A DNA stretch of 64,000 nucleotides, taken from the NCBI GenBank assembly GCA_041659685.1, contig JBAZXV010000004.1, positions 6,355 to 70,354 of the forward strand. The letters run 5' to 3'. Below are positions 1-64,000 of this stretch, in pieces. Numbering within the stretch: the first letter of the stretch is position 1; each line of letters begins with the position of its first letter. The position numbers were made by a program, and so were the translations under genes. The DNA is from Parcubacteria group bacterium (GTDB lineage Bacteria; Patescibacteriota; Minisyncoccia; Moranbacterales; UBA11712). The notes beneath the pieces were generated by a model, which was not told the DNA's origin, ran no database searches, and saw only the letters and a program-made list of their open reading frames with translations.

Positions 1-1
1 G

Positions 2-163
2 GCGCGAAAAGGAAGATTTTATGCGAAACCAAAAAGCCGCCGGCAAGTCCGGGAATCGGCCATGTATCGCTCCAAGATCAAAAAAGAAGTGGACAAGCTC
101 AAAAAAATGGGGAAGTTTGACGAGGAAGCGCTTCAAAGAATCAAGAAAAAACTGGGAGAATAG
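2..163 (+). CDS. rpsU: 30S ribosomal protein S21, C-terminal part (5' end outside window), with a ~35 aa C-terminal extension
   Basis: Frame-2 translation ARKGRFYAKPKSRRQV... matches the S21 C-terminal 'ARKREFYEKPS-KRK' motif; stop TAG at 161-163; yqeY directly downstream as in the B. subtilis rpsU-yqeY arrangement. The overlapping track ORF 21..260 is in another frame and is Arg-rich junk. Confidence 0.5.
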   Translation, partial: ARKGRFYAKPKSRRQVRESAMYRSKIKKEVDKLKKMGKFDEEALQRIKKKLGE

Positions 164-169
164 GGAACT

Positions 170-262
170 GCAGATTAAGCGCAGATTGTTTACAAATTTG
201 ACGCAGATTACGCAGATTTGTAAAAAATATCTGTGTAATTTGTGTGCAATCCGTTATTAATC
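170..262. repeat. ~90-nt element with words cgcagatt / acgcagat / atctgtgt / tttgtg; a second homologous copy is at 52506-52640
   Basis: Direct by-eye alignment of the two regions: cagattaaRcgcaga..ttacgcagat..aaatttg..atctgtgt..aatttgtg; same order and orientation in both. Confidence 0.5.
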
Positions 263-284
263 CGCGTAAAATCCGTCAAATCAT

Positions 285-737
285 ATGCTTCACGAGCAAA
301 TCAAAACCGATCTTATAGCGGCGCTTAAGTCCGGCGACAAAGAGAAGGCGGGTGTTTTGCGCTTCCTTATTTCGGCCGTAAAAAACTTTCAGATCGAGAA
401 GAAGGCCCAGGACAAAGAATATCTTTCCGACGAGGATGTCCTTTTGGTCATCACGCGTCAGGCGAAACAAAGGAAGGACTCAATCGAGGAGTATGCAAAA
501 GGAGGACGCGACGATCTGGCTCAAAAGGAAAGGGCGGAACTTGCAATCCTTGAAATTTATCTTCCTACCCGGATGAGCGAAGAAGAAGTGAAGAAAATTG
601 TTGATCAAAGGGCGGCGGAATTGGGGATTTCCGATAAATCAGGGTTTGGGAAATTGATGGGAGTGGCGATGAAGGATCTTCAAGGGAAAGCCGACGGCGC
701 GATCGTCAAAAAAATTGTTGAAGAAAAACTGTCATAA
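285..737 (+). CDS. yqeY: GatB/YqeY domain protein
   Basis: 150 aa; whole-length resemblance to the YqeY family (LKSGDKEK..LRFLISAVKN..EIYLP); sits after rpsU. Confidence 0.85.
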   Translation: MLHEQIKTDLIAALKSGDKEKAGVLRFLISAVKNFQIEKKAQDKEYLSDEDVLLVITRQAKQRKDSIEEYAKGGRDDLAQKERAELAILEIYLPTRMSEEEVKKIVDQRAAELGISDKSGFGKLMGVAMKDLQGKADGAIVKKIVEEKLS

Positions 738-875
738 AATAAATCGGCGGTAACTTTTTTATGCCGTCGCTAATTCAGAAATAATCCCGTTTCGCCGGGA
801 GCTTCATTCTGCCGCCTGCTTGTTTGCAGACATGCGACCGACAATAAAAAATTCTCTTTCGAGACAAAATCCGAG

Positions 876-1304
876 ATGGAAATAGAAGTTGCCAATAAAA
901 CAAGAAAAAGGATCAGCAAACTGCTTGTGCAGAAGGCGGTCCGAAAAACTCTCGATGTTTCAAAGAGCAATCGGGAGAATTTTTCTGTTTCCGTTGCTTT
1001 TGTGGAAAAAAGTGAAATTCGGCGGTTGAACCGGATTTATCGCAAAAAAAACAAGCCGACGGACACGCTTTCCTTCTCATACGATTCAGGTTATAATAAA
1101 AGAAAAAGAGTTTACTCGGGGGAACTTGTGCTCTGTCCGGAAATAATCTCAAAGCAGGCAAAGGAGAACAAGGTTGCTTTTCAAAAAGAACTGGTTTTCG
1201 TTTTGTCTCACGGGGTGTTGCATCTTCTCGGCATGAAACACGGGAAAAAAATGTATGAGGTGCAGGACAGGATTTCAAGTTTGAAATTTAAAGAATATAA
1301 TTGA
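876..1304 (+). CDS. ybeY: rRNA maturation endoribonuclease YbeY
   Basis: 142 aa; metal-binding H-x3-H-x5-H motif SHGVLHLLGMKH near the C-terminus; ybeY-dgkA adjacency. Confidence 0.85.
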   Translation: MEIEVANKTRKRISKLLVQKAVRKTLDVSKSNRENFSVSVAFVEKSEIRRLNRIYRKKNKPTDTLSFSYDSGYNKRKRVYSGELVLCPEIISKQAKENKVAFQKELVFVLSHGVLHLLGMKHGKKMYEVQDRISSLKFKEYN

Positions 1305-1307
1305 TCT

Positions 1308-1685
1308 GTGAATAATCTAAAAAAACTTTTTCGCAGTTTTGGTTGCGCTTTTCGCGGGCTGAAGTATATGCTCAGGAATGAGCAAAATTTTCAGTTGGAA
1401 ATTCTGCTGGCGATGCTGGTTGTGATATTTATGTTCATTTTTTCAATTCGCGGCTGGGAGAAAGTGGCTTTGTTTTTGGTTATTTTCTCGGTGCTTGTGA
1501 TGGAAATCATAAATACCATCCTTGAAAGGGTGGTTGACATACTGAAACCCCGGGTTCATCCCTATGCTCATCTCATAAAGGACGTGATGGCGGCGGCAGT
1601 GCTTCTGGCTTCGGTCGGGGCGGTCGTTGTCGGCGCAACCATATTTTATCCTTATTTTAAAGAATTATTATTGCAGGTCATCTGA
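1308..1685 (+). CDS. dgkA: diacylglycerol/undecaprenol kinase family membrane protein (GTG start)
   Basis: 125 aa, three TM helices, DgkA-like motifs (MEIINTILERVVD, HLIKDVMAAAVLLASVGA). Confidence 0.75.
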   Translation: MNNLKKLFRSFGCAFRGLKYMLRNEQNFQLEILLAMLVVIFMFIFSIRGWEKVALFLVIFSVLVMEIINTILERVVDILKPRVHPYAHLIKDVMAAAVLLASVGAVVVGATIFYPYFKELLLQVI

Positions 1686-1733
1686 TTTTTTTGTATAATT
1701 TTATCGGGACGCCTAATTTGTTGATTAAATACA

Positions 1734-2990
1734 ATGGGAAAGGGAGATATAATTGTCGGACTGGATGTGGGATCATCCAATATTAGAACGGTAATTCTTC
1801 AGAAATTCGAAGAAGAGGAAAAACCGCGCGTTATGGGTGTGGGAACGACTTCTTCTTTTGGCGTGCGCCGGGGAGTAGTGGCTGATATTGAAGAAACCAT
1901 TAAATCGATCGGAGAGGCTGTAAAAAATGCCGAGAGGACATCGGGAATCCCTGTTTCAAAGGCGGTGGTGAGTGTTGGCGGGAATCACATTAAATACCAG
2001 GAAAGTCAGGGCGTTGTAGCCATCGGAAAGGCGGACGGAGAAATTACAGGCGACGACGTCATGCGGTCGCTTACGGCGGCTGAGACAATATCTCTTCCTT
2101 CCAATGTGGAAATAATCCATGTCATTCCCAGAAGCTTTACGGTGGACGATCAAAAGAATATAAAAGATCCCGTCGGGATGAACGGGATAAGACTTGAAGT
2201 TAACGCCCTTTTGGTTCTGGGCTCTTCACCGGTTGTTAAAAACCTTTCCAAATGCGTATATCAATCCGGCGTTGAGATAGAGGACATGGCCTTTTCCGCT
2301 CTTGCCGCCGCCAAGGCCGCCCTTAACAAAAGGCAAAAGGAGCTGGGAGTGGTTCTGGTGGATATGGGCGGAGGAACTACGAATTTCGTCGTATACGAAG
2401 AAGGAGAACTTGTTCAGGTGGGAGTTATTCCCATCGGCGGAGGCCATATCACAAATGATGTGGCGATAGGCCTCAGGACTTCGATTGATGTGGCTGAAAA
2501 AGTGAAGGTGAATTACGGCTCGGCGCTTCCGGATGATATTAGCAAAAAAGATCAGATTAATTTGGCGGAAATAGACCAAAATGAAGAAGGCGAGGTTTCA
2601 CGGCATCACGTGGCTGAAATCATTGAGGCGCGGCTTGAAGAAATATTCACGATGATCGACAAGGAGCTCAGGAAAACAGGCCGGTCGGGAATGCTTCCGG
2701 CAGGAGCGTTGATCGTCGGCGGCGGAGCCAAACTTCCCGGAATTGTCGACCTTGCGAAGAAAATTTTGAGGCTCCCGGCTCAGACGGGTTTTCCGCTTGA
2801 ACTTGGGGGAATTGTTGACAAAGTTGACGAACCTGGGTTTATCACGGCTGTGGGGCTGGCTCTCTGGGGCATGGAAGAGCTTGCTGACGGGGGATCGGCA
2901 AAGGGAAGGATGCCGGGCATGAACAGTATCCCGAAAATGGGGCAGACAGTGGATAAGATGAAAGGATGGCTAAGGAAATTCTTACCCTAG
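1734..2990 (+). CDS. ftsA: cell division protein FtsA
   Basis: 418 aa; actin-fold motifs GLDVGSSNIRTV, VDMGGGTT, IVGGGAKLPGI; immediately upstream of ftsZ. Confidence 0.9.
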   Translation: MGKGDIIVGLDVGSSNIRTVILQKFEEEEKPRVMGVGTTSSFGVRRGVVADIEETIKSIGEAVKNAERTSGIPVSKAVVSVGGNHIKYQESQGVVAIGKADGEITGDDVMRSLTAAETISLPSNVEIIHVIPRSFTVDDQKNIKDPVGMNGIRLEVNALLVLGSSPVVKNLSKCVYQSGVEIEDMAFSALAAAKAALNKRQKELGVVLVDMGGGTTNFVVYEEGELVQVGVIPIGGGHITNDVAIGLRTSIDVAEKVKVNYGSALPDDISKKDQINLAEIDQNEEGEVSRHHVAEIIEARLEEIFTMIDKELRKTGRSGMLPAGALIVGGGAKLPGIVDLAKKILRLPAQTGFPLELGGIVDKVDEPGFITAVGLALWGMEELADGGSAKGRMPGMNSIPKMGQTVDKMKGWLRKFLP

Positions 2991-3000
2991 GCAAGAATTT

Positions 3001-3130
3001 CAAATCCTAAATCCTAAATCCGAAATCCGAACAATATCCAAATCCAAAAATAAAAATCAAAACATCTTGAATATTTGGGTATTTGAACTTTGGATTTGTT
3101 TAGGATTTGGCGCTTAGAATTTAGGATTTT
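3001..3130. repeat. long imperfect palindrome built from AAATCCTA-like tandem units (hairpin H1) between ftsA and ftsZ
   Basis: Left arm caaatcctaaatcctaaatccgaaatccgaa...atccaaatccaaa; right arm tttggatttgtttaggatttgg..aatttaggatttt is its reverse-complement counterpart. Confidence 0.6.
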
Positions 3131-3138
3131 TTAAGTTC

Positions 3139-3181
3139 TTGACACTTTTTAAGGCACTATGCTAGATTGACATACTGATAA
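3139..3181 (+). promoter_or_regulatory. possible ftsZ promoter region (two TTGACA hexamers, A/T-rich -10 candidates)
   Basis: ttgacac..tatgctagattgacatactgataat lies 25-65 nt upstream of the ftsZ ATG; the hexamer spacing is not ideal. Confidence 0.25.
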
Positions 3182-3204
3182 TTAAAAGGATTTTAGTAAA
3201 TTTT

Positions 3205-4443
3205 ATGGCGGAAATAAAACCAGATGTAGAAACGTTTGCCCGGATAAAGGTTGTCGGGGTTGGCGGATCGGGTGTCAACGCGATCAGCCGCATGATTGAG
3301 TGCAAACTCAAGGGTGTCGAATTTGTTGCGATAAACACTGACGCTCAGGCCCTTCATCATTCAAAAGCGCCGGAGAAAATACATATAGGAAAAAATTTGA
3401 CGAAGGGATTGGGGGCGGGGATGAATCCGGAAATAGGACGTCAGGCGGCGGAAGAAAACCGTGACGAAATTCACGAAGTCCTCAAGGGCGCGGACATGGT
3501 CTTTGTAACTTGCGGGCTGGGCGGAGGAACAGGCACTGGCGCTTCACCGGTTGTGGCTGAAGCCGCCAAGGAAGCCGGAGCCCTGACTATTGCTGTCGTC
3601 ACAAAGCCGTTCAGCTTTGAAGGCGCTCAGAGGAAGGCGATTGCTCATGAGGGTCTTGAAAATTTGAAAGACAGAGTGGACGCGCTCATCGTTGTTCCGA
3701 ATGACAGATTGCTTCAGATAATTGACCGGAAAACGACACTGGTAAACGCTTTCCGGGTTGTCGATGACATTCTCCGGCAAGGCGTTCAGGGAATATCCGA
3801 TCTCATAACCAAGCCCGGCATCGTTAATGTTGATTTTGCGGATGTGAGAGCGATTCTTCAGGATTCCGGATCAGCTCTTATGGGAATTGGAATCGCTTCG
3901 GGTGAAAACAGATCTTCTCAGGCTGCCAAGATGGCCATTAACAGCCCGCTTCTTGAGTTTTCTATTGACGGGGCCAAGGGCATTCTCTTTAATGTAAGCG
4001 GCGGCCCGGATGTCACCATGCTCGAAATTAATGAAGCGGCTAATATTATTACCGAAAGCATTGATCCCAACGCCAAGGTTATTTTCGGGGCCACTATTGA
4101 CGATTCAGCTAAGAAGGGAGAGATCAGCCTGACTGTTGTGGCGGCCGGATTTGATTCTGAAACCGTAAATGAATCTTCAATTATCACTGCCGCGAATCAT
4201 TCCCCGGCTTTTCAGGAGGCTAAAAAGAGCCTTTTTGATGAAGAAGAATCCTTGCCGGCTGTTCCGTCTCAGGTTTCTTCAGCATCCAAAATGGAAGAAA
4301 AGCCGAAATTCATCGTCGAGGAAAAAGTTTCCGATAAGCCCAAACGGAAAATTAATTTCGAATCGAAAGTAAGTTCAATTGGGGAAGACGAAGACGATGA
4401 ACTCGAAATCCCGGCGTTTATCAGAAGAAAAATGAAGAAATAG
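3205..4443 (+). CDS. ftsZ: cell division GTPase FtsZ
   Basis: 412 aa; tubulin signature GGGTGTG ([15 protein letters not shown]), [16 protein letters not shown]; acidic C-terminal tail ending IPAFIRRK. Confidence 0.95.
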
Positions 4444-4526
4444 ATTTACTCTGTTGAATCTGGCGGAAGAACGGCGGCTGACAACTATTTAACAGAGCGA
4501 ATTGTGGATAACTCAGAATTTTACGA

Positions 4527-4556
4527 TAAAAAAGCCTGTTTGACAGGCTTTTTGCA
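4527..4556 (+). terminator. rho-independent terminator after ftsZ
   Basis: aaaaaagcctgtttgacaggcttttt: 7-bp stem agcctgt/acaggct, 4-nt loop, T-run. Confidence 0.6.
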
Positions 4557-4642
4557 ATTGTGGTAAAATTCCTTTCAGGAACACAAGATGTAGTGTAAAA
4601 AGGGGTTCTTCGGATCTCCCTTCTTAATTCTCAAAAATTAGA

Positions 4643-4709
4643 ATTGAGATGTGAGAGTGAGATATGAGAAATTATTCAGACTCACTCCTCAAATCTCTAT
4701 CTCATCTCT
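4643..4709. repeat. imperfect palindrome H2 (gagatRtgag words) immediately upstream of nrdR
   Basis: Left arm gagatgtgagagtgagatatgag, right arm ctcactcctcaaatctctatctcatctc; shares words with H3 (cctcaaatctc, ctctatctca). Confidence 0.55.
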
Positions 4710-4715
4710 AAAATT

Positions 4716-5168
4716 ATGGTTTGTCCTTTCTGCAGTCATATAGAAACAAAAGTGATAGACTCCCGGGAATCCGGCGACGGAAAAGTTATTCGCCGGCGGC
4801 GGGAATGCCTGAAATGCAGGAAGCGCTTCAGTACGTATGAACAGTTAGAGCTTCTGAATTTTGTGGTCATGAAGAAAGACGGGCGAAAGGAGGATTACAA
4901 AAGAGAAAAACTTGAGATGGGAATTAAAAAGGCGCTTGAAAAAAGGCCGGTGGAAGACAGAAAAATAGAGGAAATGGTTGATGAGATTGAATATAAGCTT
5001 CATCAGAAAGGGGATTGCGGCATTTCTTCGAAAGAAATCGGCGGATTGGTTCTGGAAAGATTGAAGGCAATTGACGATGTGGCGTACCTGCGTTTCGTCT
5101 CGGTCTATAAATCTTTTGGCAGCGCAGAAAGCTTTAAGAAAGAAGCGGAGAAACTTTCACAAAGTTGA
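4716..5168 (+). CDS. nrdR: transcriptional repressor NrdR
   Basis: 150 aa; N-terminal zinc ribbon CPFC...CLKC followed by an ATP-cone; MVCPFCSHIETKVIDSR is near-canonical NrdR. Confidence 0.9.
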   Translation: MVCPFCSHIETKVIDSRESGDGKVIRRRRECLKCRKRFSTYEQLELLNFVVMKKDGRKEDYKREKLEMGIKKALEKRPVEDRKIEEMVDEIEYKLHQKGDCGISSKEIGGLVLERLKAIDDVAYLRFVSVYKSFGSAESFKKEAEKLSQS

Positions 5169-5235
5169 GAATCGAGATAGAGATATGAGATCAGAAAATA
5201 ATTTCTTTCAACTCTCTATCTCAAATCTCATGTCT
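5167..5235. repeat. imperfect palindrome H3 between nrdR and nrdD, related to H2
   Basis: gagaatcgagatagagatatgagatc ... caactctctatctcaaatctcatgtc. Confidence 0.55.
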
Positions 5236-5266
5236 AATTTCTAATTTCGGGGGTGAAAACAAAAAA

Positions 5267-7468
5267 ATGATTGCAGTTAAAAAGGGTCAAAAAATGGTCA
5301 GTAAAAAAGAAAGATCCGCCTCAGGCAGGGAGGGTTGCGTTGATCGGGTAGTGAAGCGCGACGGGCGCGTCGTTAAGTTTGAACAGGAAAAAATCACCAA
5401 AGCTGTGATGAAATCTTTCGCGGAAACGGGCGAGGGCAAAGAAGCGGATGCGAAAAAAGTTTCTTCGAAGGTAGTCCAGCTCCTTAATAAAAATTACAAA
5501 AAAGGAAACGTTCCTGAAATCGAGGAAATTCAGGATCTCGTGGAGCGCGTTCTCATGATCCTGGACTTCGAGGAAACCGCTAAAGCCTATATCCTTTATC
5601 GTGAACAGCATCGGAAAATTCGCGAATCGGAAGAAGCGCTTAAGGAAGCGGTGGATCTCGTCGACAAATATATAAAGGAAATCGATTGGCAGGTGAAAGA
5701 AAATGCCAACATGAGTTATTCCCTTCAGGGCCTTAATAACTACATTTCTTCAATTGTCAGCTCAAAATATTGGCTAAACCGCGTTTATTCAAAAGCCATT
5801 CGCGATGCGCACGACGAGGGAGATTTTCATATTCATGATCTCGACAAAATCGCCGCCTACTGCTGCGGCTGGGATCTTCAGGATCTGCTCCGCCGCGGTT
5901 TTACCGGAGTTCCCGGGAAAATCGCCTGCAAACCGCCTAAACACCTCCGAACAACTATCGGGCAGATGGTTAACTTTTTCTATACTCTCCAGGGAGAAGT
6001 GGCAGGTGCGGAAGCATTTTCTAATTTTGACACTCTTTTGGCTCCGTTTGTAAGATACGACGGACTTTCTTTCAAGGAGGTGAAGCAATGCATGCAGGAA
6101 TTCGTTTTTAATGTCAATGTTCCCACCCGGGTCGGATTCCAAACGCCTTTCACGAATATCACCCTGGACATCGTTCCTCCAAAAAATATGGCGGAAGAAT
6201 CGGTGATTATCGGCGGAGTGCCGCAAAAGGAAAAATACGGGGAATTTCAGGAAGAAATGAATATGATAAACAAAGCTTTCGCCGAAGTAATGGCGGAAGG
6301 CGATGCCAACGGGCGGGTTTTCACTTTTCCGATTCCGACCTATAACATCACCCGGGATTTCAATTGGGACGATGAGCACCTGAAGCCTATTTGGGAGATG
6401 ACTGCCAAATATGGCATTCCCTATTTTGCCAATTTCATCAATTCGGATATGGATCCCGACGACGCGCGTTCGATGTGCTGCCGGCTCAGGATAGACAATC
6501 GCGAACTTCATAAGCGAGGAGGCGGACTTTTTGGCGCCAACCCTTTGACCGGTTCGATCGGCGTTGTCACAATTAACCTGGCCCGCATTGGATATTTGGC
6601 GAAGAAAGAATCCAAGAGCAAAGCGGCCGGCAAGAAAGATTTCTACGCGCGGATTGACAAAATAATGGATCTTGCCAAGGAAAGCCTTGAGACAAAAAGA
6701 AAAATCATCGACAGCTTCATGAAGAAGGGACTTTACCCTTACGCGAGATTTTATCTGGACAGCATCTATAAGCGCCGGGGAAATTACTGGGCTAACCATT
6801 TTTCAACAATCGGAATTATCGGGATGAATGAGGCTCTTAAAAATTTCATGGGAGAAACTACGGCAACTGAAAAAGGGATAAAATTTGCCGAAGAAGTTCT
6901 GATTCATATGCGCGAAAGGCTCGTAAAATATCAGGAAGAAACAGGGAATCTTTATAATCTTGAAGCGACTCCGGGCGAAGGAACTTCTTACCGGCTTGCC
7001 ATAAAAGATCGCAAAAAATATCCCGATATGATATTTGCGAACGGTCAAATCGGAGAAAACGATAAGATCGAACCCTACTACACAAATTCCACCCAGCTTC
7101 CCGTCGGGCACACCGATGATTTCTTCGAGGCGCTGCAGCTCCAGGAACCGCTTCAGACGAAATACACCGGCGGAACGGTTTTGCATGGCTTTATGGGGGA
7201 AAGAATCGAAGACATCGAAACAACAAAAAAACTAGTGAGGACAGTTTCCGAAAAATACGCCCTTCCTTACTTTACTTTATCTCCGACCTTCAGCATCTGC
7301 CCGTCGCACGGGTATCTGGTTGGAGAACATGAATTTTGCCCCAAATGCGTTGTGGAGCAAAAGTGCGAAGTTTACTCCCGAATCGTCGGCTATATCCGTC
7401 CCGTTGAACAATGGAACAAAGGCAAGGCGACGGAATATGGAGACCGAAAAGAATTTGTGGTCGGATAA
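5267..7468 (+). CDS. nrdD: anaerobic ribonucleoside-triphosphate reductase, class III
   Basis: 733 aa; N-terminal ATP-cone; CCGWDL motif; C-terminal Zn ribbon CPSHGY..CPKC; glycyl-radical motif SRIVGYIRPV. Confidence 0.92.
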   Translation: MIAVKKGQKMVSKKERSASGREGCVDRVVKRDGRVVKFEQEKITKAVMKSFAETGEGKEADAKKVSSKVVQLLNKNYKKGNVPEIEEIQDLVERVLMILDFEETAKAYILYREQHRKIRESEEALKEAVDLVDKYIKEIDWQVKENANMSYSLQGLNNYISSIVSSKYWLNRVYSKAIRDAHDEGDFHIHDLDKIAAYCCGWDLQDLLRRGFTGVPGKIACKPPKHLRTTIGQMVNFFYTLQGEVAGAEAFSNFDTLLAPFVRYDGLSFKEVKQCMQEFVFNVNVPTRVGFQTPFTNITLDIVPPKNMAEESVIIGGVPQKEKYGEFQEEMNMINKAFAEVMAEGDANGRVFTFPIPTYNITRDFNWDDEHLKPIWEMTAKYGIPYFANFINSDMDPDDARSMCCRLRIDNRELHKRGGGLFGANPLTGSIGVVTINLARIGYLAKKESKSKAAGKKDFYARIDKIMDLAKESLETKRKIIDSFMKKGLYPYARFYLDSIYKRRGNYWANHFSTIGIIGMNEALKNFMGETTATEKGIKFAEEVLIHMRERLVKYQEETGNLYNLEATPGEGTSYRLAIKDRKKYPDMIFANGQIGENDKIEPYYTNSTQLPVGHTDDFFEALQLQEPLQTKYTGGTVLHGFMGERIEDIETTKKLVRTVSEKYALPYFTLSPTFSICPSHGYLVGEHEFCPKCVVEQKCEVYSRIVGYIRPVEQWNKGKATEYGDRKEFVVG

Positions 7469-7475
7469 TTTTCTC

Positions 7476-7565
7476 GAAACGCGCAACTCGTAACGCATAA
7501 CGATTTTTCTAAGATGATCTTCAATCGGGCGTTTCGGGTTGCGCGTTATGCGTTATGCGTTATGC
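7476..7565. repeat. imperfect palindrome H4 (cgttatg tandem units) between nrdD and nrdG
   Basis: cgaaacgcgcaactcgtaacgcataacg ... cgtttcgggttgcgcgttatgcgttatgcgttatgcg; the arms are reverse complements. Confidence 0.6.
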
Positions 7566-7572
7566 GTTATGC

Positions 7573-8275
7573 GAAAAATATGATTATCGGAGGACTCCAA
7601 AAACTGACCCTTATTGATTATCCCGGTCACATCGCGGCCACGGTTTTTACCGTGGGCTGTAATTTTCGCTGTCCGTTTTGCCATAATCCCGAACTCGTGG
7701 AACATGGAAAATGGAACATGGAACGCAAAATAGAAGAAGAGTTCTTCCAATTGTTGAGAGAAAGGCAGGGGAAGCTCGAAGGCGTGTGTATCACTGGCGG
7801 GGAACCGACGATTCAGCCTGATATCATTGATTTTATCCGAAAAATAAAGGAGCTGGGATTCAAAGTAAAATTGGATACAAACGGAACACGGCCAGACGTT
7901 TTGAGGCTTTTATATGCCCAAAATTTGCTCGATTATACGGCTATGGACATCAAAAATTCACTGGAAAATTACGCCAAAACAGCGAATAATAATCTGGACA
8001 TCGAGCGTATCAAACTAAGCGTGAATCTTATCAGAAATTCTGGCGTTGATTATGAATTTCGAACCACAGTTGTTCCGGGTTTGCATAAAGAAGGAGATTT
8101 TGAGAAAATAGGAAAATGGCTTGAAGGCGTGAAAAAATATGTATTGCAAGCCTACGAAGACAAGGGGAAAATTCTGGATCCGAATCTGAAGAAGAGAATA
8201 AAAGGGAAAAAGATGGATTTGGAGAAAATAGGAAAAAATATTGAAAAGTATTTTGGGAAAGTGGAGATTAGATGA
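7573..8275 (+). CDS. nrdG: anaerobic ribonucleotide reductase activating protein (radical SAM)
   Basis: CNFRCPFCHN CxxxCxxC cluster; typical NrdG N-terminus MIIGGLQKLTLIDYPG. The track ORF starts at 7514 inside hairpin H4; the ATG at 7573 is preferred. Confidence 0.85.
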
Positions 8276-8276
8276 A

Positions 8277-8378
8277 CTCAAAATTCAAAACGCAAAACTC
8301 AAAGCTACAGCGCAAAGCTAAAAACTTTTTTGAAATTTTGAATTTTGAACTGTAGCTTTGCACTTTGCGCTCAAATTC
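8277..8378. repeat. imperfect palindrome H5 after nrdG; homologous to H6 at 48422-48526
   Basis: ctcaaaattcaaaacgcaaaactcaaagctacagcgcaaagctaaaaac ... gaactgtagctttgcactttgcgctcaaattc; shares long words with H6 (ctcaaagcta, agcgcaaa, ctttgcgct). Confidence 0.6.
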
Positions 8379-8633
8379 ATGTTCAAAAAACTCTTCCTAA
8401 TTATCATAATTCTCGCAGTCGCCGTCGTCTGGCTTGGCGGTATTTTCTCAGTTTATTTTTCACCTTTTTCTTTTACGATTCAAAAACCGGAAAAGGATTT
8501 TATGAAAAAAGTTGTTCGAAAAATCGAAGGATTCGTTTACCGGGAAGCAACCGAGCATAATCCGGCAGGAGATATGCTTCCCGACCAGATAGACGATAAT
8601 ATTAAAAAAGAAATCAAGGACAGGGTGAATTGA
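8379..8633 (+). CDS. small membrane-anchored hypothetical protein
   Basis: ORF with an N-terminal TM helix (MFKKLFLIIIILAVAVVWLGGIF); no recognisable family. Confidence 0.4.
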   Translation: MFKKLFLIIIILAVAVVWLGGIFSVYFSPFSFTIQKPEKDFMKKVVRKIEGFVYREATEHNPAGDMLPDQIDDNIKKEIKDRVN

Positions 8634-8679
8634 GATATTCGCAAACGATTTCAATTTTGAAAGAAAATAATTTGAACAT

Positions 8680-9033
8680 ATGCTTGGAAGGATAAGGAAA
8701 CACAGTGTCAAGATAATTGTCTTTGCTATAAATATTTGTTTGGCCGCAGCTGCGGTTTTTATTATCCGCGAGAAGGATCAGCCCCGTCTTCTTGAGAAAT
8801 TCCAAAAGGATAGCAGCGGCTTAGAGGCTGAAAATTCCGCCAAAATTAATTCCAGCGTGGCAGATGATCCGGGCCAAAACAGTCAGACTGGCGCTGATTC
8901 CGGGGCCGCTGGCGCCGTTGAACCCTCTCCCGATTCAACCGTCGCTAATCCGATTCCTGTCCCTGTTTCCGCTCCGGTTGCGCCGCCGGTCCAAAAACCG
9001 AAACCGTCTAACGCCAAAACCAAAACCTCTTAA
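8680..9033 (+). CDS. membrane-anchored Pro/Ala-rich hypothetical protein
   Basis: 117 aa; N-terminal TM then low-complexity PVPVSAPVAPPVQKPKP tail. Confidence 0.4.
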   Translation: MLGRIRKHSVKIIVFAINICLAAAAVFIIREKDQPRLLEKFQKDSSGLEAENSAKINSSVADDPGQNSQTGADSGAAGAVEPSPDSTVANPIPVPVSAPVAPPVQKPKPSNAKTKTS

Positions 9034-9048
9034 ATTGCTTTTGAAATT

Positions 9049-9981
9049 ATGAATTTATATTCAGAAAAAATAAGCTTTAAAGCTCTGGGAACTGATATTC
9101 AGGCGGAAATAATTTTCGGCGATGCATCAAAAAAAGAAAAAGCGGAATCGGACCTTGAGTCGCTGAAAGATATTTATTTTACCAAACAAAAAATTTTTTG
9201 CCGTTTTTATGGAAAAAGCGAGCTCAACCGTTTGAATTCGAATTTGGGGTCATTTCAGAAGGCCTTGCCCGATATCGTGTATTTGGCCAAGCGGGCTCTT
9301 TTTTATAACAAATTGAGCGGCGGAATGTACGATCCGCGCGTTATTGAAATCCTTGAAAAAATCGGATACAAAAAAGATTTTAAAAAAACCGACTTTTCAA
9401 AAATGGAAATGCCGGAAAATTTTGATGAAATCGCAACACCCTTAAGCGGGGATCTCAAAATCAGGGAGGAAAAATTATTTTTTGCGCGGCGGATGGATTT
9501 CTCCGGCATCGCCAAAGGTTATATCACTGACTGCGCCGCAAAATTTTTGAAAAGCAGGGGCTGGCATGATTTCTTGATTAATTCGGGCGGAGATATGTCG
9601 ATTGCGGGAAAAAACGCCGAAGGGGAAAAATGGAGAATTGAAATTGAAGGCGTGCCGAAAGAAAAAATGATGCTTGAAATATCCGAAAGAGGAATTGCCA
9701 CCTCCGGAATCAGCCGGAAAAAATGGCAAATTAAAGGAAAAAAATTCCATCATCTCGTGAATCCGAAGGATCCGAACAGCTATTCCTATGAAATTCGGAC
9801 TGTTTCCGTAATCGCAAAAAATACGGAAAACGCCGACGGACGGGCAAAAACATTGGTTCTGATGGGGAAGGAAAGAGGAATGAATTTTGCGGAAAAAAAC
9901 GGAATTGCCGCCGTTTTTTTGGATTATAAAGGCGGCATCTTCATCACCCCCGAATCCAAAAAATATCTTGCCTCCACTTAG
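9049..9981 (+). CDS. apbE: FAD:protein FMN transferase (ApbE family)
   Basis: 310 aa; ApbE motifs GIAKGY..D, INSGGDMSIAG, HHLVNPKDP. Confidence 0.8.
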   Translation: MNLYSEKISFKALGTDIQAEIIFGDASKKEKAESDLESLKDIYFTKQKIFCRFYGKSELNRLNSNLGSFQKALPDIVYLAKRALFYNKLSGGMYDPRVIEILEKIGYKKDFKKTDFSKMEMPENFDEIATPLSGDLKIREEKLFFARRMDFSGIAKGYITDCAAKFLKSRGWHDFLINSGGDMSIAGKNAEGEKWRIEIEGVPKEKMMLEISERGIATSGISRKKWQIKGKKFHHLVNPKDPNSYSYEIRTVSVIAKNTENADGRAKTLVLMGKERGMNFAEKNGIAAVFLDYKGGIFITPESKKYLAST

Positions 9982-9996
9982 ACACCGAGTGTCTAA

Positions 9997-10581
9997 GTGA
10001 AAATATATATGGAAAATACACTTGTTATTCCCTGGGGTTGGTATATTATTCGGGCAAGCGCGCTTGTTGGATTTTTTCTGCTCTATATTTCCATTTTTGT
10101 CGGATCCGTTTCCTGTCTTCCTAGAATCCGAAAATATTTTTTACGCCTTCGCAGTCTCAATGTGCATTGCTGGATCTCTGTTCAGGCCCTTATTTTCGTC
10201 GTTATCCATGGCACCGCCCTTTTTTTTCATCAATATATTAATTTTAATCTCGCAGATATTTTAATTCCCTTTCATTCAGGCTTTGAACCCGTTCTTGTCG
10301 GATTGGGGACGGTGGGATTTTATCTCATGATTCTTTTGATCGCCACATCATACGCCCGAAGACATATTTCTGAGAAATTTTGGCGGACTATTCACTATTT
10401 GAATCTCGGATTGTATATTGCGGTAATAATCCATGCGTTGTATCTTGGAACAGACCTTGGGAGCGGAATTATTCGGGAAACATTTATTTGGGCAAACGGA
10501 TTTTTAATCTTGCTGCTGGCTTTTAACATGATTTATCGAATTTGGTCAAAAAATAAAAACATTCAATGCCAGGGCGGTTAG
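9997..10581 (+). CDS. polytopic membrane protein with conserved His pairs (possible ferric-reductase/MsrQ-like heme-binding domain)
   Basis: 194 aa, 5-6 TM helices, His in TM helices (VVIHGTALFFH, IIHALYLG); sits next to apbE. Family assignment is inferred only. Confidence 0.35.
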   Translation: MKIYMENTLVIPWGWYIIRASALVGFFLLYISIFVGSVSCLPRIRKYFLRLRSLNVHCWISVQALIFVVIHGTALFFHQYINFNLADILIPFHSGFEPVLVGLGTVGFYLMILLIATSYARRHISEKFWRTIHYLNLGLYIAVIIHALYLGTDLGSGIIRETFIWANGFLILLLAFNMIYRIWSKNKNIQCQGG

Positions 10582-10616
10582 GGCGGCCCCAACATTGAAT
10601 GTTGTGCGACAGATAT

Positions 10617-10835
10617 ATGAGAATCTACGCCAAGGTGACCCCCAGGGCGGGGAAAAACGAAGTCCTGAAAATTTCAGATGGTGAATATAAAGTGAAGGTC
10701 ACAGCTGTTCCGGAAAAGGGGAAAGCCAACGAGGCGGTGATTAAACTTCTGGCGGATTATTTTGATGTTCCAAAAAGTCTTATAAGCATCATCGGCGGAA
10801 AATCTACTCGAGTGAAACTTATTGAAATCGGATAA
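10617..10835 (+). CDS. yggU: DUF167/YggU family protein
   Basis: MRIYAKVTPRAGKNEV..GEYKVKVTAVPEKGKAN..GKSTRVKLIEI matches the UPF0235 pattern. Confidence 0.75.
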   Translation: MRIYAKVTPRAGKNEVLKISDGEYKVKVTAVPEKGKANEAVIKLLADYFDVPKSLISIIGGKSTRVKLIEIG

Positions 10836-10946
10836 GTAAGATTGAAAACCAACAAACACTAGAGGTGTTGTGAATTTGTGCGCTTGTGGATAACCTCCTC
10901 TTTTTTTGTGCTATACTAAAACCAGCGAAAACCTTCCAAAACCAAA

Positions 10947-11300
10947 ATGTTCTACGAACCTCTCAAGGCAAAAAGATACATTATCATCGGAACTTCGGCT
11001 GTAATTCTGGCTGTTTTGATCGTGGCGATAGTCCCGCTTTTCTTCAAGAATCAGTCTTCATTAAAAAATCCCGCTACTGATCTGTCTCCCGAGGCCAAGC
11101 GGGAGCAGGAAAAAATCCAAAAAGAATTCGATAAACTGGAGGCGATGCGGAGAAATCAGGACGTAAAAGAATCAACCCCTGAACAGATTCAGCAAGAATT
11201 CGACTCTCTCGAAAAGCAAAGAGCCGAATCCAGCGCTACCCAGCCGACTCCGGAACAAATCCAGACGGAATTTGAGAAGCTTGAACAAATGAGGAAGTAA
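10947..11300 (+). CDS. membrane-anchored hypothetical protein with three tandem ~20-aa repeats (PEQIQxEFDxLEKQR)
   Basis: N-terminal TM; internal repeats visible in the translation; an extended -10 (tgtgcTATACT) lies upstream. Confidence 0.45.
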   Translation: MFYEPLKAKRYIIIGTSAVILAVLIVAIVPLFFKNQSSLKNPATDLSPEAKREQEKIQKEFDKLEAMRRNQDVKESTPEQIQQEFDSLEKQRAESSATQPTPEQIQTEFEKLEQMRK

Positions 11301-11403
11301 AAAATTAATTTTCAATAATATGGAACACAAAATTTATCCCATTAGACATCTCGCTTAACTAATATAAATTCTTGATATATAATCTAATTCTTAAAATAAA
11401 AAT

Positions 11404-11913
11404 ATGTCTAACAGGATTAAAAAAGCTTTCGAAAACGCCGTCTGGTGGTCGGGCGTGGTCACAGTCGGACTGATTCTCGGTATATCCCTTCAATTTGTGA
11501 GAGCCTGGACCGAACCGACGGATGTTCCTCCCAACGGCAACGTCGGCGCGCCGCTGAATACCAGTGCGGTTTCTCAAATCAAAAACGGAATTTTGGGCGT
11601 TCTGGGAATATCGACTTCGTATATTAATGTTCCGGGTCTTACTCCGGTGGCTGGAAATGTTCTAATCGCCCAGAATGCCTCCGGCCAGGTGGCTTGGGCG
11701 GCGGGAGGAGGGTGTTACGTGTCATATTCTGGCGGTTGTCTCTCGGGGTTTGTCAATAAGGGTTCTGCCGGTAAGTGGGGACGTTGCGGTGGCTCTGACA
11801 ACTACGCTTCATATTACGATCGCGCCGCCTATTTTAATCCGCCGGGTGGCGCATGTCCCAGTGCGTGGGGTTTTAAGAATCTTGGCGAAGCTTATGTTTG
11901 CTGTCAGCAATAG
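11404..11913 (+). CDS. orphan member of the 'AW(T/V)EPS..PPxGN..APINT' signal-anchored Cys-rich protein family (family A)
   Basis: N-terminus ...VVTVGLILGISLQFVRAWTEPTDVPPNGNVGAPLNTS is the same module as the A genes at 50-58 kb; the C-terminus is Cys-rich (8 Cys). Confidence 0.6.
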   Translation: MSNRIKKAFENAVWWSGVVTVGLILGISLQFVRAWTEPTDVPPNGNVGAPLNTSAVSQIKNGILGVLGISTSYINVPGLTPVAGNVLIAQNASGQVAWAAGGGCYVSYSGGCLSGFVNKGSAGKWGRCGGSDNYASYYDRAAYFNPPGGACPSAWGFKNLGEAYVCCQQ

Positions 11914-11990
11914 GTTTTCCATGCGCGGTTTGTGCAAGATGATAATCGCTTCCAGACTAACCCAAAACTAAATGTCTGGTCGAAATAATA

Positions 11991-12018
11991 AAAAAGCGGG
12001 TTTCGGTCCGCTTTTTTT
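11991..12018 (+). terminator. rho-independent terminator, followed by an extended -10 TGgTATAAT (12018-12026) giving a near-leaderless comEC
   Basis: aaaaagcgggtttcggtccgcttttttt; then tggtataat, with the GTG of comEC 7 nt further on. Confidence 0.6.
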
Positions 12019-12032
12019 GGTATAATGATTGC

Positions 12033-13637
12033 GTGAGCAAACTTGCCCCGTTAGAAAATTCTTCAAAACAATCATATCAATTTCGCGAAGTCGAAAATTT
12101 TTCAGGCGAAAAAAAAGAACCGAAGGGAGGTTTTTTGACGGGGTCTAAGATATTTTTCATATTGTCTCTTTGCTTTTTAATCGGAATTTTTTTGGCGTCC
12201 TTTTTTAGAATTGAAAAATATTTTGTTTTGATTCTTGTTGTTGCGGGGATAACTCTGTTTGTCATAAATTATAAAAACAAGAGAATGATAGTCGCGAGTG
12301 CGGCAGTTTTGTTTTTGGCGCTCGGAATTTGGCGGACAAATATATCGCTCGATTTGGCGAGAAGTAACTTAAGCAATCAAAAACTGGGGCCGGTTGAATT
12401 TTCCGGAATAGTGTCAAAGGAGCCGGAAACGGATGAAAAATATCAAAAGATCATTGTCGAGGGCGAGGAAAGAAACAAAATACTCATAAATTCAGATATT
12501 TATCCGGAGTATCAATATGGAGATCAGCTGAAAATTCAATGCAACTTGGAGGAGCCGAAAAATTATGAAGATTCAAATTTTGACTATCAAATGTATTTGG
12601 CAAAAGATGGAATATACCGGATTTGCAAAAAAGCGCAGATAGCCGCAGTCGCCAAAAACAGGGGAAACAGATTCTACGCGGCAGTTTTGGCCGCCAAAAA
12701 CAAATTTGAGGAAAGAGTTTCCGCGATTTTTCCCGATCCGGAAGGGGCATATCTCAAGGGGCTCATTCTTGGCGGGAGCAAGCGGATGACAAAAGATCTC
12801 AGTGACGCTTTTTCGAAAACAGGGACAACACATACGGTTGCGGTTTCGGGATATAACGTTACAATTATCGCCGCGTTTCTCATGTGGCTGGGAATCGCTT
12901 TCGGACTTTGGCGCCAGCAGGTTTTTTCTTTTGCGGTGCTTGGCATCGTTTTGTTTGTTTTGATGACGGGTGCGCCATCGTCGGCGGTGAGAGCGGGGAT
13001 TATGGGAGCACTTGTCATCTGGGCGATGAAGGAGGGGAGGCTGGCCAACTCCCAAAATGCGATTCTCTTTGCGGCCGCGGCAATGCTTGCGATAAATCCA
13101 CTCCTGCTCCGCTATGATGCGGGATTTCAGCTTTCATTTCTTGCGACTCTGGGAATCGTTTATCTCTCTCCCCTTCTCGAAAATTTTTTTTGGCGGGGGA
13201 GGGCCCCGAAGTTCATTCAGGAAACCGTCATTCTCACAATGGCCGCAACAATTTTCGTTTTGCCCGTGATTATGAACTCCTTTGAAAAAATTTCTTTGGT
13301 CTCCCCTGCCGCCAATTTTGTGATTTTACCGGCGATTCCGTATATAATGGGGACAGGATTCGCGGCGGGGGTAATCGGATTTATGTTCGTTCCGCTTGGG
13401 AAGCTTATTGGCTTTGTTCCCTATGTCCTTCTCAAATTTGAAATAGCGGCGGTTCAATGGCTGGCAAATCTTTCCTGGGCTTCGGTTGAAATAAAAAATT
13501 TCGATTGGAAATGGATAACGGTCTATTATGTTCTGCTCTTTGCCCTGATTTTCTATTTCAGACTCAGGCAAAAAGAGCGCAATAATAATATTGAAAAAAA
13601 TATAACCGATCAGCACTCTCTGCTACCATTACAATGA
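12033..13637 (+). CDS. comEC: ComEC/Rec2 competence channel protein, N-terminal (DUF4131 + competence domain) part; GTG start
   Basis: 534 aa polytopic membrane protein; ComEC motifs HTVAVSGYNVTIIAAF, LSFLATLGIV; no MBL domain in this ORF. Confidence 0.8.
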   Translation: MSKLAPLENSSKQSYQFREVENFSGEKKEPKGGFLTGSKIFFILSLCFLIGIFLASFFRIEKYFVLILVVAGITLFVINYKNKRMIVASAAVLFLALGIWRTNISLDLARSNLSNQKLGPVEFSGIVSKEPETDEKYQKIIVEGEERNKILINSDIYPEYQYGDQLKIQCNLEEPKNYEDSNFDYQMYLAKDGIYRICKKAQIAAVAKNRGNRFYAAVLAAKNKFEERVSAIFPDPEGAYLKGLILGGSKRMTKDLSDAFSKTGTTHTVAVSGYNVTIIAAFLMWLGIAFGLWRQQVFSFAVLGIVLFVLMTGAPSSAVRAGIMGALVIWAMKEGRLANSQNAILFAAAAMLAINPLLLRYDAGFQLSFLATLGIVYLSPLLENFFWRGRAPKFIQETVILTMAATIFVLPVIMNSFEKISLVSPAANFVILPAIPYIMGTGFAAGVIGFMFVPLGKLIGFVPYVLLKFEIAAVQWLANLSWASVEIKNFDWKWITVYYVLLFALIFYFRLRQKERNNNIEKNITDQHSLLPLQ

Positions 13638-13659
13638 TGGAAGTAAATGCCCTATTTAT

Positions 13660-13743
13660 CCCCCTTTGCAGAAAACCAAGAGCGAAAGCTCGTCTTATGA
13701 ATGCTTCCTTTTCTGCTTCGGGGGATTCCGCCTCCCCGAAGGA
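13660..13743. repeat. small structured element, copy (a) of the 'CYTTTGCRGAAAAC' family, plus an adjacent 8-bp hairpin
   Basis: ccccctttgcagaaaa...gagc-gaaa-gctc...ttttctgcttcggggg (outer stem plus inner GNRA hairpin), then cttcgggg-gattccgcct-ccccgaag. Similar copies at 16136, 21986, 31288 and 45161. Confidence 0.45.
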
Positions 13744-14128
13744 ACAGATGGATACCCTGTGTGCAAATTCGGGGAACTTCATATTTTATAGAAAAAGAAA
13801 ACGCCGGCCGCGGTTGGCGGAAAATGAACCGGTTGGAAGGATAGTTATATGCCAGGGAAAAATTTAGGCGCCTGATCCCTGCTCTCTGTCCAGCAATGCA
13901 ACGCCCTCAGAGAAAAATTTTTCATGACCCTGAGGTGGGAAATAATGTCGGGATGCAGCCCTTCAAAACCGGACATCCATCCCGGCTTCTCGAGGAGTTG
14001 AAGAAGGCAAACCGCTATTGGAATTTTTCTGGTGACGTTGCGGGTGTTTGCGGCGCAGATATAGCTTACCTCCTTGGGATACGGTTATATGATTAAATTT
14101 CTTTTATCATTTATTAAAAAAATAGCCA
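13744..14128. other. ~390-nt non-coding spacer between the comEC halves; candidate structured RNA
   Basis: No credible ORF; hairpin cctcag..ctgagg; segments weakly resembling RNase P RNA (gaaggcaaaccgctattgg vs E. coli gagagcaaaccgccgatgg). Not confirmed. Confidence 0.15.
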
Positions 14129-15004
14129 ATGAAGCAGAGAAAAATTTATTATATGTTTTTGGCGGCGCTATTACTGACATTTCTTTATTTCTCTTACCAA
14201 ATAACCGCAGGGACTAAGCCCCTCCGAGTCATCTTTCTGGATGTTGGCCAGGGGGACTCGATTCTGATTCAAAAGGGAATAAAGCAAATTTTGATCGACG
14301 GCGGCCCGAGCGGAAAAAGGGAGCTTTCTGAAATCGGAAAATATATTCCTTTCTTTGACCGCGAAATTGAACTTGTTATCGCGACGCATCCGGACAAGGA
14401 TCATATTGCGGGACTAATTGATGTTGCGAGGAATTATAAGATTGATCAGGTGCTTCTCACCGGAGCCGAAAAAGATACGGATGTTTTCAAAGAATGGAAG
14501 GATGTGCTTTCATTCAATAAGGTGAACGAGCTGGAAGCCTGGCGCGGAACAGAAATAAAATTCGATGGAATTGATATGAAAATAATTTCCCCGCCCGGGA
14601 GAGTTGATTCGGATGCCGGTGATGCAAACAATTCTTCAATTGTCACCCGCCTTGATTGGGGAGAGAATTCATTTTTGTTTACCGGCGACATCGAATCGGG
14701 AGCGGAAAATGAGATTCTTGAGAGCCTGTCTGCCGGCGAGGCAGGCGGGAGCAGCATAGATGTTGATATTTTAAAAGTCGCTCATCACGGCTCGAAGCAT
14801 TCATCAAGCGAAGCGTTTCTCGACGCGGCCAGCCCTGAGGAAGCGGTTATTTCCGTCGGCGCGAATAATTCCTACGGCCATCCGACGAACGAAGTTTTAG
14901 AGGCGCTCCGAAAAAGAAATATCCGAACATTGAGGACAGACGAGAAGGGCGATATAATCTATAAATGCAAAAATGAAAACGAAAAATGCGAAGTCGCGGA
15001 TTAA
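14129..15004 (+). CDS. ComEC-related metallo-beta-lactamase-fold protein (separate ORF with its own signal anchor)
   Basis: MBL motifs VIFLDVGQGDSILIQ, HPDKDHIAGL, VAHHGSKHSSS; N-terminal TM helix. Confidence 0.8.
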   Translation: MKQRKIYYMFLAALLLTFLYFSYQITAGTKPLRVIFLDVGQGDSILIQKGIKQILIDGGPSGKRELSEIGKYIPFFDREIELVIATHPDKDHIAGLIDVARNYKIDQVLLTGAEKDTDVFKEWKDVLSFNKVNELEAWRGTEIKFDGIDMKIISPPGRVDSDAGDANNSSIVTRLDWGENSFLFTGDIESGAENEILESLSAGEAGGSSIDVDILKVAHHGSKHSSSEAFLDAASPEEAVISVGANNSYGHPTNEVLEALRKRNIRTLRTDEKGDIIYKCKNENEKCEVAD

Positions 15005-15052
15005 ATTTTTAATCTCCGCCAAAGGCGGGTCAGCTTCGGGCTGAAATTTTCA

Positions 15053-16084
15053 ATGATCAAATTTTCAATTCTCAAGAACAGGCTTTTGATTATATTTTTT
15101 GGCATGACGCTTGTCTTTCTCGCGGCGGCTTTACTGGTCTTTCTTAATCGTGAAAATGGAAAAGATTTTTCATCCGAAAAAATATTGCCGAATGATCCGG
15201 CCAAAAGCGGTGGCAGAAATATGGAAGAAAAAGTTTTTCCCAGGCATCCGATTAAACTCCTTTTCGCCGGAGATATGATGTTTGACCGCTATATTCGGGA
15301 AGCGGCGGGAAAATATGGGCGCGGCGACTACGCCTATGCATTGGAACCGCTCAAAAATGAATTGGCCCGGTATGACCTTGTTGTCGGAAATCTCGAAGGG
15401 CCCATTACGAAAAATGAATCAGTGAGTCAGGATTCGGCAATGGATGAAAAGAAAAATCTGATTTTCACTTTCGATCCGGCTGTGGCAAATGTTCTCTCTG
15501 AAAATAATATTAAGACGGTCAGTCTTGGAAATAACCATATCCTGAATCAGGGAGAGGCAGGCGTTGAGCAGACAAAAAAATATCTGGACGAAGCGGGGAT
15601 TAAATATTTCGGAGACACGGGGACTGAAGAAAATGAATCTATTTCCCAGACGGTCGGAGGAACAAAGATTGCATTGATAAACTATAACTATTCAATTCCC
15701 GGGTCTTCAGAAAAAGCTATCGGCGACATAAAAAAGGCCAGAGGACAATCGGACATCATTATCGTTTATCCTCATTGGGGCACGGAATATGAAATCGGCG
15801 ACCCGGGAGAATCGGTTCGCTTTCTTGCCCGGCGCTTCATCGATGCAGGCGCGGATGCCGTGATCGGCACCCATCCCCACGTCATTCAATCGAGCGAAAC
15901 ATACGAAGGCAAAAAAATTTATTATTCTCTTGGCAACTTTATTTTTGACCAATACTTCCAAAAAGAGACAATGGAGGGACTTGGAGTCGAAATTGCGGTT
16001 CAGCCTGATCTCAAGATGGAATATTTCGAAAAAAAATTTGTAATGAATAGGAAGGGGCAGACCGAATTAAGGTCTGAAAAATAA
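15053..16084 (+). CDS. capA: CapA/PgsA-family metallophosphoesterase (poly-gamma-glutamate capsule synthesis family)
   Basis: LLFAGDMMFDR, VVGNLEGPIT, SLGNNHILNQG, YPHWGTEYE, GTHPHVIQ motifs; N-terminal TM. Confidence 0.8.
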   Translation: MIKFSILKNRLLIIFFGMTLVFLAAALLVFLNRENGKDFSSEKILPNDPAKSGGRNMEEKVFPRHPIKLLFAGDMMFDRYIREAAGKYGRGDYAYALEPLKNELARYDLVVGNLEGPITKNESVSQDSAMDEKKNLIFTFDPAVANVLSENNIKTVSLGNNHILNQGEAGVEQTKKYLDEAGIKYFGDTGTEENESISQTVGGTKIALINYNYSIPGSSEKAIGDIKKARGQSDIIIVYPHWGTEYEIGDPGESVRFLARRFIDAGADAVIGTHPHVIQSSETYEGKKIYYSLGNFIFDQYFQKETMEGLGVEIAVQPDLKMEYFEKKFVMNRKGQTELRSEK

Positions 16085-16135
16085 AATGTAAAAGCGGCGG
16101 AAAAAATAAAAGCTTTTACTTTTTATCAAAAGCTT

Positions 16136-16180
16136 CGCCCCCCTTTGCAGAAAACCAAAAGCGTAAGATCAGGGAGCTCT
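16136..16180. repeat. partial copy (b) of the CYTTTGCRGAAAAC element
   Basis: cccctttgcagaaaaccaaaagcgtaagatcaggg; first ~32 nt match copy (a). Confidence 0.35.
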
Positions 16181-16184
16181 AATT

Positions 16185-16775
16185 TTGATTATGGCTTTCA
16201 GGCAAATAACAATGACTGCTAAACCTGTCTCTTCCTACATATTCATAATTTGGGTGATATTTTTCCTGTCACTTGGGAATGGATACTTGACGGCCTTAAA
16301 ATATCCCAACGAGAGCCGCCAGGCTGTCGAACAGCTTTTTTCCGGCCTTGATTTTGCAAGAAGCCTGAATACTTTCTATCTTTTTATTTTTATTTTCCTC
16401 AATAATTCCGTTAAGGCTTTTTTTGTAGTTCTCACCGGTTTCCTTTTTGGAATTGTGCCGATTTTTTTCGTGTTCTCAAACGCTAATTTAATCGGGCTTG
16501 TAGTGGCTGTTCTTGGAGCGCGGGAAGGCTTCCTTCGCGTAGCCCTAAGCCTTCTTCCTCACGGAATAATAGAGATTCCGGCGATATTGATTGCTTCCGG
16601 ATATGGTTTGTGGCTGGGAGTGAGATTTTACCGGACAATAAGATACGGGGAGCCGTTCAAAGAAGCCTTTGTTTATTCAATAAAAAGATACTTCAAAATT
16701 GTCGTCCCTTTGCTTTTTGTCGCCGCCTTTATTGAGGCTTATATAACGTCTTATTTGGTAAGCAAGGGATTATAG
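16185..16775 (+). CDS. SpoIIM/DUF95-family membrane protein (TTG start per track; ATG at 16191)
   Basis: Polytopic; LSLLPHGIIEIPAILIASGYGLWLG motif typical of stage II sporulation protein M-like proteins. Confidence 0.6.
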   Translation: MIMAFRQITMTAKPVSSYIFIIWVIFFLSLGNGYLTALKYPNESRQAVEQLFSGLDFARSLNTFYLFIFIFLNNSVKAFFVVLTGFLFGIVPIFFVFSNANLIGLVVAVLGAREGFLRVALSLLPHGIIEIPAILIASGYGLWLGVRFYRTIRYGEPFKEAFVYSIKRYFKIVVPLLFVAAFIEAYITSYLVSKGL

Positions 16776-16910
16776 ACAGAAATATTTCCGGGGTCTTATT
16801 GACACAGGTCTTTTTTTATGATAAAATAACATATTGCTCTGTCGCCATCGCGCGCGCAGGCAATTTTAGAAGAAAATAACTTAAAAAAAGAATAAGGAAG
16901 GGTGAAAAAG

Positions 16911-17504
16911 ATGAGGAATGGCTCAGGAAACAAGCGGCAATACGATGCCCTAAGGACGATTATTTTAGTTATCGGTGCCTTAGCATTATTTTTTACAATT
17001 GGTTTCCTGTATGGAGAGCGGGAAACGCTGAGATCCGTTAAGCTGGCGAACGAAGCCCGACGCCATTCCACCTTCGCGGTGGTGACCTGGCAAAAAACGG
17101 CTGTGGATTCGAGGGTTGAAGAGTGCGAGCGTATGATTGAAGACCTTCTTTTCGAGGAGGAAATCATAACGGCCGGCCTCCAGGATTTATTCCGTAATTT
17201 CAACTACCAGCCAAACCTCAAGATCTGGTGGAACAGGAAACGAGTCAGACCCGGGACTGCTGTCCTCATCTATAACGAAGCCGATCTCCCAAGTGACTTC
17301 ACGGAGAAAGGTAAGCCCGAATTTATCCTGCCTCACAACGCCAAGAAAGGTGATGTAGTAATGCTTCTTGGCGAAAAGGATGGCGTGGTGAGGGTTTATT
17401 TTCCGACCGGTGATTTTGCCGGCAAGATCGGAACCTTCGAGCCCTCGAGAAGATTTGATCGCCAAGGCGCGTTGGTCTACCGAGAAATCGGTTTCACGGC
17501 ATAG
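16911..17504 (+). CDS. membrane-anchored hypothetical protein
   Basis: RBS aaggaagg 9 nt upstream; N-terminal TM; no family recognised. Confidence 0.45.
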   Translation: MRNGSGNKRQYDALRTIILVIGALALFFTIGFLYGERETLRSVKLANEARRHSTFAVVTWQKTAVDSRVEECERMIEDLLFEEEIITAGLQDLFRNFNYQPNLKIWWNRKRVRPGTAVLIYNEADLPSDFTEKGKPEFILPHNAKKGDVVMLLGEKDGVVRVYFPTGDFAGKIGTFEPSRRFDRQGALVYREIGFTA

Positions 17505-17663
17505 GTGGGATTATCCGATAATATCAATCTTCGCCTTTGCTGCTGGTATAGCTATCGCCGCCTTCGATTAACTTGTGCTGAATATCAGCGCGGCGATCGC
17601 AAGTTGGCTGCGTCCTTTCTTCTAGATCTGCCCCCCCGCGCCGCGTCGCGCGGAGGGGACACA

Positions 17664-17698
17664 AAAACCGGCCACGTTGTGCTTCACAGGCCGGTTTT
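17664..17698. terminator. bidirectional rho-independent terminator
   Basis: aaaaccggcc-acgttgtgcttcaca-ggccggtttt; A-run before and T-run after. Confidence 0.7.
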
Positions 17699-17861
17699 CA
17701 ATTTGATAAATTTCAAAAACTTAGGCGGATTTGCCCAAAAAGTATTTCTTTGTTAATATATCAACAAGCTCAGGGGCTTTATTTTTTTATCAAGTGAAAT
17801 AATTAATCCAAATTGGTTTTTTTTATTACCTCGCATTAAGTGCGGGATGATAATGGGCTGA

Positions 17862-18956
17862 TTGTACAAACATCTTATGAAATACGAAGAAGAATTTCCG
17901 CTTTTCAAGACAAAAGTGGAAGGCGTAACGAAAAAGTATAATCTTTCGGATGTTGCCGAAAGGAAAGAATATTTTGGAGCCAAGATCGGCGAAGATATCA
18001 AAAAACTCCAGAAGTTTTTTGACGAAGGGAAAACTTTTATTGTTTATCTCCTCGGAAAAAAGAATGCCGGAAAAGGCACATATACCAAGCTCCTGATGGA
18101 AATTTTCGGCCGTGATAAGATTGCCCACCTTTCGGTCGGCGATATCGTCCGTGATCTCCATGCGGCAGTAGAAGACGAAGACTACAAAAAAGAACTTTTG
18201 GATTACCTCCACAAAAATTATCGCGGTTATATCACTCCCGAACAGGCTCTCGACGCTCTTTTGGGAAGAGATCAGAAGACTTTGCTTCCGGACGAATTCA
18301 TAATGGCGCTCGTAAAGCGGGAAATAGACAAAATCGGCAAAAAAACTATTTTTATAGACGGCTTTCCCAGAAACCTGGACCAGGTTTCTTATGCCATGTT
18401 CTTCAAGCAGCTCGTCGACTATCGCGAGGATCCGGATATTTTCATTGCGATTGATATTCCGGAGGCGGTTATCGACGAACGAATGAAATACAGGAGAGTC
18501 TGCCCGATCTGCCACACTCCCCGCAATCTGAAACTGTTTACGACTCAGGAAGTCGAATATGACGAAAAAGACGGAAAATTTTATCTTATTTGCGATAATT
18601 CGGACCATGAACGGTCGAGAATGTACGGAAAAGAAGGCGATGAGATGGGGATCGAATCAATCCGCGAAAGATTGGAAATGGACGACCAGCTCATTGACAA
18701 GATTTTTTCCCTGCACGGCATCAAAAAAGGGCTCATTAGAAACGCTGTTCCGGTCGATAAGTCAAAAGAATACGTTGATGACTATGAAATTACTCCGGAA
18801 TATGTCTATGAGTTGGATCCGGAAACAAAAAAAGTTAAAACCATTGAAAAACCTTTTGTCGTGAAGGACGATGAAGGCGTTGAAGTATACAGTCTCCTTG
18901 CCCCGCCGGTAGCGGTTTCGCTGATCAAACAATTAGTGGAACTATTAGGACTATAA
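17862..18956 (+). CDS. adk: adenylate kinase with zinc LID and ~60-aa N-terminal / ~110-aa C-terminal extensions
   Basis: LLGKKNAGKGTYTKLLMEIFGRDKIAHLSVGDIVRD vs Adk LLGAPGAGKGTQAQ..ISTGDMLR; FIDGFPRNLDQ vs LLDGFPRT; LID RRVCPICH...CDNSDH; 364 aa where Adk is usually ~215 aa. Confidence 0.75.
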   Translation: MYKHLMKYEEEFPLFKTKVEGVTKKYNLSDVAERKEYFGAKIGEDIKKLQKFFDEGKTFIVYLLGKKNAGKGTYTKLLMEIFGRDKIAHLSVGDIVRDLHAAVEDEDYKKELLDYLHKNYRGYITPEQALDALLGRDQKTLLPDEFIMALVKREIDKIGKKTIFIDGFPRNLDQVSYAMFFKQLVDYREDPDIFIAIDIPEAVIDERMKYRRVCPICHTPRNLKLFTTQEVEYDEKDGKFYLICDNSDHERSRMYGKEGDEMGIESIRERLEMDDQLIDKIFSLHGIKKGLIRNAVPVDKSKEYVDDYEITPEYVYELDPETKKVKTIEKPFVVKDDEGVEVYSLLAPPVAVSLIKQLVELLGL

Positions 18957-18973
18957 TCTCGGCTTTTGGGACT

Positions 18974-19015
18974 CCTAAGGTCGAACCTTAGGATGCTCCA
19001 AGGGTTCGACCTTAG
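18974..19015. promoter_or_regulatory. CCTAAGG-N5-CCTTAGG palindrome plus partial repeat upstream of thyA; a related palindrome is at 44367-44385
   Basis: cctaaggtcgaaccttagg..ggttcgaccttag. Confidence 0.35.
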
Positions 19016-19019
19016 AAAA

Positions 19020-20024
19020 ATGGAAAAAAATCAAAACCATCCCGAATACCAGTATTTGAATCTCATCCAGGATATTTTGGCAAATGGCGCGGATAAACCG
19101 CTTTTTCTGACTCCCGAGGTGCAGGATCAATACAAGAAGAAGGGCGAAGAGCTTCCCTTTATCCGCTCCGTTTTTGGGCGGGTGATCCGCTTTGATCTTG
19201 AGCAAGGATTTCCCCTGCTCACCACGAAAAAAGTTTTTTACCGCGGGGTTTTTGAGGAACTGCTTTGGTTTTTGACGGGCGACTCGAATATAAAATATCT
19301 GGTTGATCGCGATGTCCACATCTGGGACGAATGGGCCTGGAAAAAATATCATAAGCATTGCCTCAAAAATGAGCCGGAAAAAGATATGGAGCAGGGGGAG
19401 TTTATCGCAAAGCTCAAAGCCGAGGCGGCAGACAGCGATTTTGTGCGTAAATGGGGCGATCTGGTTACAATATATGGCCGAATGTGGCGCAAATGGCCGG
19501 CGGCGGACGGACATCTGATCGATCAGCTGGGATACTGCATAAACGGTCTCAAAGACAAGCCTTATCGAAAATCATACTGCGTTTCTGCCTGGAATCCGGA
19601 CTTCATCTATTCAATGGCCTCGCCGCAGAACAAAAACGAAGTTCCTCCTTTTTGCCATACGACATTTCAATTTGCGGTGGTAAACGGCAAACTGAATCTC
19701 GGCATGTATCAGCGGAGCGCGGACCTCTTTTTGGGCGTGCCGTTCAATATTGCAAGCTACGCCTTGCTTCTTCAGATGGTTTCGCAAGTCGTGGGAATTC
19801 CCGCCGGGGAATTCGTCCACTTTTTCGGAGATGTTCATATCTATTCCAATCATTTTGCCCAGGTGAAAGAACAGCTGGCACGCGAACCGCGCCCGTTTCC
19901 AAAATTAAAATTGAATCCCGAAGTGAAAGATATCGACGGCTTTAAATACGAAGATTTTACTCTGGAGAGCTATGATCCGCATCCGGCAATCAAGGCGGAA
20001 ATCGTGAATGTTGGCGGATCCTAA
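19020..20024 (+). CDS. thyA: thymidylate synthase (ThyA, with internal insertion)
   Basis: LWFLTGDSN, GDLVTIYGRMWR, SAWNPD, catalytic PPCHTTFQF, MYQRSADLFLGVPFNIASYALL. Confidence 0.9.
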   Translation: MEKNQNHPEYQYLNLIQDILANGADKPLFLTPEVQDQYKKKGEELPFIRSVFGRVIRFDLEQGFPLLTTKKVFYRGVFEELLWFLTGDSNIKYLVDRDVHIWDEWAWKKYHKHCLKNEPEKDMEQGEFIAKLKAEAADSDFVRKWGDLVTIYGRMWRKWPAADGHLIDQLGYCINGLKDKPYRKSYCVSAWNPDFIYSMASPQNKNEVPPFCHTTFQFAVVNGKLNLGMYQRSADLFLGVPFNIASYALLLQMVSQVVGIPAGEFVHFFGDVHIYSNHFAQVKEQLAREPRPFPKLKLNPEVKDIDGFKYEDFTLESYDPHPAIKAEIVNVGGS

Positions 20025-20051
20025 GCGGGATTTATGATTTAAGATTTAAGA

Positions 20052-20441
20052 ATGGAAAATAAATCCAAAATAAAATCTTTTACTGATTTAATTGTTTGGC
20101 AAGAAGGTCATAAATTAGCAATCCTGATTTATAAAGAAACAAAAAACTTTCCTAAGGAAGAAATTTATTCTTTGACAAATCAGATGAGAAGGGCCGCGAC
20201 GTCTATTACGAGTAATATTGCAGAGGGATTCGGGAGGCGTACATACAAGGAAAAAGTTCAATTTTACTATCAAGCGCAAGGATCTTTAACAGAATTAAAA
20301 AATCAAATTCTTCTAGCACACGATATTGGATATTTATCGAAGAATAGATTATTCGCTCTTGGTGAGCAAGCTAATATTGCTCACCGGCTTCTTCAGGGCT
20401 TCATAAAAAAGTCAAAAACATTCATAAATCATAAATCTTGA
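20052..20441 (+). CDS. four-helix-bundle protein of the 23S rRNA intervening-sequence (IVS) family
   Basis: IYKETKNFPKEEIYSLTNQMRRAATSITSNIAEGFGR..QGSLTELKNQILLA is a close match to the IVS-encoded four-helix-bundle family. Confidence 0.85.
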   Translation: MENKSKIKSFTDLIVWQEGHKLAILIYKETKNFPKEEIYSLTNQMRRAATSITSNIAEGFGRRTYKEKVQFYYQAQGSLTELKNQILLAHDIGYLSKNRLFALGEQANIAHRLLQGFIKKSKTFINHKS

Positions 20442-20455
20442 ATCATAAATCACAA

Positions 20456-20956
20456 ATGAAGATTATCCTTATGATGGCCGTAACGGCCGACGGTAAAATT
20501 GCCAAAAACAGCGATCATTTTCCGGATTGGACATCAAGGGAAGACAAAAAAATGTTTGCTTCCGTTTCAAGAGAACATGGCGTTGTCATTATGGGCGAAA
20601 AAACATTTAAGACTTTTCCGAAGCCGCTTCCGGAGCGGCTCAATGTTGTTTTTACGCTCGAAAAAGATCTTCCGGAAATGGAAAACGTGAAATGGGTGAC
20701 GGGAGAACCGGAAAAAGTGCTTGAACAGCTTGAAAAAGAAGGCCATAAATCCGCGATACTCGGCGGAGGAGCTTATCTTAACACCCAATTTCTCAAGAAT
20801 AAGCTCATTGACGAAATATGGCTTACGGTCGAGCCGAAAATATTCGGCGACGGCCTTGGCGTTTTTGGCGGAGATTTCGACATAGATTTGAAATTATTAA
20901 ACGTTGAAAAAATAAACGAGGACTCGGTTGTCTTGAAATATCAGGTTTTGAAATAG
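20456..20956 (+). CDS. folA: dihydrofolate reductase-family protein
   Basis: MKIILMMAVTADGKIAK...VVIMGEKTFKTF...LNVVFT; RibD-C/DHFR-type fold; next to thyA. Confidence 0.8.
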   Translation: MKIILMMAVTADGKIAKNSDHFPDWTSREDKKMFASVSREHGVVIMGEKTFKTFPKPLPERLNVVFTLEKDLPEMENVKWVTGEPEKVLEQLEKEGHKSAILGGGAYLNTQFLKNKLIDEIWLTVEPKIFGDGLGVFGGDFDIDLKLLNVEKINEDSVVLKYQVLK

Positions 20957-20960
20957 AATA

Positions 20961-21533
20961 ATGAAGCTTCAAAAAAGACTTGAAGAAAAACTCAAAAAGG
21001 AGGTTTTGGCTATTCTTGAAAATGGCAAGGAAAACTGGGATATTCCTCACACTCTGGATTCGGTGAAGTGGATGCGAAAACTGATTCTCGGCGAAGGAGG
21101 AAACGAAAAAATCCTTGTCCCTGCCATGTATTTCCATGACATTGGCTATCCCCACGCTTCTGACGGGTACGGTTTTCGAAAAGCGATGGCTATGAAAAAA
21201 AAACATGCCGAAAGGGGGGCGAAAATCGCAAAAAAAGTGCTTGAAAGGATCGGCGGTTTTTCCAAGGAAGAAATTGAAAAGATCGCTTATCTTGTCAGAA
21301 TGCATGACAAGCACGAAAATATTGAAAGCCACGAGCGCCAGTTGGTGTTTGAAGCTGACGGTTTGGCTCAAATTAACTGGCACGAAAGTCCGCCGAATTT
21401 TGGAAAAGAAGACTGTCTTAAATTTTTGGATAAATATTTCCGCAAAGAAAGACCGCCGGAGAGATGGCGGACAAAAACCGGGAAAAGACATGTGCGGGGG
21501 CTCATGAAAAAATCCCTAAAATATTGGGAGTGA
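20961..21533 (+). CDS. HD-domain phosphohydrolase
   Basis: H..HD motif (MYFHDIGY), later RMHDKHE. Confidence 0.75.
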   Translation: MKLQKRLEEKLKKEVLAILENGKENWDIPHTLDSVKWMRKLILGEGGNEKILVPAMYFHDIGYPHASDGYGFRKAMAMKKKHAERGAKIAKKVLERIGGFSKEEIEKIAYLVRMHDKHENIESHERQLVFEADGLAQINWHESPPNFGKEDCLKFLDKYFRKERPPERWRTKTGKRHVRGLMKKSLKYWE

Positions 21534-21564
21534 AATGCCGATCCTTTAAGCGCATTAAATATGG

Positions 21565-21942
21565 TTGAATATCGAATGTCCCGAGAGACATTTTTGTTTT
21601 TTTCTGAATTATTGTAAGATTATTGAAATAATTTTAGAAGAGGGAGGAGGTTCTTTGGCGGGAAAAATTGCTGAAGAAAAAAGCCGCCATTCGGGAGAGC
21701 CGCGGCCGCTAATCTCAGGAAAATGCGCCTGTTGCGGCGAGGCCTATGCCGGTTCTGACACTCTCAAGGGATACGGGACCAATGAGTCATTGTCGCTTCC
21801 CGTTTGCAGTCCATGCTTTTATGGCGCTCCTACTTCCACATTGCTGTATATTGCCTACGATTGTAATCCGGATGCCGACAAGAGAATTATCTGGGTAGCC
21901 ATCGGGCATATAAGAAAGTGGGCAGGCTATTGCGCATCCTGA
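21565..21942 (+). CDS. Cys-rich hypothetical protein
   Basis: ORF only; CACCGEAY, CSPCF. Confidence 0.25.
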   Translation: MNIECPERHFCFFLNYCKIIEIILEEGGGSLAGKIAEEKSRHSGEPRPLISGKCACCGEAYAGSDTLKGYGTNESLSLPVCSPCFYGAPTSTLLYIAYDCNPDADKRIIWVAIGHIRKWAGYCAS

Positions 21943-21985
21943 GCCGGAATTGGAGGATCCGGCTTTTACTTTGGGCGTTTTTTAT

Positions 21986-22028
21986 TCCCTTCCGCAGAAA
22001 ACTACGGTCATAAGATTGGGAAGCTTCA
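21986..22028. repeat. copy (e) of the CYTTTGCRGAAAAC element
   Basis: ccttccgcagaaaactacggtcataagattgggaagcttc resembles copy (c) ctctttgcggaaaactacgagataag. Confidence 0.35.
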
Positions 22029-22033
22029 TCTCA

Positions 22034-22750
22034 TCAAGAAGCAATTTGATTTCTCAAGCTTTCTTTGGGAAGGCTGAATTCATCCGTCAGTTTCAAAAAC
22101 TCCTCAAAATTTGCAACAGCGTGATCCGCTTTTCGAGCGACGCTTTCGCGGCAAACATTTTCGGTAAAAGCGAAAAATTTGCTCGCGAGTCCTGCCTCTC
22201 TGATTTGATAATCAGTGTGTCCGTCGCCAAGGACGAAAATATTTCCCTTTAACTTCAGCGAACGGATAATCTCCATTTTTCCTCCTTCTTTCGCAAGCTT
22301 GTTCCCTGTGTCGAAACCGGTGACATTTCCTTTTTCGTCGTAAATAAAATCGTTTGCGAAGATATTTTTTTCCGGAATACCGAAGGGTTTCACGATCGGA
22401 GCCGCGATTTCCCGAAAACCGCCCGTCAGAATGAATATCCGGCTGCCATGTTTTTCAAAGAAAAGCTTATTGCGCTTTATGGAAGGGGAGATTTTTTCCG
22501 TAAGTTGCTTGACGAGCTTCCTGATGTGATTTTTATGGGCGGTTAGAAGAGCAATCCTGCGCCGGAGAGATTCGTCGAAAGTAATTATTCCTTCCATTCC
22601 GAGCCTGGTTATGCCGGAAATATCTTCCACGATTTTTTTCCGGTTCGGGTTTCCCGACAGCGCAACGGAAGCAAGCTCATCCAGCGTTTCCACCCGGACG
22701 AAAGTGCTGTCAAAGTCGATGACGAAAGTAATATGGTCTTGGTTTTTCAT
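22034..22750 (-). CDS. HAD-IB hydrolase, phosphoserine phosphatase-like
   Basis: DFDSTF (DxDxT) motif, ILTGGF, VLGDGHTD; track ORF extends to 22774, first plausible start MKNQDHITFVIDFDST. Confidence 0.7.
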   Translation of the reverse strand: MKNQDHITFVIDFDSTFVRVETLDELASVALSGNPNRKKIVEDISGITRLGMEGIITFDESLRRRIALLTAHKNHIRKLVKQLTEKISPSIKRNKLFFEKHGSRIFILTGGFREIAAPIVKPFGIPEKNIFANDFIYDEKGNVTGFDTGNKLAKEGGKMEIIRSLKLKGNIFVLGDGHTDYQIREAGLASKFFAFTENVCRESVARKADHAVANFEEFLKLTDEFSLPKESLRNQIAS

Positions 22751-22795
22751 AGGGTAGTGGAGCCTAAAAACCATGTTTGGATCCGGAAATTCAGG

Positions 22796-23944
22796 TCAGG
22801 AAATTACCAGATTCTTCGGGTAATTTGTCAGATTCTTGCTGCCGTTTTTGGTGACTAAAACAATATCTTCAATTCTAATTCCTCCGATCCCCGGATAATA
22901 CAAGCCGGGTTCGACGGTTATTATGTTTCCCGCCTTCAAAATGTCTTCCGAGCGGGGTTTGAGGCTGGGTTTTTCATGGATGTCGAGTCCGACTCCGTGC
23001 CCTAAGCCATGCACAAAGCCGATTTCTCCGGTATCGTACCCTTGCTCTAAAATGACATTCGCCGCAACGTCGTAAATTCCTTCCGCCCGAGATCCAGCGC
23101 GGATTTTTTCCATGGCCGCCTTTTGGGCTTTTAAAACAGCGTTATACATCTTTTGGATCTCCGGGAGCGGTTTTCCTTTGGCATAAGTTCTGGTCATGTC
23201 GGCAAAGTACCCTGATTTTCGGTGACGGGGGAAAATATCGCAAACAATCGGCTGATGCGGAAGAATCGGACCGGTTCCGCTTTCGTGAGGAATGGCGGTT
23301 TGCTTTCCGGCGGAAATGATCATTCCGAGAAGGTCGAACATTCCTTTTTCAATAAGCGCTTTCTCCGCCTCTTGTTTCAAAAATTCGCTGGTGAGTATTT
23401 TATTTTTGAAATAAATTCTCTTTTCACCAATTTTGGACTTTCGGAGGATGCTTTCGATTATTCGAAAAGCCAGTTTGGTATGTGCCAGGCTCTCCCTGAT
23501 GAATCCGATTTCTTCTTCGGTTTTTACGGCTCTTTCGGGAAAAAAGGGAAAAGTGGGAGTGAGTTTTGTCCCATTCTTCCGCAAAAAATCAGCCATATCA
23601 AGCGGAAAGTGGATAGGCACTTCAATATTTTTATTAAGTAAGCCGTATTTTTTGAGGATATAATAAGCGAGTTTATTGCGATCGGAGGTTTTTAGTCTTA
23701 ATTTTTTTGCCTGCGCGGAAAGGGGATTAAGCAGTACGGATTTTATTTTTGTTTTTTTGGGAATAGTGCCAAAATCAACCCGGTCCAGCAGGGCATATTT
23801 CCCGCCCGAGGCGGGTCCGCCTTTGGAGGATTTTCCGACCTCAATATAGAAAAAAGAGCTGGTGATGGGCGTCTTCACCGCATAATGCATATCAGAGTCT
23901 TTTGTTGAAGCGAAAATTAATCTGTTCACGGATTGTATTGACAT
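22796..23944 (-). CDS. M24-family Xaa-Pro aminopeptidase
   Basis: HGLGHGVGLDIHE, GNIITVEPGLYYPGIGGIRIEDIVLVT; the N-terminal 37 aa of the track ORF are excluded. Confidence 0.8.
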   Translation of the reverse strand: MSIQSVNRLIFASTKDSDMHYAVKTPITSSFFYIEVGKSSKGGPASGGKYALLDRVDFGTIPKKTKIKSVLLNPLSAQAKKLRLKTSDRNKLAYYILKKYGLLNKNIEVPIHFPLDMADFLRKNGTKLTPTFPFFPERAVKTEEEIGFIRESLAHTKLAFRIIESILRKSKIGEKRIYFKNKILTSEFLKQEAEKALIEKGMFDLLGMIISAGKQTAIPHESGTGPILPHQPIVCDIFPRHRKSGYFADMTRTYAKGKPLPEIQKMYNAVLKAQKAAMEKIRAGSRAEGIYDVAANVILEQGYDTGEIGFVHGLGHGVGLDIHEKPSLKPRSEDILKAGNIITVEPGLYYPGIGGIRIEDIVLVTKNGSKNLTNYPKNLVIS

Positions 23945-24528
23945 TATAAAGGATATTGATAGAATAAATGCAAATGAACATATTTGCAATCCGTCCCACG
24001 CCGGTTCGCCGCGGGGTAAACAACCAAGGCATGAAGAAGGATACCAAGAAGACAAGCTTTTTGGTCGGTTTTGGTTTATCGAAAATTACCCCAGCATAAA
24101 AGACTTCGCATGAATTTTCTCTAAACCCGGGCCGATCAACGGACCCGGGATTTTGTTCTTTAACGCTATAGTCCTTAATCTTATTAAATTACGGCTTAAG
24201 GCCGCATTTTAGGGGGTATGATTATGGAAAATCAGCAAAAAGCAGTGGTGCTGGACGGAAAATATTTTCCGGAGGAAATGAGGAAAAATTGTCGGATACT
24301 TCTCAATTTTCTGGATCGCGGAGGAGCTCTGGAAAGCTTCTTAATTATGAACCTCGCGATAAATTACCCGAATCTCAGGAAATGTGCCTTTTTTTGCACT
24401 AGTCCCTGCAAACTGGGACAGGAGATGCAATGCCTCGGAAATCTTCAGGCAGAAGGGTGACTAATGGTTAATCTGGAAAATCAAAAACCTGATTGTTTAA
24501 GTCACGAAACAAAAAATGAAGTGAGGAG

Positions 24529-24846
24529 GTGCTCATGGTTCAAATTCATTCTTATCTAAAAAGATTCTTTTTGGGAGGGAGTGTCTTTTATCCTTATCCA
24601 GAAAAAAGGATTGATGATTGTCCCTTTGTCCTTTGTCCAGAGCCCTCGAAAGGAATGTCGGGCTCTCTCATTTCCATTGCGGGGTTCTCTCATCTTTCCT
24701 TAACACAGATTCTGGAGATAGAGGCAAATTATCTATCATCGAGCAACAATTCCCTCTTTAAATTTTGCTGGTTTAGCTGTCGGATTAAGTCATGTCTCTA
24801 TGTAGAAAGGTGGGGAAAAAAGAAAATTAAATACCCTACAGCATAA
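24529..24846 (+). CDS. hypothetical protein
   Basis: ORF that ends exactly at a strong terminator; no family recognised. Confidence 0.25.
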   Translation: MLMVQIHSYLKRFFLGGSVFYPYPEKRIDDCPFVLCPEPSKGMSGSLISIAGFSHLSLTQILEIEANYLSSSNNSLFKFCWFSCRIKSCLYVERWGKKKIKYPTA

Positions 24847-24847
24847 A

Positions 24848-24879
24848 GGGCTGGTCCGAATGGACTGGCCCAATTTTTT
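24848..24879 (+). terminator. rho-independent terminator
   Basis: gggctggtcc-gaat-ggactggccc (10-bp stem with 2 G-U pairs) + aattttttatttg. Confidence 0.65.
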
Positions 24880-24884
24880 ATTTG

Positions 24885-24913
24885 TTGACATAAATTTTTT
24901 AAATTGCTAGAAT
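24885..24913 (+). promoter_or_regulatory. near-consensus sigma70 promoter
   Basis: TTGACA-17 nt-TAGAAT (ttgaca taaattttttaaattgc tagaat). Confidence 0.55.
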
Positions 24914-24922
24914 ATTTCAGTA

Positions 24923-25024
24923 ATGAATATTAATCAAACCAAAACATTTTTCTTTAGCTATTATTTTTTCTGGTTTACACGCCAGGTCGGTTTTGGTTTG
25001 AGTAGAATTTTAGCAAAAAGATAA
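24923..25024 (+). CDS. aromatic-rich leader peptide (33 aa: MNINQTKTFFFSYYFFWFTRQVGFGLSRILAKR)
   Basis: Begins ~10 nt after the promoter's predicted start site; 8 Phe, 2 Tyr and 1 Trp clustered as TFFFSYYFFWFT; followed by a GC-rich stem + U7 and then PDT/TyrA genes. Confidence 0.5.
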   Translation: MNINQTKTFFFSYYFFWFTRQVGFGLSRILAKR

Positions 25025-25045
25025 ATTCTCTCAGAAATTATAAGC

Positions 25046-25082
25046 AAACCAAAGGCCGGCCTTCCAAGGCGCGGTTTTTTTG
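25046..25082 (+). terminator. candidate attenuator terminator (GC-rich segment + T7)
   Basis: caaaccaaaggccggccttccaaggcgcggttttttt; exact pairing not resolved by eye. Confidence 0.4.
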
Positions 25083-25447
25083 TTCTTTAAAATGCATGCC
25101 GTACGGCTATCCTAGCTCTCTTTTTGCTGATTACGAGAGTTGAGACAGCCGTATGGCTTGAGATTAATCAAAAAATATCGGAAGGGGGATAAATCACGAT
25201 GCTTGAGGCCATCAGGAGCGAATTGGGAGAGGCGGGATTGGCGAGACTGTCTGGATTGCAATTATTCTGGGTTGATCGCAACTGTGTATTAGGAGGCAAC
25301 ACTAATTTACGGAAGAAAGCTTCCAGTGCTCTTTGGGTGAAGCGGATGAGTGATTCCAGGATGCCCTTTGGGAAGTGCAATGGATGTTGCATTTGTTTAA
25401 ACGGGAATATAAGGTTATTAAGCAATCTATAAGGAGCGCAAAGCAAG

Positions 25448-26119
25448 ATGAAAATCAAAGGTTTTCTGGAAATAGCGAACTTGCCGCCTATAGACAGAAT
25501 TGGCGAGATCTTGCAGAGTTCTGCTATCAGGAAGGTTATTCACTTCTGTCTCGGACCAGACGGGACTAACATTCATCAGGCGGCCGAGGCGTGGTCTCTA
25601 GAAAGAGGTCTTTCGGAGAAAGCAGAAATTAAATTTTGTGAAACCCCGGAAGTCTGTTTAACCGAATGCAGACAGCTTAATGGAAAAAATATTTTGGGAT
25701 TTTTCTGGACCTGTGCGGTCTACTTTAAACTCCATGAGCTTTTTTTCACAAATCGCGACTGCTTGCCTTTTTTCGTTAACTTTACAATGGCCCTCGATAC
25801 TATGCAGTTGGCTACAAGAGTTGAAAAAGTTAAAGAAATTAACGGCTGTATTCCCGTGGGCTGGAAAATTGCATCACATCCTTCGCCGGCACCGCTCCTC
25901 AACGGACATAGGCGTATTATGCTTGTTGATAGTAACAGTGCTGCCGCGAAAGCTTGTTCGGAAGGGATGGCCGATGGTTGCATCACTACCGAGTCTGCAA
26001 GATTAATCCACGGTCTCGAGAAAATAGGCGAATATGGTTCGCCGCAAATGGTATTTTTCGCCGGTATCACTGAGGCCGGCGCCAGGCTAGTGGCAAATGC
26101 CTACCAGTTACTTCAGTAA
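25448..26119 (+). CDS. prephenate/arogenate dehydratase-like protein (PDT catalytic fold, no ACT domain)
   Basis: Strong RBS AAGGAG; HFCLGPDGTNIHQAAE vs PDT A-Y-LGP-GTFS--AA; AAAKACSEGMADGCITTESARLIHGL vs PDT AAIAS..AA..YGL. Confidence 0.6.
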   Translation: MKIKGFLEIANLPPIDRIGEILQSSAIRKVIHFCLGPDGTNIHQAAEAWSLERGLSEKAEIKFCETPEVCLTECRQLNGKNILGFFWTCAVYFKLHELFFTNRDCLPFFVNFTMALDTMQLATRVEKVKEINGCIPVGWKIASHPSPAPLLNGHRRIMLVDSNSAAAKACSEGMADGCITTESARLIHGLEKIGEYGSPQMVFFAGITEAGARLVANAYQLLQ

Positions 26120-26199
26120 AGCCGCGCCCGGGGCAATTCTCAAATTGCTTCGGGCGCTACCACTTTTCAAAAATCAATTCATTAACTAAATTAATATAT

Positions 26200-27714
26200 A
26201 TGATAAACGCGATAATCGGAGCCAATGGCGAGATGGGGAGATTTCTCATCAACTTTCTCAAGCCGCTGGGACCCGTGATAGAAATTGACAAACAAAGTAA
26301 AGCCAATGAATGGAAAAAAGCATGGAAAGCCGATGTAATCTGGTTTAGCGTCCCTCGGGATATCGTTGATGATATGGTGAGGGGAAAAAAATTAAGCAGT
26401 AAACAGCTCTTAGTCGACATTTGTTCCATAAAAAGAAATATTGCCGCAGTGCTGAAAAAAACCGGAGCTGCCCATCTATCATTGCATCCTTTGCATGGCC
26501 CGTATATACCAATAAGCGGTCAAAAATGGGCGCTTGTTCCAACGGATAAAAATAGTCAGAAGCATCCTATGACTTGCGACATAATCAAATATCTAGAATC
26601 AAAAGAAATAAAAATCGTGGAAGCCGAATCAGAGAATCAGCATGATTTCATGATGGCGTTAACATTGAGTGTTCCGGAGCTGCTCTCGATAATGATTGAC
26701 GAATTAGTCGAACAATACGTCAAAGATAACAAGGCAAAAAAACCATCTAAAGAAGAATTGCGCAAGTGGGCAATTCCGGCTTTTAACTCGATTCATAATA
26801 CTTACATTCATATCGTGGACAGTACATCGCCTTGGCTGCGGGCCGACTTGCTATGCAAAGCTCATGGAAATCTTCTGGAAAGCGCAAGGAAGACTTTTAA
26901 GAAACTCGGGGATGATTTGCTGGAGAAAAATATCAAAAAACATTTGAAAAAACAGCGAAAATACATTGCTGGCTTACCTCAGCGCGAAAAAGAAAATTGT
27001 CGCTCCTGGCTTGAGCGTTGGTTTGTAGAGTCGAATAAAAAAATGTTTCTTGAGGAAAAAGATTATAGTAAACCGGAGTTGAATATTCAGTGGAGTCTTT
27101 CCAGAGAAGAGATATTCAGCTTGAGGAAAAAGAGTTATACAGTGGGCATTCATGGCATTGCCGGATGTTTTACTCATGAGTCAATAATTAGATTTGCTGA
27201 GGAAAATAAGATCAATCCGGAAATATTTGATTTTAGATTCTTGATTACAGCGGAAAATGTTCTGAAAAATGTCCAGGAAAAAAAGATAGACGTGGGAGTT
27301 TTTGCAATGGCAAACTCTGGTTCGGGTGCATATGTTTCAAGCATGCACGCTATGGGAAGATATGACTTTGACGTTTTAGCGGTTTATGGCATGGAAATAG
27401 TCCAATGTTTGATGGGCGATCCCAGAACTGATTTTTCAAAAATCGAACAGGTTTTTGGGCATCCCCAAGCAGTCAGTCAATGCAAGCGTACCTTTGAAGA
27501 GAAATATCCTCAGTTTAAACTTGTATATGGCAATGACAATGATGATACGGCACTATGCGCGAGAATGGTTAAGGAAGGTAAGTTACCAAGGACAACTGCT
27601 ACACTAGCCTCTCAAGTAGCGGCAAAATTATATAAGTTAAAGATTTTTGCCTATGACATGCATCACGATCCTTATAACACTACAACTTTTTTGCTAATCA
27701 GAAAAAGAAAATGA
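26200..27714 (+). CDS. prephenate dehydrogenase (TyrA) N-domain fused to a C-terminal prephenate-dehydratase-like domain
   Basis: N: IIGANGEMGRFLINFLK (NAD fold), DV-W-SVP, SLHPLHGP. C: TVGIHGIAGCFTHESII, TLASQVAAKLYKLKIF, DPYNTTTFLLI (PDT N-TRF-L motif with R to T). Confidence 0.65.
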   Translation: MINAIIGANGEMGRFLINFLKPLGPVIEIDKQSKANEWKKAWKADVIWFSVPRDIVDDMVRGKKLSSKQLLVDICSIKRNIAAVLKKTGAAHLSLHPLHGPYIPISGQKWALVPTDKNSQKHPMTCDIIKYLESKEIKIVEAESENQHDFMMALTLSVPELLSIMIDELVEQYVKDNKAKKPSKEELRKWAIPAFNSIHNTYIHIVDSTSPWLRADLLCKAHGNLLESARKTFKKLGDDLLEKNIKKHLKKQRKYIAGLPQREKENCRSWLERWFVESNKKMFLEEKDYSKPELNIQWSLSREEIFSLRKKSYTVGIHGIAGCFTHESIIRFAEENKINPEIFDFRFLITAENVLKNVQEKKIDVGVFAMANSGSGAYVSSMHAMGRYDFDVLAVYGMEIVQCLMGDPRTDFSKIEQVFGHPQAVSQCKRTFEEKYPQFKLVYGNDNDDTALCARMVKEGKLPRTTATLASQVAAKLYKLKIFAYDMHHDPYNTTTFLLIRKRK

Positions 27715-27879
27715 ATTTCTATGCAAAATTTGAAGCAATGACAAATATTTCCTGGTGGAATTCATCCAAGGCTGATTTTGGTTTGGCTGGATTTCCGTGA
27801 TGCTTATTTCGCAAAAAATATATCTGAACCAAAGTCGGCCTCAATGCAGGTCGATTTATTTTATCTCAAGGAGGCGGGT

Positions 27880-28213
27880 TATGATATTTGAAAATAATCA
27901 AGACGAGAATTACAGAAAACTGATGGCGAAAATCGGTGGATATGTTGTGGCGGTTGCCGTTACATTTGGCGCGCATAAATCGCTTTTCCGGGAAAAAATC
28001 ATGGTTCAGGCCGGTGAAGCCATTTTGACGGCTTTTGCAACGAAAGTGTTGGGAAAACGCATACTCTGCCGCCAGGATTTAATTGATGCCCTTAACTCCG
28101 ACGCAGAATTTCAACAAGCCGTGTCACGGTCGGATGATTTTACTGAAATTTTCTCCAACCATCAATCCGTAAAACAGAAGGAAAAACAGACCAGTCGTCC
28201 TGCCGGCTGGTGA
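27880..28213 (+). CDS. hypothetical protein
   Basis: Strong RBS aaggagg; MIFENNQDENYRKLMAKIGGYVVAVAV... Confidence 0.4.
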
Positions 28214-28239
28214 AAAAGCGCCAACGCGCAAATAAATTC

Positions 28240-28287
28240 GGAAGTCCTCCCGGGGCGAAATCGTCTTGGGAGGACTTTTCTTTTTAT
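28240..28287 (+). terminator. rho-independent terminator
   Basis: gaagtcctccc-ggggcgaaatcgtctt-gggaggactt + ttctttttat. Confidence 0.65.
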
Positions 28288-28321
28288 GGTAGAATATCGG
28301 CAGGCAGTTAAACTTAAATAT

Positions 28322-29260
28322 ATGGCGAAAAAATCAAATAATTTGGCGATTGCAGTGGATATCGGCGGGACGAATTTGCGGACGGCGATTGTCGACGAAA
28401 AAGGGAAAATAATCGCTAAGACCGTCACAAAAACGATCCAAAAAGGAAAAAACGGACAAGTCGTGGCAGAGCAAGTGATTTTAGAAATAAAAAAGTTAAT
28501 TCTAAGAGCCGAGCTTTTGGAAAGGGTGAAAGGTATCGGAGTGAGTTTTGCTGGTCCGATTGATTATAAAAGAGGTAGCGGCGTGAATCCGCCGAATATG
28601 AATTTTTCTTATGTCCCCTTAGTCGGACCGCTAAAAAAATTATTCAAATTGCCGATTATGATGATCAACGATTGCAACGCGGGTGCGCTTGGAGAAAAAT
28701 ATTTCGGATCGGGAAAGAAATTTTCTAATCTGGTCTATGTCACAATTTCTTCCGGCATTGGCGGGGGAGCGATTATCAACGGAAATTTACTGCTGGGAAA
28801 AGGCGGAAACGCGTCGGAAGTCGGGCATATGACAGTTGAAACTCAATACAATCTGCTTTGCACTTGCAAAAAAGGACGCGGACACTGGGAAGCATATGCT
28901 TCAGGAAACAATATGCCGAAATTTTTCAAAATTTGGGCGAAAAAAAATAACTTAGAAGCGGAGCTTCTAAGCGAGGCAAAAGACATTTTTGAAGCGGCCG
29001 AAAGGAAAGATGGAATAGCTTTGAAATTTATGGATGAACTGGGAAAAATAAATGGCCGGGGATTTTCAAACGTCATTGCCGCTTATGATCCGGAATTAAT
29101 TGTTCTTAGTGGGGCGTTGGCGCTAAATAATGGTAATTTGATGCTTAAATATGCTAAAAATAATATTGATAATTTTTTGGGAACTCCCGAGATTAAGATT
29201 TCCTCTCTGGGCGAAAATGCGCCTTTTCTCGGAGCGGCCGCCTCAATTTTTTCGCTTTAA
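28322..29260 (+). CDS. ROK-family sugar kinase (glucokinase-like)
   Basis: AVDIGGTNLRTAIVD, NDCNAGALGE, GIGGGAIING, Zn motif EVGHMTV...CTCKKGRGHWEAYASG. Confidence 0.8.
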   Translation: MAKKSNNLAIAVDIGGTNLRTAIVDEKGKIIAKTVTKTIQKGKNGQVVAEQVILEIKKLILRAELLERVKGIGVSFAGPIDYKRGSGVNPPNMNFSYVPLVGPLKKLFKLPIMMINDCNAGALGEKYFGSGKKFSNLVYVTISSGIGGGAIINGNLLLGKGGNASEVGHMTVETQYNLLCTCKKGRGHWEAYASGNNMPKFFKIWAKKNNLEAELLSEAKDIFEAAERKDGIALKFMDELGKINGRGFSNVIAAYDPELIVLSGALALNNGNLMLKYAKNNIDNFLGTPEIKISSLGENAPFLGAAASIFSL

Positions 29261-29315
29261 TCAGGCATCCATCTCAAATGATTAAATACTATCGCCATTG
29301 TAGTGGTGGCAGTAT

Positions 29316-29516
29316 TTGACTAGTAAGGGAAAAATGTCGGCGGATATGGCTGTGGATAACCAATGCTTGACGAATGGGATATTATCTATTAACATCAATA
29401 CTGTTATGCAAACTGTCTTAGCGAAAAATTCCATCCAGACTCTGCTAGTCCTAGTGCTACTATTCGTCGTGGCGCGTTTTTCGCTGAGCAGAGTGTTTTA
29501 TAAGATCATCAATTAG
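29316..29516 (+). CDS. small membrane hypothetical protein
   Basis: 66 aa with a C-terminal TM; a clean terminator follows 30 nt downstream. Confidence 0.25.
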   Translation: MTSKGKMSADMAVDNQCLTNGILSININTVMQTVLAKNSIQTLLVLVLLFVVARFSLSRVFYKIIN

Positions 29517-29546
29517 AAGATTTATATAAACAAAGATTAGAACTCT

Positions 29547-29577
29547 CCGCCCGGCGCAAAACACGGCGGTTTTTTTA
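29547..29577 (+). terminator. rho-independent terminator
   Basis: ccgcc-cggcgcaaaacac-ggcgg-tttttttat. Confidence 0.6.
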
Positions 29578-29774
29578 TATATCGTCGAAAAAATATCAGG
29601 CCGAAAGGAGGGGAAAATGATAAATTTTTCCAAGACAGGGTGCTTCTGCATCTTATGCCGTCAAGAGATTTGGCGTGCCGCCGGGTGGTATCGATGCAAT
29701 TGTATCGAAGGAAAAAGCTGGAGGATTCCTTTTAGGTGGCTAAGTATGCTTTATTTACCTGGACCTAAACGGGT

Positions 29775-30260
29775 TTGGATGTGATCTTCGAAAAGGAGTT
29801 AGGGGAGACGAGTATGACGGAGATTGGACAACCGCGCTGCAACACAAAGGATACTGTTCCTTGCCAAGTGAAAATTTTGGAAATCTGCCGCAAGTGCGGC
29901 GGCTTCGAACTCAATCCCGGGATCGTCAAATTTTGCCCGCGATGCCTTCCGGCGTTCGGGAAGCAAGCTGAGTTGAGGCTTGAAACTGACGCTAAAACTC
30001 AAGCGGACGAGCTGTTTTGCGACACCTGCCGGTTTCGTTGCTGGAACCGGAATTACTATTTTTATCGGTCGGTAGTTCAGCGGTTTTTATGCTCAGGAGA
30101 TCATGAAGAGAAAATTACAGTAAAGGGGGAGCGGTGCAAGAGAAAAAAAGGAAGCCGTCGCTGCTCGAATTTGATAGCAGCGGGTAAGTGCCCTGTCGGG
30201 AAGCATAAAAATCCAAATGCCAGGTGCAATTCGAGATTTTCCAAACTAACCTCAGCTTAG
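29775..30260 (+). CDS. Cys-rich hypothetical ORF (multiple CxxC pairs)
   Basis: CRKCGG, CPRC, CDTCRFRC; coding status doubtful. Confidence 0.2.
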   Translation: MDVIFEKELGETSMTEIGQPRCNTKDTVPCQVKILEICRKCGGFELNPGIVKFCPRCLPAFGKQAELRLETDAKTQADELFCDTCRFRCWNRNYYFYRSVVQRFLCSGDHEEKITVKGERCKRKKGSRRCSNLIAAGKCPVGKHKNPNARCNSRFSKLTSA

Positions 30261-31287
30261 ACAGGCAGCGAAAAATCGTGCCCAAGTCGAAATTAACGGG
30301 GAGGCAGAAATGGCTACAGAAGTTTTATGTTCAGCCGCTGAAGGCTCGGAAAATTGCAGGGAGCGATGCAAAGAAGGGAAATGTCCTTATGGGTGTCCGG
30401 AGAGTAGCTGTCCTCCGATCAGGCAAAGACTGGGGCATGTTTCCGTGAGGCCGGCTGCGGTCAACGGACAAAGGTTTTCCGCTCGGGCCTAACGTGCGGC
30501 AATAAGCCACGTATTTAAAAGAACCAAAAAGATAAATCGCAGGTCCAAAATTTTCCGGGCATAGCTCATTGTTGCTATGCATCCGGGGGGAGGATCACAG
30601 CGCAACACGCTGTCTCCCTGGGAGTAACCAAACTCCCTTTTTTTGTTGACAAAATATCTTGAGTGTATATCACAAAGGGAGAAAATAAACAAATAGATCC
30701 GCGATATGCCGCAGGAAGGCAAGCTCTTCAATTCAGGAGAGCACAGTGCCAGAATGGGGTCGGGGTTCGAAAGAGCCCTGACCCCATCATCTTAAATCAG
30801 AGTTAAATTTATATGAACAACCAGTATTAACGTCGGTTTTTAGGATTATGAAAATTTATCCAATAACAAAATTATACATTCTGCTATTGCAAAAAAAGCT
30901 GGTTTTTTGCCAAACAAATTGTTTTGCATAGTTTATTTTTAGAACTAACAGAGAAATTTGCCCGGCAAAAAAGTCGGGCATCTTTAATTCAGAAGGGAGA
31001 AGCAATGCCGATTACAGTTAGAATTATCGCCGAACTTATGAGCGGACAGGAAAAAGGGATTGAGCGCCAGACGTGAGAAGTTTGCCGTCAAAAGAGACCG
31101 ATGTATTTCCAGCATTGTCTGGATGATCTGCAGTCGTTTCTGGAGGAGAAGCTTAGCGAATTTCTCCGCGGCGCGCCGGTAAAGGTGGAAATTCAAACGG
31201 ATTCCAATCTACCCGCATAAAAATTTTGCCGGCAGAGCGGGGCTGCAAAGCCAGCCTCACTCAATATCAATTAACTTTGGGAATTTA

Positions 31288-31356
31288 TCTCTCTTTGCGG
31301 AAAACTACGAGATAAGTTCGTCGGATAGATGCTTCTTTTTCTGTTTAGAGGAGCTT
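31288..31356. repeat. copy (c) of the CYTTTGCRGAAAAC element
   Basis: ctctctttgcggaaaactacgagataagttcgtcggatagatgcttctttttctgtttagagg aligns over ~60 nt with copy (a). Confidence 0.4.
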
Positions 31357-31540
31357 CATTCCAAAGAATGATTTCTTATAGAAAAATAATATTGACGAGA
31401 GTGCATTCGGGGATTATGATTTAGTAAGCATGAAACGAAGATCAACGGGAAAAAATTTTGTGAAGATTTGGATTAAGATGCTAGTCAATAGCAACTATAA
31501 TTTCTCGTTGAGTAAAGTATTCTAAATAACAGAAAATAAT

Positions 31541-32119
31541 TTGCCCATAGAATATTTCACCCCGCGAGGAATCAATTCCGGCGGGATTATTTTTGCCCAG
31601 CGAGGCGTCAAAAAAACAAGGAGGCAGCGAACAATGGCGTGTTCAGGTCCTGAAGAAAGCGGCAGTAAGGTGTCCGAGGTAGGAGTAGTTTTATCTCCGA
31701 AAGTATATGGGGAGTGCCACAAGCTTCCCAAAGGGGGAAAATGCAGAAGTGCGGTGAAGCAAACGGCAAGAGGGGTAAAATTTCTGTGTCCCAGCCTTAA
31801 TTGCGGTTATGAATTCTGCCTTTCCAAGCACCCGGGAGCTGTTGGAAAGAGGACCAATGTTCGGAGTATTGGACGGACTATTTTTGGACAAGATTATCAT
31901 AAATATAGTCTTATTTTCCTGACCGGAGCGAAAGAACTGATCGCCGCCGCTCCCAATGAGGAAGTAAAACCTTTGGAACCGAAAAGGACTCTGCGTAATG
32001 TGCACCAAGGTTCAATAGAACCGCCCTGGGGCCGCGCCGAAGTCGCACGGACCGAAGGTTTCCGGCTTATTAACGAAAAAACCGGACCCAACATCATCCA
32101 ACGCCATCCAGAGCGCTGA
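31541..32119 (+). CDS. hypothetical ORF
   Basis: 192-aa ORF followed by a 10-bp hairpin gagggctgga/tccagccctc; no family. Confidence 0.2.
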   Translation: MPIEYFTPRGINSGGIIFAQRGVKKTRRQRTMACSGPEESGSKVSEVGVVLSPKVYGECHKLPKGGKCRSAVKQTARGVKFLCPSLNCGYEFCLSKHPGAVGKRTNVRSIGRTIFGQDYHKYSLIFLTGAKELIAAAPNEEVKPLEPKRTLRNVHQGSIEPPWGRAEVARTEGFRLINEKTGPNIIQRHPER

Positions 32120-32299
32120 CCAAAGAGAGGGCTGGATAATTGCAAAGCGTCCAGCCCTCCCCATCAAAAAATATGCTGTTAAGCTTGTCTCGAGCGGAGA
32201 TTATAATAATCTGAAATTTTATCCTCCCAGAAGGAACGGACGGTTATCCCGTGCGTAGACTTGGGGAGCTTCATATAAAATGATTGAATGTCCGGAGGC

Positions 32300-32327
32300 T
32301 TGACCAATTTATAATAGCGTGTATAAT
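32300..32327 (+). promoter_or_regulatory. sigma70-like promoter
   Basis: TTGACC-16 nt-TATAAT (ttgacc aatttataatagcgtg tataat). Confidence 0.5.
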
Positions 32328-32335
32328 ATATTTCA

Positions 32336-32416
32336 ATGAACAGCAAAACCCGCTTCATAAACATTATCAGCATTATTATTATCCGACCTCAGTTGCCCGG
32401 CGAGTTTTGCGTTTAA
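32336..32416 (+). CDS. Ile-rich leader peptide (26 aa: MNSKTRFINIISIIIIRPQLPGEFCV)
   Basis: ATG ~9 nt after the -10; 7 Ile of 26 aa including a run of four (IIII); a terminator hairpin lies 23 nt after the stop; a LeuA/CimA-family gene lies downstream. Confidence 0.5.
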   Translation: MNSKTRFINIISIIIIRPQLPGEFCV

Positions 32417-32438
32417 GTCAAATTTCTTGAATTCAGAA

Positions 32439-32467
32439 CCGGCTCGGCAACAACGAGTCGGTTTTTT
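32439..32467 (+). terminator. attenuator / rho-independent terminator
   Basis: ccggctcg-gcaacaa-cgagtcgg + tttttt (8-bp stem with one G-U). Confidence 0.6.
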
Positions 32468-32523
32468 GTTCCTTGTCACATAGCACAAAAAAATAATCAT
32501 AAAATCATAGTGAGGAAATATTT

Positions 32524-32850
32524 ATGTCTAGAGGATTTGAGATTGGCGGAGTGGTGTTTTACCGAGGCTGCCAGCAAATTCAGGATTTTTTTCAAGAGTT
32601 GGCCGAAGTTTTCGGGGTGGGATGCTCAAAAAGCTTTGGGGAATGTATGGCGCAGAACGAAGATTTATTGCGCGCATTTCTCGAAAGTTTTGGGTTCAAA
32701 GGGAACCATGAGAGAACCACTTTCTGTGAAAAGTCCGGATGCTCTCTGAATGGCGATTGTCCCGCTACAAATTGGGATAAAGTCAAAGTATGGAAAATTC
32801 CTCCCGAAGCTCGGCTGAACGGCGGGCGTTCCGGGAGCCTCTTGTGCTAA
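32524..32850 (+). CDS. hypothetical protein
   Basis: 108-aa ORF between the attenuator and the synthase gene; no family. Confidence 0.25.
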   Translation: MSRGFEIGGVVFYRGCQQIQDFFQELAEVFGVGCSKSFGECMAQNEDLLRAFLESFGFKGNHERTTFCEKSGCSLNGDCPATNWDKVKVWKIPPEARLNGGRSGSLLC

Positions 32851-33126
32851 GAAAATTGGGGAGACGCCAATATGCGCCTCCCCCCAACCAAAAAATTATT
32901 AATTTCACATAACTAATCCATAAATAATTCAAATGAAAAGCCCGAGTCGTTCAAAAAATATTATTGGCATTATTCAACCGGCCGAGATTGTCGGGTTAGT
33001 TTTGTAATATATAAATTAAGATCCGCTTACAAAACCGACCTGATAATGGGTCGGTTTTTGCTTTAAAAAAGCAGCGGTTCTTTGAAAAACATGAAAGCGG
33101 AAAAAATCAAAAAAAAGGAGTCGGAA

Positions 33127-34674
33127 ATGTTCAAAAGAGAAAGAGTGGAAATAATGGACACGACGCTTCGGGACGGGGAGCAAATATCGCACGGCAGTTT
33201 TTCGCCGGAATGGAAGCCCCGGATCGTAAAAGCGCTTTTTGAAGCTGGTGTGGATCGGGTCGAGGTCTGTTCGGCGCGAGGCCATTCAAAAAAAGAGCAA
33301 AAAATGCTTGCCGAAGTCATGAAATGGGCAGCCGATAAGTGTCTCGATCGTCATGTCGAAGTCCTGACTTTCCTGGACGGGACAAAATCGGTTGATTGGG
33401 TCCGGCAAGCCGGCGGAAAGACAATAAACCTTCTTGCCAAAGGTTCTCAGCTCCACGCTCGGGAGCAACTGGGACATAATGTCAAAAGGCATCTCGAAAA
33501 AATTACCGAATCCGCGGGTTATGCCGCAGCTTGCGGAATTGAAGTCAATCTTTATCTTGAAGACTGGTCTCAGGGGATGATGGATTCTCCCGGTTTTATT
33601 GAGCAGCTATTGAACGGGATAGCAGATTTGCCTATCCGGCGCATAATGCTTTGCGACACGATGGGGGTTTTGAATCCGTGGAAGACGGAAAACATGGTTC
33701 TTAGGATGATGAAATGGCAGCTGCATTTCCACTATGATTTTCATGGGCATAATGACTATGGTTTGGCGGTTGCGAACAGTCTGGCGGCCGTGAAAGCGGG
33801 CGCGAAGGGAATACATGCGACTGTCAATGGACTCGGAGAACGGACAGGAAACGCTCCACTCGACGAAATCACTCTTGGAATCCGGGATCAACTTTCTGAC
33901 TATCGTACAGACATCAGAATTACTCATCTTCGCGGCCTCGGCCGCAATGTCGCCTTGATGTCGGGGCGGCGGATGCCTCCCAACAAACCCATGACCGGGA
34001 GCGAATGTTTCTCAAATACCGCCGGAGTTCACGCGGATGGAAATCGAAAAAAAAGCCTTTATGCGCATCGTTGGCTGAGGCCGGAAGATTTTGGATCCAG
34101 AATCCGTCATTCGATGGGAAAACTTTCCGGAAAATCCAATATCCTTTTTAATCTTGAAAGGCTTGAGTGGAAACTTTCCGATGAGCAAGTTAATGCCGTC
34201 CTTCTTCGTACGGTTCGACTTTCCGATGAGGGAAAAGCTATAACGCTTGGAGATCTTCCCTTTGTCGTGGCGTCGGTTCTTAATCAGCCGGAATTAATTG
34301 TATTTGAGGTTGTTTCAGCTGAAACTTGCTCGCGTACTGCCCGAAAAGCAACGACCAAAGCGAAAATCAAATATCGCGGCGAAGAGCATGAACTGGAAGC
34401 GGATGGTGACGGGGGATTTGACGCGTTTATGAACGCCCTTGCGCTGTGGGCGAAAAAATCTCAATCCCTAAAAATTCCCGATCTTCTGGACTACTCCGTC
34501 AATATTCCGCCCGGAGGAAAATCTTCGGCTCTGGTTCACGTGACAATTGAGTGGGAGGTTTCCGGAAAAATAGGAAAATTTGCTACTTCCGGAGTGCATT
34601 GTGATCAGGTGCTGGCGGCTATTGAGGCGGCATCGCTGGCGGTGAATTTGTGCAACTGCGGCAGAAAAAGGTGA
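33127..34674 (+). CDS. 2-isopropylmalate / (R)-citramalate synthase family protein (LeuA/CimA-like, with C-terminal regulatory domain)
   Basis: RBS aaggag 6 nt upstream; IMDTTLRDGEQ, HFHYDFHGHNDYGLAVANSLAAVKAGA, NGLGERTGNAPL; ~515 aa. Confidence 0.8.
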   Translation: MFKRERVEIMDTTLRDGEQISHGSFSPEWKPRIVKALFEAGVDRVEVCSARGHSKKEQKMLAEVMKWAADKCLDRHVEVLTFLDGTKSVDWVRQAGGKTINLLAKGSQLHAREQLGHNVKRHLEKITESAGYAAACGIEVNLYLEDWSQGMMDSPGFIEQLLNGIADLPIRRIMLCDTMGVLNPWKTENMVLRMMKWQLHFHYDFHGHNDYGLAVANSLAAVKAGAKGIHATVNGLGERTGNAPLDEITLGIRDQLSDYRTDIRITHLRGLGRNVALMSGRRMPPNKPMTGSECFSNTAGVHADGNRKKSLYAHRWLRPEDFGSRIRHSMGKLSGKSNILFNLERLEWKLSDEQVNAVLLRTVRLSDEGKAITLGDLPFVVASVLNQPELIVFEVVSAETCSRTARKATTKAKIKYRGEEHELEADGDGGFDAFMNALALWAKKSQSLKIPDLLDYSVNIPPGGKSSALVHVTIEWEVSGKIGKFATSGVHCDQVLAAIEAASLAVNLCNCGRKR

Positions 34675-34691
34675 AAAATTCAGCTAATCAA

Positions 34692-34725
34692 AGGGGAGGC
34701 GCCCGCGCGGCATCTTCCCTTTTTC
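34692..34725 (+). terminator. rho-independent terminator
   Basis: aggggaggcgcccgcgcggcatcttccct + ttttcatttt. Confidence 0.55.
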
Positions 34726-34775
34726 ATTTTAGTGTAGTAGATTTTTAAAAGACTATTTAAGGGAGGAATGGGCCT

Positions 34776-34964
34776 GTGGCAATAAAAGTGAAAAGATGTA
34801 CGCCATTTTTTCCAAAGAAATGCCCGATTTTTAGTGAAATAGTTATTCTGAATCCCGGCAAGGGCAGCTTGATTGCCGGCTATATCGAGAAATTGTTAAG
34901 AGTTCAGGTAGGCACGGAGGCCTGCTGTATCTGCGGAGAGGCTTCTCAGTGCAAGGCAATATAA
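34776..34964 (+). CDS. small Cys-rich hypothetical protein
   Basis: 62 aa; followed by a terminator at 34982-35023. Confidence 0.3.
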   Translation: MAIKVKRCTPFFPKKCPIFSEIVILNPGKGSLIAGYIEKLLRVQVGTEACCICGEASQCKAI

Positions 34965-34981
34965 AAGCCGCGCAGAGTCAG

Positions 34982-35023
34982 GGGCGGGAGAAGACTGGCG
35001 CGTCTTCCCCTCGAATTTTTTTT
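34982..35023 (+). terminator. rho-independent terminator
   Basis: gggcgggagaagac-tggcgc-gtcttcccc + tcgaatttttttt. Confidence 0.55.
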
Positions 35024-35066
35024 GTGATAGATTAAAAATAGAGTTAATAAAAATTAAAGTAAAAAT

Positions 35067-35246
35067 ATGGGACTAAAAAGCGAAATTAACGAACAAGTTG
35101 GTAAATTGTCCAGCAAACTCAGTGAAATTCATGCGATTGCATCTCAACTTGACGGAATTGCGTCGAAAATGAATAGTATTGAAACCGAACTTACGGAAAC
35201 TATCTCAAATATCAAAACAAAAGCCGATCATATTAAGGAAGATTAA
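35067..35246 (+). CDS. small coiled-coil hypothetical protein (59 aa, below the ORF-track cutoff)
   Basis: MGLKSEINEQVGKLSSKLSEIHAIASQLDGIASKMNSIETELTETISNIKTKADHIKED; heptad-like pattern. A perfect palindrome TTGAGATAgGATCtTATCTCAA follows at 35279-35300. Confidence 0.35.
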   Translation: MGLKSEINEQVGKLSSKLSEIHAIASQLDGIASKMNSIETELTETISNIKTKADHIKED

Positions 35247-35331
35247 TTTTATTTTTCTTGTTGGCATCTGATGTTTATTGAGATAGGATCTTATCTCAAT
35301 ATTTACGCAGGAAAATGTGGTTAAAACATAG

Positions 35332-35402
35332 CGGGCTGTAGTATAGTGGTAGTACGCGAGGCTGGGGGTCTTGTAGCCCGGGTTCGATTCCCGGCAGCCC
35401 GA
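35332..35402 (+). tRNA. tRNA-Pro (anticodon GGG)
   Basis: Cloverleaf folded by hand: acceptor CGGGCTG/CAGCCCG, D-stem GTAT/GTAC with AGTGGTA loop, anticodon stem CGAGG/TCTTG with loop CU-GGG-GG, T-arm CCGGG-TTCGATT-CCCGG, discriminator A; no encoded CCA. Confidence 0.8.
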
Positions 35403-35417
35403 ATTTTAATACAAAAA

Positions 35418-35981
35418 ATGGCTATATTTTATCTAATCATAGTTTTGTTTGTCGGCGCCTTTATCTTATTTTTTTCTTTTTCTTATCTTGTTTCTCTCCA
35501 CCGGCTTACGAGAGGAGGCGCTCCTTTTGTCCCGGTTCCGAATTCAGTGCTTCCGGAGATAACCAACGCGCTGGAAATCAAAGAAAGAAGCGTGGTGTAT
35601 GATCTCGGTTGCGGAGACGGGAAAGTCCTGGCCGCCTGCTATAATATTCAACCGCTCGCGAATTACGTGGGATATGAAATCAGCCTGGCCGTGTTTCTTC
35701 TTGCCTGGATAAGAAACCGCAAGTCCGGAAGGTCGCGAAAAACAAAAATATTCAGAAAAAATTTTTTTCGGGAGGATCTCTCGAAAGCAACTCACGTTTT
35801 CACTTATCTTCTTCCGCGTCAAATGAAGGAATTGGAAATAAAGTTTGAGAAAGAATTCGCTCCGGGAACGCGCCTTGTCTCCTGCACTTTTCCTCTTGAG
35901 AACAGAAAGCCGGAAAAAGTAATCCTTCTTAACAGGTCAAAATTTTCGATTGCCAGCAAGCTTTATGTGTATGATTTTTAG
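35418..35981 (+). CDS. class I SAM-dependent methyltransferase with N-terminal TM anchor
   Basis: Motif I VYDLGCGDGKVL; the track ORF (35346) overlaps the tRNA, so the internal ATG at 35418 is preferred. Confidence 0.65.
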   Translation: MAIFYLIIVLFVGAFILFFSFSYLVSLHRLTRGGAPFVPVPNSVLPEITNALEIKERSVVYDLGCGDGKVLAACYNIQPLANYVGYEISLAVFLLAWIRNRKSGRSRKTKIFRKNFFREDLSKATHVFTYLLPRQMKELEIKFEKEFAPGTRLVSCTFPLENRKPEKVILLNRSKFSIASKLYVYDF

Positions 35982-35995
35982 CGGTTACAATTCCT

Positions 35996-36553
35996 ATGCC
36001 GAATATATTCCTCATACATGGTGCATATGGCGATCCTGAAGAAAACTGGTTTCCATGGATAAAAAGCGAACTTGAAAAGAGAGGATTGGGGGTTTATGTT
36101 CCGAAATTTCCGACTCCTGAAAATCAGACGCTTGAAAATTGGTTGGCAGTTTTTGAGAGCTGCGAAAAATATGTCAATAAAGACTCGATTTTCATCGGAC
36201 ACAGCCTCGGTTTGGCTTTTATTCTGAATTTACTGGAAAAATCAGACAGATTGATAAAGGCGGCATTTCTCGTGGCCGGATTCGTTGGATATTTGGGTAA
36301 TCCGAAATTTGATGAGATAAACAAAACATTCGTCGACAAAAAATTTGATTGGGAAAAAATAAAGAAAAATTGCCAAAAGTTTTATATTTTTTATTCCGAT
36401 AACGATCCCTATGTTCCGGCAGAAAAATCCAGGGAGGCAGTGCGGAGACTGGAGGCGGAATCGATTTTCGTTAAAGGAGCCGGGCATTTCAATAAAGATT
36501 GCGGCTATGATAAATTTGAGTTGCTGCTCGATGTTTTGAAAAAAGAATTTTAA
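35996..36553 (+). CDS. alpha/beta hydrolase (YdeN/RBBP9-like serine hydrolase family)
   Basis: IFLIHGAYGDPEENWFPW, nucleophile elbow IGHSLG, YSDNDPYVP. Confidence 0.7.
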   Translation: MPNIFLIHGAYGDPEENWFPWIKSELEKRGLGVYVPKFPTPENQTLENWLAVFESCEKYVNKDSIFIGHSLGLAFILNLLEKSDRLIKAAFLVAGFVGYLGNPKFDEINKTFVDKKFDWEKIKKNCQKFYIFYSDNDPYVPAEKSREAVRRLEAESIFVKGAGHFNKDCGYDKFELLLDVLKKEF

Positions 36554-36585
36554 TTTAATAAAAATAATTTCTTAAAGATAAACTT

Positions 36586-37656
36586 ATGATCCGCGAACCA
36601 TTTTACGATCCGAAAAAAAACTACGAAGAAAATTATGAAAAAGGACCGTTTGGCGCCTTTCAAAACCCGGAAAAGTTTCAAAATCAGGGAGAGCCGCAAT
36701 CCGGCTTTCTTGGCAATAAAGCATATCTCCCTTTCGGCATTCCGGCCGGGCCGCTTCTCAACGGGCGCTTCGTGAAAGCAGCGCTTGATATGGGTTTTGA
36801 TATTGCCGTTTATAAGACCGTCCGCACCCAATCTTATCCCTGCAACGCTTTTCCGAATGTCGTGGCGGTTGATCTGGGTGGAAATTTATCCCTTGAACAA
36901 GCTAAAAAAGGTATAACATCAAAAGACAATTACGCGGATCCGCTTTCGATTACCAATTCTTTCGGAGTCCCTTCCTACGATGTCGAAACCTGGCAAAAGG
37001 ACCTTGCCGACGCGGTGGCTTATGCGGGAAAGGGACAAATCGTCGTCGGCAGTTTTCAGGGAACAAAAAAAGGAGACGGAAATATTGACGCGTTTGTTTC
37101 GGATTTCGTACTGGCGGCGCGGCTCGTGAAGGAAACCGGCGCAAAAGTTCTCGAAGTGAATTTTTCTTGTCCAAATGAAGGAACGGCGCACCTGATGTGT
37201 TTTGACGTGGCCATGGTTCAAAGAGTGAGCGAGGCGATAAAAAACGAAATCTGCAGCACGCCGCTTGTGATAAAAATCGCCTATTACGAAAATCAGGATG
37301 CTCTCAAAAAATTGATTCAGGACGTCGGAAATATCGTGGACGGAATTTCAGCCATCAACACGATCGGCGCGGCGGTCAGAAAGGAAAACGGTGAGCAGGC
37401 GCTTCCCGGAGAAGGGCGGCTTGTGAGCGGCGTTTGCGGCGAGGCGATCAAATGGGCAGGACTTGACCAAACAAAGCGGCTCAAGGATCTCCGCGACGAA
37501 CTTGGGATGAAATTCGCGATTATCGGAGTCGGGGGAGTTTCGAGCGCCGAAGATTATAAAAAATACAGGGATGCGGGAGCGGACGCGGTGATGTCGGCGA
37601 CAGGCGCGATGTGGAATCCGTTTCTTGCGCAGGAAATTAAAAAGAGCGCAGAATAA
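36586..37656 (+). CDS. dihydroorotate dehydrogenase-family TIM-barrel flavoprotein (PyrD-like)
   Basis: NFSCPNEGT, IIGVGGVSSAEDYKKYRDAGADAV; overall PyrD/DHPD-like pattern. Confidence 0.65.
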   Translation: MIREPFYDPKKNYEENYEKGPFGAFQNPEKFQNQGEPQSGFLGNKAYLPFGIPAGPLLNGRFVKAALDMGFDIAVYKTVRTQSYPCNAFPNVVAVDLGGNLSLEQAKKGITSKDNYADPLSITNSFGVPSYDVETWQKDLADAVAYAGKGQIVVGSFQGTKKGDGNIDAFVSDFVLAARLVKETGAKVLEVNFSCPNEGTAHLMCFDVAMVQRVSEAIKNEICSTPLVIKIAYYENQDALKKLIQDVGNIVDGISAINTIGAAVRKENGEQALPGEGRLVSGVCGEAIKWAGLDQTKRLKDLRDELGMKFAIIGVGGVSSAEDYKKYRDAGADAVMSATGAMWNPFLAQEIKKSAE

Positions 37657-37734
37657 TATTTTCAACATTTTTCCAAGCGGATGAAGAAAATCCAATTATT
37701 TACGTATTGATATGTATTACAAAAAAATCTTTCT

Positions 37735-38709
37735 ATGGATGTCATCGAAGTAAGAAAACTTCAAAAGAAATTTGATTCCGTCGTTGCGGTTGACGGGATT
37801 TCTTTTTCGGTAGAAAAGGGAGAGATTTTCGGTTTTCTCGGCCCGAACGGGGCAGGGAAGTCGACAACCATCAATATACTGTGCACTCTTCTTGATCCGA
37901 CCGGCGGCGATGCAATAATAAACGGTTTTAATATCCTCAATGACCGCGACAATGTCAGGAGATCAATCGGACTTGTTTTTCAGGATCCGTCCCTCGATGA
38001 CCGGCTTACGGCGGAAGAAAATTTGCGGTTTCATGCAAAACTGTACGGAGTTTCAAAGGCCGACTACAGAGAAAGAGTCGACGAGGTTTTGGATCTGGTT
38101 GAACTTAAGGACCGAAGGCATGATCTCGTCCGGACTTTTTCAGGAGGAATGAAAAGGCGCCTTGAGATCGGCCGGGGTCTGATCCATTATCCGGCTGTGC
38201 TTTTTTTGGACGAACCCACCATCGGCCTTGATCCCCAGACGAGGGCCCACCTCTGGCAATATATTCTGAAGCTTAAAAACGAGAAAGGCATGACAATTTT
38301 CATGACGACGCACTATATGAACGAGGCTGAATATTGCGACCGGATCGCAATCATAGATCGGGGAAAGACTGTTGCGCTCGACACGCCCGATAACCTTAAG
38401 AAAAAAATTGGCGGTGATATCATAATCATGCAGAGTCTGGAAAAAGAGAAACTTGAGAAAGAACTTAAGGAAAAATATGATCTCAAAGTAAAGAGGGAAG
38501 GGGATAATCTGCAAATCGAAGTCGCGGACGCCGATACTTTCATGCCCAAGCTTTTTAATGAATTGGAGTCGAAAATCCAGTCCATTGAAATGAGGCGGCC
38601 GACTTTGGATGATGTGTTTCTTGATCTCACCGGACGCCGGATTCGCGACGAACACGCTTCCGAAAGAGACATGATGAGATCGCAAGTGCAGTTGCGGAGA
38701 AGAGGCTGA
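37735..38709 (+). CDS. ABC transporter ATP-binding protein
   Basis: Walker A GPNGAGKST, signature LSGGMKRRLEIG, Walker B LFLDEPT. Confidence 0.9.
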   Translation: MDVIEVRKLQKKFDSVVAVDGISFSVEKGEIFGFLGPNGAGKSTTINILCTLLDPTGGDAIINGFNILNDRDNVRRSIGLVFQDPSLDDRLTAEENLRFHAKLYGVSKADYRERVDEVLDLVELKDRRHDLVRTFSGGMKRRLEIGRGLIHYPAVLFLDEPTIGLDPQTRAHLWQYILKLKNEKGMTIFMTTHYMNEAEYCDRIAIIDRGKTVALDTPDNLKKKIGGDIIIMQSLEKEKLEKELKEKYDLKVKREGDNLQIEVADADTFMPKLFNELESKIQSIEMRRPTLDDVFLDLTGRRIRDEHASERDMMRSQVQLRRRG

Positions 38710-38717
38710 CAAACAGA

Positions 38718-39557
38718 ATGGAGGAGGATAAAATTTTTGCCGGATCAAAACCGAATTTTACATATTCAAAATCGCATATGAATTTCACAGCTATCTACAC
38801 AATTTGGGAGAGAGAAATTATTCGCTACTGGCGCGACAAAGCCCGGATAATTTCGACTATTATCCAGCCGCTGACGTTTCTGGTTATTTTTGGCACGGGA
38901 CTGAGACAAACTTTGGCGACCGGGACATTGGGAATAGATTTTTTGAAATTCATGTACCCCGGGATTATCGCCATGAATGTCATGGGTGTCGCTTTTTTCT
39001 CAACAATTTCGACGGTCTGGGACCGGGAATTCGGATTTTTAAAGGAAATTTTGGTTGCTCCCGTTTCGAGAACTTCCATCGCGCTTGGAAAAGCGCTCGG
39101 CGCCACTACGGTGGCCTCCGGGCAAGCCTTGCTGCTTCTTATTCTTGCTCCTTTTCTTGGCATTACCCTGCACTTTATCTTAATCCCAAAACTGATATTT
39201 TTTATGATTCTTCTCGCCTTTTCCATTTCCGGCCTCGGACTTTTGATTTCTTCTCTTCTTAAATCTCTTGAAAGTTTCGGGCTTATAATGCAAATATTGA
39301 TTTTTCCGATGTTTTTTCTTTCCGGGGCATTTTTTCCCCTGACAGCTGTTCCGAATTGGATGAAGGCATTGGCTTCGATAAATCCGCTTACATATGGCGT
39401 GGATTCGCTGAGGGAAATAATTCTTAGCGATCAAATAACATCGGGCGAAGCGATGAAAATAATATTACACTCCCAGCCGGTGAATGCATTTTTTCTGCTG
39501 GCTTTTTCGGCGCTGATGATTCTGGCGGCCGTGGTCGCTTTCAATAAGAAAAATTGA
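38718..39557 (+). CDS. ABC-2 family transporter permease
   Basis: Six TM helices; adjacent to the ATPase. Confidence 0.75.
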   Translation: MEEDKIFAGSKPNFTYSKSHMNFTAIYTIWEREIIRYWRDKARIISTIIQPLTFLVIFGTGLRQTLATGTLGIDFLKFMYPGIIAMNVMGVAFFSTISTVWDREFGFLKEILVAPVSRTSIALGKALGATTVASGQALLLLILAPFLGITLHFILIPKLIFFMILLAFSISGLGLLISSLLKSLESFGLIMQILIFPMFFLSGAFFPLTAVPNWMKALASINPLTYGVDSLREIILSDQITSGEAMKIILHSQPVNAFFLLAFSALMILAAVVAFNKKN

Positions 39558-39735
39558 TTTTGAAAAAAACGAGCTATTTGTGCTTTAAAACAAGGCTTCA
39601 AAAGAGTCTTTTTTTATTTTAGCAAAGTTTCTGTCCTTGAATCGCGTATTATCTAAATCAGGAAGTCGGAACTTACTTAAAGGAGGCGCGTTTTTTCCGG
39701 GGTCAGAAAACAATATAAGGAAGGGTGATATATAA

Positions 39736-39972
39736 ATGAACGCAAGTGAAATCAGGTCAGTGTTTGGCGGCCAGGATACTCAGGCGATACGAAAACTGAT
39801 ACAATCCGTTGCGGAAAATGAAAATTGTTTCGATGTTTGTGTCAGCGGTAAAGGCTGCCTGAAATTCAAAGTCAGGATTCCGCTCACCGGAGTAACTGTT
39901 GCCCATACGATTTGCGGCCTCCCTTCAGACGTTGATATTAAAGGAGAATTCGGGTTGTTGGAGGCATGCTAG
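39736..39972 (+). CDS. small hypothetical protein
   Basis: 78-aa ORF with an RBS-like aaggaagggtg upstream. Confidence 0.3.
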   Translation: MNASEIRSVFGGQDTQAIRKLIQSVAENENCFDVCVSGKGCLKFKVRIPLTGVTVAHTICGLPSDVDIKGEFGLLEAC

Positions 39973-40137
39973 CGCGACGTTAATTCCGGCAAGGCCAATA
40001 GTTCAGAGCCTCAACCATAATTGGAAGAGGCTCTCATCTTTTTTTGGTATGTTTTTGAAGGTTGCTGTGTTAAAATAAAAATATCGCAAATGCAGACAAT
40101 GGATGTATCTTTTCGGATATTTTTTAATCTTAGAAGA

Positions 40138-40830
40138 ATGGATAAAAAAATAATTATTTTAGCCTCGATTGTTTCTTTTTCCGCCGTGATACTGATCTAT
40201 AATCTTTACAGCATAGTCACCGTTAAGCAGACAGTTGTGGAAAATGCTCTTCCGGAAAAGGTTAAAAATATAGTGGAAAGCCAGGTGCTGCCGCAGGAAG
40301 AATTGCCTGATCCTCCGCCTCCCGCTTTCCAGCCGCCTTTGGACAGGGCCGGCGAGAGGATTACCAAAAAGAAATTTGGCCAATATATTACTCCTCAAAA
40401 TTCGCCTGTGAAACCGGAAAAATTCAGGGGATACCATACGGGGACGGATTTTGAAATTTTCCCGGAAGAGCTGAGCCTTGATGTTTCGGTAAAAGCGGTT
40501 TGCGACGGAAAAATAGCACTCAAAAAAACAGCCGCTGGATATGGCGGAGTTTTGGTTCAAACTTGCGAGCTGGACGGCGGGCCAGCTACCGTTGTTTATG
40601 GACATTTGAAACTTGCGAGCATTGAAAAAAAAGCCGGAGACGATTTATTAAAAGGCGAAGAGATCGGAATTCTCGGAAAAGCGTATAGCGCGGAAACGAA
40701 CGGCGAACGGAAACATTTGCATCTCAGCATTCATAGGGGCGCTTCAATTGACATTCGGGGTTATGTGCAAAAAGAATCCGAACTTTCAGGTTGGGTCGAT
40801 CTTTGCAGTCTTGAGTCAGTTTGCAATTAG
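40138..40830 (+). CDS. M23-family metallopeptidase (LytM domain) with N-terminal TM
   Basis: YHTGTDFE, GYGGVLVQ, HLHLSIH motifs. Confidence 0.75.
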   Translation: MDKKIIILASIVSFSAVILIYNLYSIVTVKQTVVENALPEKVKNIVESQVLPQEELPDPPPPAFQPPLDRAGERITKKKFGQYITPQNSPVKPEKFRGYHTGTDFEIFPEELSLDVSVKAVCDGKIALKKTAAGYGGVLVQTCELDGGPATVVYGHLKLASIEKKAGDDLLKGEEIGILGKAYSAETNGERKHLHLSIHRGASIDIRGYVQKESELSGWVDLCSLESVCN

Positions 40831-40854
40831 CATCCCAAAGAGAAATACGTTGGA

Positions 40855-40883
40855 AAAAAAGCGGCGTTTCGCCGCGTTTTTTA
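40855..40883 (+). terminator. rho-independent terminator
   Basis: aaaaaagcggcg-ttt-cgccgc-gttttttatt. Confidence 0.7.
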
Positions 40884-41158
40884 TTTATGCTATAATAAAA
40901 ACACATATAATCAAGAAATATATATGGCGAAAAATGCAACCCGAACCGGTTCGGTGAAAAAGCGCAACCAGGTTTGGAATCCAAAAAACAAGCGCTGGAC
41001 GAAGCGGTCTTCCGATTCGGGCCGCTTTATGGATCAAAAAGCAGATAAGAAACCGTTCAAAGGGGTAAGAAAAAAATGATTCTCTTTAATTTGCGGTTGG
41101 TGATAATCGATTGGAACAAAAAAATCGGAATAAGATTAACCGTTTTGAACAATAAATT

Positions 41159-41446
41159 ATGTCTGAAAATAAGGTTTTTACAAGCGAACAGGCAAGGGCT
41201 ATCGGAGAGCAATTGGGCGTAAAATGGGATAAATTCGACATTGAACAATTTCGGATGGGGATGGACGTTGAGCTTGAGCACGGGACAATAAACTCAAACA
41301 CAAATGTTTCAAATGACGACTCCATGACAACCGGAAAAATAGCTCTTGCCCATCTCGACGAATTTCCCGACTATTACACGCGTCTTCGCGAAATGGAGCA
41401 GGACGCGGAGAAATACTGGGAAGCAAAGACCGGCGGCGTTGAATAG
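41159..41446 (+). CDS. small conserved hypothetical protein
   Basis: 95 aa; IALAHLDEFPDYYTRL. Confidence 0.45.
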   Translation: MSENKVFTSEQARAIGEQLGVKWDKFDIEQFRMGMDVELEHGTINSNTNVSNDDSMTTGKIALAHLDEFPDYYTRLREMEQDAEKYWEAKTGGVE

Positions 41447-41540
41447 CGCCTGAGAGATCGTTTCCGGAGTTTTCCGCCTTGTTATTCCCCGATTTTTGCA
41501 AAGAACGGCGAACAAAACCAATAAAAAATAATTTAAATAA

Positions 41541-43592
41541 ATGGAGGAAAAAATAAATCAAAAAAATAATCCCAAGTTCATTTTTGCGGTTTTGGCGTCG
41601 CTCGCTGTTATAGGGATACTCATTTTGGCTTTTCTCTGGACGCAAAGAATAACTCGAAGAGCGCCGGTTTCGGAAATCGAGCCGGTAAACAATCAAAAAG
41701 AGAAATTGACCGAAGTTAAAAAGTTCGCTTCGGAACAGGAATTTAAGGACTATCTTGAAAAAGCAAAAAATGTCTCGGTGTTTTCCAACGGAAGAGGCGG
41801 AGGATTAATGGAAATGAGCGCAAAAAGCACCGATAGCATCAACGTGCCCCAGGCAACCGGACTTGGTGCGGCGCCAAGCCGCGTTTCGGAAACGAACGTT
41901 CAGGTGGAAGGCATAGACGAACCGGACACAGTGAAAACAAACGGAAAGGAAATTTTTTTCTCGGTCGACAGGCCGGAAATAATGCCTCTTGACGACACCG
42001 CGGGGAGAACTGATGAATCAAGGGAACTATTTCCGCTGAGCCAGACCGGCGGGACGAAATCAATTGCAGCTTTCCCGCCAGAAAACTTAAAGGTGGACAG
42101 TAAAATAAACAGATCGGGAGATCTGCTCTTATCCGATAAGTATCTGATTGTCATTCCTTCCCAGCGATATTTTTGGTCTCAGGATTCCAGCCGGATATAC
42201 GGATACGACGCCTCGAATCCTGAAAATCCGAGAGAAATTTGGAATATGGAAATCAAGAAATCAAGTTCGATTGCCGGAGCGAGGTTTTACAAGGGGAAAA
42301 TATATTTGGCGATGAAAACTGATTTTTCCGAAAACGAATCCTGCCTTTTGGAGCCTCTAGCTCTGCAAGGCGTTCCGTTTTCCATAAAATGCACGGATAT
42401 TTACCGGCCTGCAACCGTAATTCCGGCTGAAGCAACTTATTCGACAGTGATCATAGATCCGGCTTCGGGAAAAATTGAAAAAAGCGTTTCCTTCGTAGGA
42501 TCAAGCGATTACACCGCTTCAACGGTTTATATGTCGCCTGAAGCTCTTTATGTCACTTATTATTTTCCCGGAGATTCAGTGAAAATTTTAGCTTCGTTTT
42601 TCTCGGAAAATGGAGACCTTGTGCCGGATTGGCTGGCTCAAAAACTGAAAAAGCTTGAAGGATACGACATTTCAAGCTCGGCCAAGATGACTGAAGTTTG
42701 GGAACTGATCGGACGGTTCCAGAATTCTCTTTCTGACGATGACCGAATGAGAATGCAAAACGAGATCTCAAACCGAATGGGAGATTTTCTCAAAAATCAT
42801 CGCCGCGATCTTGACAGTACGGGAATCGTAAAAATTGGCGCCGGCAGTCTGAATATCGAGGCGACTGGAAATGTTCCGGGAAAACTCCTTAATCAATTTT
42901 CTCTTGACGAATATCAGGGAGACCTCAGAGTCGCCACAACAGTCGGAGAGAATTTCCTTGGCTGGGGCCTGGGCGGAGCGCGCTCGAGCGAAACGGTGAA
43001 TGATGTCTATGTTCTCGGCGACAATATGAAAACGGAAGGTTCGGTTATAGATCTTGGGAAAGGCGAGCGGATATATTCCGTTCGGTTTATCGAAGACAAA
43101 GGTTATGTCGTGACCTTTAAGCAAGTCGATCCATTCTATGTTATTGATCTTTCCGATCCGATGAATCCGGAAAAAAAGGGCGAGCTCAAAATTCCGGGAT
43201 ATTCTTCCTATCTTCATCCGATCAGCAAAGAAAGGATCTTAGGAATCGGCGAAGAAGACAATCGGGTGAAGATATCTCTTTTCGACGTAAGTGTTCCGGC
43301 AAACCCGATCGAGATCGCAAAATATAATCTTAATGAATATTACTCCGAAATTTCCCAGACTCACCACGCTTTTCTTTTGGACGCAAAACATAAAATATTC
43401 TTTCTTCCAGGCGCAAAAGGAGGCTATGTTTTCTCCTATGCCGGCGATAAAATAAACCTGGCCAAAACAGTCTCAGAAAATCAAATCAAACGGGCGGTTT
43501 ATATAGACGACTATCTATATATGCTGGGGGATAACAAGCTTATTGTCTTGGATGAAAAGAATTGGGAAAAAACCGGCGATCTTGATTTATAA
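41541..43592 (+). CDS. large secreted/membrane-anchored protein, probably beta-propeller-domain family
   Basis: 683 aa; N-terminal TM; beta-rich; YVIDLSDPMNPEKKGELKIPGYSSYLHPI resembles the secreted beta-propeller domain family. Inferred. Confidence 0.4.
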   Translation: MEEKINQKNNPKFIFAVLASLAVIGILILAFLWTQRITRRAPVSEIEPVNNQKEKLTEVKKFASEQEFKDYLEKAKNVSVFSNGRGGGLMEMSAKSTDSINVPQATGLGAAPSRVSETNVQVEGIDEPDTVKTNGKEIFFSVDRPEIMPLDDTAGRTDESRELFPLSQTGGTKSIAAFPPENLKVDSKINRSGDLLLSDKYLIVIPSQRYFWSQDSSRIYGYDASNPENPREIWNMEIKKSSSIAGARFYKGKIYLAMKTDFSENESCLLEPLALQGVPFSIKCTDIYRPATVIPAEATYSTVIIDPASGKIEKSVSFVGSSDYTASTVYMSPEALYVTYYFPGDSVKILASFFSENGDLVPDWLAQKLKKLEGYDISSSAKMTEVWELIGRFQNSLSDDDRMRMQNEISNRMGDFLKNHRRDLDSTGIVKIGAGSLNIEATGNVPGKLLNQFSLDEYQGDLRVATTVGENFLGWGLGGARSSETVNDVYVLGDNMKTEGSVIDLGKGERIYSVRFIEDKGYVVTFKQVDPFYVIDLSDPMNPEKKGELKIPGYSSYLHPISKERILGIGEEDNRVKISLFDVSVPANPIEIAKYNLNEYYSEISQTHHAFLLDAKHKIFFLPGAKGGYVFSYAGDKINLAKTVSENQIKRAVYIDDYLYMLGDNKLIVLDEKNWEKTGDLDL

Positions 43593-43744
43593 GAAAAATG
43601 CCTTTATAATGAATCGGTTTATCCCGCAATAGCATCGGGGAAGTAAATTTAGCGATGAACGTGGCATTTTGGAGGACTATTCTCCCTAAAAATAAAAATG
43701 CCAAACCCATGGGATATATCTGCACCTTCCTCTAGTTAAGATTT

Positions 43745-44335
43745 TTGCAAATGATAGATAATAATAGTTGCGAAAAAAAAACAGATGAAGAACTGGTTGT
43801 CCTGGCGCTCAAGGATCAGGATTATTTTTCATGTCTCGTGGAGAGATACGAACCAAAGCTAAAGCGTTATATTCTGCGAATTTCAGCGTCGACCCAGGAA
43901 GACGCCGAAGATCTTCTTCAGGAGATATTCGTGAAAGTTTACCGCAACCTCAACGACTTCGATCCCGGCCTAAAATTTTCTTCCTGGATATACCGTATCG
44001 CCCATAACCAGGTGATCAGTCAATGGCGAAAGACAAGAGTTCGCCCGCAAGTACTAAAATTTGAAGCTGATGAAGATTTTTTGAAGTTTATCGCGACGGA
44101 TGAGGATTTGGCCCGCGATACGGAGAGAAAATTCACGGGAGAACAAGTGAGAGCCACAATTTCCGAATTAGATCCAAAATACCGGGAAGTTTTGGTTCTG
44201 AAATTTTTGGAGGGGAAAGACTATAAGGAAATTTCAGACATCCTTGAAAAACCTCTTGGAACGGTGGCAACTCTGATAAACAGAGCCAAGAAGCAGTTCC
44301 AGAAAATCAGTAATAAAAGGGGGATTAAGTTTTGA
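43745..44335 (+). CDS. ECF-type RNA polymerase sigma factor
   Basis: Region 2 (LLQEIFVKVYRNLNDFD...FSSWIYRIAHNQ) and region 4 HTH (YKEISDILEKPLGTVATLINRAKKQF). Confidence 0.8.
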   Translation: MQMIDNNSCEKKTDEELVVLALKDQDYFSCLVERYEPKLKRYILRISASTQEDAEDLLQEIFVKVYRNLNDFDPGLKFSSWIYRIAHNQVISQWRKTRVRPQVLKFEADEDFLKFIATDEDLARDTERKFTGEQVRATISELDPKYREVLVLKFLEGKDYKEISDILEKPLGTVATLINRAKKQFQKISNKRGIKF

Positions 44336-44366
44336 TATGCATCCCGGGGCTGATCCTTGGGGTTTT

Positions 44367-44385
44367 CCTAAGGCTTAGCCTTAGG
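44367..44385. promoter_or_regulatory. CCTAAGG-N5-CCTTAGG palindrome (second copy, cf. 18974)
   Basis: cctaaggcttagccttagg between the sigma factor and the downstream membrane protein. Confidence 0.3.
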
Positions 44386-44393
44386 CAAAAACT

Positions 44394-45134
44394 ATGAAAA
44401 AGTTATGCGACAGAGTGCTTGATAAGATCAAGGAAGAAAAAATTTCTCCCAGGCCCCGATGGATTTTTTTGCTCCGCGACTGCTCGGTCTGGTCGGCTTT
44501 TATCTTTTCGGTCATCGTGGGAAGCCTGGCTTTTTGCATTATTTTGACCGTTGCTATGAACAGCGACTGGGATATTTATCAATATCTGGGACGAACCCCG
44601 TTTCAGCACATTATTTTTTCTCTTCCCTATCTTTGGATAATTATTCTGATTTTATTTTTTGGGCTGGCTTATTTCAATTACAAACACACAAAGAAGGGTT
44701 ATCAGTACCATGCCTTCACGATTTTCGGTCTGAGCATATTGAGCAGTGTCGTTTTTGGATCAATTTTTTCGGCCTCAGGGATCGGGATAAGGATAGACCG
44801 GTATCTCGACCGAAATATTCCGTCTTTTCAGGCAATGAACTGCTGCCAGATAAACGAAGGCTTTTGGGTTCAGCCGGAAAAGGGGCTTCTCGGAGGAACG
44901 GTGAAAAATGTTACTGATGAAAGAGATTTTAATCTGGAGGATTTTAACGGTTTTGTCTGGCTTGTTCATGAAGACGAGAACACACTCGAATTCGATCCGG
45001 TTCAAATCAGGGACGGTGAAGAAGTGAAAATTATCGGTGAAAAAGAGCGGGAAAACGTTTTTCTGGCGAAGGAAATCAGGCCTTGGCAGGGAAGGGGGCA
45101 GGCGCGCCCGATGCGATTTCGTTTGGACGACTAA
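44394..45134 (+). CDS. membrane protein downstream of the ECF sigma factor (possible anti-sigma factor)
   Basis: Position plus a cytoplasmic N-terminal segment followed by TM helices; no motif-level support. Confidence 0.4.
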   Translation: MKKLCDRVLDKIKEEKISPRPRWIFLLRDCSVWSAFIFSVIVGSLAFCIILTVAMNSDWDIYQYLGRTPFQHIIFSLPYLWIIILILFFGLAYFNYKHTKKGYQYHAFTIFGLSILSSVVFGSIFSASGIGIRIDRYLDRNIPSFQAMNCCQINEGFWVQPEKGLLGGTVKNVTDERDFNLEDFNGFVWLVHEDENTLEFDPVQIRDGEEVKIIGEKERENVFLAKEIRPWQGRGQARPMRFRLDD

Positions 45135-45160
45135 GTGTGAAAATAATAAGCTACGCGGTT

Positions 45161-45195
45161 TACTCCTTTTGCAGAAAATCGCGAGCGGCCGGACG
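45161..45195. repeat. partial copy (d) of the CYTTTGCRGAAAAC element
   Basis: ctccttttgcagaaaatcgcgagcggccgg. Confidence 0.3.
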
Positions 45196-45528
45196 ATTAG
45201 CTGAATTCGATTAAACCCGCTTTTCGATAACGTAATATATTTCTGATTCGCTATTACAATAAACATAAGCATCCGTCAAATTAGATTGGCGGATTTTTTG
45301 CATCTTCCATTAATTTCATCCGGAAGGCAGCCTTCTTGTGCAATTTTCTAATTTCGCTCCGGAAGAAATTCCGGGGCAGATTCCTGGGGACGGCCAGTAT
45401 TATTGCGATTGAAAAATCTTTGAAAGCTGGAACGGCGGGATGCGTAAAATATAGACGGAGCTGGCTGTTGCTTCGCGAGGCATAAACCGATAATAAATAA
45501 GTTATTTATTAAAAATTCATAAAAAAAT

Positions 45529-45927
45529 ATGCGAAAAAATTTTTTCTTTCCGGTCGGGGTTATTGCGCTGATTACCGCTTCGGGAGTTGCCTATTCAGCT
45601 TATGCCTATCAGGGCGATTCTGAACAGCGAGGTCCTAATTTTTCCGGTGTAAGGTATGAAGCGATGCAAAAAGCCTTTGAAAACAATGACTATAATTCCT
45701 GGAAAAATCTTATGAACGGCCGGGGAGTATCGGATGTAATAAATGAAGGAAATTTTAGCCGTTTTTCGGAAATGCACCGCCTGATGCTGGCAGGAAAATA
45801 TGACGAAGCCAATAAAATCCGCGAAGAACTCGGGCTTCAGCAAAGAGACAATGGAAACGGAAGGGCAGATAAAAGCCGGCGCGCAGGAAACAGGAATTGC
45901 AATTGCCCGCAAGTGAATAATTCATAA
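45529..45927 (+). CDS. secreted hypothetical protein
   Basis: Signal-peptide-like N-terminus; no family. Confidence 0.4.
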   Translation: MRKNFFFPVGVIALITASGVAYSAYAYQGDSEQRGPNFSGVRYEAMQKAFENNDYNSWKNLMNGRGVSDVINEGNFSRFSEMHRLMLAGKYDEANKIREELGLQQRDNGNGRADKSRRAGNRNCNCPQVNNS

Positions 45928-45952
45928 ATTTTTACTAAATGACTTTTAAACA

Positions 45953-45985
45953 AGCACTCTGGATATTCCGGAGTGCTCTTTTGTT
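45953..45985 (+). terminator. rho-independent terminator
   Basis: agcactc-tggatattccg-gagtgct + cttttgtttg. Confidence 0.65.
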
Positions 45986-46293
45986 TGACAAGCAACATTA
46001 TTTTATTAATACTTTCATTAAGTAAATAAAAGAAAAATAAAGGAAAGAGGGCTTATTATTATGGCTGCAGAACGAATATCGCCAGGATGTCGGAAAATGG
46101 CAAGTCCTTGGAGGGGCTTTTCGGTGCCGGCTAGAGAATTTCTGTATCCTTCAATCCCTGAACCAATGAAATCAATTGACGGTGAGCAAGCGATCAGGAA
46201 TGAGCGTTGCGACGGAAAAGGGAACATCGGTCAGCAGATTTCCCGCGGCGCGCCTGTTTTTGGCTGTTAACCTGTTTCTTTAAGGAGGAAGTC

Positions 46294-46641
46294 ATGACTA
46301 CAGATGGGATTGGCTGTTTGCTAGATAAGCTCAATCATTTCTTATCTCCGCAAATGCTTGAGGTGGTCAGAAACTTATCTAGCGATATGGCGGCGCTGCG
46401 CCGGCTTGAAAGACCCTTGGAGGGCGATGAAGCCGAACGGGCCAAATTGTTTCTTCGGGGAAACTTGAAAGACCTTGTCGGCTTGCTGAGGGACATTGAG
46501 GCCTCCCTCATCACGGGACTTCCCTCGGACAGGTGGGCGGGTGTCGGTTCCGGATCCTGCGAATCGGATTTGGAAGAAAAACCGCCATCCCTGATCGTTT
46601 TTGACGAGACCAAGGTTCCGAAGGACCTTGGCACAGCGTAG
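46294..46641 (+). CDS. hypothetical protein
   Basis: Strong RBS aaggagg 5 nt upstream; no family. Confidence 0.4.
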   Translation: MTTDGIGCLLDKLNHFLSPQMLEVVRNLSSDMAALRRLERPLEGDEAERAKLFLRGNLKDLVGLLRDIEASLITGLPSDRWAGVGSGSCESDLEEKPPSLIVFDETKVPKDLGTA

Positions 46642-46727
46642 ACGTAGAAAAAAAAGGGGAAAAATGAATAAATCAAAGGGCAGGCCGAAACAAAGTAAGC
46701 CTGCCCTTCTCCATTTCTGGCTGAAAA

Positions 46728-46988
46728 TTACTCCTGCAAATTCTTCTTTTTTTCTTCAAACTCTTGTTTATTGATCTCGCCTTTCGCATATCTTTCCTTT
46801 AGGATTGCCATTGAATTGTCGCGGTTCTCCCTTTTTTCGGGAACATGTCTGACACCGCTCGAAGAGGATCTTACCAGGAAAATTATTCCGATAATGACCA
46901 AAATCCAAAATATCACCATAATCAGGCCGCCGAGCCCGAATAATCCAAGTCCGTAATGTCCGTTGAATCCGTTCATGTAATAATGCAT
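46728..46988 (-). CDS. SHOCT-domain membrane protein
   Basis: TM helix followed by ILKERYAKGEINKQEFEEKKKNL (SHOCT motif). Confidence 0.7.
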   Translation of the reverse strand: MHYYMNGFNGHYGLGLFGLGGLIMVIFWILVIIGIIFLVRSSSSGVRHVPEKRENRDNSMAILKERYAKGEINKQEFEEKKKNLQE

Positions 46989-47239
46989 TTTTTTAGGTTA
47001 ATTGATTAATTCGCTTATTAATATTCATACGAAATTTAAGAGTCATATTTTTCAGCTGACTCCTTCATCGATTGGAATCGGGCGTTGAATAATGTGCGGA
47101 ATTGCCGCCGTAATTTTTGAAAGGCATCCATTTTTGCATCCGCCCGAGATGAAAAAATCAGGGCGGGGGCATAAAAAAATTCCCAAAGTTTCAATTTTTG
47201 GGAATCTTAGAAACTATACAAAATATTTTTATAATTTTT

Positions 47240-47851
47240 TTATTCCAAACAGCAGTCCACCGCTTTTCGGACGAGTTCGCCGAGCTTTCCCATAAAACCT
47301 TTGTTTGAGTTTTTCGAATCGATATTTTCGGATTTTTTGTCGGATCCGGAAGCGCTTTGGGGAGATATTTTTTCCTGGTCGTGAATATTGACGGCTCCCT
47401 GGTCTATTTTCTTTATGTCATCCGTATTGATCAGTTTCATGTTGAGGCCCCAAAAGAGGGAATAGAGGTCGTAGGCTTTCTCAAAAAGCTCTTGAGCCTC
47501 TTTTTTGTTTCCCATCCCCTGCTGTTTCGTGCCGACTTCCATGAGCCGCATTGAGGCGGCGAGAAGATGTTTCGATATGCACCAGACTTCGCCTTCATAT
47601 TCCTTGATAATTTTCCGCAGAAGATCTCCGCGCATTTTTCGAACTTCCTGAAGGAGGTCATAATATTCCGGTTTTCCGGTCTTGGCGCCTGTAAAAAAGA
47701 AATGTTCCTCAATGCTCACCAGATTCATTATCGCGATAGACAAATCCTGGTCGGATGAAAGATCCATCTTGTCTTGTTTTTTCATTTCATCGACTTTTTC
47801 AATCAGTTCGTTGATTCTTTTGAGTTTGTCGTCGTTTTTTTCTTCAGACAT
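47240..47851 (-). CDS. hypothetical cytoplasmic protein
   Basis: ~200 aa; small hairpins (acattcgatgt, tgttggga/tcctaaca) in its 5' region. Confidence 0.4.
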   Translation of the reverse strand: MSEEKNDDKLKRINELIEKVDEMKKQDKMDLSSDQDLSIAIMNLVSIEEHFFFTGAKTGKPEYYDLLQEVRKMRGDLLRKIIKEYEGEVWCISKHLLAASMRLMEVGTKQQGMGNKKEAQELFEKAYDLYSLFWGLNMKLINTDDIKKIDQGAVNIHDQEKISPQSASGSDKKSENIDSKNSNKGFMGKLGELVRKAVDCCLE

Positions 47852-47907
47852 TTGCAAATTTCTTAACATCAAATGTTGGGAGCGTCCTAACATTCGATGT
47901 CAGGTTT

Positions 47908-48429
47908 TTAACAGGTAAAATAAAGAATAAGGCTGGCAAATATGAGGAGGGAAATCGGGAAGGCCATCTTTTGGCCTTTGAAATACGAGATATTTCCGTT
48001 TCTTTTTTTGAGATAAATGTGAAGAAATGCTCCGCCGGAGAATAAGACGCTTCCCAAAATTATCCCAAAAAGAAGCTTGTCAAAGCCGCAAAACGTATTC
48101 AGCGGGTGGCCTATTTTCCCCTTGAGCCATAAGGGGAGGAGAATGATGGTATAATAGCCGGTAAAAACCAAAATCTTGCGTCCTTTGAATCGGATATTCT
48201 TCCCGCCGAGCCAGTTGATTGTCCAAACCGACATTGAAACAATCAGCGCGCCGATCCAAAGCCCGGAAATTGAATCGTCAATGCCGAAATATTCCGCCAA
48301 ACCGAGCCCTGCTCCGACTGCCACAGTGCAGACGGGGCAGACGGCGAACGCTGATTTGGCGATTAGCGCTGATAGCACAATACAGCTGGAAATTATGTAT
48401 TTTTTGTTTGGCATATTATATAAGCTCAA
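47908..48429 (-). CDS. polytopic membrane protein with a CPVC motif after TM1
   Basis: 173 aa; ~5 TM helices; CPVC directly after the first TM; divergent from the Cys-rich secreted-protein array. Confidence 0.45.
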   Translation of the reverse strand: MSLYNMPNKKYIISSCIVLSALIAKSAFAVCPVCTVAVGAGLGLAEYFGIDDSISGLWIGALIVSMSVWTINWLGGKNIRFKGRKILVFTGYYTIILLPLWLKGKIGHPLNTFCGFDKLLFGIILGSVLFSGGAFLHIYLKKRNGNISYFKGQKMAFPISLLIFASLILYFTC

Positions 48430-48526
48430 AACTCAAAGCTAAAAGCGCAAAACCAAAATTTAAAGTTAAAAGTTTTTAGTTTTTCGTTGTAGTTTTGCGT
48501 TTTTCATTTTACACTTTGCGCTTATT
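48422..48526. repeat. imperfect palindrome H6, homologous to H5 at 8277-8378
   Basis: aagctcaaaactcaaagctaaaagcgcaaaacc...cgttgtagttttgcg..acactttgcgcttatttc. Confidence 0.6.
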
Positions 48527-48707
48527 TCATTCTATCTCATTTCTCCAATTTTTAAAAGTACGGGTGCCGGGATTTTCAATCGGTCTCTTTTTCGGTTTTC
48601 TGGGCCTGTGGATAAGTCCGGCTCGGATTATTGTTTACGGACAGCAAATGTGTTACTATATTACTAGACTATTGGTCGTAATCGCTATAACAAACAAAAA
48701 TAAAAAA

Positions 48708-50000
48708 ATGATTAATTTAAAAAGAAAGAGGTTTTTTGCGTCAGGGCGAAAGTGGATTTTCACTTTGGCTCTTTTTGTTTTGGTCTTTGCGGCGGCGAGC
48801 ATTGTGAAAGTCAAAGCCGGAACGGAAAATAACGCTTCAGGATGGCTTTGGGGAGGGGGGACAGAATCGGATGGTTCTGCTCCGTATGACGGAACCAATT
48901 CTAATGTCCGCTGGATTAGCATGAACAGCGTAAACACTTCTTCGCCGGTTGATTATGGAGTCAATATTCCAGGCTCCGATGGTCCTGTTACCGGTTACGC
49001 TTGGAGCGGCGGAGATGATTCAGGCCCGGGGCTTGGCTGGATCGATTTCAATCCTCAGGATCATTGCACGACGGGCGCGCCGGGAGCCGGACAATACAAA
49101 GCCCTGAGTTGCGCATTGCCCGCTGGCAGCAGCGGCAGTCCTGGAGTATCCCGCTCCGGCGATAAATTGGTTGGATGGGCGAGAATCGTTGGGATTGCCC
49201 AAGAAAGCGCGAATAACAACAGCGGGGGTTGGTCAGGTTGGGTTCACATGAACGGCAATTATGGGGTTGATTTAGCGAAAATGGTCGGAGATACCGGACC
49301 CAAACCCTTGGCGGAAATGACTTTTGCCACGGCGGGAGGCGATGAACTAGGATGGATTGATTTTTCCGGGGCGAAATACACCCCTGTGTGTTCTGTTGCG
49401 TCAGTCACTCCCACGCCGCCGGTCTATCTCAAGGAACCTGCAAACAAATGTCAGCCTGTTACCGTCACACTGAAAGATGTTTCAGAGAGCAAAACGATCA
49501 ATTTTGCCGTCGATCCCGCCGGAGTAGTGAAGCTTTCCAAAAACTCTGACTGTTCGAGTCCGTCAGATGGATTTTCATTGGCCATACCGGATAACAATCC
49601 TCACAAAGTATATGTTTCTGCCAACAATTTTTCTTCCGATGCTACTGCTGATGTGGAGATAAGCGGTGACTGCGGAAGCTCAACAGAGGAAGTTCGGGTG
49701 ATAAAAACGCCTGCCTGCACGCTGAACTGTCCGAGTGAAATAACGCTTTCTACCAGCGAAACTAAATCCGTCAAATCAGAAATTTCCGCATCGGGTGATT
49801 CGGAATGCGCATCTCTTGTGACCTGTTCTGAATCAGGCACTGACTCCGAGGGAAATATCGATGTCAGCAGTAGTTGCGATGTGTCGGAAACAGGAAATCT
49901 CAGGTATGGATCTTCTGAGCTGAAAGCAACTGCCGGGTCCGGATCGTGCACTTCGCCAATAAGCATCAAGGGTCTGGGTTGGATCGAAACGAACCCGTAA
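48708..50000 (+). CDS. large secreted GW-repeat, Cys-rich protein ending in GLGWIETNP
   Basis: N-terminal TM (MINLKRKRFFASGRKWIFTLALFVLVFAAA); repeated motifs SGWLWGGG, GYAWSGGDDSGPGLGWIDFN, ELGWIDFSG; C-terminal GWIETNP shared with 55100-56173. The track start 48495 lies inside H6, so the ATG at 48708 is preferred. Confidence 0.6.
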   Translation: MINLKRKRFFASGRKWIFTLALFVLVFAAASIVKVKAGTENNASGWLWGGGTESDGSAPYDGTNSNVRWISMNSVNTSSPVDYGVNIPGSDGPVTGYAWSGGDDSGPGLGWIDFNPQDHCTTGAPGAGQYKALSCALPAGSSGSPGVSRSGDKLVGWARIVGIAQESANNNSGGWSGWVHMNGNYGVDLAKMVGDTGPKPLAEMTFATAGGDELGWIDFSGAKYTPVCSVASVTPTPPVYLKEPANKCQPVTVTLKDVSESKTINFAVDPAGVVKLSKNSDCSSPSDGFSLAIPDNNPHKVYVSANNFSSDATADVEISGDCGSSTEEVRVIKTPACTLNCPSEITLSTSETKSVKSEISASGDSECASLVTCSESGTDSEGNIDVSSSCDVSETGNLRYGSSELKATAGSGSCTSPISIKGLGWIETNP

Positions 50001-50056
50001 TTCGGTATTTTGTATCTAGCACGTAGTGTTTCATATAAATTTTGATTTTTCACTAA

Positions 50057-50542
50057 ATGAATCAAAAAACCAAAAAAAACCTCACCCACTGGCTTTCCGT
50101 GATTGTCATTGGAATTGCCTTGGGTTTCGCAATCCAGTTCGTGAAGGCCTGGACCGAACCGAGCGCGACGCCCCCCAACGGAAATCTCGGCGCGCCGATC
50201 AATACGGGAGCACAAAATCAGACCAAATCCGGTGGGATTACAGCTTCTACTCTATCTGCGACGACCGTGACAGGAACAACCCAGCTTTGCATAGGGACGG
50301 ATTGTCGCACTTCCTGGCCAAGCGGATCATCAACCACAACTACGGCAACTACAACCACACCTCCGGCTCCGACAATATACCAATGTCCGGATGACTTTTG
50401 CGCCAGAAGTTGTGGTGGCTCGTGTCTGGGACAAGTTAGTTCTTCATCGACGTGTGGAAGCTATTGGTGCTCGTATGATGGTGTTTGCGGCGGCGGCGGC
50501 GTTGGTGAGGCTCCCCCCACGAGGTCTTGTACGCCGATATAA
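50057..50542 (+). CDS. family A protein A1 (signal anchor + AWTEPSATPPNGNLGAPINTG module + Thr-rich linker + Cys-rich C-terminus)
   Basis: MNQKTKKNLTHWLSVIVIGIALGFAIQFVKAWTEPSATPPNGNLGAPINTG; 10 Cys in the C-terminal 70 aa. Confidence 0.6.
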   Translation: MNQKTKKNLTHWLSVIVIGIALGFAIQFVKAWTEPSATPPNGNLGAPINTGAQNQTKSGGITASTLSATTVTGTTQLCIGTDCRTSWPSGSSTTTTATTTTPPAPTIYQCPDDFCARSCGGSCLGQVSSSSTCGSYWCSYDGVCGGGGVGEAPPTRSCTPI

Positions 50543-50588
50543 TCTGCCTTTCAATTGATTAATAATACAAATTAACTCATAGACAAAT

Positions 50589-51059
50589 ATGAACAATTTT
50601 GAAAAATTCACCCTCGGCGCCATCAGTGTTTTGTTTGTGATCGTGATCTTTTTCGGCATCGTTCTCTTCCGCCAGCAAGAATACATCAGCGCTATCTCGC
50701 CCAATGCAGTAAGCAACACTTTACTTTCATCGAAGAAAAAAAATCCTCCAAAAGTGCTTCAGATTTTTCCCGCAACAATTGAAAGTATCTCCGGAAATAA
50801 AATTACGGTTGATATAAAGTTGCCTGACTACTCAAAACCTCAAAATCCGGGCGGGGGAAGTGTTAGCTTTATTGACAAAAAGATAACGGTGAATACAAAC
50901 AGCAAGACTGTTTTTAATAAGAGAGCGCTCGCCGATTTGAAAGAAGGGGATGCGATCTCTGTCTCTTCCTATGATCCATGGCAGACAGCGGACGCTGTCG
51001 CGGCGGAAAATGTTGCCTATGTGGCGCAATTTTCTTCTTCGCAAAACGCTCCCAAATAA
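50589..51059 (+). CDS. family B protein B1 (bitopic, DUF5666-like 'DLKxGD' beta domain)
   Basis: N-terminal TM; ADLKEGDAISVSS resembles the B-family motif NDLKVGDDVNVYS. Confidence 0.5.
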   Translation: MNNFEKFTLGAISVLFVIVIFFGIVLFRQQEYISAISPNAVSNTLLSSKKKNPPKVLQIFPATIESISGNKITVDIKLPDYSKPQNPGGGSVSFIDKKITVNTNSKTVFNKRALADLKEGDAISVSSYDPWQTADAVAAENVAYVAQFSSSQNAPK

Positions 51060-51113
51060 TATTTTTTAAGGTTGAATCTTGGCGAGAAAAATAAAATCTT
51101 AAAGTTGATGTTT

Positions 51114-51656
51114 ATGACCAAAAAAAACCTCATCCACTGGCTCTCCGTGATTGTCATCGGAATCGCTCTGGGCTTTGCCATCCAGTTCGTGAAAGCTTGG
51201 ACTGAACCGAGCGCGACGCCCCCCAACGGAAATCTCGGCGCGCCGATCAATACAAGTATCAATGATCAAGTCAAGGGAAACGCAACACAGGGAAAAATTT
51301 CGGCAAAGGATTTTTGTCTCAACAGCGATCCGACGAAATGCTTGAGTACTGTGGGCGGTGGCTTTGGGGGCACTCCGAGCGGAACGATTGATGGAAGAAT
51401 CAGCACCTTAATATGGAGCGGTGGGGCGACAGCAGGTTTATCTAACAGCTGCACAGATGAACCCCCGGGATTCTGTCGGGGACTAACTCCGATGTGTGAA
51501 GGCGGTTGGACGGTGAAGCAAATAGGATGGGATAGTAGTGGTGGAGATAATCTGCCCTATTGTGATCATATTCCGGGTCTTGGTGTTTGCGATTGGGGCG
51601 GCCCTTCAGGCTGGGTTGGCTATACCGCTTATACCTATACCTGCGTCAAAGACTAA
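51114..51656 (+). CDS. family A protein A2
   Basis: MTKKNLIHWLSVIVIGIALGFAIQFVKAWTEPSATPPNGNLGAPINTS; the N-module is nearly identical to A1 at nucleotide level; a different Cys/Gly-rich C-terminus. Confidence 0.6.
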   Translation: MTKKNLIHWLSVIVIGIALGFAIQFVKAWTEPSATPPNGNLGAPINTSINDQVKGNATQGKISAKDFCLNSDPTKCLSTVGGGFGGTPSGTIDGRISTLIWSGGATAGLSNSCTDEPPGFCRGLTPMCEGGWTVKQIGWDSSGGDNLPYCDHIPGLGVCDWGGPSGWVGYTAYTYTCVKD

Positions 51657-51672
51657 ACACTAAAACAAAATT

Positions 51673-52176
51673 ATGAATCTTCCGGAAAATCAAGGATTCT
51701 TCTCGAAATCAAATGTAATCGCGGTTGTCGTTGCTCTTTTCGTGGGGTTGATTATCGGAAGTCTTGTTTTGGGGGTATATTTCAACCGCAAATTTGACCA
51801 ACTCAAAATCCAGCTGGTTGAACAAAAAAATGGGACTCAAAAAAGCGGATCAGCGGCGAATCCTTCAAGCGCAACGAAAGAACAATTTATAGGAGGAACC
51901 ATTGAAAAAATCGATGGGAGCACTCTTACTCTCAATTCCATTAGCGAGAAAAAGATTTATACAATCAAAGTCACGAATAATACCAAGGTAACCAAAAGAG
52001 AATTTTCGAAAGATACTTCTCCAAAAGATACCGGCGCCAGTCTTTTGGATCTCAAAGTGAAGGGCAGCGTGGCTATCGGCACATTTGAAAATTTGAGAGA
52101 TAAAACTGAATTCACGGCTGATGATATTTTCATCCAACTGTTTGATAATCCGACTTCCCAGGTTACGCCGAAATAA
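51673..52176 (+). CDS. family B protein B2
   Basis: N-terminal TM; LLDLKVKGSVAIGTF and TEFTADDIFIQ motifs. Confidence 0.5.
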   Translation: MNLPENQGFFSKSNVIAVVVALFVGLIIGSLVLGVYFNRKFDQLKIQLVEQKNGTQKSGSAANPSSATKEQFIGGTIEKIDGSTLTLNSISEKKIYTIKVTNNTKVTKREFSKDTSPKDTGASLLDLKVKGSVAIGTFENLRDKTEFTADDIFIQLFDNPTSQVTPK

Positions 52177-52316
52177 TTGATATCCTAAAGTATTTTAAAT
52201 AGATTTGCAAAAAAATAGCCTCAAAAGGGCTATTTTTTCTTGGATTTTGGTTTTGAGGTGGTTTTGAGGCATTTGGTGCCCCCGCACTAAATTTTCACAA
52301 GATGCGGGCAGATAGA

Positions 52317-52502
52317 TTATTTTTTCTTAGACTTTGACTTGGATTTGGTTTTGAGGCATTTGGTGCAGATTTTCAGATTTTTCCCGTCGATTTTTTTGGA
52401 TTGAAGGTTAATCGCCATAACTCTTTTTGTGGCGATATTGGAATGGGAGCGTTTTTGCGCGGACTTAGGACCGCGACCGCAGACTTGGCAAACTCTGGAC
52501 AT
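52317..52502 (-). CDS. rpmB: 50S ribosomal protein L28
   Basis: MSRVCQVCGRGPKSAQKRSHSNIATKRVMAINLQ is a classic L28; the track ORF is 18 codons longer, so the ATG at 52502 is preferred. Confidence 0.85.
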   Translation of the reverse strand: MSRVCQVCGRGPKSAQKRSHSNIATKRVMAINLQSKKIDGKNLKICTKCLKTKSKSKSKKK

Positions 52503-52505
52503 ATT

Positions 52506-52640
52506 TATTGACAGATTAAACGCAGAATTTGGACAGATTTTACGCAGATGACGCAAATTTGAATAAATCTGTGTTATCTGTGTTTAATCTTTGGCAAAAA
52601 TCTGTGTAAAATTTGTGCGTTCAGTTGCTTAATTAACCTA
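52506..52640. repeat. second copy of the cgcagatt/acgcagat/atctgtgt element (cf. 170-262)
   Basis: cagattaaacgcagaatttggacagattttacgcagatgacgcaaatttgaataaatctgtgttatctgtgtttaat...aaaatctgtgtaaaatttgtgcg. Confidence 0.5.
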
Positions 52641-52749
52641 TTCAGGGTAACATAAGAAAAGATTTTTTACAAGATTAGAGTATTAATTATCTAGGGCGAA
52701 GATAATAATTTCAGCAGTTGGTGCATGTTGAAGCTTGTGAAATAAAAAT

Positions 52750-53379
52750 ATGTTGACGTTTATCATAATAGTAATTGTATTCATATATTCCGTGATAATT
52801 CATGAGGTTTCTCACGGACTTGCAGCTCTTTGGCTTGGTGATCCGACCGCCAAATATATGGGTCGGCTGACGCTCAATCCAATCAGCCATGTCGATCCAA
52901 TCGGCTCGATTCTGGTTCCTCTTATCACTTTTTTTGCCGGCGGATTCATCTTCGGCTGGGCGAAACCTGTCCCGTATAATCCCTATAACCTGCGCGACCA
53001 AAAATACGGGCCGGCTCTTGTCGGTGCGGCAGGGCCGGTTTCAAACATACTTATTGCGTTGGTGTTCGGTTTTGTCCTCCGGGTTTTTCTTGTGACAGGC
53101 CAGGTTTCGGTTTCCGAAAGCGGGGTTATTTTTTCCGTTTTTTCCTATGCAATTTTAATCAATGTGCTTCTCGCTTTTTTCAATCTCATTCCTTTTCCGC
53201 CTCTTGACGGTTCAAAACTTCTTTTTGCCATTCTTCCAATCCGCGAGGAAACAAAGATGCAACTTGAACAATTCGGTCTGATTTTTCTTTTTATCCTCAT
53301 CTACGCCCTTTCGGGGCCAATCAGTATATTTCTTCATTTTATTCAGAGCTTTTTTTTCCGAGTCGTGGTCGGGATATAG
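52750..53379 (+). CDS. M50-family site-2 protease-like membrane metalloprotease
   Basis: HExxH in TM (VIIHEVSHGLAALWLGD); multi-TM; ~209 aa. Confidence 0.8.
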   Translation: MLTFIIIVIVFIYSVIIHEVSHGLAALWLGDPTAKYMGRLTLNPISHVDPIGSILVPLITFFAGGFIFGWAKPVPYNPYNLRDQKYGPALVGAAGPVSNILIALVFGFVLRVFLVTGQVSVSESGVIFSVFSYAILINVLLAFFNLIPFPPLDGSKLLFAILPIREETKMQLEQFGLIFLFILIYALSGPISIFLHFIQSFFFRVVVGI

Positions 53380-53545
53380 AACAGCGGGTCAGTTTCGGGA
53401 TATTGGCATCTATTTTTTAGTTATGGTATAATCATTGCAGATTGAAATCTTGAAATGGGGAAAAAAACAAAAAAATTGAAAAAGGGGTGTTTCCTGGTTT
53501 TTAATATCGGCGGTGTTTAACGCGCCGCTTTTTAATTGCAAAAAA

Positions 53546-54220
53546 ATGAAGAAAAAAACAAAGAATAACAGAGTGAGTCTTCGCCCAATTTTTTGGCTGG
53601 GAGTCTTGACGTTGGGATTATTGATTGGTATCTCCATTCAATTCACTCGCGCCTGGGTTGAGCCTTCTGCAACCGCGCCGGACGGGAATGTCGCCGCGCC
53701 AATAAATACGGGAGCGAACGAACAAGTGAAAACAGGAACGGCTTCTCAAAAAGCGGATATTTGCGTTGACGCTCACGGCACCGGAGACAAGAAATGTCTC
53801 AGCGACCTGGTGAGTTTCCCGGCCTGCACCCTTGCGGGAGGAATCCCGTCAACCGTCGGTTCCGCAACCATCTGTAAATTTGCCGGCGCGTCCTGTCCTT
53901 CGGGATGGAGCCAATATTTGAATTATACCGAAACAACCGCCAATACCTGCACGGGAGCGGGAAATTGCGCAACGAGTGTTACTACCGGACATCACGCGTT
54001 TGCGAATATAGATCCGGCAACCGAAGCGGGAACTTATCAAGACTGCACCTCTTCTTGGAATTCTTGTTGCTATACGACCTACAGTTGTCCTCCGGGAGTA
54101 TGGCACCCAATCGGAAGCTGGTGCGGGGCGTCGCCGGAATGCCATGGGTGCGGAGGCACTTCCTCCACACTAAAAACCTGCATGCCGAACATAAATTTTG
54201 TCGGGTGCACATCCAATTAA
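53546..54220 (+). CDS. family A protein A3
   Basis: ISIQFTRAWVEPSATAPDGNVAAPINTGANEQVKTG + conserved core DLVSFPACTLAGGIPSTVGSATICKFAGASCPSGWSQYLNYTETT..NIDPATEA shared with A4 and A5. Confidence 0.6.
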   Translation: MKKKTKNNRVSLRPIFWLGVLTLGLLIGISIQFTRAWVEPSATAPDGNVAAPINTGANEQVKTGTASQKADICVDAHGTGDKKCLSDLVSFPACTLAGGIPSTVGSATICKFAGASCPSGWSQYLNYTETTANTCTGAGNCATSVTTGHHAFANIDPATEAGTYQDCTSSWNSCCYTTYSCPPGVWHPIGSWCGASPECHGCGGTSSTLKTCMPNINFVGCTSN

Positions 54221-54237
54221 TTTTCAAAATTAAGATT

Positions 54238-55068
54238 ATGGAAAACAAAACAAAAAATATACTGATTGTGGCTTTGACCGTATTAATTATTGGTTTTTTA
54301 TTATACCAGCAAATAGCAATAGGAAAATTAAGCAAGGCGATAAAAGAAATCAGCAAATCGTCTAATAGTGCAAACCAGGATGACAATTCCAAAGGGAATC
54401 AGTTCATGGAGAAGGCTGTTAAAAGCACCATAGAGAACGGAACAAAAGACTTTACCGGGACAATTGTTTCGAAGGGGGAGAATTCGTTGAATATTGAGGG
54501 AAGTGTAGTTGACCTTTCAAAAATTTCGAATCTCTCGAAAGACGAACTTGAGCAAAGCGATAAATTGCCTAAAAACAAAAAACAATTCATCGTGAATGTG
54601 AATGAGAAAACCGAAATGCCAGTGGGACTGGGAACTCTGAAAATTGGCGATAATGTTCATGTTTTTTCAGAGGAATCTGTTTATGGTTCTGGCGCTGTTG
54701 TCGCTTCGAAAGTCTGGCTTCTGCCTGACTCAAAAGCCCTTAGCTCCAATACCGGAAATTATTTTGATACAGTTGAAAATATCGGCGGCGCGATAAAAGA
54801 AATCGGAAATAATTATTATGTAATCGAAGTTCAGTGGATCGACTATCCCAAAGATGGCAGCGCGGGAAATGTTGATCTGGCATCCGCGCCAAAAATAGTA
54901 AAAACATATAAAGTGTTAATAAACGACAAAACCGTTTTTTCAAAAAAAGGCAGGAATGACCTCAAAGTTGGTGACGATGTTAATGTTTATTCAGACAAAC
55001 CAGTCTTCTCTCTGGCTGAATTCACGGCGACAAAAATTGAAGAGTCGGTCCAGCCGCCCAAAGAATAA
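54238..55068 (+). CDS. family B protein B3 (two DUF5666-like repeats)
   Basis: MENKTKNILIVALTVLIIGFLLYQQ TM; LKIGDNVHVFSEE and NDLKVGDDVNVYS..FSLAEFTATKIEE. Confidence 0.55.
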   Translation: MENKTKNILIVALTVLIIGFLLYQQIAIGKLSKAIKEISKSSNSANQDDNSKGNQFMEKAVKSTIENGTKDFTGTIVSKGENSLNIEGSVVDLSKISNLSKDELEQSDKLPKNKKQFIVNVNEKTEMPVGLGTLKIGDNVHVFSEESVYGSGAVVASKVWLLPDSKALSSNTGNYFDTVENIGGAIKEIGNNYYVIEVQWIDYPKDGSAGNVDLASAPKIVKTYKVLINDKTVFSKKGRNDLKVGDDVNVYSDKPVFSLAEFTATKIEESVQPPKE

Positions 55069-55099
55069 AACCGGGTTATAGATTTTTTAAACATACTCT

Positions 55100-56173
55100 A
55101 TGAAAAACAAAAAAAACAAAGAAAATAATGTCAAAAAAATATTTCTTGTTGTTTTGCTGGCCATCGCAATTGGCTTAATTTCTCTGTTCACGGATTCGAA
55201 GACAAGAGCGGCTTTGGACGGGTGGGGAGCGGGAATTTGGAATAATTATATTGCGGGGCACGCGGAAAATGATTCCAGTATACCTCCGACAATCGGATGG
55301 CTGAAATCAAGTTCGAGCGTCAATGGCCCTTGTCTTAAGACTGCCGATAGCGCCGAATATGAAGTTTATTTTGAAAATACCGATTTGGGCGAAAATGTCC
55401 GTTACGTGAGCGGGAAGGCCTGGTTTGGTATCGGATCTCAATCTGATTCCGGAGCGGACTGCCAGGAAGATCTTCCTTCCTTAGGCTGGCTTAATTTTGG
55501 AGGCGATCCGGGATCATTTTGCAGCGGACAGGGTGATTGCCATGCTGCCAGATGGCATAAAACGGGAGGTGATGATTATACGGGATATCTTGACGGCTAT
55601 GCGAAAATAGAATCAATGGGAGACAGCGGCTGGATCAGGTTAAGAGGTGATAATAATGGCGAAAAATACAAGGTGATGATGGATAGCTCCGGTGTTCTTT
55701 CAGGATATGCGTGGAGTTCAGGGGAAGAGAATACTATTTCGGGAAATTCAGGGCTTGGATGGATAAAAATGGATGGGCTTCAAATTGCCGAATGTGATCT
55801 GACTTGCGTGCCTAAAAAACTTTGCCAGGGAAGTTCTTTTTCCGGAACAAGTTGCAGCGATTTTTGCAGTTACGGTTCCACTTGCGCTCCCGACCTCGAC
55901 GGAGAGACAAGTTTTACGAATTGGACTTGTACTCGTGGCTGCGGTTCGAAATCCTGCGAACCTGAAATAATTGTTCCTGAAAACGGAGTGTGCGGACCAG
56001 TTGACTATATATGCGATAGAAACGTTGATGAGAGCAAGCTCTGTGCCAGCGGCACAGCCTCGGTGCCGACATATTATGAAAAAACCGCTTCGTGGACTTG
56101 CGGCAATGACTGCGGCGAAAAAGTGACATGCAGCGCGGCAACTCAATGCGGATGGATCGAAACAAATCCCTAA
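55100..56173 (+). CDS. second large GW-repeat Cys-rich protein ending in CGWIETNP
   Basis: N-terminal TM; SLGWLNFGGDPG, SGWIRLRGDNNG, GYAWSSGEEN..GLGWIKMDG; C-terminal GWIETNP. Confidence 0.6.
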   Translation: MKNKKNKENNVKKIFLVVLLAIAIGLISLFTDSKTRAALDGWGAGIWNNYIAGHAENDSSIPPTIGWLKSSSSVNGPCLKTADSAEYEVYFENTDLGENVRYVSGKAWFGIGSQSDSGADCQEDLPSLGWLNFGGDPGSFCSGQGDCHAARWHKTGGDDYTGYLDGYAKIESMGDSGWIRLRGDNNGEKYKVMMDSSGVLSGYAWSSGEENTISGNSGLGWIKMDGLQIAECDLTCVPKKLCQGSSFSGTSCSDFCSYGSTCAPDLDGETSFTNWTCTRGCGSKSCEPEIIVPENGVCGPVDYICDRNVDESKLCASGTASVPTYYEKTASWTCGNDCGEKVTCSAATQCGWIETNP

Positions 56174-56236
56174 TGAGCCATATGGCGCATAACGCGAATA
56201 CATAATCCGGAGGAAGTTAGTTGTAATCAACAAGTT

Positions 56237-56968
56237 ATGAAAAAAAAGAAACGAGCGACAGCAAAAATTTATAATCGCCTATCTTTCTGGCTCGGGGTTA
56301 TGGTTCTTGGAATACTAGTCGGCGTTTCCATTCAATTTGGCCGCGCCTGGGTTGAGCCTTCTTCGATGAATCCGCCCGAAGGCAACATCGCCGCGCCGAT
56401 CAACACGGGGGCGGGCAAGCAGTTGAAAACGGGAACTGCGTCCAATCCGGCAGACATCTGCGTGGATAAGTTCGGAAATGGCGATGAAAAATGTCTGGGT
56501 GATCTGGTCACTTTTCCGGCCTGCACTATGGCAGGTGGCATGCCGATTACGGTTGGCTCAACCACTATTTGCAAATTCCCGGGAGCCAGCTGTCACGATA
56601 CAGAAGTTAATGGCGCCGTAGTTCACTGGATCCAATATTTGAATTATACCGAAACGACGGCACAAACTTGCACGGGAGCGGGCGGTTGCGGAACCAGTGC
56701 CACCAGTGGTTCTCACTTTTTCGACAATATTGACCCGGCAACGGAAGCGAAGCCGTATTATAGCGGCGAGATAAGAAATGTGACATGCGGTTGCGACAGT
56801 GACAGCGTCTGTTCGTATTATGTTTATCAAAATTGGGGGTCCGGTTGGCATTGGGGATGCGCGGGCTATAATCCTCCAGTATGTTGGAACTGTGATACCT
56901 GCGTGAAAAGCGACATTCCCAGTACCTGTAATTCGAATGTTACGCAAGTTGGATGCGTTCCAAATTAA
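56237..56968 (+). CDS. family A protein A4
   Basis: VSIQFGRAWVEPSSMNPPEGNIAAPINTGAGKQLKTG + the shared core DLVTFPACTMAGGMPITVGSTTICKFPGASC. Confidence 0.6.
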   Translation: MKKKKRATAKIYNRLSFWLGVMVLGILVGVSIQFGRAWVEPSSMNPPEGNIAAPINTGAGKQLKTGTASNPADICVDKFGNGDEKCLGDLVTFPACTMAGGMPITVGSTTICKFPGASCHDTEVNGAVVHWIQYLNYTETTAQTCTGAGGCGTSATSGSHFFDNIDPATEAKPYYSGEIRNVTCGCDSDSVCSYYVYQNWGSGWHWGCAGYNPPVCWNCDTCVKSDIPSTCNSNVTQVGCVPN

Positions 56969-56982
56969 TTTATATTTATTTT

Positions 56983-57819
56983 ATGGAAAATCACAAAAAA
57001 TACATTTATATAGCAATCGCCATTTTCTTTTTTTTGCTTACCGGATTGGTTTTGTTTCAGCAAAAGATGATTTCCAATTTAAATAGTAAAGTCGGGAAGA
57101 TTGGACAAGCTGGATCAGGCAATCAGGTCAACATGGATACGAGTAAGAAAACTATTGTAGCGGCCGTCAAAAAGACCATAACGGAAAACGCAAACTCGGT
57201 AGAGGGGATTATTCGGTCAAAAACGGAAAATTCATTTGTGATTGATGCGGAGGTTGCCGATATCTCAAAGCTAGAAGGCCAAAAAGAAGAAAATTTAATT
57301 AAAGGAGATTCTTTGCCAAAAATAAAAAAAAGCTTCACCGTGGTCGTAAACGATCAAACCCATTTTCCTGACATAGGAAAGATCGGTTTCAAGCAAATTC
57401 CAGTCGGAGTGAAAGTTAGAGTGATGTGCGGTCAATCAGTCTATATTTCTGACAATCTGACAGCGTCCGAGATATATATTCTCACAAAGCTGAATATCCC
57501 TCCCTCAGAATATATCAAGCAGGAAAAAGATATTGCCGGCAAAATAACTGAAATTAATGAAAAATATCTCAAAATTGAAGTTAATTGGCTGGTTTATTCA
57601 AAAGATGTTGAGCCAAATAGGGAAAAATTTTGGGAGAATCCGACAGTGACTAAGGAATATAAGGTTAATATCGATGATAAAACCATCTTCCAAGGTGACC
57701 GGAACAGCCTCAAGGTTAATGACGTGGTTAAAGCTTTTTCAGCAACGCCGACCTTTTCTTTGACTGAGTTTACTGCGACGAAGATTGAGTGGCCGGTTCA
57801 AATGACGACGGCTGAATAG
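56983..57819 (+). CDS. family B protein B4
   Basis: MENHKKYIYIAIAIFFFLLTGLVLFQQ; NSLKVNDVVKAFS..FSLTEFTATKIEWPVQ. Confidence 0.55.
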   Translation: MENHKKYIYIAIAIFFFLLTGLVLFQQKMISNLNSKVGKIGQAGSGNQVNMDTSKKTIVAAVKKTITENANSVEGIIRSKTENSFVIDAEVADISKLEGQKEENLIKGDSLPKIKKSFTVVVNDQTHFPDIGKIGFKQIPVGVKVRVMCGQSVYISDNLTASEIYILTKLNIPPSEYIKQEKDIAGKITEINEKYLKIEVNWLVYSKDVEPNREKFWENPTVTKEYKVNIDDKTIFQGDRNSLKVNDVVKAFSATPTFSLTEFTATKIEWPVQMTTAE

Positions 57820-57868
57820 AGAGAAAATTCCATGTTTTTAGAAATAATTACTCCTAACATTAAGTATT

Positions 57869-58525
57869 ATGAAAAGAAAAATAAAAAATATAAAATTCCA
57901 CCAAAAGATTACTTTTTGGGTCAGCGTCCTGTTTCTTGGAATACTGGTCGGCGTTTCCATTCAATTCGGCCGCGCTTGGGTTGAGCCTTCCGGAACTCCT
58001 CCGGACGGAAATATCGCCGCGCCAATCAACACGGGGGCGGGCAAGCAAGTCAAAGAAGGAGATATTTGCACCACTGTAACTGGAACGGAGATATGCCTTA
58101 GCGGAGTCGTGAGTTTTCCAACTTGCACTCTCGCGGGCGGCGTTCCGACAACAGTTGGAACAGCGACAATTTGCAAATTCCCCGGCGCCTCATGCCCCTC
58201 AGGATGGAGACAATATTTGAATTATACCGAAACTGCGCCTCGCACTTGCACCGGTGGGGGCAGTTGCGGAACCAGCGTCACGAGCGGATCTCATTCTTTC
58301 GCCAATATTGATCCGGCAACGGAAGCCAGAAGCTATAGTGACGGATCAACCGAATCATTCTCATGCGGATGTTCTTCTTGTTGCACGGGTATGTGCAGCG
58401 GACCGAATGGCTGGATTGTTTGCTGTGGATATGACACTTGCGGCTGCAGTACTTGTTCCCGTTGCGTGGCTACTCCTCGGACTTGTTTGCCGAGTGTCAG
58501 TTTTGCCGGATGCGTCACTAATTAA
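57869..58525 (+). CDS. family A protein A5
   Basis: VSIQFGRAWVEPSGTPPDGNIAAPINTGAGKQVKEGD + the shared core; its Cys-rich tail differs from A3 and A4. Confidence 0.6.
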   Translation: MKRKIKNIKFHQKITFWVSVLFLGILVGVSIQFGRAWVEPSGTPPDGNIAAPINTGAGKQVKEGDICTTVTGTEICLSGVVSFPTCTLAGGVPTTVGTATICKFPGASCPSGWRQYLNYTETAPRTCTGGGSCGTSVTSGSHSFANIDPATEARSYSDGSTESFSCGCSSCCTGMCSGPNGWIVCCGYDTCGCSTCSRCVATPRTCLPSVSFAGCVTN

Positions 58526-58539
58526 ATATTTTTATACAT

Positions 58540-59361
58540 ATGGAAAATCGAACGAAATTCATTATTGTAATTGCCCTTGGAATAACTTTAGTCTTAATCG
58601 GCATCTTATTCGCTTATCAGCAAAAAACGATAACGAATCTGAAAAACGAAGTGAGTGGAATAAAAAAAGACACTTTAAACGATCAGAAAGCGGCCTTAAG
58701 CAGTCCATTTTCAGTAAAAGCTGTTCAAAATACGATAACTGACAATACGAGAAAAATAAAGGGGGTGATAACGGCCAAGAATGAAAATTTGCTTGATGTT
58801 GAAGCAGAAATAGTTGATTTCTCGAAGCTTCCGATGTTAAAAGAGGAAAGCCTGCTGGGGAGTGAAAATTCCCTTCCAAAGATAAAGAAAGACTACAAGG
58901 TGGCAGTCAATGACAAAACCCAATATCCATCAATGGAATATGAAAATTTGTCCGTCGGCATGAAAGTCTCCGTGACTTCGGATGAGCTGGTTTACAAAAG
59001 TGATGATCTGACCGCATCTGAAATTATTATTCCAGTTGCTGTGAAGGCTCCTCTGGGGGATTTCTTGAAGGCAGAAAAAAAAATAAACGGGCAAGTTAAG
59101 GAAATGAATAATAAATACTTGATTGTCGAGGTGCATTGGATGGACTACTCAAAGGTGACTGATCCCAAGAATATAGATTTCGCTGCGGCACCGACAATAA
59201 TTAAAGAATATAAAATATTTATCAACAGCGACACGGTTTTCCCTAATGGAAAAAATGATTTGAAGACCGGGGATAATGTCACTGCCCATTCGGATAATCC
59301 GACATTCTCCGTTACGGAGTTCACGGCGACAAAAATTGAAGGGCCGATTCAGCCGCAATAA
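58540..59361 (+). CDS. family B protein B5
   Basis: MENRTKFIIVIALGITLVLIGILFAYQQ; NDLKTGDNVTAHS..FSVTEFTATKIEGPIQ. Confidence 0.55.
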   Translation: MENRTKFIIVIALGITLVLIGILFAYQQKTITNLKNEVSGIKKDTLNDQKAALSSPFSVKAVQNTITDNTRKIKGVITAKNENLLDVEAEIVDFSKLPMLKEESLLGSENSLPKIKKDYKVAVNDKTQYPSMEYENLSVGMKVSVTSDELVYKSDDLTASEIIIPVAVKAPLGDFLKAEKKINGQVKEMNNKYLIVEVHWMDYSKVTDPKNIDFAAAPTIIKEYKIFINSDTVFPNGKNDLKTGDNVTAHSDNPTFSVTEFTATKIEGPIQPQ

Positions 59362-59427
59362 TCGGGCGAAAATAGCGGCATAAATCTGAAATTGATATGC
59401 CGGCTGATAAATTGCCAGGAAATAGTG

Positions 59428-59456
59428 TTGACAATTTATGTTCAATTCTATATTAT
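59428..59456 (+). promoter_or_regulatory. sigma70-like promoter upstream of rpsL
   Basis: TTGACA-17 nt-TATTAT. Confidence 0.5.
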
Positions 59457-59594
59457 AAGTCTTGCTAGCTGACTGGCAGTTTTATTTATGAATAAAAATA
59501 AAATCTGGCGGGCTAAGTAAATATAAAATTTTACATTTTTGAATTTAGATCGCCTGCAACGTTTTATGCCGTGATGCGGTCAGACGAAATACAC

Positions 59595-60008
59595 ATGCCA
59601 ACAATAAATCAACTGAAAAAAAGACCCAGAAAGGTCCAGAAGAATAAAACGAAATCGCCTGCAATGACGAGGATTTTTAATACGCTCAAAAATCGGCCGG
59701 TTGAAACAAACAGCCCTTTTAAGCGCGGCGTTTGCGTCAAAGTGTCGACCACAACTCCAAAAAAACCGAATTCCGCCCTGCGAAAGATTGCCAGGGTGCG
59801 GCTTACGAACGGAATGGAAGTGACGGCTTATATTCCCGGAATCGGACACAATCTTCAGGAACACTCGATTGTTATGATTCGCGGAGGAAGAGTGCCGGAT
59901 CTTCCGGGAGTTCGCTATCACGTTGTGCGCGGAGTATTGGACAGCGCCGGGGTTACGGACCGAAAAAGAGGAAGATCGAAATACGGAGCGAAACGGCCAA
60001 AAGCCTAA
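59595..60008 (+). CDS. rpsL: 30S ribosomal protein S12 (with a ~12-aa insertion after the N-terminal basic segment)
   Basis: [13 protein letters not shown]...[49 protein letters not shown]. Confidence 0.9.
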
Positions 60009-60145
60009 AATGCAAAATGCAAATCTCAAAATTGAAAATGACAGTGTAAAATGTTAAAATGCGTTGAATTATAAAATCATTTTAGCATCGAATAATTTTG
60101 AACTTTGCATTGTCATTTTTCATTTTGATTTTTGAATTTTTAATT
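60009..60145. repeat. imperfect palindrome H7 (aaatgcaaa/gaaaatgacag words) between rpsL and rpsG
   Basis: aaatgcaaaatgcaaatctcaaaattgaaaatgacagtg...ctttgcattgtcatttttcattttgatttttgaattttt. Confidence 0.6.
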
Positions 60146-60158
60146 TAGCGAAGCGATT

Positions 60159-60626
60159 ATGCCACGAAGAAAAAGAGTTTATCGAAAAAATTGGAAACCT
60201 GATTCAAAATACGGAAGTCTTATTGTCGGAAGATTTGTCGGTCATTTGATGGAGAGGGGTAAAAGGAGTATCGCGGAAAAAATAATCCATGACTCTTTTG
60301 AGGCGATTCATGAAAGGACAAAAAAGGGAGGTCTTAACGTTTTTGAACAAGCGATCAAGAATGTTTCTCCGTTGGTTGAGCTTAAGTCGCGCCGGATCGG
60401 GGGCGCTAACTATCAGGTTCCGGTTCAAGTTTTGGGCGACCGAAGATCGACTTTGGCCATCAGGTGGATTATCAGCGCCGCAAGGAATAAAAAAGGAAAA
60501 AAAATATCGGAGAAGCTAGCCGACGAACTGATTGACGCTTCTCAAAAACAAGGCTCCGCAATGAAGAAGAGGGAAGATACCCATCGAATGGCGGAGGCAA
60601 ACAAGGCATTTGCCCATTTCGCGTAA
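60159..60626 (+). CDS. rpsG: 30S ribosomal protein S7
   Basis: MPRRKRV..KYGS..V.RF...M..GKRS.AEKI...A...; canonical S7. Confidence 0.9.
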   Translation: MPRRKRVYRKNWKPDSKYGSLIVGRFVGHLMERGKRSIAEKIIHDSFEAIHERTKKGGLNVFEQAIKNVSPLVELKSRRIGGANYQVPVQVLGDRRSTLAIRWIISAARNKKGKKISEKLADELIDASQKQGSAMKKREDTHRMAEANKAFAHFA

Positions 60627-60785
60627 TTTCGTTGCGCAAAATGGAATTTCCAATAACCAAATCCCAATCTCCAGATAAATCCCAATGACAAATGACTAAA
60701 TAACCAAAAGTTTGGTGATTGAAAAATTGGTTATTGAATATTATTTGATTACTGGTGCTTGATTATTGGAATTTTAGACAATTTT

Positions 60786-62873
60786 ATGGCACGAAAATAC
60801 CCAATCGAAAAATACCGAAATATCGGGATTATAGCTCATATTGACGCCGGTAAAACTACTACCACCGAGCGTGTTTTATTTTATACCGGAATTTCCCATA
60901 AGATTGGCGAGGTTCACGAAGGGGAGGCGACGATGGACTGGATGGAGCAAGAGAAAGAAAGAGGGATTACCATAACAAGCGCCGCCACCACTTGTTTTTG
61001 GCGGGATTGCCAGATTAATATTATCGATACCCCGGGGCACGTTGATTTTACGGTTGAGGTGGAAAGAAGTCTTCGGGTCCTTGACGGAGGCGTTGTGGTT
61101 TTTGACGGTAAGGAAGGAGTAGAGCCGCAATCGGAAACTGTCTGGAGGCAGGCCGACAAGTATAACGTTCCAAGACTTTGTTTTATAAATAAAATTGACA
61201 AGGAAGGGGCGGATTTTTTCTTTTCCCTGAATTCGATTTGGAATCGGCTTAGTCCCAAGGCGGTGGCTATTCAGCTGCCCATCGGCCAAAGGAACGAGTT
61301 CAAGGGGGTTGTGGATCTTATGAAGATGAAAGCCCTCTATTTTGAGGGCGATAAAGGCGAAATCGTAAGGGAAGATGAAATTCCTGCGGATCTTGCGGAT
61401 CTGGCGAAAGAATGGCGGGAAAAAATGTCGGAAAGAGTTGCTGAAACAGACGATGCTCTCACGGAAAAATTCCTGAGCGGAGAAGAAATATCGACGGATG
61501 AACTTAAATCGGCCCTAAGAAAAGCAACGGTGTCGGGAAAACTATATCCTGTTTACACCGGAACGGCCCTTCGAAATAAAGGCGTTCAGCCTGTTCTTGA
61601 CGGGGTTGTCGAATATTTGCCTTCTCCCGCTGATATTCCTCCGGCAAAGGGGATTAATGAGAAAACAGGCGAGGAGATCGAAGTAAAAATTGGTGATGAA
61701 GAGCCTTTTTCCGCTTTGGCGTTTAAGGTGGCGACTGATCCTTTTGTGGGGCAGCTTACGTTCTTCCGTGTTTATTCCGGTATGGTCAAAGCAGGATCCT
61801 ATGTCTTGAATTCGACCAAGGGGGAGAGAGAAAGAATTGGAAGGATCCTTCAAATGCATGCCAATCACAGAGAGGAAGTGCAGGAACTATATTCGGGAGG
61901 AATTGGAGCTTTGGTGGGAATGAAATATACAAAAACCGGCGATACTCTTTGCGATCCGGATAAGCCGATAGTGCTTGAATCCATAACTTTTCCGGAACCG
62001 GTTATTAATATTGCAATCGAACCGAAGACAAAAGCCGATCAGGAAAAAATGGGCGTAGCCCTCAGAAAACTTTCCGAAGAAGATCCGACTTTCCGTGTTC
62101 ACACGGATGAGGAAACCGGACAGACGATTATTGAAGGGATGGGAGAACTCCATCTGGATATTATCGTTGACCGGATGAAGCGGGAATTCAAAGTTGAGGC
62201 GAATGTCGGCCGTCCGCAGGTGGCTTACCGCGAGACAATCAAAAAAACGGCTGAAGCGGAAGGAAAATACATCCGCCAATCAGGCGGTCGCGGCCAATAC
62301 GGACATTGCTGGCTTCGCATAGAACCGAATGAACAGGGCAAGGGATTTGAGTTTATAAATGAAATTAAGGGAGGCGTCATTCCTCAGGAATTCATTCCGG
62401 CTATTGAAAAAGGATCGAAAGAAGCGCTTGGGAACGGTATTGTCGCCGGCTATCCGATGGTTGACGTTAAAGTTGCGGTATATGACGGTTCTTTTCACGA
62501 TGTTGATTCTTCGGAAGCCGCCTTTAAGATTGCCGGGTCATTTGCGGTCCAGGAAGCGGCGAAGAGGGCGAATCCTGTTATTCTCGAACCGATTATGAAA
62601 GTAAGCGTGACAACCCCGGAGCAGTTTATGGGGGATGTCGTTGGCGATATTAATTCCAAGCGCGGCCAAATTATGGATATTGAAGACAGAGGAGAAGGCA
62701 ACGCCCGGGTAAAAGTGATCAATTGTCTTGTTCCGCTTGCCTCAATGTTCGGATATGCCACGCAACTCCGTTCAATGTCTCAGGGGCGAGCCAGTTACAG
62801 CATGGAATTTGAACATTACGAAGAAGTCCCTAAGAATGTGGCGGAAGAAATCAAAACCGGAGGAAAAAAGTAA
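60786..62873 (+). CDS. fusA: elongation factor G
   Basis: [32 protein letters not shown]; 696 aa from the ATG at 60786. Confidence 0.95.
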
Positions 62874-62980
62874 GTTTCTGCAAACTGCAAATCATGCCCG
62901 GATAAAATTTATGTTATTCGGATTTATCGCAAGATATCGATTCATGTGTTCGCATAAAGTGGTAATTTGAAAAGAAATCC

Positions 62981-63247
62981 ATGCTTTCTGAAAATCTGAA
63001 AAATATAATAAAAAAAACCGGAGGAAAGTTCATTATCATTGAAAATGAAAGACCCGAATTCGTCGTGATGGGCTGGGACGAATATGAAAAGAGCTGTTTA
63101 TCCTCGAAAGCGATCCAATTATTGACAGAAGAAGAGCTTATTGATAAGATTAATTCCGATATTGCAATGTGGCGGGAAAACAAAGAGGATGCGAAAGAAG
63201 ATCTCATAAGTGAAATTGAAAAGCTGGAAGATATTGAATATATTTGA
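62981..63247 (+). CDS. Phd/YefM-like antitoxin-fold small protein
   Basis: 88 aa; FIIIENERPEFVVMGWDEYEKS resembles the YefM pattern (P..I....G...AVLLS.EEYE.L); acidic C-terminus. No cognate toxin gene seen. Confidence 0.35.
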   Translation: MLSENLKNIIKKTGGKFIIIENERPEFVVMGWDEYEKSCLSSKAIQLLTEEELIDKINSDIAMWRENKEDAKEDLISEIEKLEDIEYI

Positions 63248-63441
63248 ACGCGAACAGCAGAAGCGAACAAATACGAATATTTCTGAGAAATTTGCGCATA
63301 TTTGGTTTAAGTTTAAGGGGACTTGCCAAATTTTAATAAGTAGTTTAAAATGTTTTCGTAGGTATTCTAATACCAAAATCTAATAAATAAGTAAATTTAA
63401 CGAATTGGCATGAATTCGAATTGGTTCTATGTCACTTCGGA

Positions 63442-64000
63442 AAGAAAAAATATGGCGGCAGTATTCGAAAGAACAAAACCTCATGTAAACGTCGGAACAA
63501 TCGGTCACGTCGACCACGGCAAGACAACTCTTACCGCGGCGATTTTGCACGTTCTCAGTTTTCTTGGGCAGGCTCAGGAAAAAGGCGTCGATGAAATCGA
63601 CAAGGCTCCTGAAGAAAGAGAACGCGGAATAACAATCGCTACGGCTCACTGCGAATATGAATCCGAAAAGAGGCATTACGCCCACGTAGATTGTCCGGGA
63701 CATGCCGATTACATCAAAAACATGATTACTGGCGCCGCTCAGATGGATGGAGCCATATTGGTTGTGAGTGCGACTGATGGTCCGATGCCGCAAACCAGAG
63801 AGCATATTTTGCTCGCAAAACAGGTCGGTGTTCCGGCAATTGTGGTATTTCTGAATAAAGTCGATATGGTGGATGATCCGGAATTGGTTGACCTGGTTGA
63901 AGCGGAAGTACGCGAACTGCTTACGAAATATGAATTTGACGGAGATAACGCTTCCATTATCCGCGGTTCTGCCTTGAAAGCTCTCGAAACCAAGAGTAAA
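63442..64000 (+). CDS. tuf: elongation factor Tu (5' part; continues beyond window)
   Basis: [31 protein letters not shown]; the frame is open to the window end, and it is absent from the ORF track only because no stop lies inside the window. Confidence 0.9.

Follow-up and report, generated by a model that had tools for sequence, protein, structure and literature searches.

An array of X-A-B cassettes for putative surface proteins in a Parcubacteria/Moranbacteria-type CPR bacterium

[quoted passage not shown] We suggest, with the same reserve, that the array provides diversifying surface fibre or adhesin complexes rather than toxins. According to this proposal, the A proteins would be exported by Sec and cleaved by signal peptidase I before an invariant tryptophan, and mature A would open with a Pro/Gly/Asn-rich motif. 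This constant stem would serve for docking or assembly at the cell surface and bear interchangeable disulfide-rich heads, such that the A family would act like fibre-type adhesins or receptor-binding proteins. X would be the secreted partner, characterised by aromatic beta-hairpin repeats and a W-x-E-x-x-P C-terminal tail, and B, on the outer face, may interact with A as an assembly or holding factor. Tandem duplication and head swapping behind a constant 5' region would have expanded the array, giving several binding specificities per cell, which could plausibly be used to attach to host cells or substrates.

Organization of the array and conservation of the cassette

An earlier note on this DNA had described five contiguous A+B cassettes. 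All ten genes are present in the open reading frame list at the starts given in the note, and separate gene calling on the source contig reproduces these starts. The note overlooked, however, the third partner, X, whose genes belong to the unit that is conserved in related genomes, and the array is not contiguous but split into two blocks by rpmB and a gene for an M50-family protease. All A, B and X genes and the M50 gene lie on the plus strand. The first block starts with X1 (48708..50000), identified from the open reading frame list, motifs and alignment as a secreted protein of 430 aa with 12 Cys and a predicted cleavable signal peptide. It is followed by A1 (50057..50542, 161 aa, 10 Cys; N-module HMM, E = 3e-34) and A2 (51114..51656, 180 aa, 8 Cys), each combining the N-module with a unique Cys-rich head and each preceding a B gene, B1 (50589..51059, 156 aa, matching the B HMM) and B2 (51673..52176, 167 aa), for a TM anchor with one OB-like (DUF5666-like) domain. 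A hairpin with a T-run is located 3' of B2 at 52210-52238. Between the blocks lie rpmB for ribosomal protein L28 (52317..52556, minus strand; Pfam Ribosomal_L28, E = 6.5e-12) and the gene for the M50-family intramembrane metalloprotease (52750..53379, 209 aa; Pfam Peptidase_M50, 53.4 bits). The second block comprises A3 (53546..54220, 224 aa, 16 Cys), B3 (54238..55068, 276 aa), X2 (55100..56173), A4 (56237..56968, 243 aa, 16 Cys), B4 (56983..57819, 278 aa), A5 (57869..58525, 218 aa, 20 Cys) and B5 (58540..59361, 273 aa). Here, the N-module is joined to a head common to A3-A5, and the B proteins have a TM anchor (residues 3-38 in B5) and two OB-like domains, modelled as two OB-fold barrels in B5. 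A promoter-like site is found at 53403-53432, ahead of A3. An orphan N-module protein, A6 (11404..11913, 169 aa, 6 Cys), is flanked by a small bitopic gene (10947-11300) and by comEC (12033-13637); in locus L012, its orthologue and the small upstream gene are placed between X1 and a B gene.

The N-domain of X1 bears aromatic repeats (GYAWS...GWIDF); a variable middle part leads to the C-terminal tail, GWIETNP-COOH, and the protein did not match anything in Pfam, NCBIfam or the PDB. X2, also of the X type and secreted (357 aa, 20 Cys), ends in CGWIETNP-COOH. Throughout the 20 aligned X proteins, W and E of the W-x-E-x-x-P tail are invariant and P is nearly always present. A secreted X with this ending precedes A in most related loci: in L001-L005 and L012, an X1 orthologue immediately precedes A, and X2 orthologues are encoded upstream of A3-type genes in L009, L011, L015, L035, L036 and L037. 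The complete order X-A-B recurs in L001, L003-L006, L011, L015 and L035-L037, X also adjoins A in L002, L009 and L016, and it is close to A in L007, L012-L014, L018, L032, L039 and L042. Adjacency of X and A occurs in unrelated genomic neighbourhoods.

The N-module and its predicted cleavage

Six-frame translation of the window revealed exactly six copies of the N-module, at the starts of A1-A6, with 20 invariant columns out of about 60 and the conserved motif W[TV]EP[ST]..PP.GN..AP[IL]NT....Q.K.G beginning with the tryptophan. An exhaustive HMMER search retrieved 4026 cluster representatives (clustering at 50%) at E <= 1e-3 and 640 at E <= 1e-10, the module being N-terminal in every one of them. 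All 33 genome loci with the module belong to Patescibacteria, and none was found in IMG/VR viral contigs. The A proteins belong to a very large, unnamed, CPR-restricted family. No Pfam or NCBIfam model matches the module, including those of prepilin, lipobox and sortase type, nor does any of A1-A6 have a match in these collections. In these respects, the earlier view of a conserved module with variable payloads and without a known sorting signature is borne out. The post-signal motif is kept in Moranbacteria, Yonathbacteria, Taylorbacteria, Kaiserbacteria, Nealsonbacteria and MAGs labelled Saccharibacteria while signal peptides and heads diverge completely, and its retention across phylum-level lineages indicates that selection acts on the motif.

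The A proteins had been called signal-anchored, which is now doubtful. Among 200 family members, the residue before the tryptophan is Ala in 198 and position -3 is V/T/A/G/S in 196, in keeping with the -3/-1 rule, and in distant lineages the motif sits behind ordinary Sec signal peptides (e.g., ..VSA|W, ..ASA|W, ..LAA|W). As the "TM helix" of these relatives is a Sec signal peptide with a small residue before Trp, the conserved motif probably lies at the mature N-terminus. In L024 and L033, PP.GN..AP.N..Q.K.G is kept even without the tryptophan. Judging from these residue patterns, we consider it likely that the hydrophobic segment is a signal peptide and that signal peptidase I removes it immediately ahead of the invariant Trp, and such a predicted A|W site is a simpler reading than the novel processing site proposed before. 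Alternatively, the segment stays as a type II anchor. In the Moranbacteria-type clade, it is unusually conserved for a signal peptide, with Trp at either end and the residues V-G-G-Q-A forming an i+4 stripe, which would fit a stable helix-packing anchor and argues against cleavage.

Heads, adhesin-type modules and the B proteins

The heads of A3, A4 and A5 share 59-60% identity and represent one common head, while those of A1, A2 and A6 are each distinct, just as the earlier note had it. Its description of the A proteins as Cys-rich is likewise correct (6-20 Cys), the number being even in every A and X protein. Disulfide-forming systems for secreted proteins of the MdbA-like and VKOR types are enriched in CPR bacteria (PMC6744442). 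At the DNA level, 137 nt of the N-module are 91% identical between A1 and A2, the two genes being unrelated beyond this stretch, and identity of the module among A3-A5 is 71-87%. An AF2 model of A5 has a helix at residues 7-36, low confidence for residues 37-65 and an all-beta head (about 85-218) with pLDDT > 90, for which neither the PDB nor BFVD contains a structural relative.

The C-terminal modules that can be recognised in the A family are fibre and adhesin parts. Peptidase_S74 was detected with 54.9 bits (cut-off 22) and Shufflon_N, the PilV shaft, with 46.2 and 41.2 bits (cut-off 27.5; profile positions 203-279 of 324). Gly_rich_2 is present in 8 of 141 members (best E = 5e-12), Collar in 4 of 141 and Lcl_C, below the cut-off, in two, and a tail-collar-like insertion occurs in longer homologues of the A3-A5 head. 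It is these tail-collar, glycine-rich, PilV-shaft, Lcl_C and S74 endosialidase-chaperone heads and shafts that lead us to propose adhesin-like behaviour. Since A1-A6 are unmatched and the A5 head has no structural relative, this proposal is drawn from relatives that have no part other than the N-module in common with them.

The earlier assignment of a TM anchor and one or two DUF5666-like domains to the B proteins stands (one in B1 and B2, two in B3-B5), with the limit that the Pfam DUF5666 scores of B1 (20.1 bits) and B4 (21.2 bits) are below the cut-off of 27. The predicted fold, a TM helix followed by two OB barrels, indicates that B is a membrane-anchored tandem OB fold on the extracytoplasmic side; B proteins carry 0-1 Cys. 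The claim that A and B co-vary is right overall, with a Mantel r of 0.82 between the A-head and B similarity matrices (p = 2e-4, 19 pairs), but there are clear exceptions: between L001 and L003, B scores 0.49 and the A heads 0.11, and for B2 and the B protein of L012 the score is 0.27 and that of A 0.06. In many lineages a B gene next to A is missing, with A arrays lacking B in L023, L029, L016 and L008.

Alternative explanations and comparison with known systems

The earlier note favoured effector/immunity or bacteriocin cassettes, in which A heads are toxins or antimicrobials secreted via the N-module and B is the cognate immunity protein or chaperone. We regard this as improbable. Small, secreted, Cys-rich proteins with hypervariable heads behind a constant N-terminus, a small membrane protein gene immediately downstream and the A/B correlation all speak for it, and the replacement of heads between A1 and A2 resembles the C-terminal displacement behind a conserved 5' region that is seen in polymorphic toxin loci. 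However, domain searches of the A, B and X proteins and of 141 family members detected neither toxin nor immunity domains nor any known trafficking domain, and the modules that can be identified in the family are those of fibres and adhesins instead. Adjacent genes that duplicate together are expected to give such a correlation, and an extracytoplasmic OB fold that stays similar where the A head has been replaced, and that many A arrays lack, does not suit an immunity protein. The note also considered the embedded M50 protease as the enzyme cutting A. Regulated intramembrane proteolysis of A as type II membrane proteins, with release of an N- or C-terminal fragment, would fit an N-in/C-out orientation, the small helix-destabilising residues (G, G, Q) of the hydrophobic segment and the position of the M50 gene, which is inside the array here and adjoins an A gene also in L021, a distant Yonathbacteria locus. 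Nevertheless, we consider it very improbable. In relatives, M50 and rpmB adjoin rpsL whatever the cassette arrangement and on either side of the cassettes, and M50 is absent within 6-10 kb of A in L039, L040, L042 and most distant loci. Its NCBIfam matches are generic (22.7 bits vs the cut-off of 147 for RseP), and the cytoplasmic N-tail of A comprises only 8-16 basic residues without an effector domain. From gene order, M50 and rpmB thus appear as syntenic neighbours of rpsL and not as cassette parts; rpmB, found at the same position in L001, L003, L005, L009, L035 and L036, is a housekeeping gene that interrupts the array.

A small but appreciable probability remains for a new CPR-specific filament or sorting system, with the N-module as a pilin-like or donor-strand-like polymerisation or processing signal for a variable-tip surface filament, and with a shared machinery recognising both the X tail and the W-x-E-P start of A, or each of these recognising the other. 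The X tail is invariant across the aligned proteins and is similar to W[TV]EP, with which mature A would begin, a natural A-type protein (P0011) ends in GWIETNP, X and A are neighbours in several lineages, the hydrophobic segment shows strong conservation and a GxxxG-type stripe, and the low confidence of the module in a monomer model is expected of a segment that folds on a partner. The array is also reminiscent of pilin loci, which are tandem paralogue arrays with constant hydrophobic N-termini and variable disulfide-bonded C-domains. On the other hand, A lacks a prepilin motif (Gly-1/Glu+5) and an N_methyl match, no assembly ATPase, platform, sortase or dedicated peptidase adjoins A in any examined locus, and distant homologues have plain Sec signal peptides. 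Moreover, hhalign detected no homology between the A module and X, and inspection of eleven X-A pairs yielded no residue-level covariation of tail and motif. It is also unlikely that we are dealing with ordinary secreted paralogues, whose N-module is a signal peptide plus linker kept similar by common descent and gene conversion, with no particular part in docking or assembly, and for which X, A and B are merely neighbouring exported proteins. Such a situation would agree with the signal-peptide-like architecture, the DNA similarity of neighbouring modules and the frequent location of A genes among housekeeping genes, but not with a motif conserved in the lineages named above and in 4026 representatives at 50% clustering, nor with the recurrence of X-A adjacency in unrelated neighbourhoods.

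Among known systems, type IV pilins and pseudopilins share with A a basic N-terminus, a hydrophobic helix that is conserved and about 20 residues long, a variable, disulfide-containing C-domain and tandem paralogue arrays, and CPR cells rely on pili (PMC6744442). Unlike pilins, A has no Gly-1/Phe+1/Glu+5 site and no neighbouring PilB, PilC or PilD genes. Polymorphic toxin and bacteriocin-immunity cassettes are similar in their constant N-terminal region, variable C-termini, tandem arrangement and a small downstream gene that tends to co-vary; they differ in their toxin, immunity and delivery domains, and the pairing of A and B is not strict. The WxL/Csc clusters of Firmicutes offer an analogy only, as small monoderm gene clusters for several exported proteins with one membrane-anchored partner. 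Their exported proteins are thought to form a non-covalent surface complex, in which the other partners are marked by a short Trp-containing motif (PMC10599100). In the present locus there is no match to WxL, DUF916 or DUF3324, and the motifs are W-x-E-P at the predicted mature N-terminus (A) and W-x-E-x-x-P at the C-terminus (X). Phage tail fibres or receptor-binding proteins and the PilV shufflon tip adhesin of R64 differ from the array in that A proteins are cellular, predicted to be Sec-exported and not virion parts, that their N-module is not related to the N-terminus of any tail fibre or pilin in Pfam/NCBIfam, that B is a membrane-anchored OB fold rather than a Tfa-type chaperone, that the locus has no invertase or shufflon and that the heads of A1-A6 match none of the S74, collar, Gly_rich_2 and PilV-shaft modules. 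What they have in common with it is a constant N-terminal attachment part with exchangeable C-terminal binding domains, a small accessory gene just downstream, as in the principle of a tail fibre with its cognate chaperone (PMC9608196, PMC10579305), and, in members of the A family, the Peptidase_S74 chaperone, tail-collar, Gly_rich_2 and PilV constant-region shaft themselves.

Gene order and the X-A-B unit

The gene starts that an earlier note had assigned to five pairs of A genes (for exported, cysteine-rich proteins sharing a conserved N-terminal module) and B genes (for membrane-anchored proteins) were all borne out by the ORF list, with which independent gene calls on the source contig agree. 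The mechanical longest ORFs of B3 and B4 (53905-55068 and 56953-57819) overlap the preceding A gene on their upstream side, in a different frame, and the ATG starts of the two genes at 54238 and 56983 match the independent calls. The true repeating unit is X-A-B, in which X encodes a protein with a predicted cleavable signal peptide. According to the ORF list, the first block comprises X1 (48708-50000), A1, B1, A2 and B2, and the second block A3, B3, X2 (55100-56173), A4, B4, A5 and B5, all on the plus strand. Between the blocks lie rpmB (52317-52556, minus strand) and the gene for an M50 protease (52750-53379, plus strand), and the second block is followed by rpsL, rpsG and fusA (plus strand). 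The remainder of the window holds housekeeping genes (FtsA, FtsZ, NrdD, ComEC, LeuA and others). Labels on homologous proteins, for instance "Parcubacteria group bacterium" and "Candidatus Moranbacteria", place the organism among the CPR bacteria (Patescibacteria).

For comparison, 33 genome loci were fetched with the module profile and four metagenome loci with the B profile, and every ORF of these loci was scanned with HMMs and phmmer. All 33 module-profile genome loci stem from Patescibacteria MAGs. Moranbacteria-type relatives share a nearly constant gene order, namely up1/up2 (divergent), X, A, B, rpmB (minus strand), M50 and rpsL, and several of these genomes have extra X-A-B units inserted between M50 and rpsL. 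M50 and rpmB hold their position beside rpsL in these relatives, with cassettes on either side, and both are missing near A genes in most other lineages; on these two grounds they are neighbours and not parts of the cassette. The two minus-strand genes at the other end, up1 (47240-47893; a 217-aa soluble protein ending KAVDCCLE) and up2 (47908-48429; a 173-aa multi-pass membrane protein ending YFTC), are divergent from the first cassette and flank it in at least eight related loci; Pfam and NCBIfam gave no match for either. In up2, the first hydrophobic segment of the mature protein opens with a CPVC motif; as a CxxC membrane protein encoded beside genes for cysteine-rich exported proteins, up2 could be a thiol-disulfide factor. 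MdbA-like and VKOR families are enriched in CPR bacteria, which makes extracellular disulfide formation plausible in these organisms (PMC6744442).

Consensus scans, which are pattern matches only, placed a hairpin with a T-run at 52210-52238, 3' of B2, and a strong promoter-like site at 53403-53432, 5' of A3; two transcription units are suggested for the array. A 49-nt direct repeat (52231-52279 and 52318-52366, 86% identity) has its first copy in the spacer from the terminator-like hairpin of B2 to rpmB, and its second copy coincides with the 3' end of rpmB (minus strand); it looks like what is left of a partial duplication at the edge of the array. Elsewhere in the window, a 683-aa protein encoded at 41541-43592 (plus strand) shows a strong match to Pfam Beta_propel (PF09826; E = 2.5e-104).

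The X gene is located 31-96 nt upstream of A in 10 of the 11 X-A pairs listed, and X-A adjacency also occurs in lineages outside the Moranbacteria type. Behind the signal peptide, X proteins consist of a conserved N-domain with repeated aromatic hairpin-like motifs (GWLWGG, SGYAWSENIGWISFN, GWARI, GGWxGWI, LGWIDFS) and a variable cysteine-rich middle part, and every one of them carries a C-terminal W-x-E-x-x-P at, or at most two residues from, its end. Close relatives have this tail as GW[IVT]ET[NA]P, and the form seen at greater evolutionary distance is [DNA]W[RK]EV[SA]P. Scans against Pfam and NCBIfam and a PDB sequence search by profile returned no relative of X. Homology of the AWTEP motif of A to the repeats or the tail of X was rejected, because hhalign of the N-module against X aligned only the basic N-termini, with 21% probability. 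Among all ORFs and proteins compared, the tail is specific to X with the sole exception of an A-type protein, P0011. This protein of 119 aa, encoded on a 1074-bp metagenome contig, has a full N-module and the C-terminus AGWIETNP; either its modules were fused in nature or the contig was misassembled.

Genes for small bitopic membrane proteins with a charged, low-complexity ectodomain directly precede some A genes (sites at L012:5634-6543, L039:9582-9977 and L042:9661-9954 in related loci), and in L039 and L042 such a gene is placed between X and A. In the window, a bitopic gene (10947-11300) and the orphan A6 (11404-11913) lie beside comEC; the orthologue of this pair in L012 sits between X1 and a B gene. 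The location beside comEC in one case and inside an X1-...-B cassette in the other indicates that cassette parts move between genomic sites.

The N-terminal module and the exchangeable heads

A six-frame motif scan of the 64 kb found exactly six copies of the N-module, a hydrophobic segment followed by a conserved post-Trp motif, namely in the five A genes of the array and in the orphan at 11404. The six copies have 20 of about 60 columns invariant, which confirms the conservation described in the earlier note. Its view that the module belongs to no known pilin or sorting family likewise stood up to profile searches, as Pfam (2025 copy) and NCBIfam 20.0 gave no match and contain no model for it. 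When 1.84 billion cluster representatives (clustered at 50% identity) were searched exhaustively with HMMER, 4026 proteins were retrieved at E <= 1e-3, of which 640 reached E <= 1e-10. Family members range from about 70 to 540 aa in length, and, with a single exception, the 150 matches listed lie at or near the N-terminus, starting no later than residue 32. The consensus of 200 members reads [YWHF]W..V...G...G...QF[VTAGS][RK]A|W[TV]EP[TS]..[PA]P.GN..AP[IVL]NT....Q.K.G. A phage origin of the module was rejected, since no copy was present in the IMG/VR viral contigs searched. The literature searched offered no relevant description of the motif strings or of such CPR proteins; neither there nor in the Pfam and NCBIfam libraries is there a description of the family and its motif, of the X tail or of the X-A-B cassette.

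Some loci depart from the usual arrangement. A 2072-aa ORF from a Pacebacteria MAG (L032:5875-12093) matches the N-module HMM (E about 2e-7) and would extend the module to giant proteins, the match being tentative, as a regular expression found no clear motif near the start; an X-like gene (E = 3e-12) lies just upstream. Six tandem A paralogues of 262-605 aa (L023:2751-11953) differ in their C-terminal regions and have almost identical signal peptides, MLP[KR]KF.LLLIFSIILTLGLSISLGSLLAA|WTAPAS, and no B or X gene was detected in this 12-kb locus. A pair of A genes in L028 resembles this array.

Judged from sequence only, the A N-modules have the makings of a signal peptide for signal peptidase I, with a basic n-region, a hydrophobic h-region and small residues at -3 and -1. 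Relative to A|W, position -1 is Ala in 198 of the 200 members and position -3 is V/T/A/G/S in 196. In distant lineages, among them Yonath-, Taylor-, Kaiser- and Nealsonbacteria as well as MAGs labelled Saccharibacteria, the equivalent of the hydrophobic segment is a plain Sec signal peptide with a short n-region, an h-region of 15-18 residues and ends such as ..VSA, ..ASA, ..AFA, ..LAA or ..YGG, and the post-Trp motif is retained behind it. In two distant proteins, the Trp is gone and PP.GN..AP.N..Q.K.G is kept directly after the signal peptide. It is possible that the hydrophobic part serves as a stable membrane anchor, as it spans about 20 residues with Trp at both ends, shows small or polar residues in an i+4 stripe (V-17, G-13, G-9, Q-5, A-1) and is given as one helix by AF2. 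The residues at -3 and -1 and the plain Sec signal peptides with a retained post-Trp motif, however, favour cleavage at or next to A|W, which we consider the probable fate of the segment. If it is cleaved, the universal element would be a motif, about 30 residues long, with which the mature protein begins.

The heads, i.e., the variable C-terminal parts, are alike in A3, A4 and A5 (59-60% identity) and unrelated in A1, A2 and A6; the paralogues are only 50-60% identical in protein. The number of cysteines is even in all A and X proteins (6-20) and amounts to 0-1 in B proteins. At the DNA level, the modules of A1 and A2 are 91% identical over 137 nt whereas their heads are unrelated, and A3-A5 share 71-87% identity in short segments (58-79 nt). 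Conserved module DNA in neighbours with unrelated heads agrees with recombination that exchanged the heads and left the 5' region constant, and we infer that such exchange may have occurred. None of A1-A6 has a Pfam or NCBIfam match, and PDB sequence searches with A and B profiles gave none either. A model of the A5 head found no structural match (Foldseek against BFVD, best E 0.014, TM about 0.1), so that neither a tail-fibre-tip nor a pilin fold is assignable to the A3-A5 head.

Relatives sharing the N-module were informative. The Pfam scan of 141 family representatives, together with follow-up scans, yielded Gly_rich_2 in eight members (best E = 5e-12), Collar in four (at or just below threshold), Lcl_C in two (sub-threshold), Peptidase_S74 in one (P0160; 54.9 bits, cut-off 22) and Shufflon_N in two (P0097 and P0122; 46 and 41 bits, cut-off 27.5). 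The last two were located by a motif and then confirmed with Pfam; they match profile positions 203-279 of 324, which correspond to the PilV shaft and not to the PilV pilin helix. In addition, a GNVGIGTT.P..KLDV-type motif follows the module in many family members, and longer homologues of the A3-A5 head have a tail-collar-like insertion between module and head. The modules found in this family are ones from which fibres, tail fibres and pilus-tip adhesins are built; collar, S74, Gly-rich and PilV-shaft modules occur in relatives but not in A1-A6 themselves.

B proteins and competing explanations

The fold of B is predicted to be OB-like. DUF5666 (PF18914) scores stay below the gathering threshold of 27 bits in B1 (20.1), B2 (13.0) and B4 (21.2), B3 and B5 gave no DUF5666 match in Pfam, and a precomputed PF18914 annotation exists for three B homologues (P0214, P0217, P0221). 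B is the next gene after A for 19 of 63 non-redundant A genes, essentially within the Moranbacteria-type clade; the other A genes precede another A, a gene for an unrelated small bitopic protein, or housekeeping genes. The proposal that A and B co-vary as cognate pairs held in part. Similarity matrices of A heads and B ectodomains do correlate overall (Mantel r = 0.82, p = 2e-4, 19 A-B pairs), a correlation confounded by co-duplication, as neighbours copied as a unit are bound to correlate irrespective of what they do. The pairs compared do not support strict cognate pairing: in L001 and L003, the B proteins are 0.49 similar and the A heads unrelated (0.11), and the values for B2 and the L012 B protein are 0.27 for B and 0.06 for the A heads. 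Such discordant pairs, together with co-duplication, indicate that B follows head type no more closely than it follows cassette position or lineage.

The best-supported reading of the X-A-B array is that of a diversifying array of exported surface complexes, for which we infer surface location, contacts between X, A and B, and a binding function. A would belong to the fibre or adhesin type, with heads that can be exchanged on an N-terminal stem motif that stays constant; X would be a secreted partner, and B a membrane-anchored OB-fold helper or holder. A doubtful alternative goes further and sees a new CPR-specific surface-assembly system for filaments or sorting, in which the N-terminal motif of A and the W-x-E-x-x-P tail of X would be the two recognition elements, for example by joining X and A end to end, or by strand complementation, on a B scaffold. 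The tail is confined to X as described, and inspection of eleven X-A pairs revealed no covariation between X tail and A motif. If true, this would mean a new kind of appendage with exchangeable tips for host recognition by episymbionts.

It is unlikely that we are dealing with ordinary paralogous secreted proteins. Toxin/immunity cassettes, the polymorphic toxin or bacteriocin reading put forward at first, could account for correlated A and B proteins and are distinctly unlikely, as no toxin family was found in A1-A6 or in the Pfam census of the 141 relatives, and known delivery modules (LXG, WXG100, PAAR/Rhs, CdiA, double-glycine leader) are absent at E <= 1 in Pfam and NCBIfam. That the A proteins are M50 substrates is highly improbable. 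The protease gene adjoins an A gene in Moranbacteria-type loci and in L021; however, it always travels with rpmB and rpsL, and elsewhere it is missing near A genes.

Significance and relation to known systems

CPR bacteria (Patescibacteria) account for a large share of bacterial diversity, cultivated representatives are attached to other microbes, and little is known, apart from type IV pili, about how partners are recognized and held (PMC12206443, PMC11665869, PMC6744442). The N-module family is very large (at least 4026 clusters at 50% identity) and CPR-restricted in the genomes sampled. Its members are exported, share a single constant motif at the N-terminus and carry heads that are freely exchangeable, some of them built from tail-fibre or pilus-adhesin parts, and the locus also reveals two recurrent partners, X and B. 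If these proteins form binding complexes, X, A and B would be candidate host-range determinants in uncultivated episymbionts. The motif profile HMM provides a simple handle for cataloguing the family across metagenomes, and WTEP... is a defined peptide to seek in metaproteomes.

With regard to known systems, the six N-modules read ..QF[VGT][RK]A|W[TV]EP and have no prepilin peptidase site, the regular expression [KR]..G[FMIY][TS][LIV].E has no match in the window, and Pfam gave no N_methyl or pilin match. The sole NCBIfam pilin match, UpsA to B5, is far sub-threshold (15.5 bits, cut-off 130). PilB, PilC and PilD were found neither among the about 20 window ORFs scanned nor beside A in L039, L040 and L042. 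A MAG labelled Saccharibacteria has two canonical prepilin-type genes (..RGITLIE.., ..KGFSLIE..; L022:9934-10950) 3-4 kb downstream of an A gene; this is the only locus in which A has prepilin-type neighbours. Pfam matches to the WxL domain, DUF916 or DUF3324 are absent from X, A and B.

The X-A-B system lacks defining traits of type IV pilins, of polymorphic toxins and of WxL clusters, and its resemblance to pilin arrays and to the WxL/Csc surface-complex clusters of Firmicutes is a looser one. We rate the locus as a candidate variable surface adhesin locus with an undescribed constant module and undescribed partners, which in its logic appears functionally similar to a tail fibre with its chaperone and to the PilV adhesin.

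Follow-up and report, generated by a model that had tools for sequence, protein, structure and literature searches.

Two predicted surface proteins encoded in a 64-kb stretch of Parcubacteria group DNA (64,000 nucleotides, called here the window) end in the same short peptide, and this shared tail points to an undescribed sorting or docking tag. From comparison of sequences we consider it on balance likely that W-x-E-[V/T/I]-x-P-COOH is a recognition tag found across the Patescibacteria, probably serving surface retention or docking. The tag appears to end numerous and diverse multi-domain surface proteins, exported by Sec, in Parcubacteria/Moranbacteria and in Microgenomates (Woesebacteria, Curtissbacteria and Levybacteria), and it matches no curated model or literature report that we found. 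A role in attachment, export or docking is one that we infer from the design of the proteins and the distribution of the tag.

The two genes, G1 and G2, lie among a series of A/B cassettes (Table 1). Both are real ORFs and both proteins end GWIETNP, as had been stated in the earlier note; the stop codon directly follows the P in each, so that no hydrophobic segment stands behind the motif. The remainder of the window carries ordinary housekeeping genes (FtsA/FtsZ, NrdR/NrdD, thymidylate synthase and S12-S7-EF-G among them) and is of the Moranbacteria type (Parcubacteria, CPR). The organism names attached to homologues agree with this assignment.

Table 1. Features of the window that bear on the two tagged proteins (positions counted from the first nucleotide of the window).
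Feature	Position	Strand	Description
G1 gene	48708..50000	+	ORF; 430 aa plus stop; GW-head surface protein; start from homologue alignment
G1 signal peptide or anchor, aa 1-37	48708..48818	+	hydrophobic helix; conserved K-x-x-A (VKA/G)
G1 GW head domain, aa ~40-225	48825..49382	+	motif positions; conserved W, G, F columns; AF2
G1 stalk, two Ig-like beta-sandwich domains, aa 229-331 and 337-420	49392..49967	+	
G1 tag WIETNP, aa 425-430	49980..49997	+	stop 49998-50000
A1-B1-A2-B2 cassettes	50057..52176	+	directly downstream of G1
A3-B3 cassette	53513..55068	+	upstream of G2
G2 gene	55100..56173	+	ORF; 357 aa plus stop; second, diverged GW-head protein
G2 GW head domain, aa ~38-228	55211..55783	+	GWLNFGG, GWIRLRG, GWIKMDG; aligns with the family in alignment A2
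G2 Cys-rich stalk, aa 229-350, 16 Cys	55784..56149	+	two C...W-x-C-x-x-C-G...C-x-A modules
G2 tag WIETNP	56153..56170	+	stop 56171-56173
A4-B4-A5-B5 cassettes	56237..59361	+	downstream of G2

For G1, which has 351 homologues, the ATG at 48708 is favoured as the start by the homologue alignment. A longer ORF beginning with TTG at 48495 was considered and rejected as an over-extension, since the homologues begin at the position of the ATG. The AF2 model of the whole protein, built from a 64-sequence alignment, has a mean pLDDT of 88.6. Its N-terminal hydrophobic helix spans residues 7-31, in line with the signal anchor described previously for both proteins, and is followed by a K-x-x-A motif whose K34 and A37 are nearly invariant (alignment A1). 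This motif resembles a signal-peptidase I site, at which we infer cleavage from the -3/-1 rule. In the stalk (residues 229-420) pLDDT exceeds 90 in most blocks; a Foldseek search with this region gave tandem Ig domains as top matches, and some G1 homologues match Big_1, Invasin_D3 or Big_2. The last 10 residues of the protein, which ends ...KGLGWIETNP, are modelled as coil outside the final Ig-like domain with a pLDDT of about 74. The tag residue E427 shows no variation in alignment A1, and W425 and P430 show hardly any.

G2 differs from G1 in its stalk, which is Cys-rich and of a module type that recurs in other tagged proteins. Its C-terminal sequence is ...TQCGWIETNP, and a putative signal-peptidase site, T-R-A/A, is plausible behind its N-terminal hydrophobic helix. 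The earlier description of both proteins as Cys-rich is correct, with 12 Cys in G1 and 20 in G2. In both, the motif falls within the last 6-10 residues, an export signal stands at the N-terminus and the C-terminal part lacks a TM segment; we propose these features as the definition of a tagged protein. The layout of the pair, with a cleavable signal peptide, a head, a stalk, a 3-residue linker and an exposed tag, resembles that of adhesins.

The best BLASTP segments between G1 and G2 show 26% identity over 245 residues and 35% over 51 residues, and the two are distant paralogues within one very large family. They are the only two ORFs in the 64-kb window that end GWIETNP-stop. The 24 nucleotides that code for the two tails show four differences, all of them in synonymous third positions (GGT/GGA, ACG/ACA, AAC/AAT and CCG/CCC), which argues for selection on the peptide and not for a DNA repeat. 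These differences rule out a DNA-level repeat or a terminator as the source of the identical tails. A recent duplication was likewise ruled out, the identity being kept at the protein level. Two relatives of G2 (L151 and L165, with 33% and 49% identity to G2, respectively) also end in WIETNP.

The head of these proteins had been described as many copies of a unit of ~20-25 residues. This was an overstatement: each protein has four degenerate hairpin units of the form G-[YW]-[AL]-W-x ... G-W-[ILV]-x-[FML], about 20-35 residues long with variable loops, and the four together make one compact domain of ~190 residues. In G1 the units are GWLWGG...RWISMN, GYAWSG...GWIDFN, GWARIV...GWVHMN and TFATAG...GWIDFS. 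Modelled alone by AF2, the G1 head gave a pLDDT of 87.5 and a pTM of 0.86. Foldseek found no significant match for it in the PDB (best E 8.7) and no match in BFVD, a search of the PDB sequences with the GW family profile found nothing, and G1 and G2 reached no family in Pfam (E<=1), NCBIfam (E<=1) or PHROGs. A profile search of 1.84 billion cluster representatives, with clusters defined at 50% identity, gave 7177 clusters when the cut-off was E<=1e-3 and 4351 when it was E<=1e-10. With more than 7000 clusters and no Foldseek match in the PDB or BFVD, the GW head is a worthwhile target for work on its structure and possible ligands.

As the tail GLGWIETNP looks like the internal GLGWIDFNP, we considered a 'Velcro' arrangement in which the tail adds a fifth GW strand and so completes the head. 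This was ruled out because the tail is coil in the AF2 model, because most lineages use WKEVAP, and because the internal motif has a nearly invariant Phe at the T/V position of the tail and lacks its invariant Glu.

The ending is far from limited to the two paralogues of the window. Of the top 120 homologues of G1, 118 have the ending W-x-E-[T/V]-[N/A]-P, with the W present in 106 of these, the E in 113 and the P in 111, while the eight positions that precede the motif are variable across the family. Close relatives of G1 end in GWIETNP and most others in NW[KR]EVAP. The strict motif was also present in 75 of the 91 new representatives from the profile search, and most of the rest carry one-residue variants or are truncated. 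Being nearly invariant over hundreds of diverged homologues, the ending is conserved beyond chance; the conserved unit is the hexapeptide W-x-E-[V/T/I]-x-P, of which GWIETNP appears to be the variant of one lineage (Moranbacteria). Identity to the GW domain of G1 was tried as a proxy for lineage and did not separate ET from EV tails (median 41% in each case), since paralogous subfamilies occur side by side in a lineage.

The P is the very last residue in 98 of the 118 tagged homologues (83%), and about 17% of the members of the GW family have 1-4 residues beyond it, so that a free Pro carboxylate is not an absolute requirement. Effects of a Pro-stop are known in E. coli, and the frequency of a terminal P, together with the restriction of the motif to exported proteins, could suggest that a C-terminal ...E-x-x-P-stop slows termination and thereby ties chain release to export or to the gene downstream. 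We find this highly improbable. The members with extra residues do not fit it, W and E are conserved as strongly as P, the codons of the tag vary freely, and the lineage-wise variants of the motif and the wide range of its genomic contexts favour a protein partner instead.

The tag is present on proteins that are unrelated to the GW family. A scan for the exact motif WKEVAP-stop over one genome per species (596 Gb) gave at least 120 loci, where by our own calculation about 280 chance matches would be expected in the whole collection at uniform base composition. The matches comprise at least 43 long ORFs in CPR-type loci, ranging from 224 to 1493 residues, and the record names among the matches listed include Patescibacteria, Moraniibacteriota, Parcubacteria, Woesebacteria, Curtissbacteria and Levybacteria. 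Some tagged MAGs from ENA are labelled Bdellovibrionales or Gammaproteobacteria; their genes are CPR-like. Among the WKEVAP matches listed, an N-terminal hydrophobic segment is present in 32 of the 33 tagged ORFs that are complete, and inspection of the last 45 residues of the 43 tagged CPR ORFs found a hydrophobic 15-mer in none.

Pfam searches of tagged representatives found PKD with Ig-like domains, TPR beside a Cys-rich part, Ig_Rha78A_N with PKD, and DUF2341 with Laminin_G_3, PA14 and Big_2; two large families had no match. Single-linkage BLAST joins many of the tagged proteins through shared Cys-rich or Ig modules, and not all of them are fully independent. Proteins joined in this way nevertheless differ in their N-terminal domains and in what lies beside the tag. 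G1 has an Ig-like strand in front of the tag, G2 has a Cys module, and the Microgenomates 'class b' family has a Cys-free region there.

The TPR and class b families were also searched by homology, independently of the motif. Among 26 homologues of the membrane-anchored TPR family, 19 carry exact tags and 5 near variants. In class b 73 of 77 members are tagged, with P always last, and here the tag continues a conserved C-terminal region and could be partly structural. The last 60-90 residues of nine tagged proteins had no match in NCBIfam (E<=1), and tagged C-termini had none in Pfam, PHROGs or the PDB sequences. In the literature, nothing relevant came up for the strings of the motif and of the GW units or for sorting signals in the CPR.

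Nine betaproteobacterial matches that end in WKEVAP were set aside, as they belong to the unrelated DUF2950. The Pfam domain of this family itself ends ...GAGWKEVAP, which shows that a family can keep such an ending for private structural reasons.

The variant of the tag tracks the genome and not the protein family. G1 and G2, 26% identical, share the WIETNP variant within one window. A scan of metagenomes for the exact motif WIETNP-stop gave, among the matches listed, GW proteins of both subtypes and three non-GW proteins, namely L148 (of the TPR family), L225 and L198. On one contig (L250) a TPR protein adjoins a GW protein and both end in CGWIETNP, and at L068 the ending WKEVAP is shared by a LamG/PA14 protein and a GW protein. 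Pairs with tags of the W[KR]E[VI] type were seen in further loci (L042, L073, L078 and L112). Within the TPR family, homologues with at least 50% identity to the WIETNP query have tails of the WIET/WVET type, except for two with WIEVNP, and those with 47% identity or less have tails of the WKEV/WKEI type. Such concerted variation within lineages fits a recognition motif that co-evolves with a lineage-specific reader. What is more, the concerted change across unrelated proteins is hard to explain if the peptide is merely an internal structural element.

This bears on the idea that the hexapeptide is an unrecognised structural cap, the conserved last strand of a small shuffled terminal module that stabilises the final domain. 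Such a cap would be consistent with the frequent position of the tag behind a Cys-rich stretch (...C.G.R.CD[YF]NWKEVAP), with the way in which the class b tag prolongs a conserved region, and with the DUF2950 proteins. We nevertheless judge it improbable: the sequence upstream of the tag is unrelated between families, positions -8 to -1 are variable in the GW family, the G1 tail is coil in the AF2 model, and a purely intradomain role does not predict the same variant on unrelated proteins of one genome. A recognition tag, as the earlier note had proposed for the GW proteins, fits all of the comparative evidence; its scope is wider than that note had supposed, as the tag also ends proteins of the TPR, PKD/Ig, LamG/PA14 and Microgenomates families.

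The genes around G1 and G2 are one candidate source of a partner for the tail. The A protein has a signal segment followed by AWTEPS..PPNGN, and the B protein has a membrane anchor and a weak match to DUF5666. In the window and in four other loci (L003, L245, L247 and L249) the order of the Moranbacteria GW locus is conserved, with Beta_propel, an ECF sigma factor, a multi-TM protein of ~248 residues and two small minus-strand genes in the 5' part, and G, (A,B)n, L28, an M50 peptidase and S12-S7-EF-G in the 3' part. A-like genes lie near GW genes in two more loci (L066 and L070), which makes 7 of the 11 loci examined. This association, together with the W-[TV]-E-P with which the mature A protein is predicted to begin and which resembles the tag, would suit a tail that binds the neighbouring A or B proteins, as had been put forward in the earlier note. 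However, in the other 4 of the 11 loci (L001, L246, L248 and L068) the GW gene has no A/B neighbours, and the tagged proteins do not always adjoin these cassettes. Near tagged non-GW genes, no A-type gene was found within 8-20 kb in many loci and lineages. The N-terminus of A is also unchanged by the type of tag, reading AWTEPT or AWSEPT beside WIETNP and WKEVAP genes alike. A specific interaction with the A/B proteins is therefore not supported, and we regard it as distinctly unlikely.

A partner gene that always lies next to the tagged gene was ruled out by BLAST clustering of the neighbouring ORFs at about 50 tagged loci, which found no common adjacent gene across families. The clustering recovered only the housekeeping synteny of NrdR/NrdD, A-like genes beside GW genes, and pilin-like genes at five loci. 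Type IV pili are the main surface organelle of the CPR, and the tag could mount non-pilin proteins on them by completing the beta-sheet of a minor pilin or an assembly protein. Prepilin-like genes (G-F-T-L-I-E type) do lie within 8 kb of tagged genes at L031, L033, L037, L068 and L080, and a class b gene adjoins pilM-pilN-pilO in L251. By our own estimate, however, about 5 of 50 loci is near chance given the abundance of pilin genes in the CPR; no pilus genes are near in L252 or in the window, and neither of the two genes in front of the class b genes is a pilin gene. The nearness of pilus genes is suggestive at most, and loading onto pili in this way seems unlikely to us.

If the hexapeptide is a recognition tag, the free tail would be read after export by a partner that co-evolves with it. 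Candidates for such a partner would be a C-terminal-peptide receptor, a beta-augmentation receptor or a processing enzyme, which would read the W, the E and the terminal P and would retain or mount the protein, either at the cell surface or on an organelle of the surface, so that the GW head faces away from the cell. The tail would thus do the job of the LPXTG and PEP-CTERM signals with no membrane-spanning segment. Covalent attachment of a bare extracellular C-terminus would need cleavage within the tag, which is chemically possible; PBP-type transpeptidases release a terminal residue. A more specific proposal, which we advance tentatively and hold to be short of probable, is that the Patescibacteria have a display route of their own. 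The bare hexapeptide would be caught by a dedicated receptor or enzyme that mounts many different adhesin-like proteins, among them the GW-head family with a fold that may be new, on the surface or on host-attachment pili. This could occur if the tail inserts as a strand into an Ig-like or pilin fold that is incomplete, perhaps with a covalent lock through the invariant Glu, or if a PBP-like transpeptidation frees the terminal residue or residues.

The ultrasmall Patescibacteria account for a large part of bacterial diversity, and those in cultivation live attached to other microbes; to our knowledge, very little has been described of how they display and organise their surface proteins. The exported, adhesin-like proteins that share the tag number in the thousands, and the six-residue ending gives a simple sequence rule by which the candidate surface proteome of any CPR genome can be listed. 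It also offers a handle for finding the machinery that reads the tail and a site for mutation, testable in the few tractable CPR systems.

Several known systems share features with the tagged proteins. The Gram-positive LPXTG proteins that are substrates of sortase, such as the MSCRAMM adhesins, have the same overall design, in which a Sec signal and an N-terminal binding head are joined to an Ig-like stalk and to a short conserved C-terminal motif found on many unrelated surface proteins of one organism. G1 and G2 differ in having no LPXTG-like pentapeptide, hydrophobic segment or basic tail, the motif being the literal C-terminus. PEP-CTERM/exosortase, GlyGly-CTERM/rhombosortase and PGF-CTERM/archaeosortase are also lineage-restricted tags on diverse exported proteins, several per genome. 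In all of their signals a motif is followed by a transmembrane helix and a basic cluster, whereas the CPR tag is a bare hexapeptide with no TM helix or Arg/Lys cluster and no match in NCBIfam. The earlier statement that the ending is not a signal of the PEP-CTERM or LPXTG type is borne out on each of these points. The C-terminal domain of the T9SS (Por_Secre_tail) is a conserved beta-sandwich of about 70-100 residues; the CPR tag differs from it in having no Pfam or NCBIfam match and unrelated upstream regions. In the beta-signal of OMPs a C-terminal aromatic residue closes the barrel, whereas G1 and G2 have a terminal Pro and the AF2 model of G1 shows a head and Ig-like sandwiches but no barrel.

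The tandem Ig-like sandwiches of the G1 stalk are reminiscent of bacterial Ig-like adhesins (Big_1, Big_2, invasin/intimin), although G1 and G2 fall below the Pfam threshold and the GW head has no counterpart by Foldseek. With the GW modules of Listeria and Staphylococcus the likeness is confined to the Gly-Trp dipeptide; these modules are SH3-like and about 80 residues long, and G1 and G2 differ in the length, number and predicted fold of their units and have no Pfam match at E<=1. Naked C-terminal peptides are known in the PTS1 signal (-SKL) bound by the TPR domain of PEX5, the YxF ending of OMPs bound by the PDZ domain of DegS, and the C-termini of pilus subunits bound by PapD-type chaperones, and each is read by a dedicated binding domain. 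Like the CPR tag, these are short motifs at or near a free C-terminus with no membrane segment; they differ from it in sequence, organism and compartment, the CPR tag having a terminal Pro in place of a hydrophobic or aromatic residue. In its logic the CPR tag seems closest to such recognition peptides (PTS1, PDZ ligands and chaperone-usher C-termini), a resemblance that we take as a lead only.

In every A protein of the window (products of the cassette genes near the tagged GW-head proteins G1 and G2, and of one orphan gene), the motif [KR]-A-W-[TV]-E-P directly follows the hydrophobic segment. If signal peptidase cuts behind the Ala, the mature N-terminus (W-x-E-P) would mirror the C-terminal W-x-E-x-x-P tag of exported CPR proteins. 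In other loci (L066, L070, L245-L249) the A motif shows no change that goes with the tag variant. The window also holds an orphan A-like gene, separated by 37 kb from the array of A/B cassettes. In its product, which gave no Pfam match, RAWTEPT..PPNGN..APLN comes after a membrane or signal segment.

Features discussed in the text, with positions in the window unless another locus is named
Feature	Position	Strand
Orphan A-like gene	11404-11913	+
A-protein motif	11503-11520, 50147-50164, 51195-51212, 53651-53668, 56345-56362, 57974-57991	
Conserved flanks of the G-A/B locus	41541-45134, 52750-53379	
SHOCT-domain gene	46728-46988	-
Gene pair upstream of G1	47240-47893, 47908-48429	both -
G2 stalk	55784-56149	
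bAvd and RVT_1 genes	L247 4167-5610	
YcaO and nitroreductase genes	L250 2264-4492	
pilM/pilN/pilO with class b gene	L251 5586-11779	

The G2 stalk shares with many other tagged CPR proteins (loci L042, L052, L054, and L123) a small Cys-containing module, G-x-C-G ... L-C-x-x-G ... W-x-C-x-G-x-x-G-G-x-x-x-x-C-x-A, and this module has no Pfam match. Just upstream of G1 lies a divergently transcribed gene pair, a position kept in L003, L245, L247, and L249. One gene of the pair encodes a multi-pass membrane protein of 173 aa that carries a CPVC motif and has no Pfam match; it is possibly a thiol-disulfide oxidoreductase for the Cys-rich exported proteins.

Conserved genes flank the G-A/B locus. 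They code for a Beta_propel protein and an ECF sigma factor, for a multi-TM protein of 246 aa that may be an anti-sigma factor, and for a small peptidase of the M50 (site-2-type) family; this gene set hints that the locus is under envelope-stress-type control. Between the G1 locus and the region of the sigma factor, a SHOCT-domain gene codes for a small membrane protein. In L247, from a Moranbacteria relative, a bAvd gene and a reverse transcriptase gene (RVT_1), which together look like a diversity-generating retroelement, are inserted in the syntenic locus, with the ECF sigma gene immediately downstream.

The class b tagged family of Microgenomates (500-1300 aa) shares a conserved C-terminal domain of ~300 aa and has no Pfam match. 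Its genes adjoin pilM/pilN/pilO in L251 and prepilin-like gene clusters in L031 and L033; no such pilus-gene neighbours were found for the class b gene in L252.

The genes in ENA third-party MAGs named 'uncultured Bdellovibrionales' or 'Gammaproteobacteria' (L023, L027, L043, L054, L073, L089, L092, L112, L123; L030, L031, L113, L122, L124) are of CPR type. The L089 NrdR, for instance, shares 72% identity with its counterpart in a Patescibacteria MAG, and its locus is syntenic with 4.7-8.3 kb of the window. These taxon labels are probably wrong.

Betaproteobacterial DUF2950 proteins likewise terminate in ...FDPGAGWKEVAP (L010, L013, L018, L053, L081, L084, L086, L104, L110). This ending falls inside the Pfam domain, and it appears unrelated to the CPR tag. 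In L250, YcaO and nitroreductase genes, a typical pair in azoline-forming peptide modification, lie 2 kb away from adjacent TPR and GW tagged genes.
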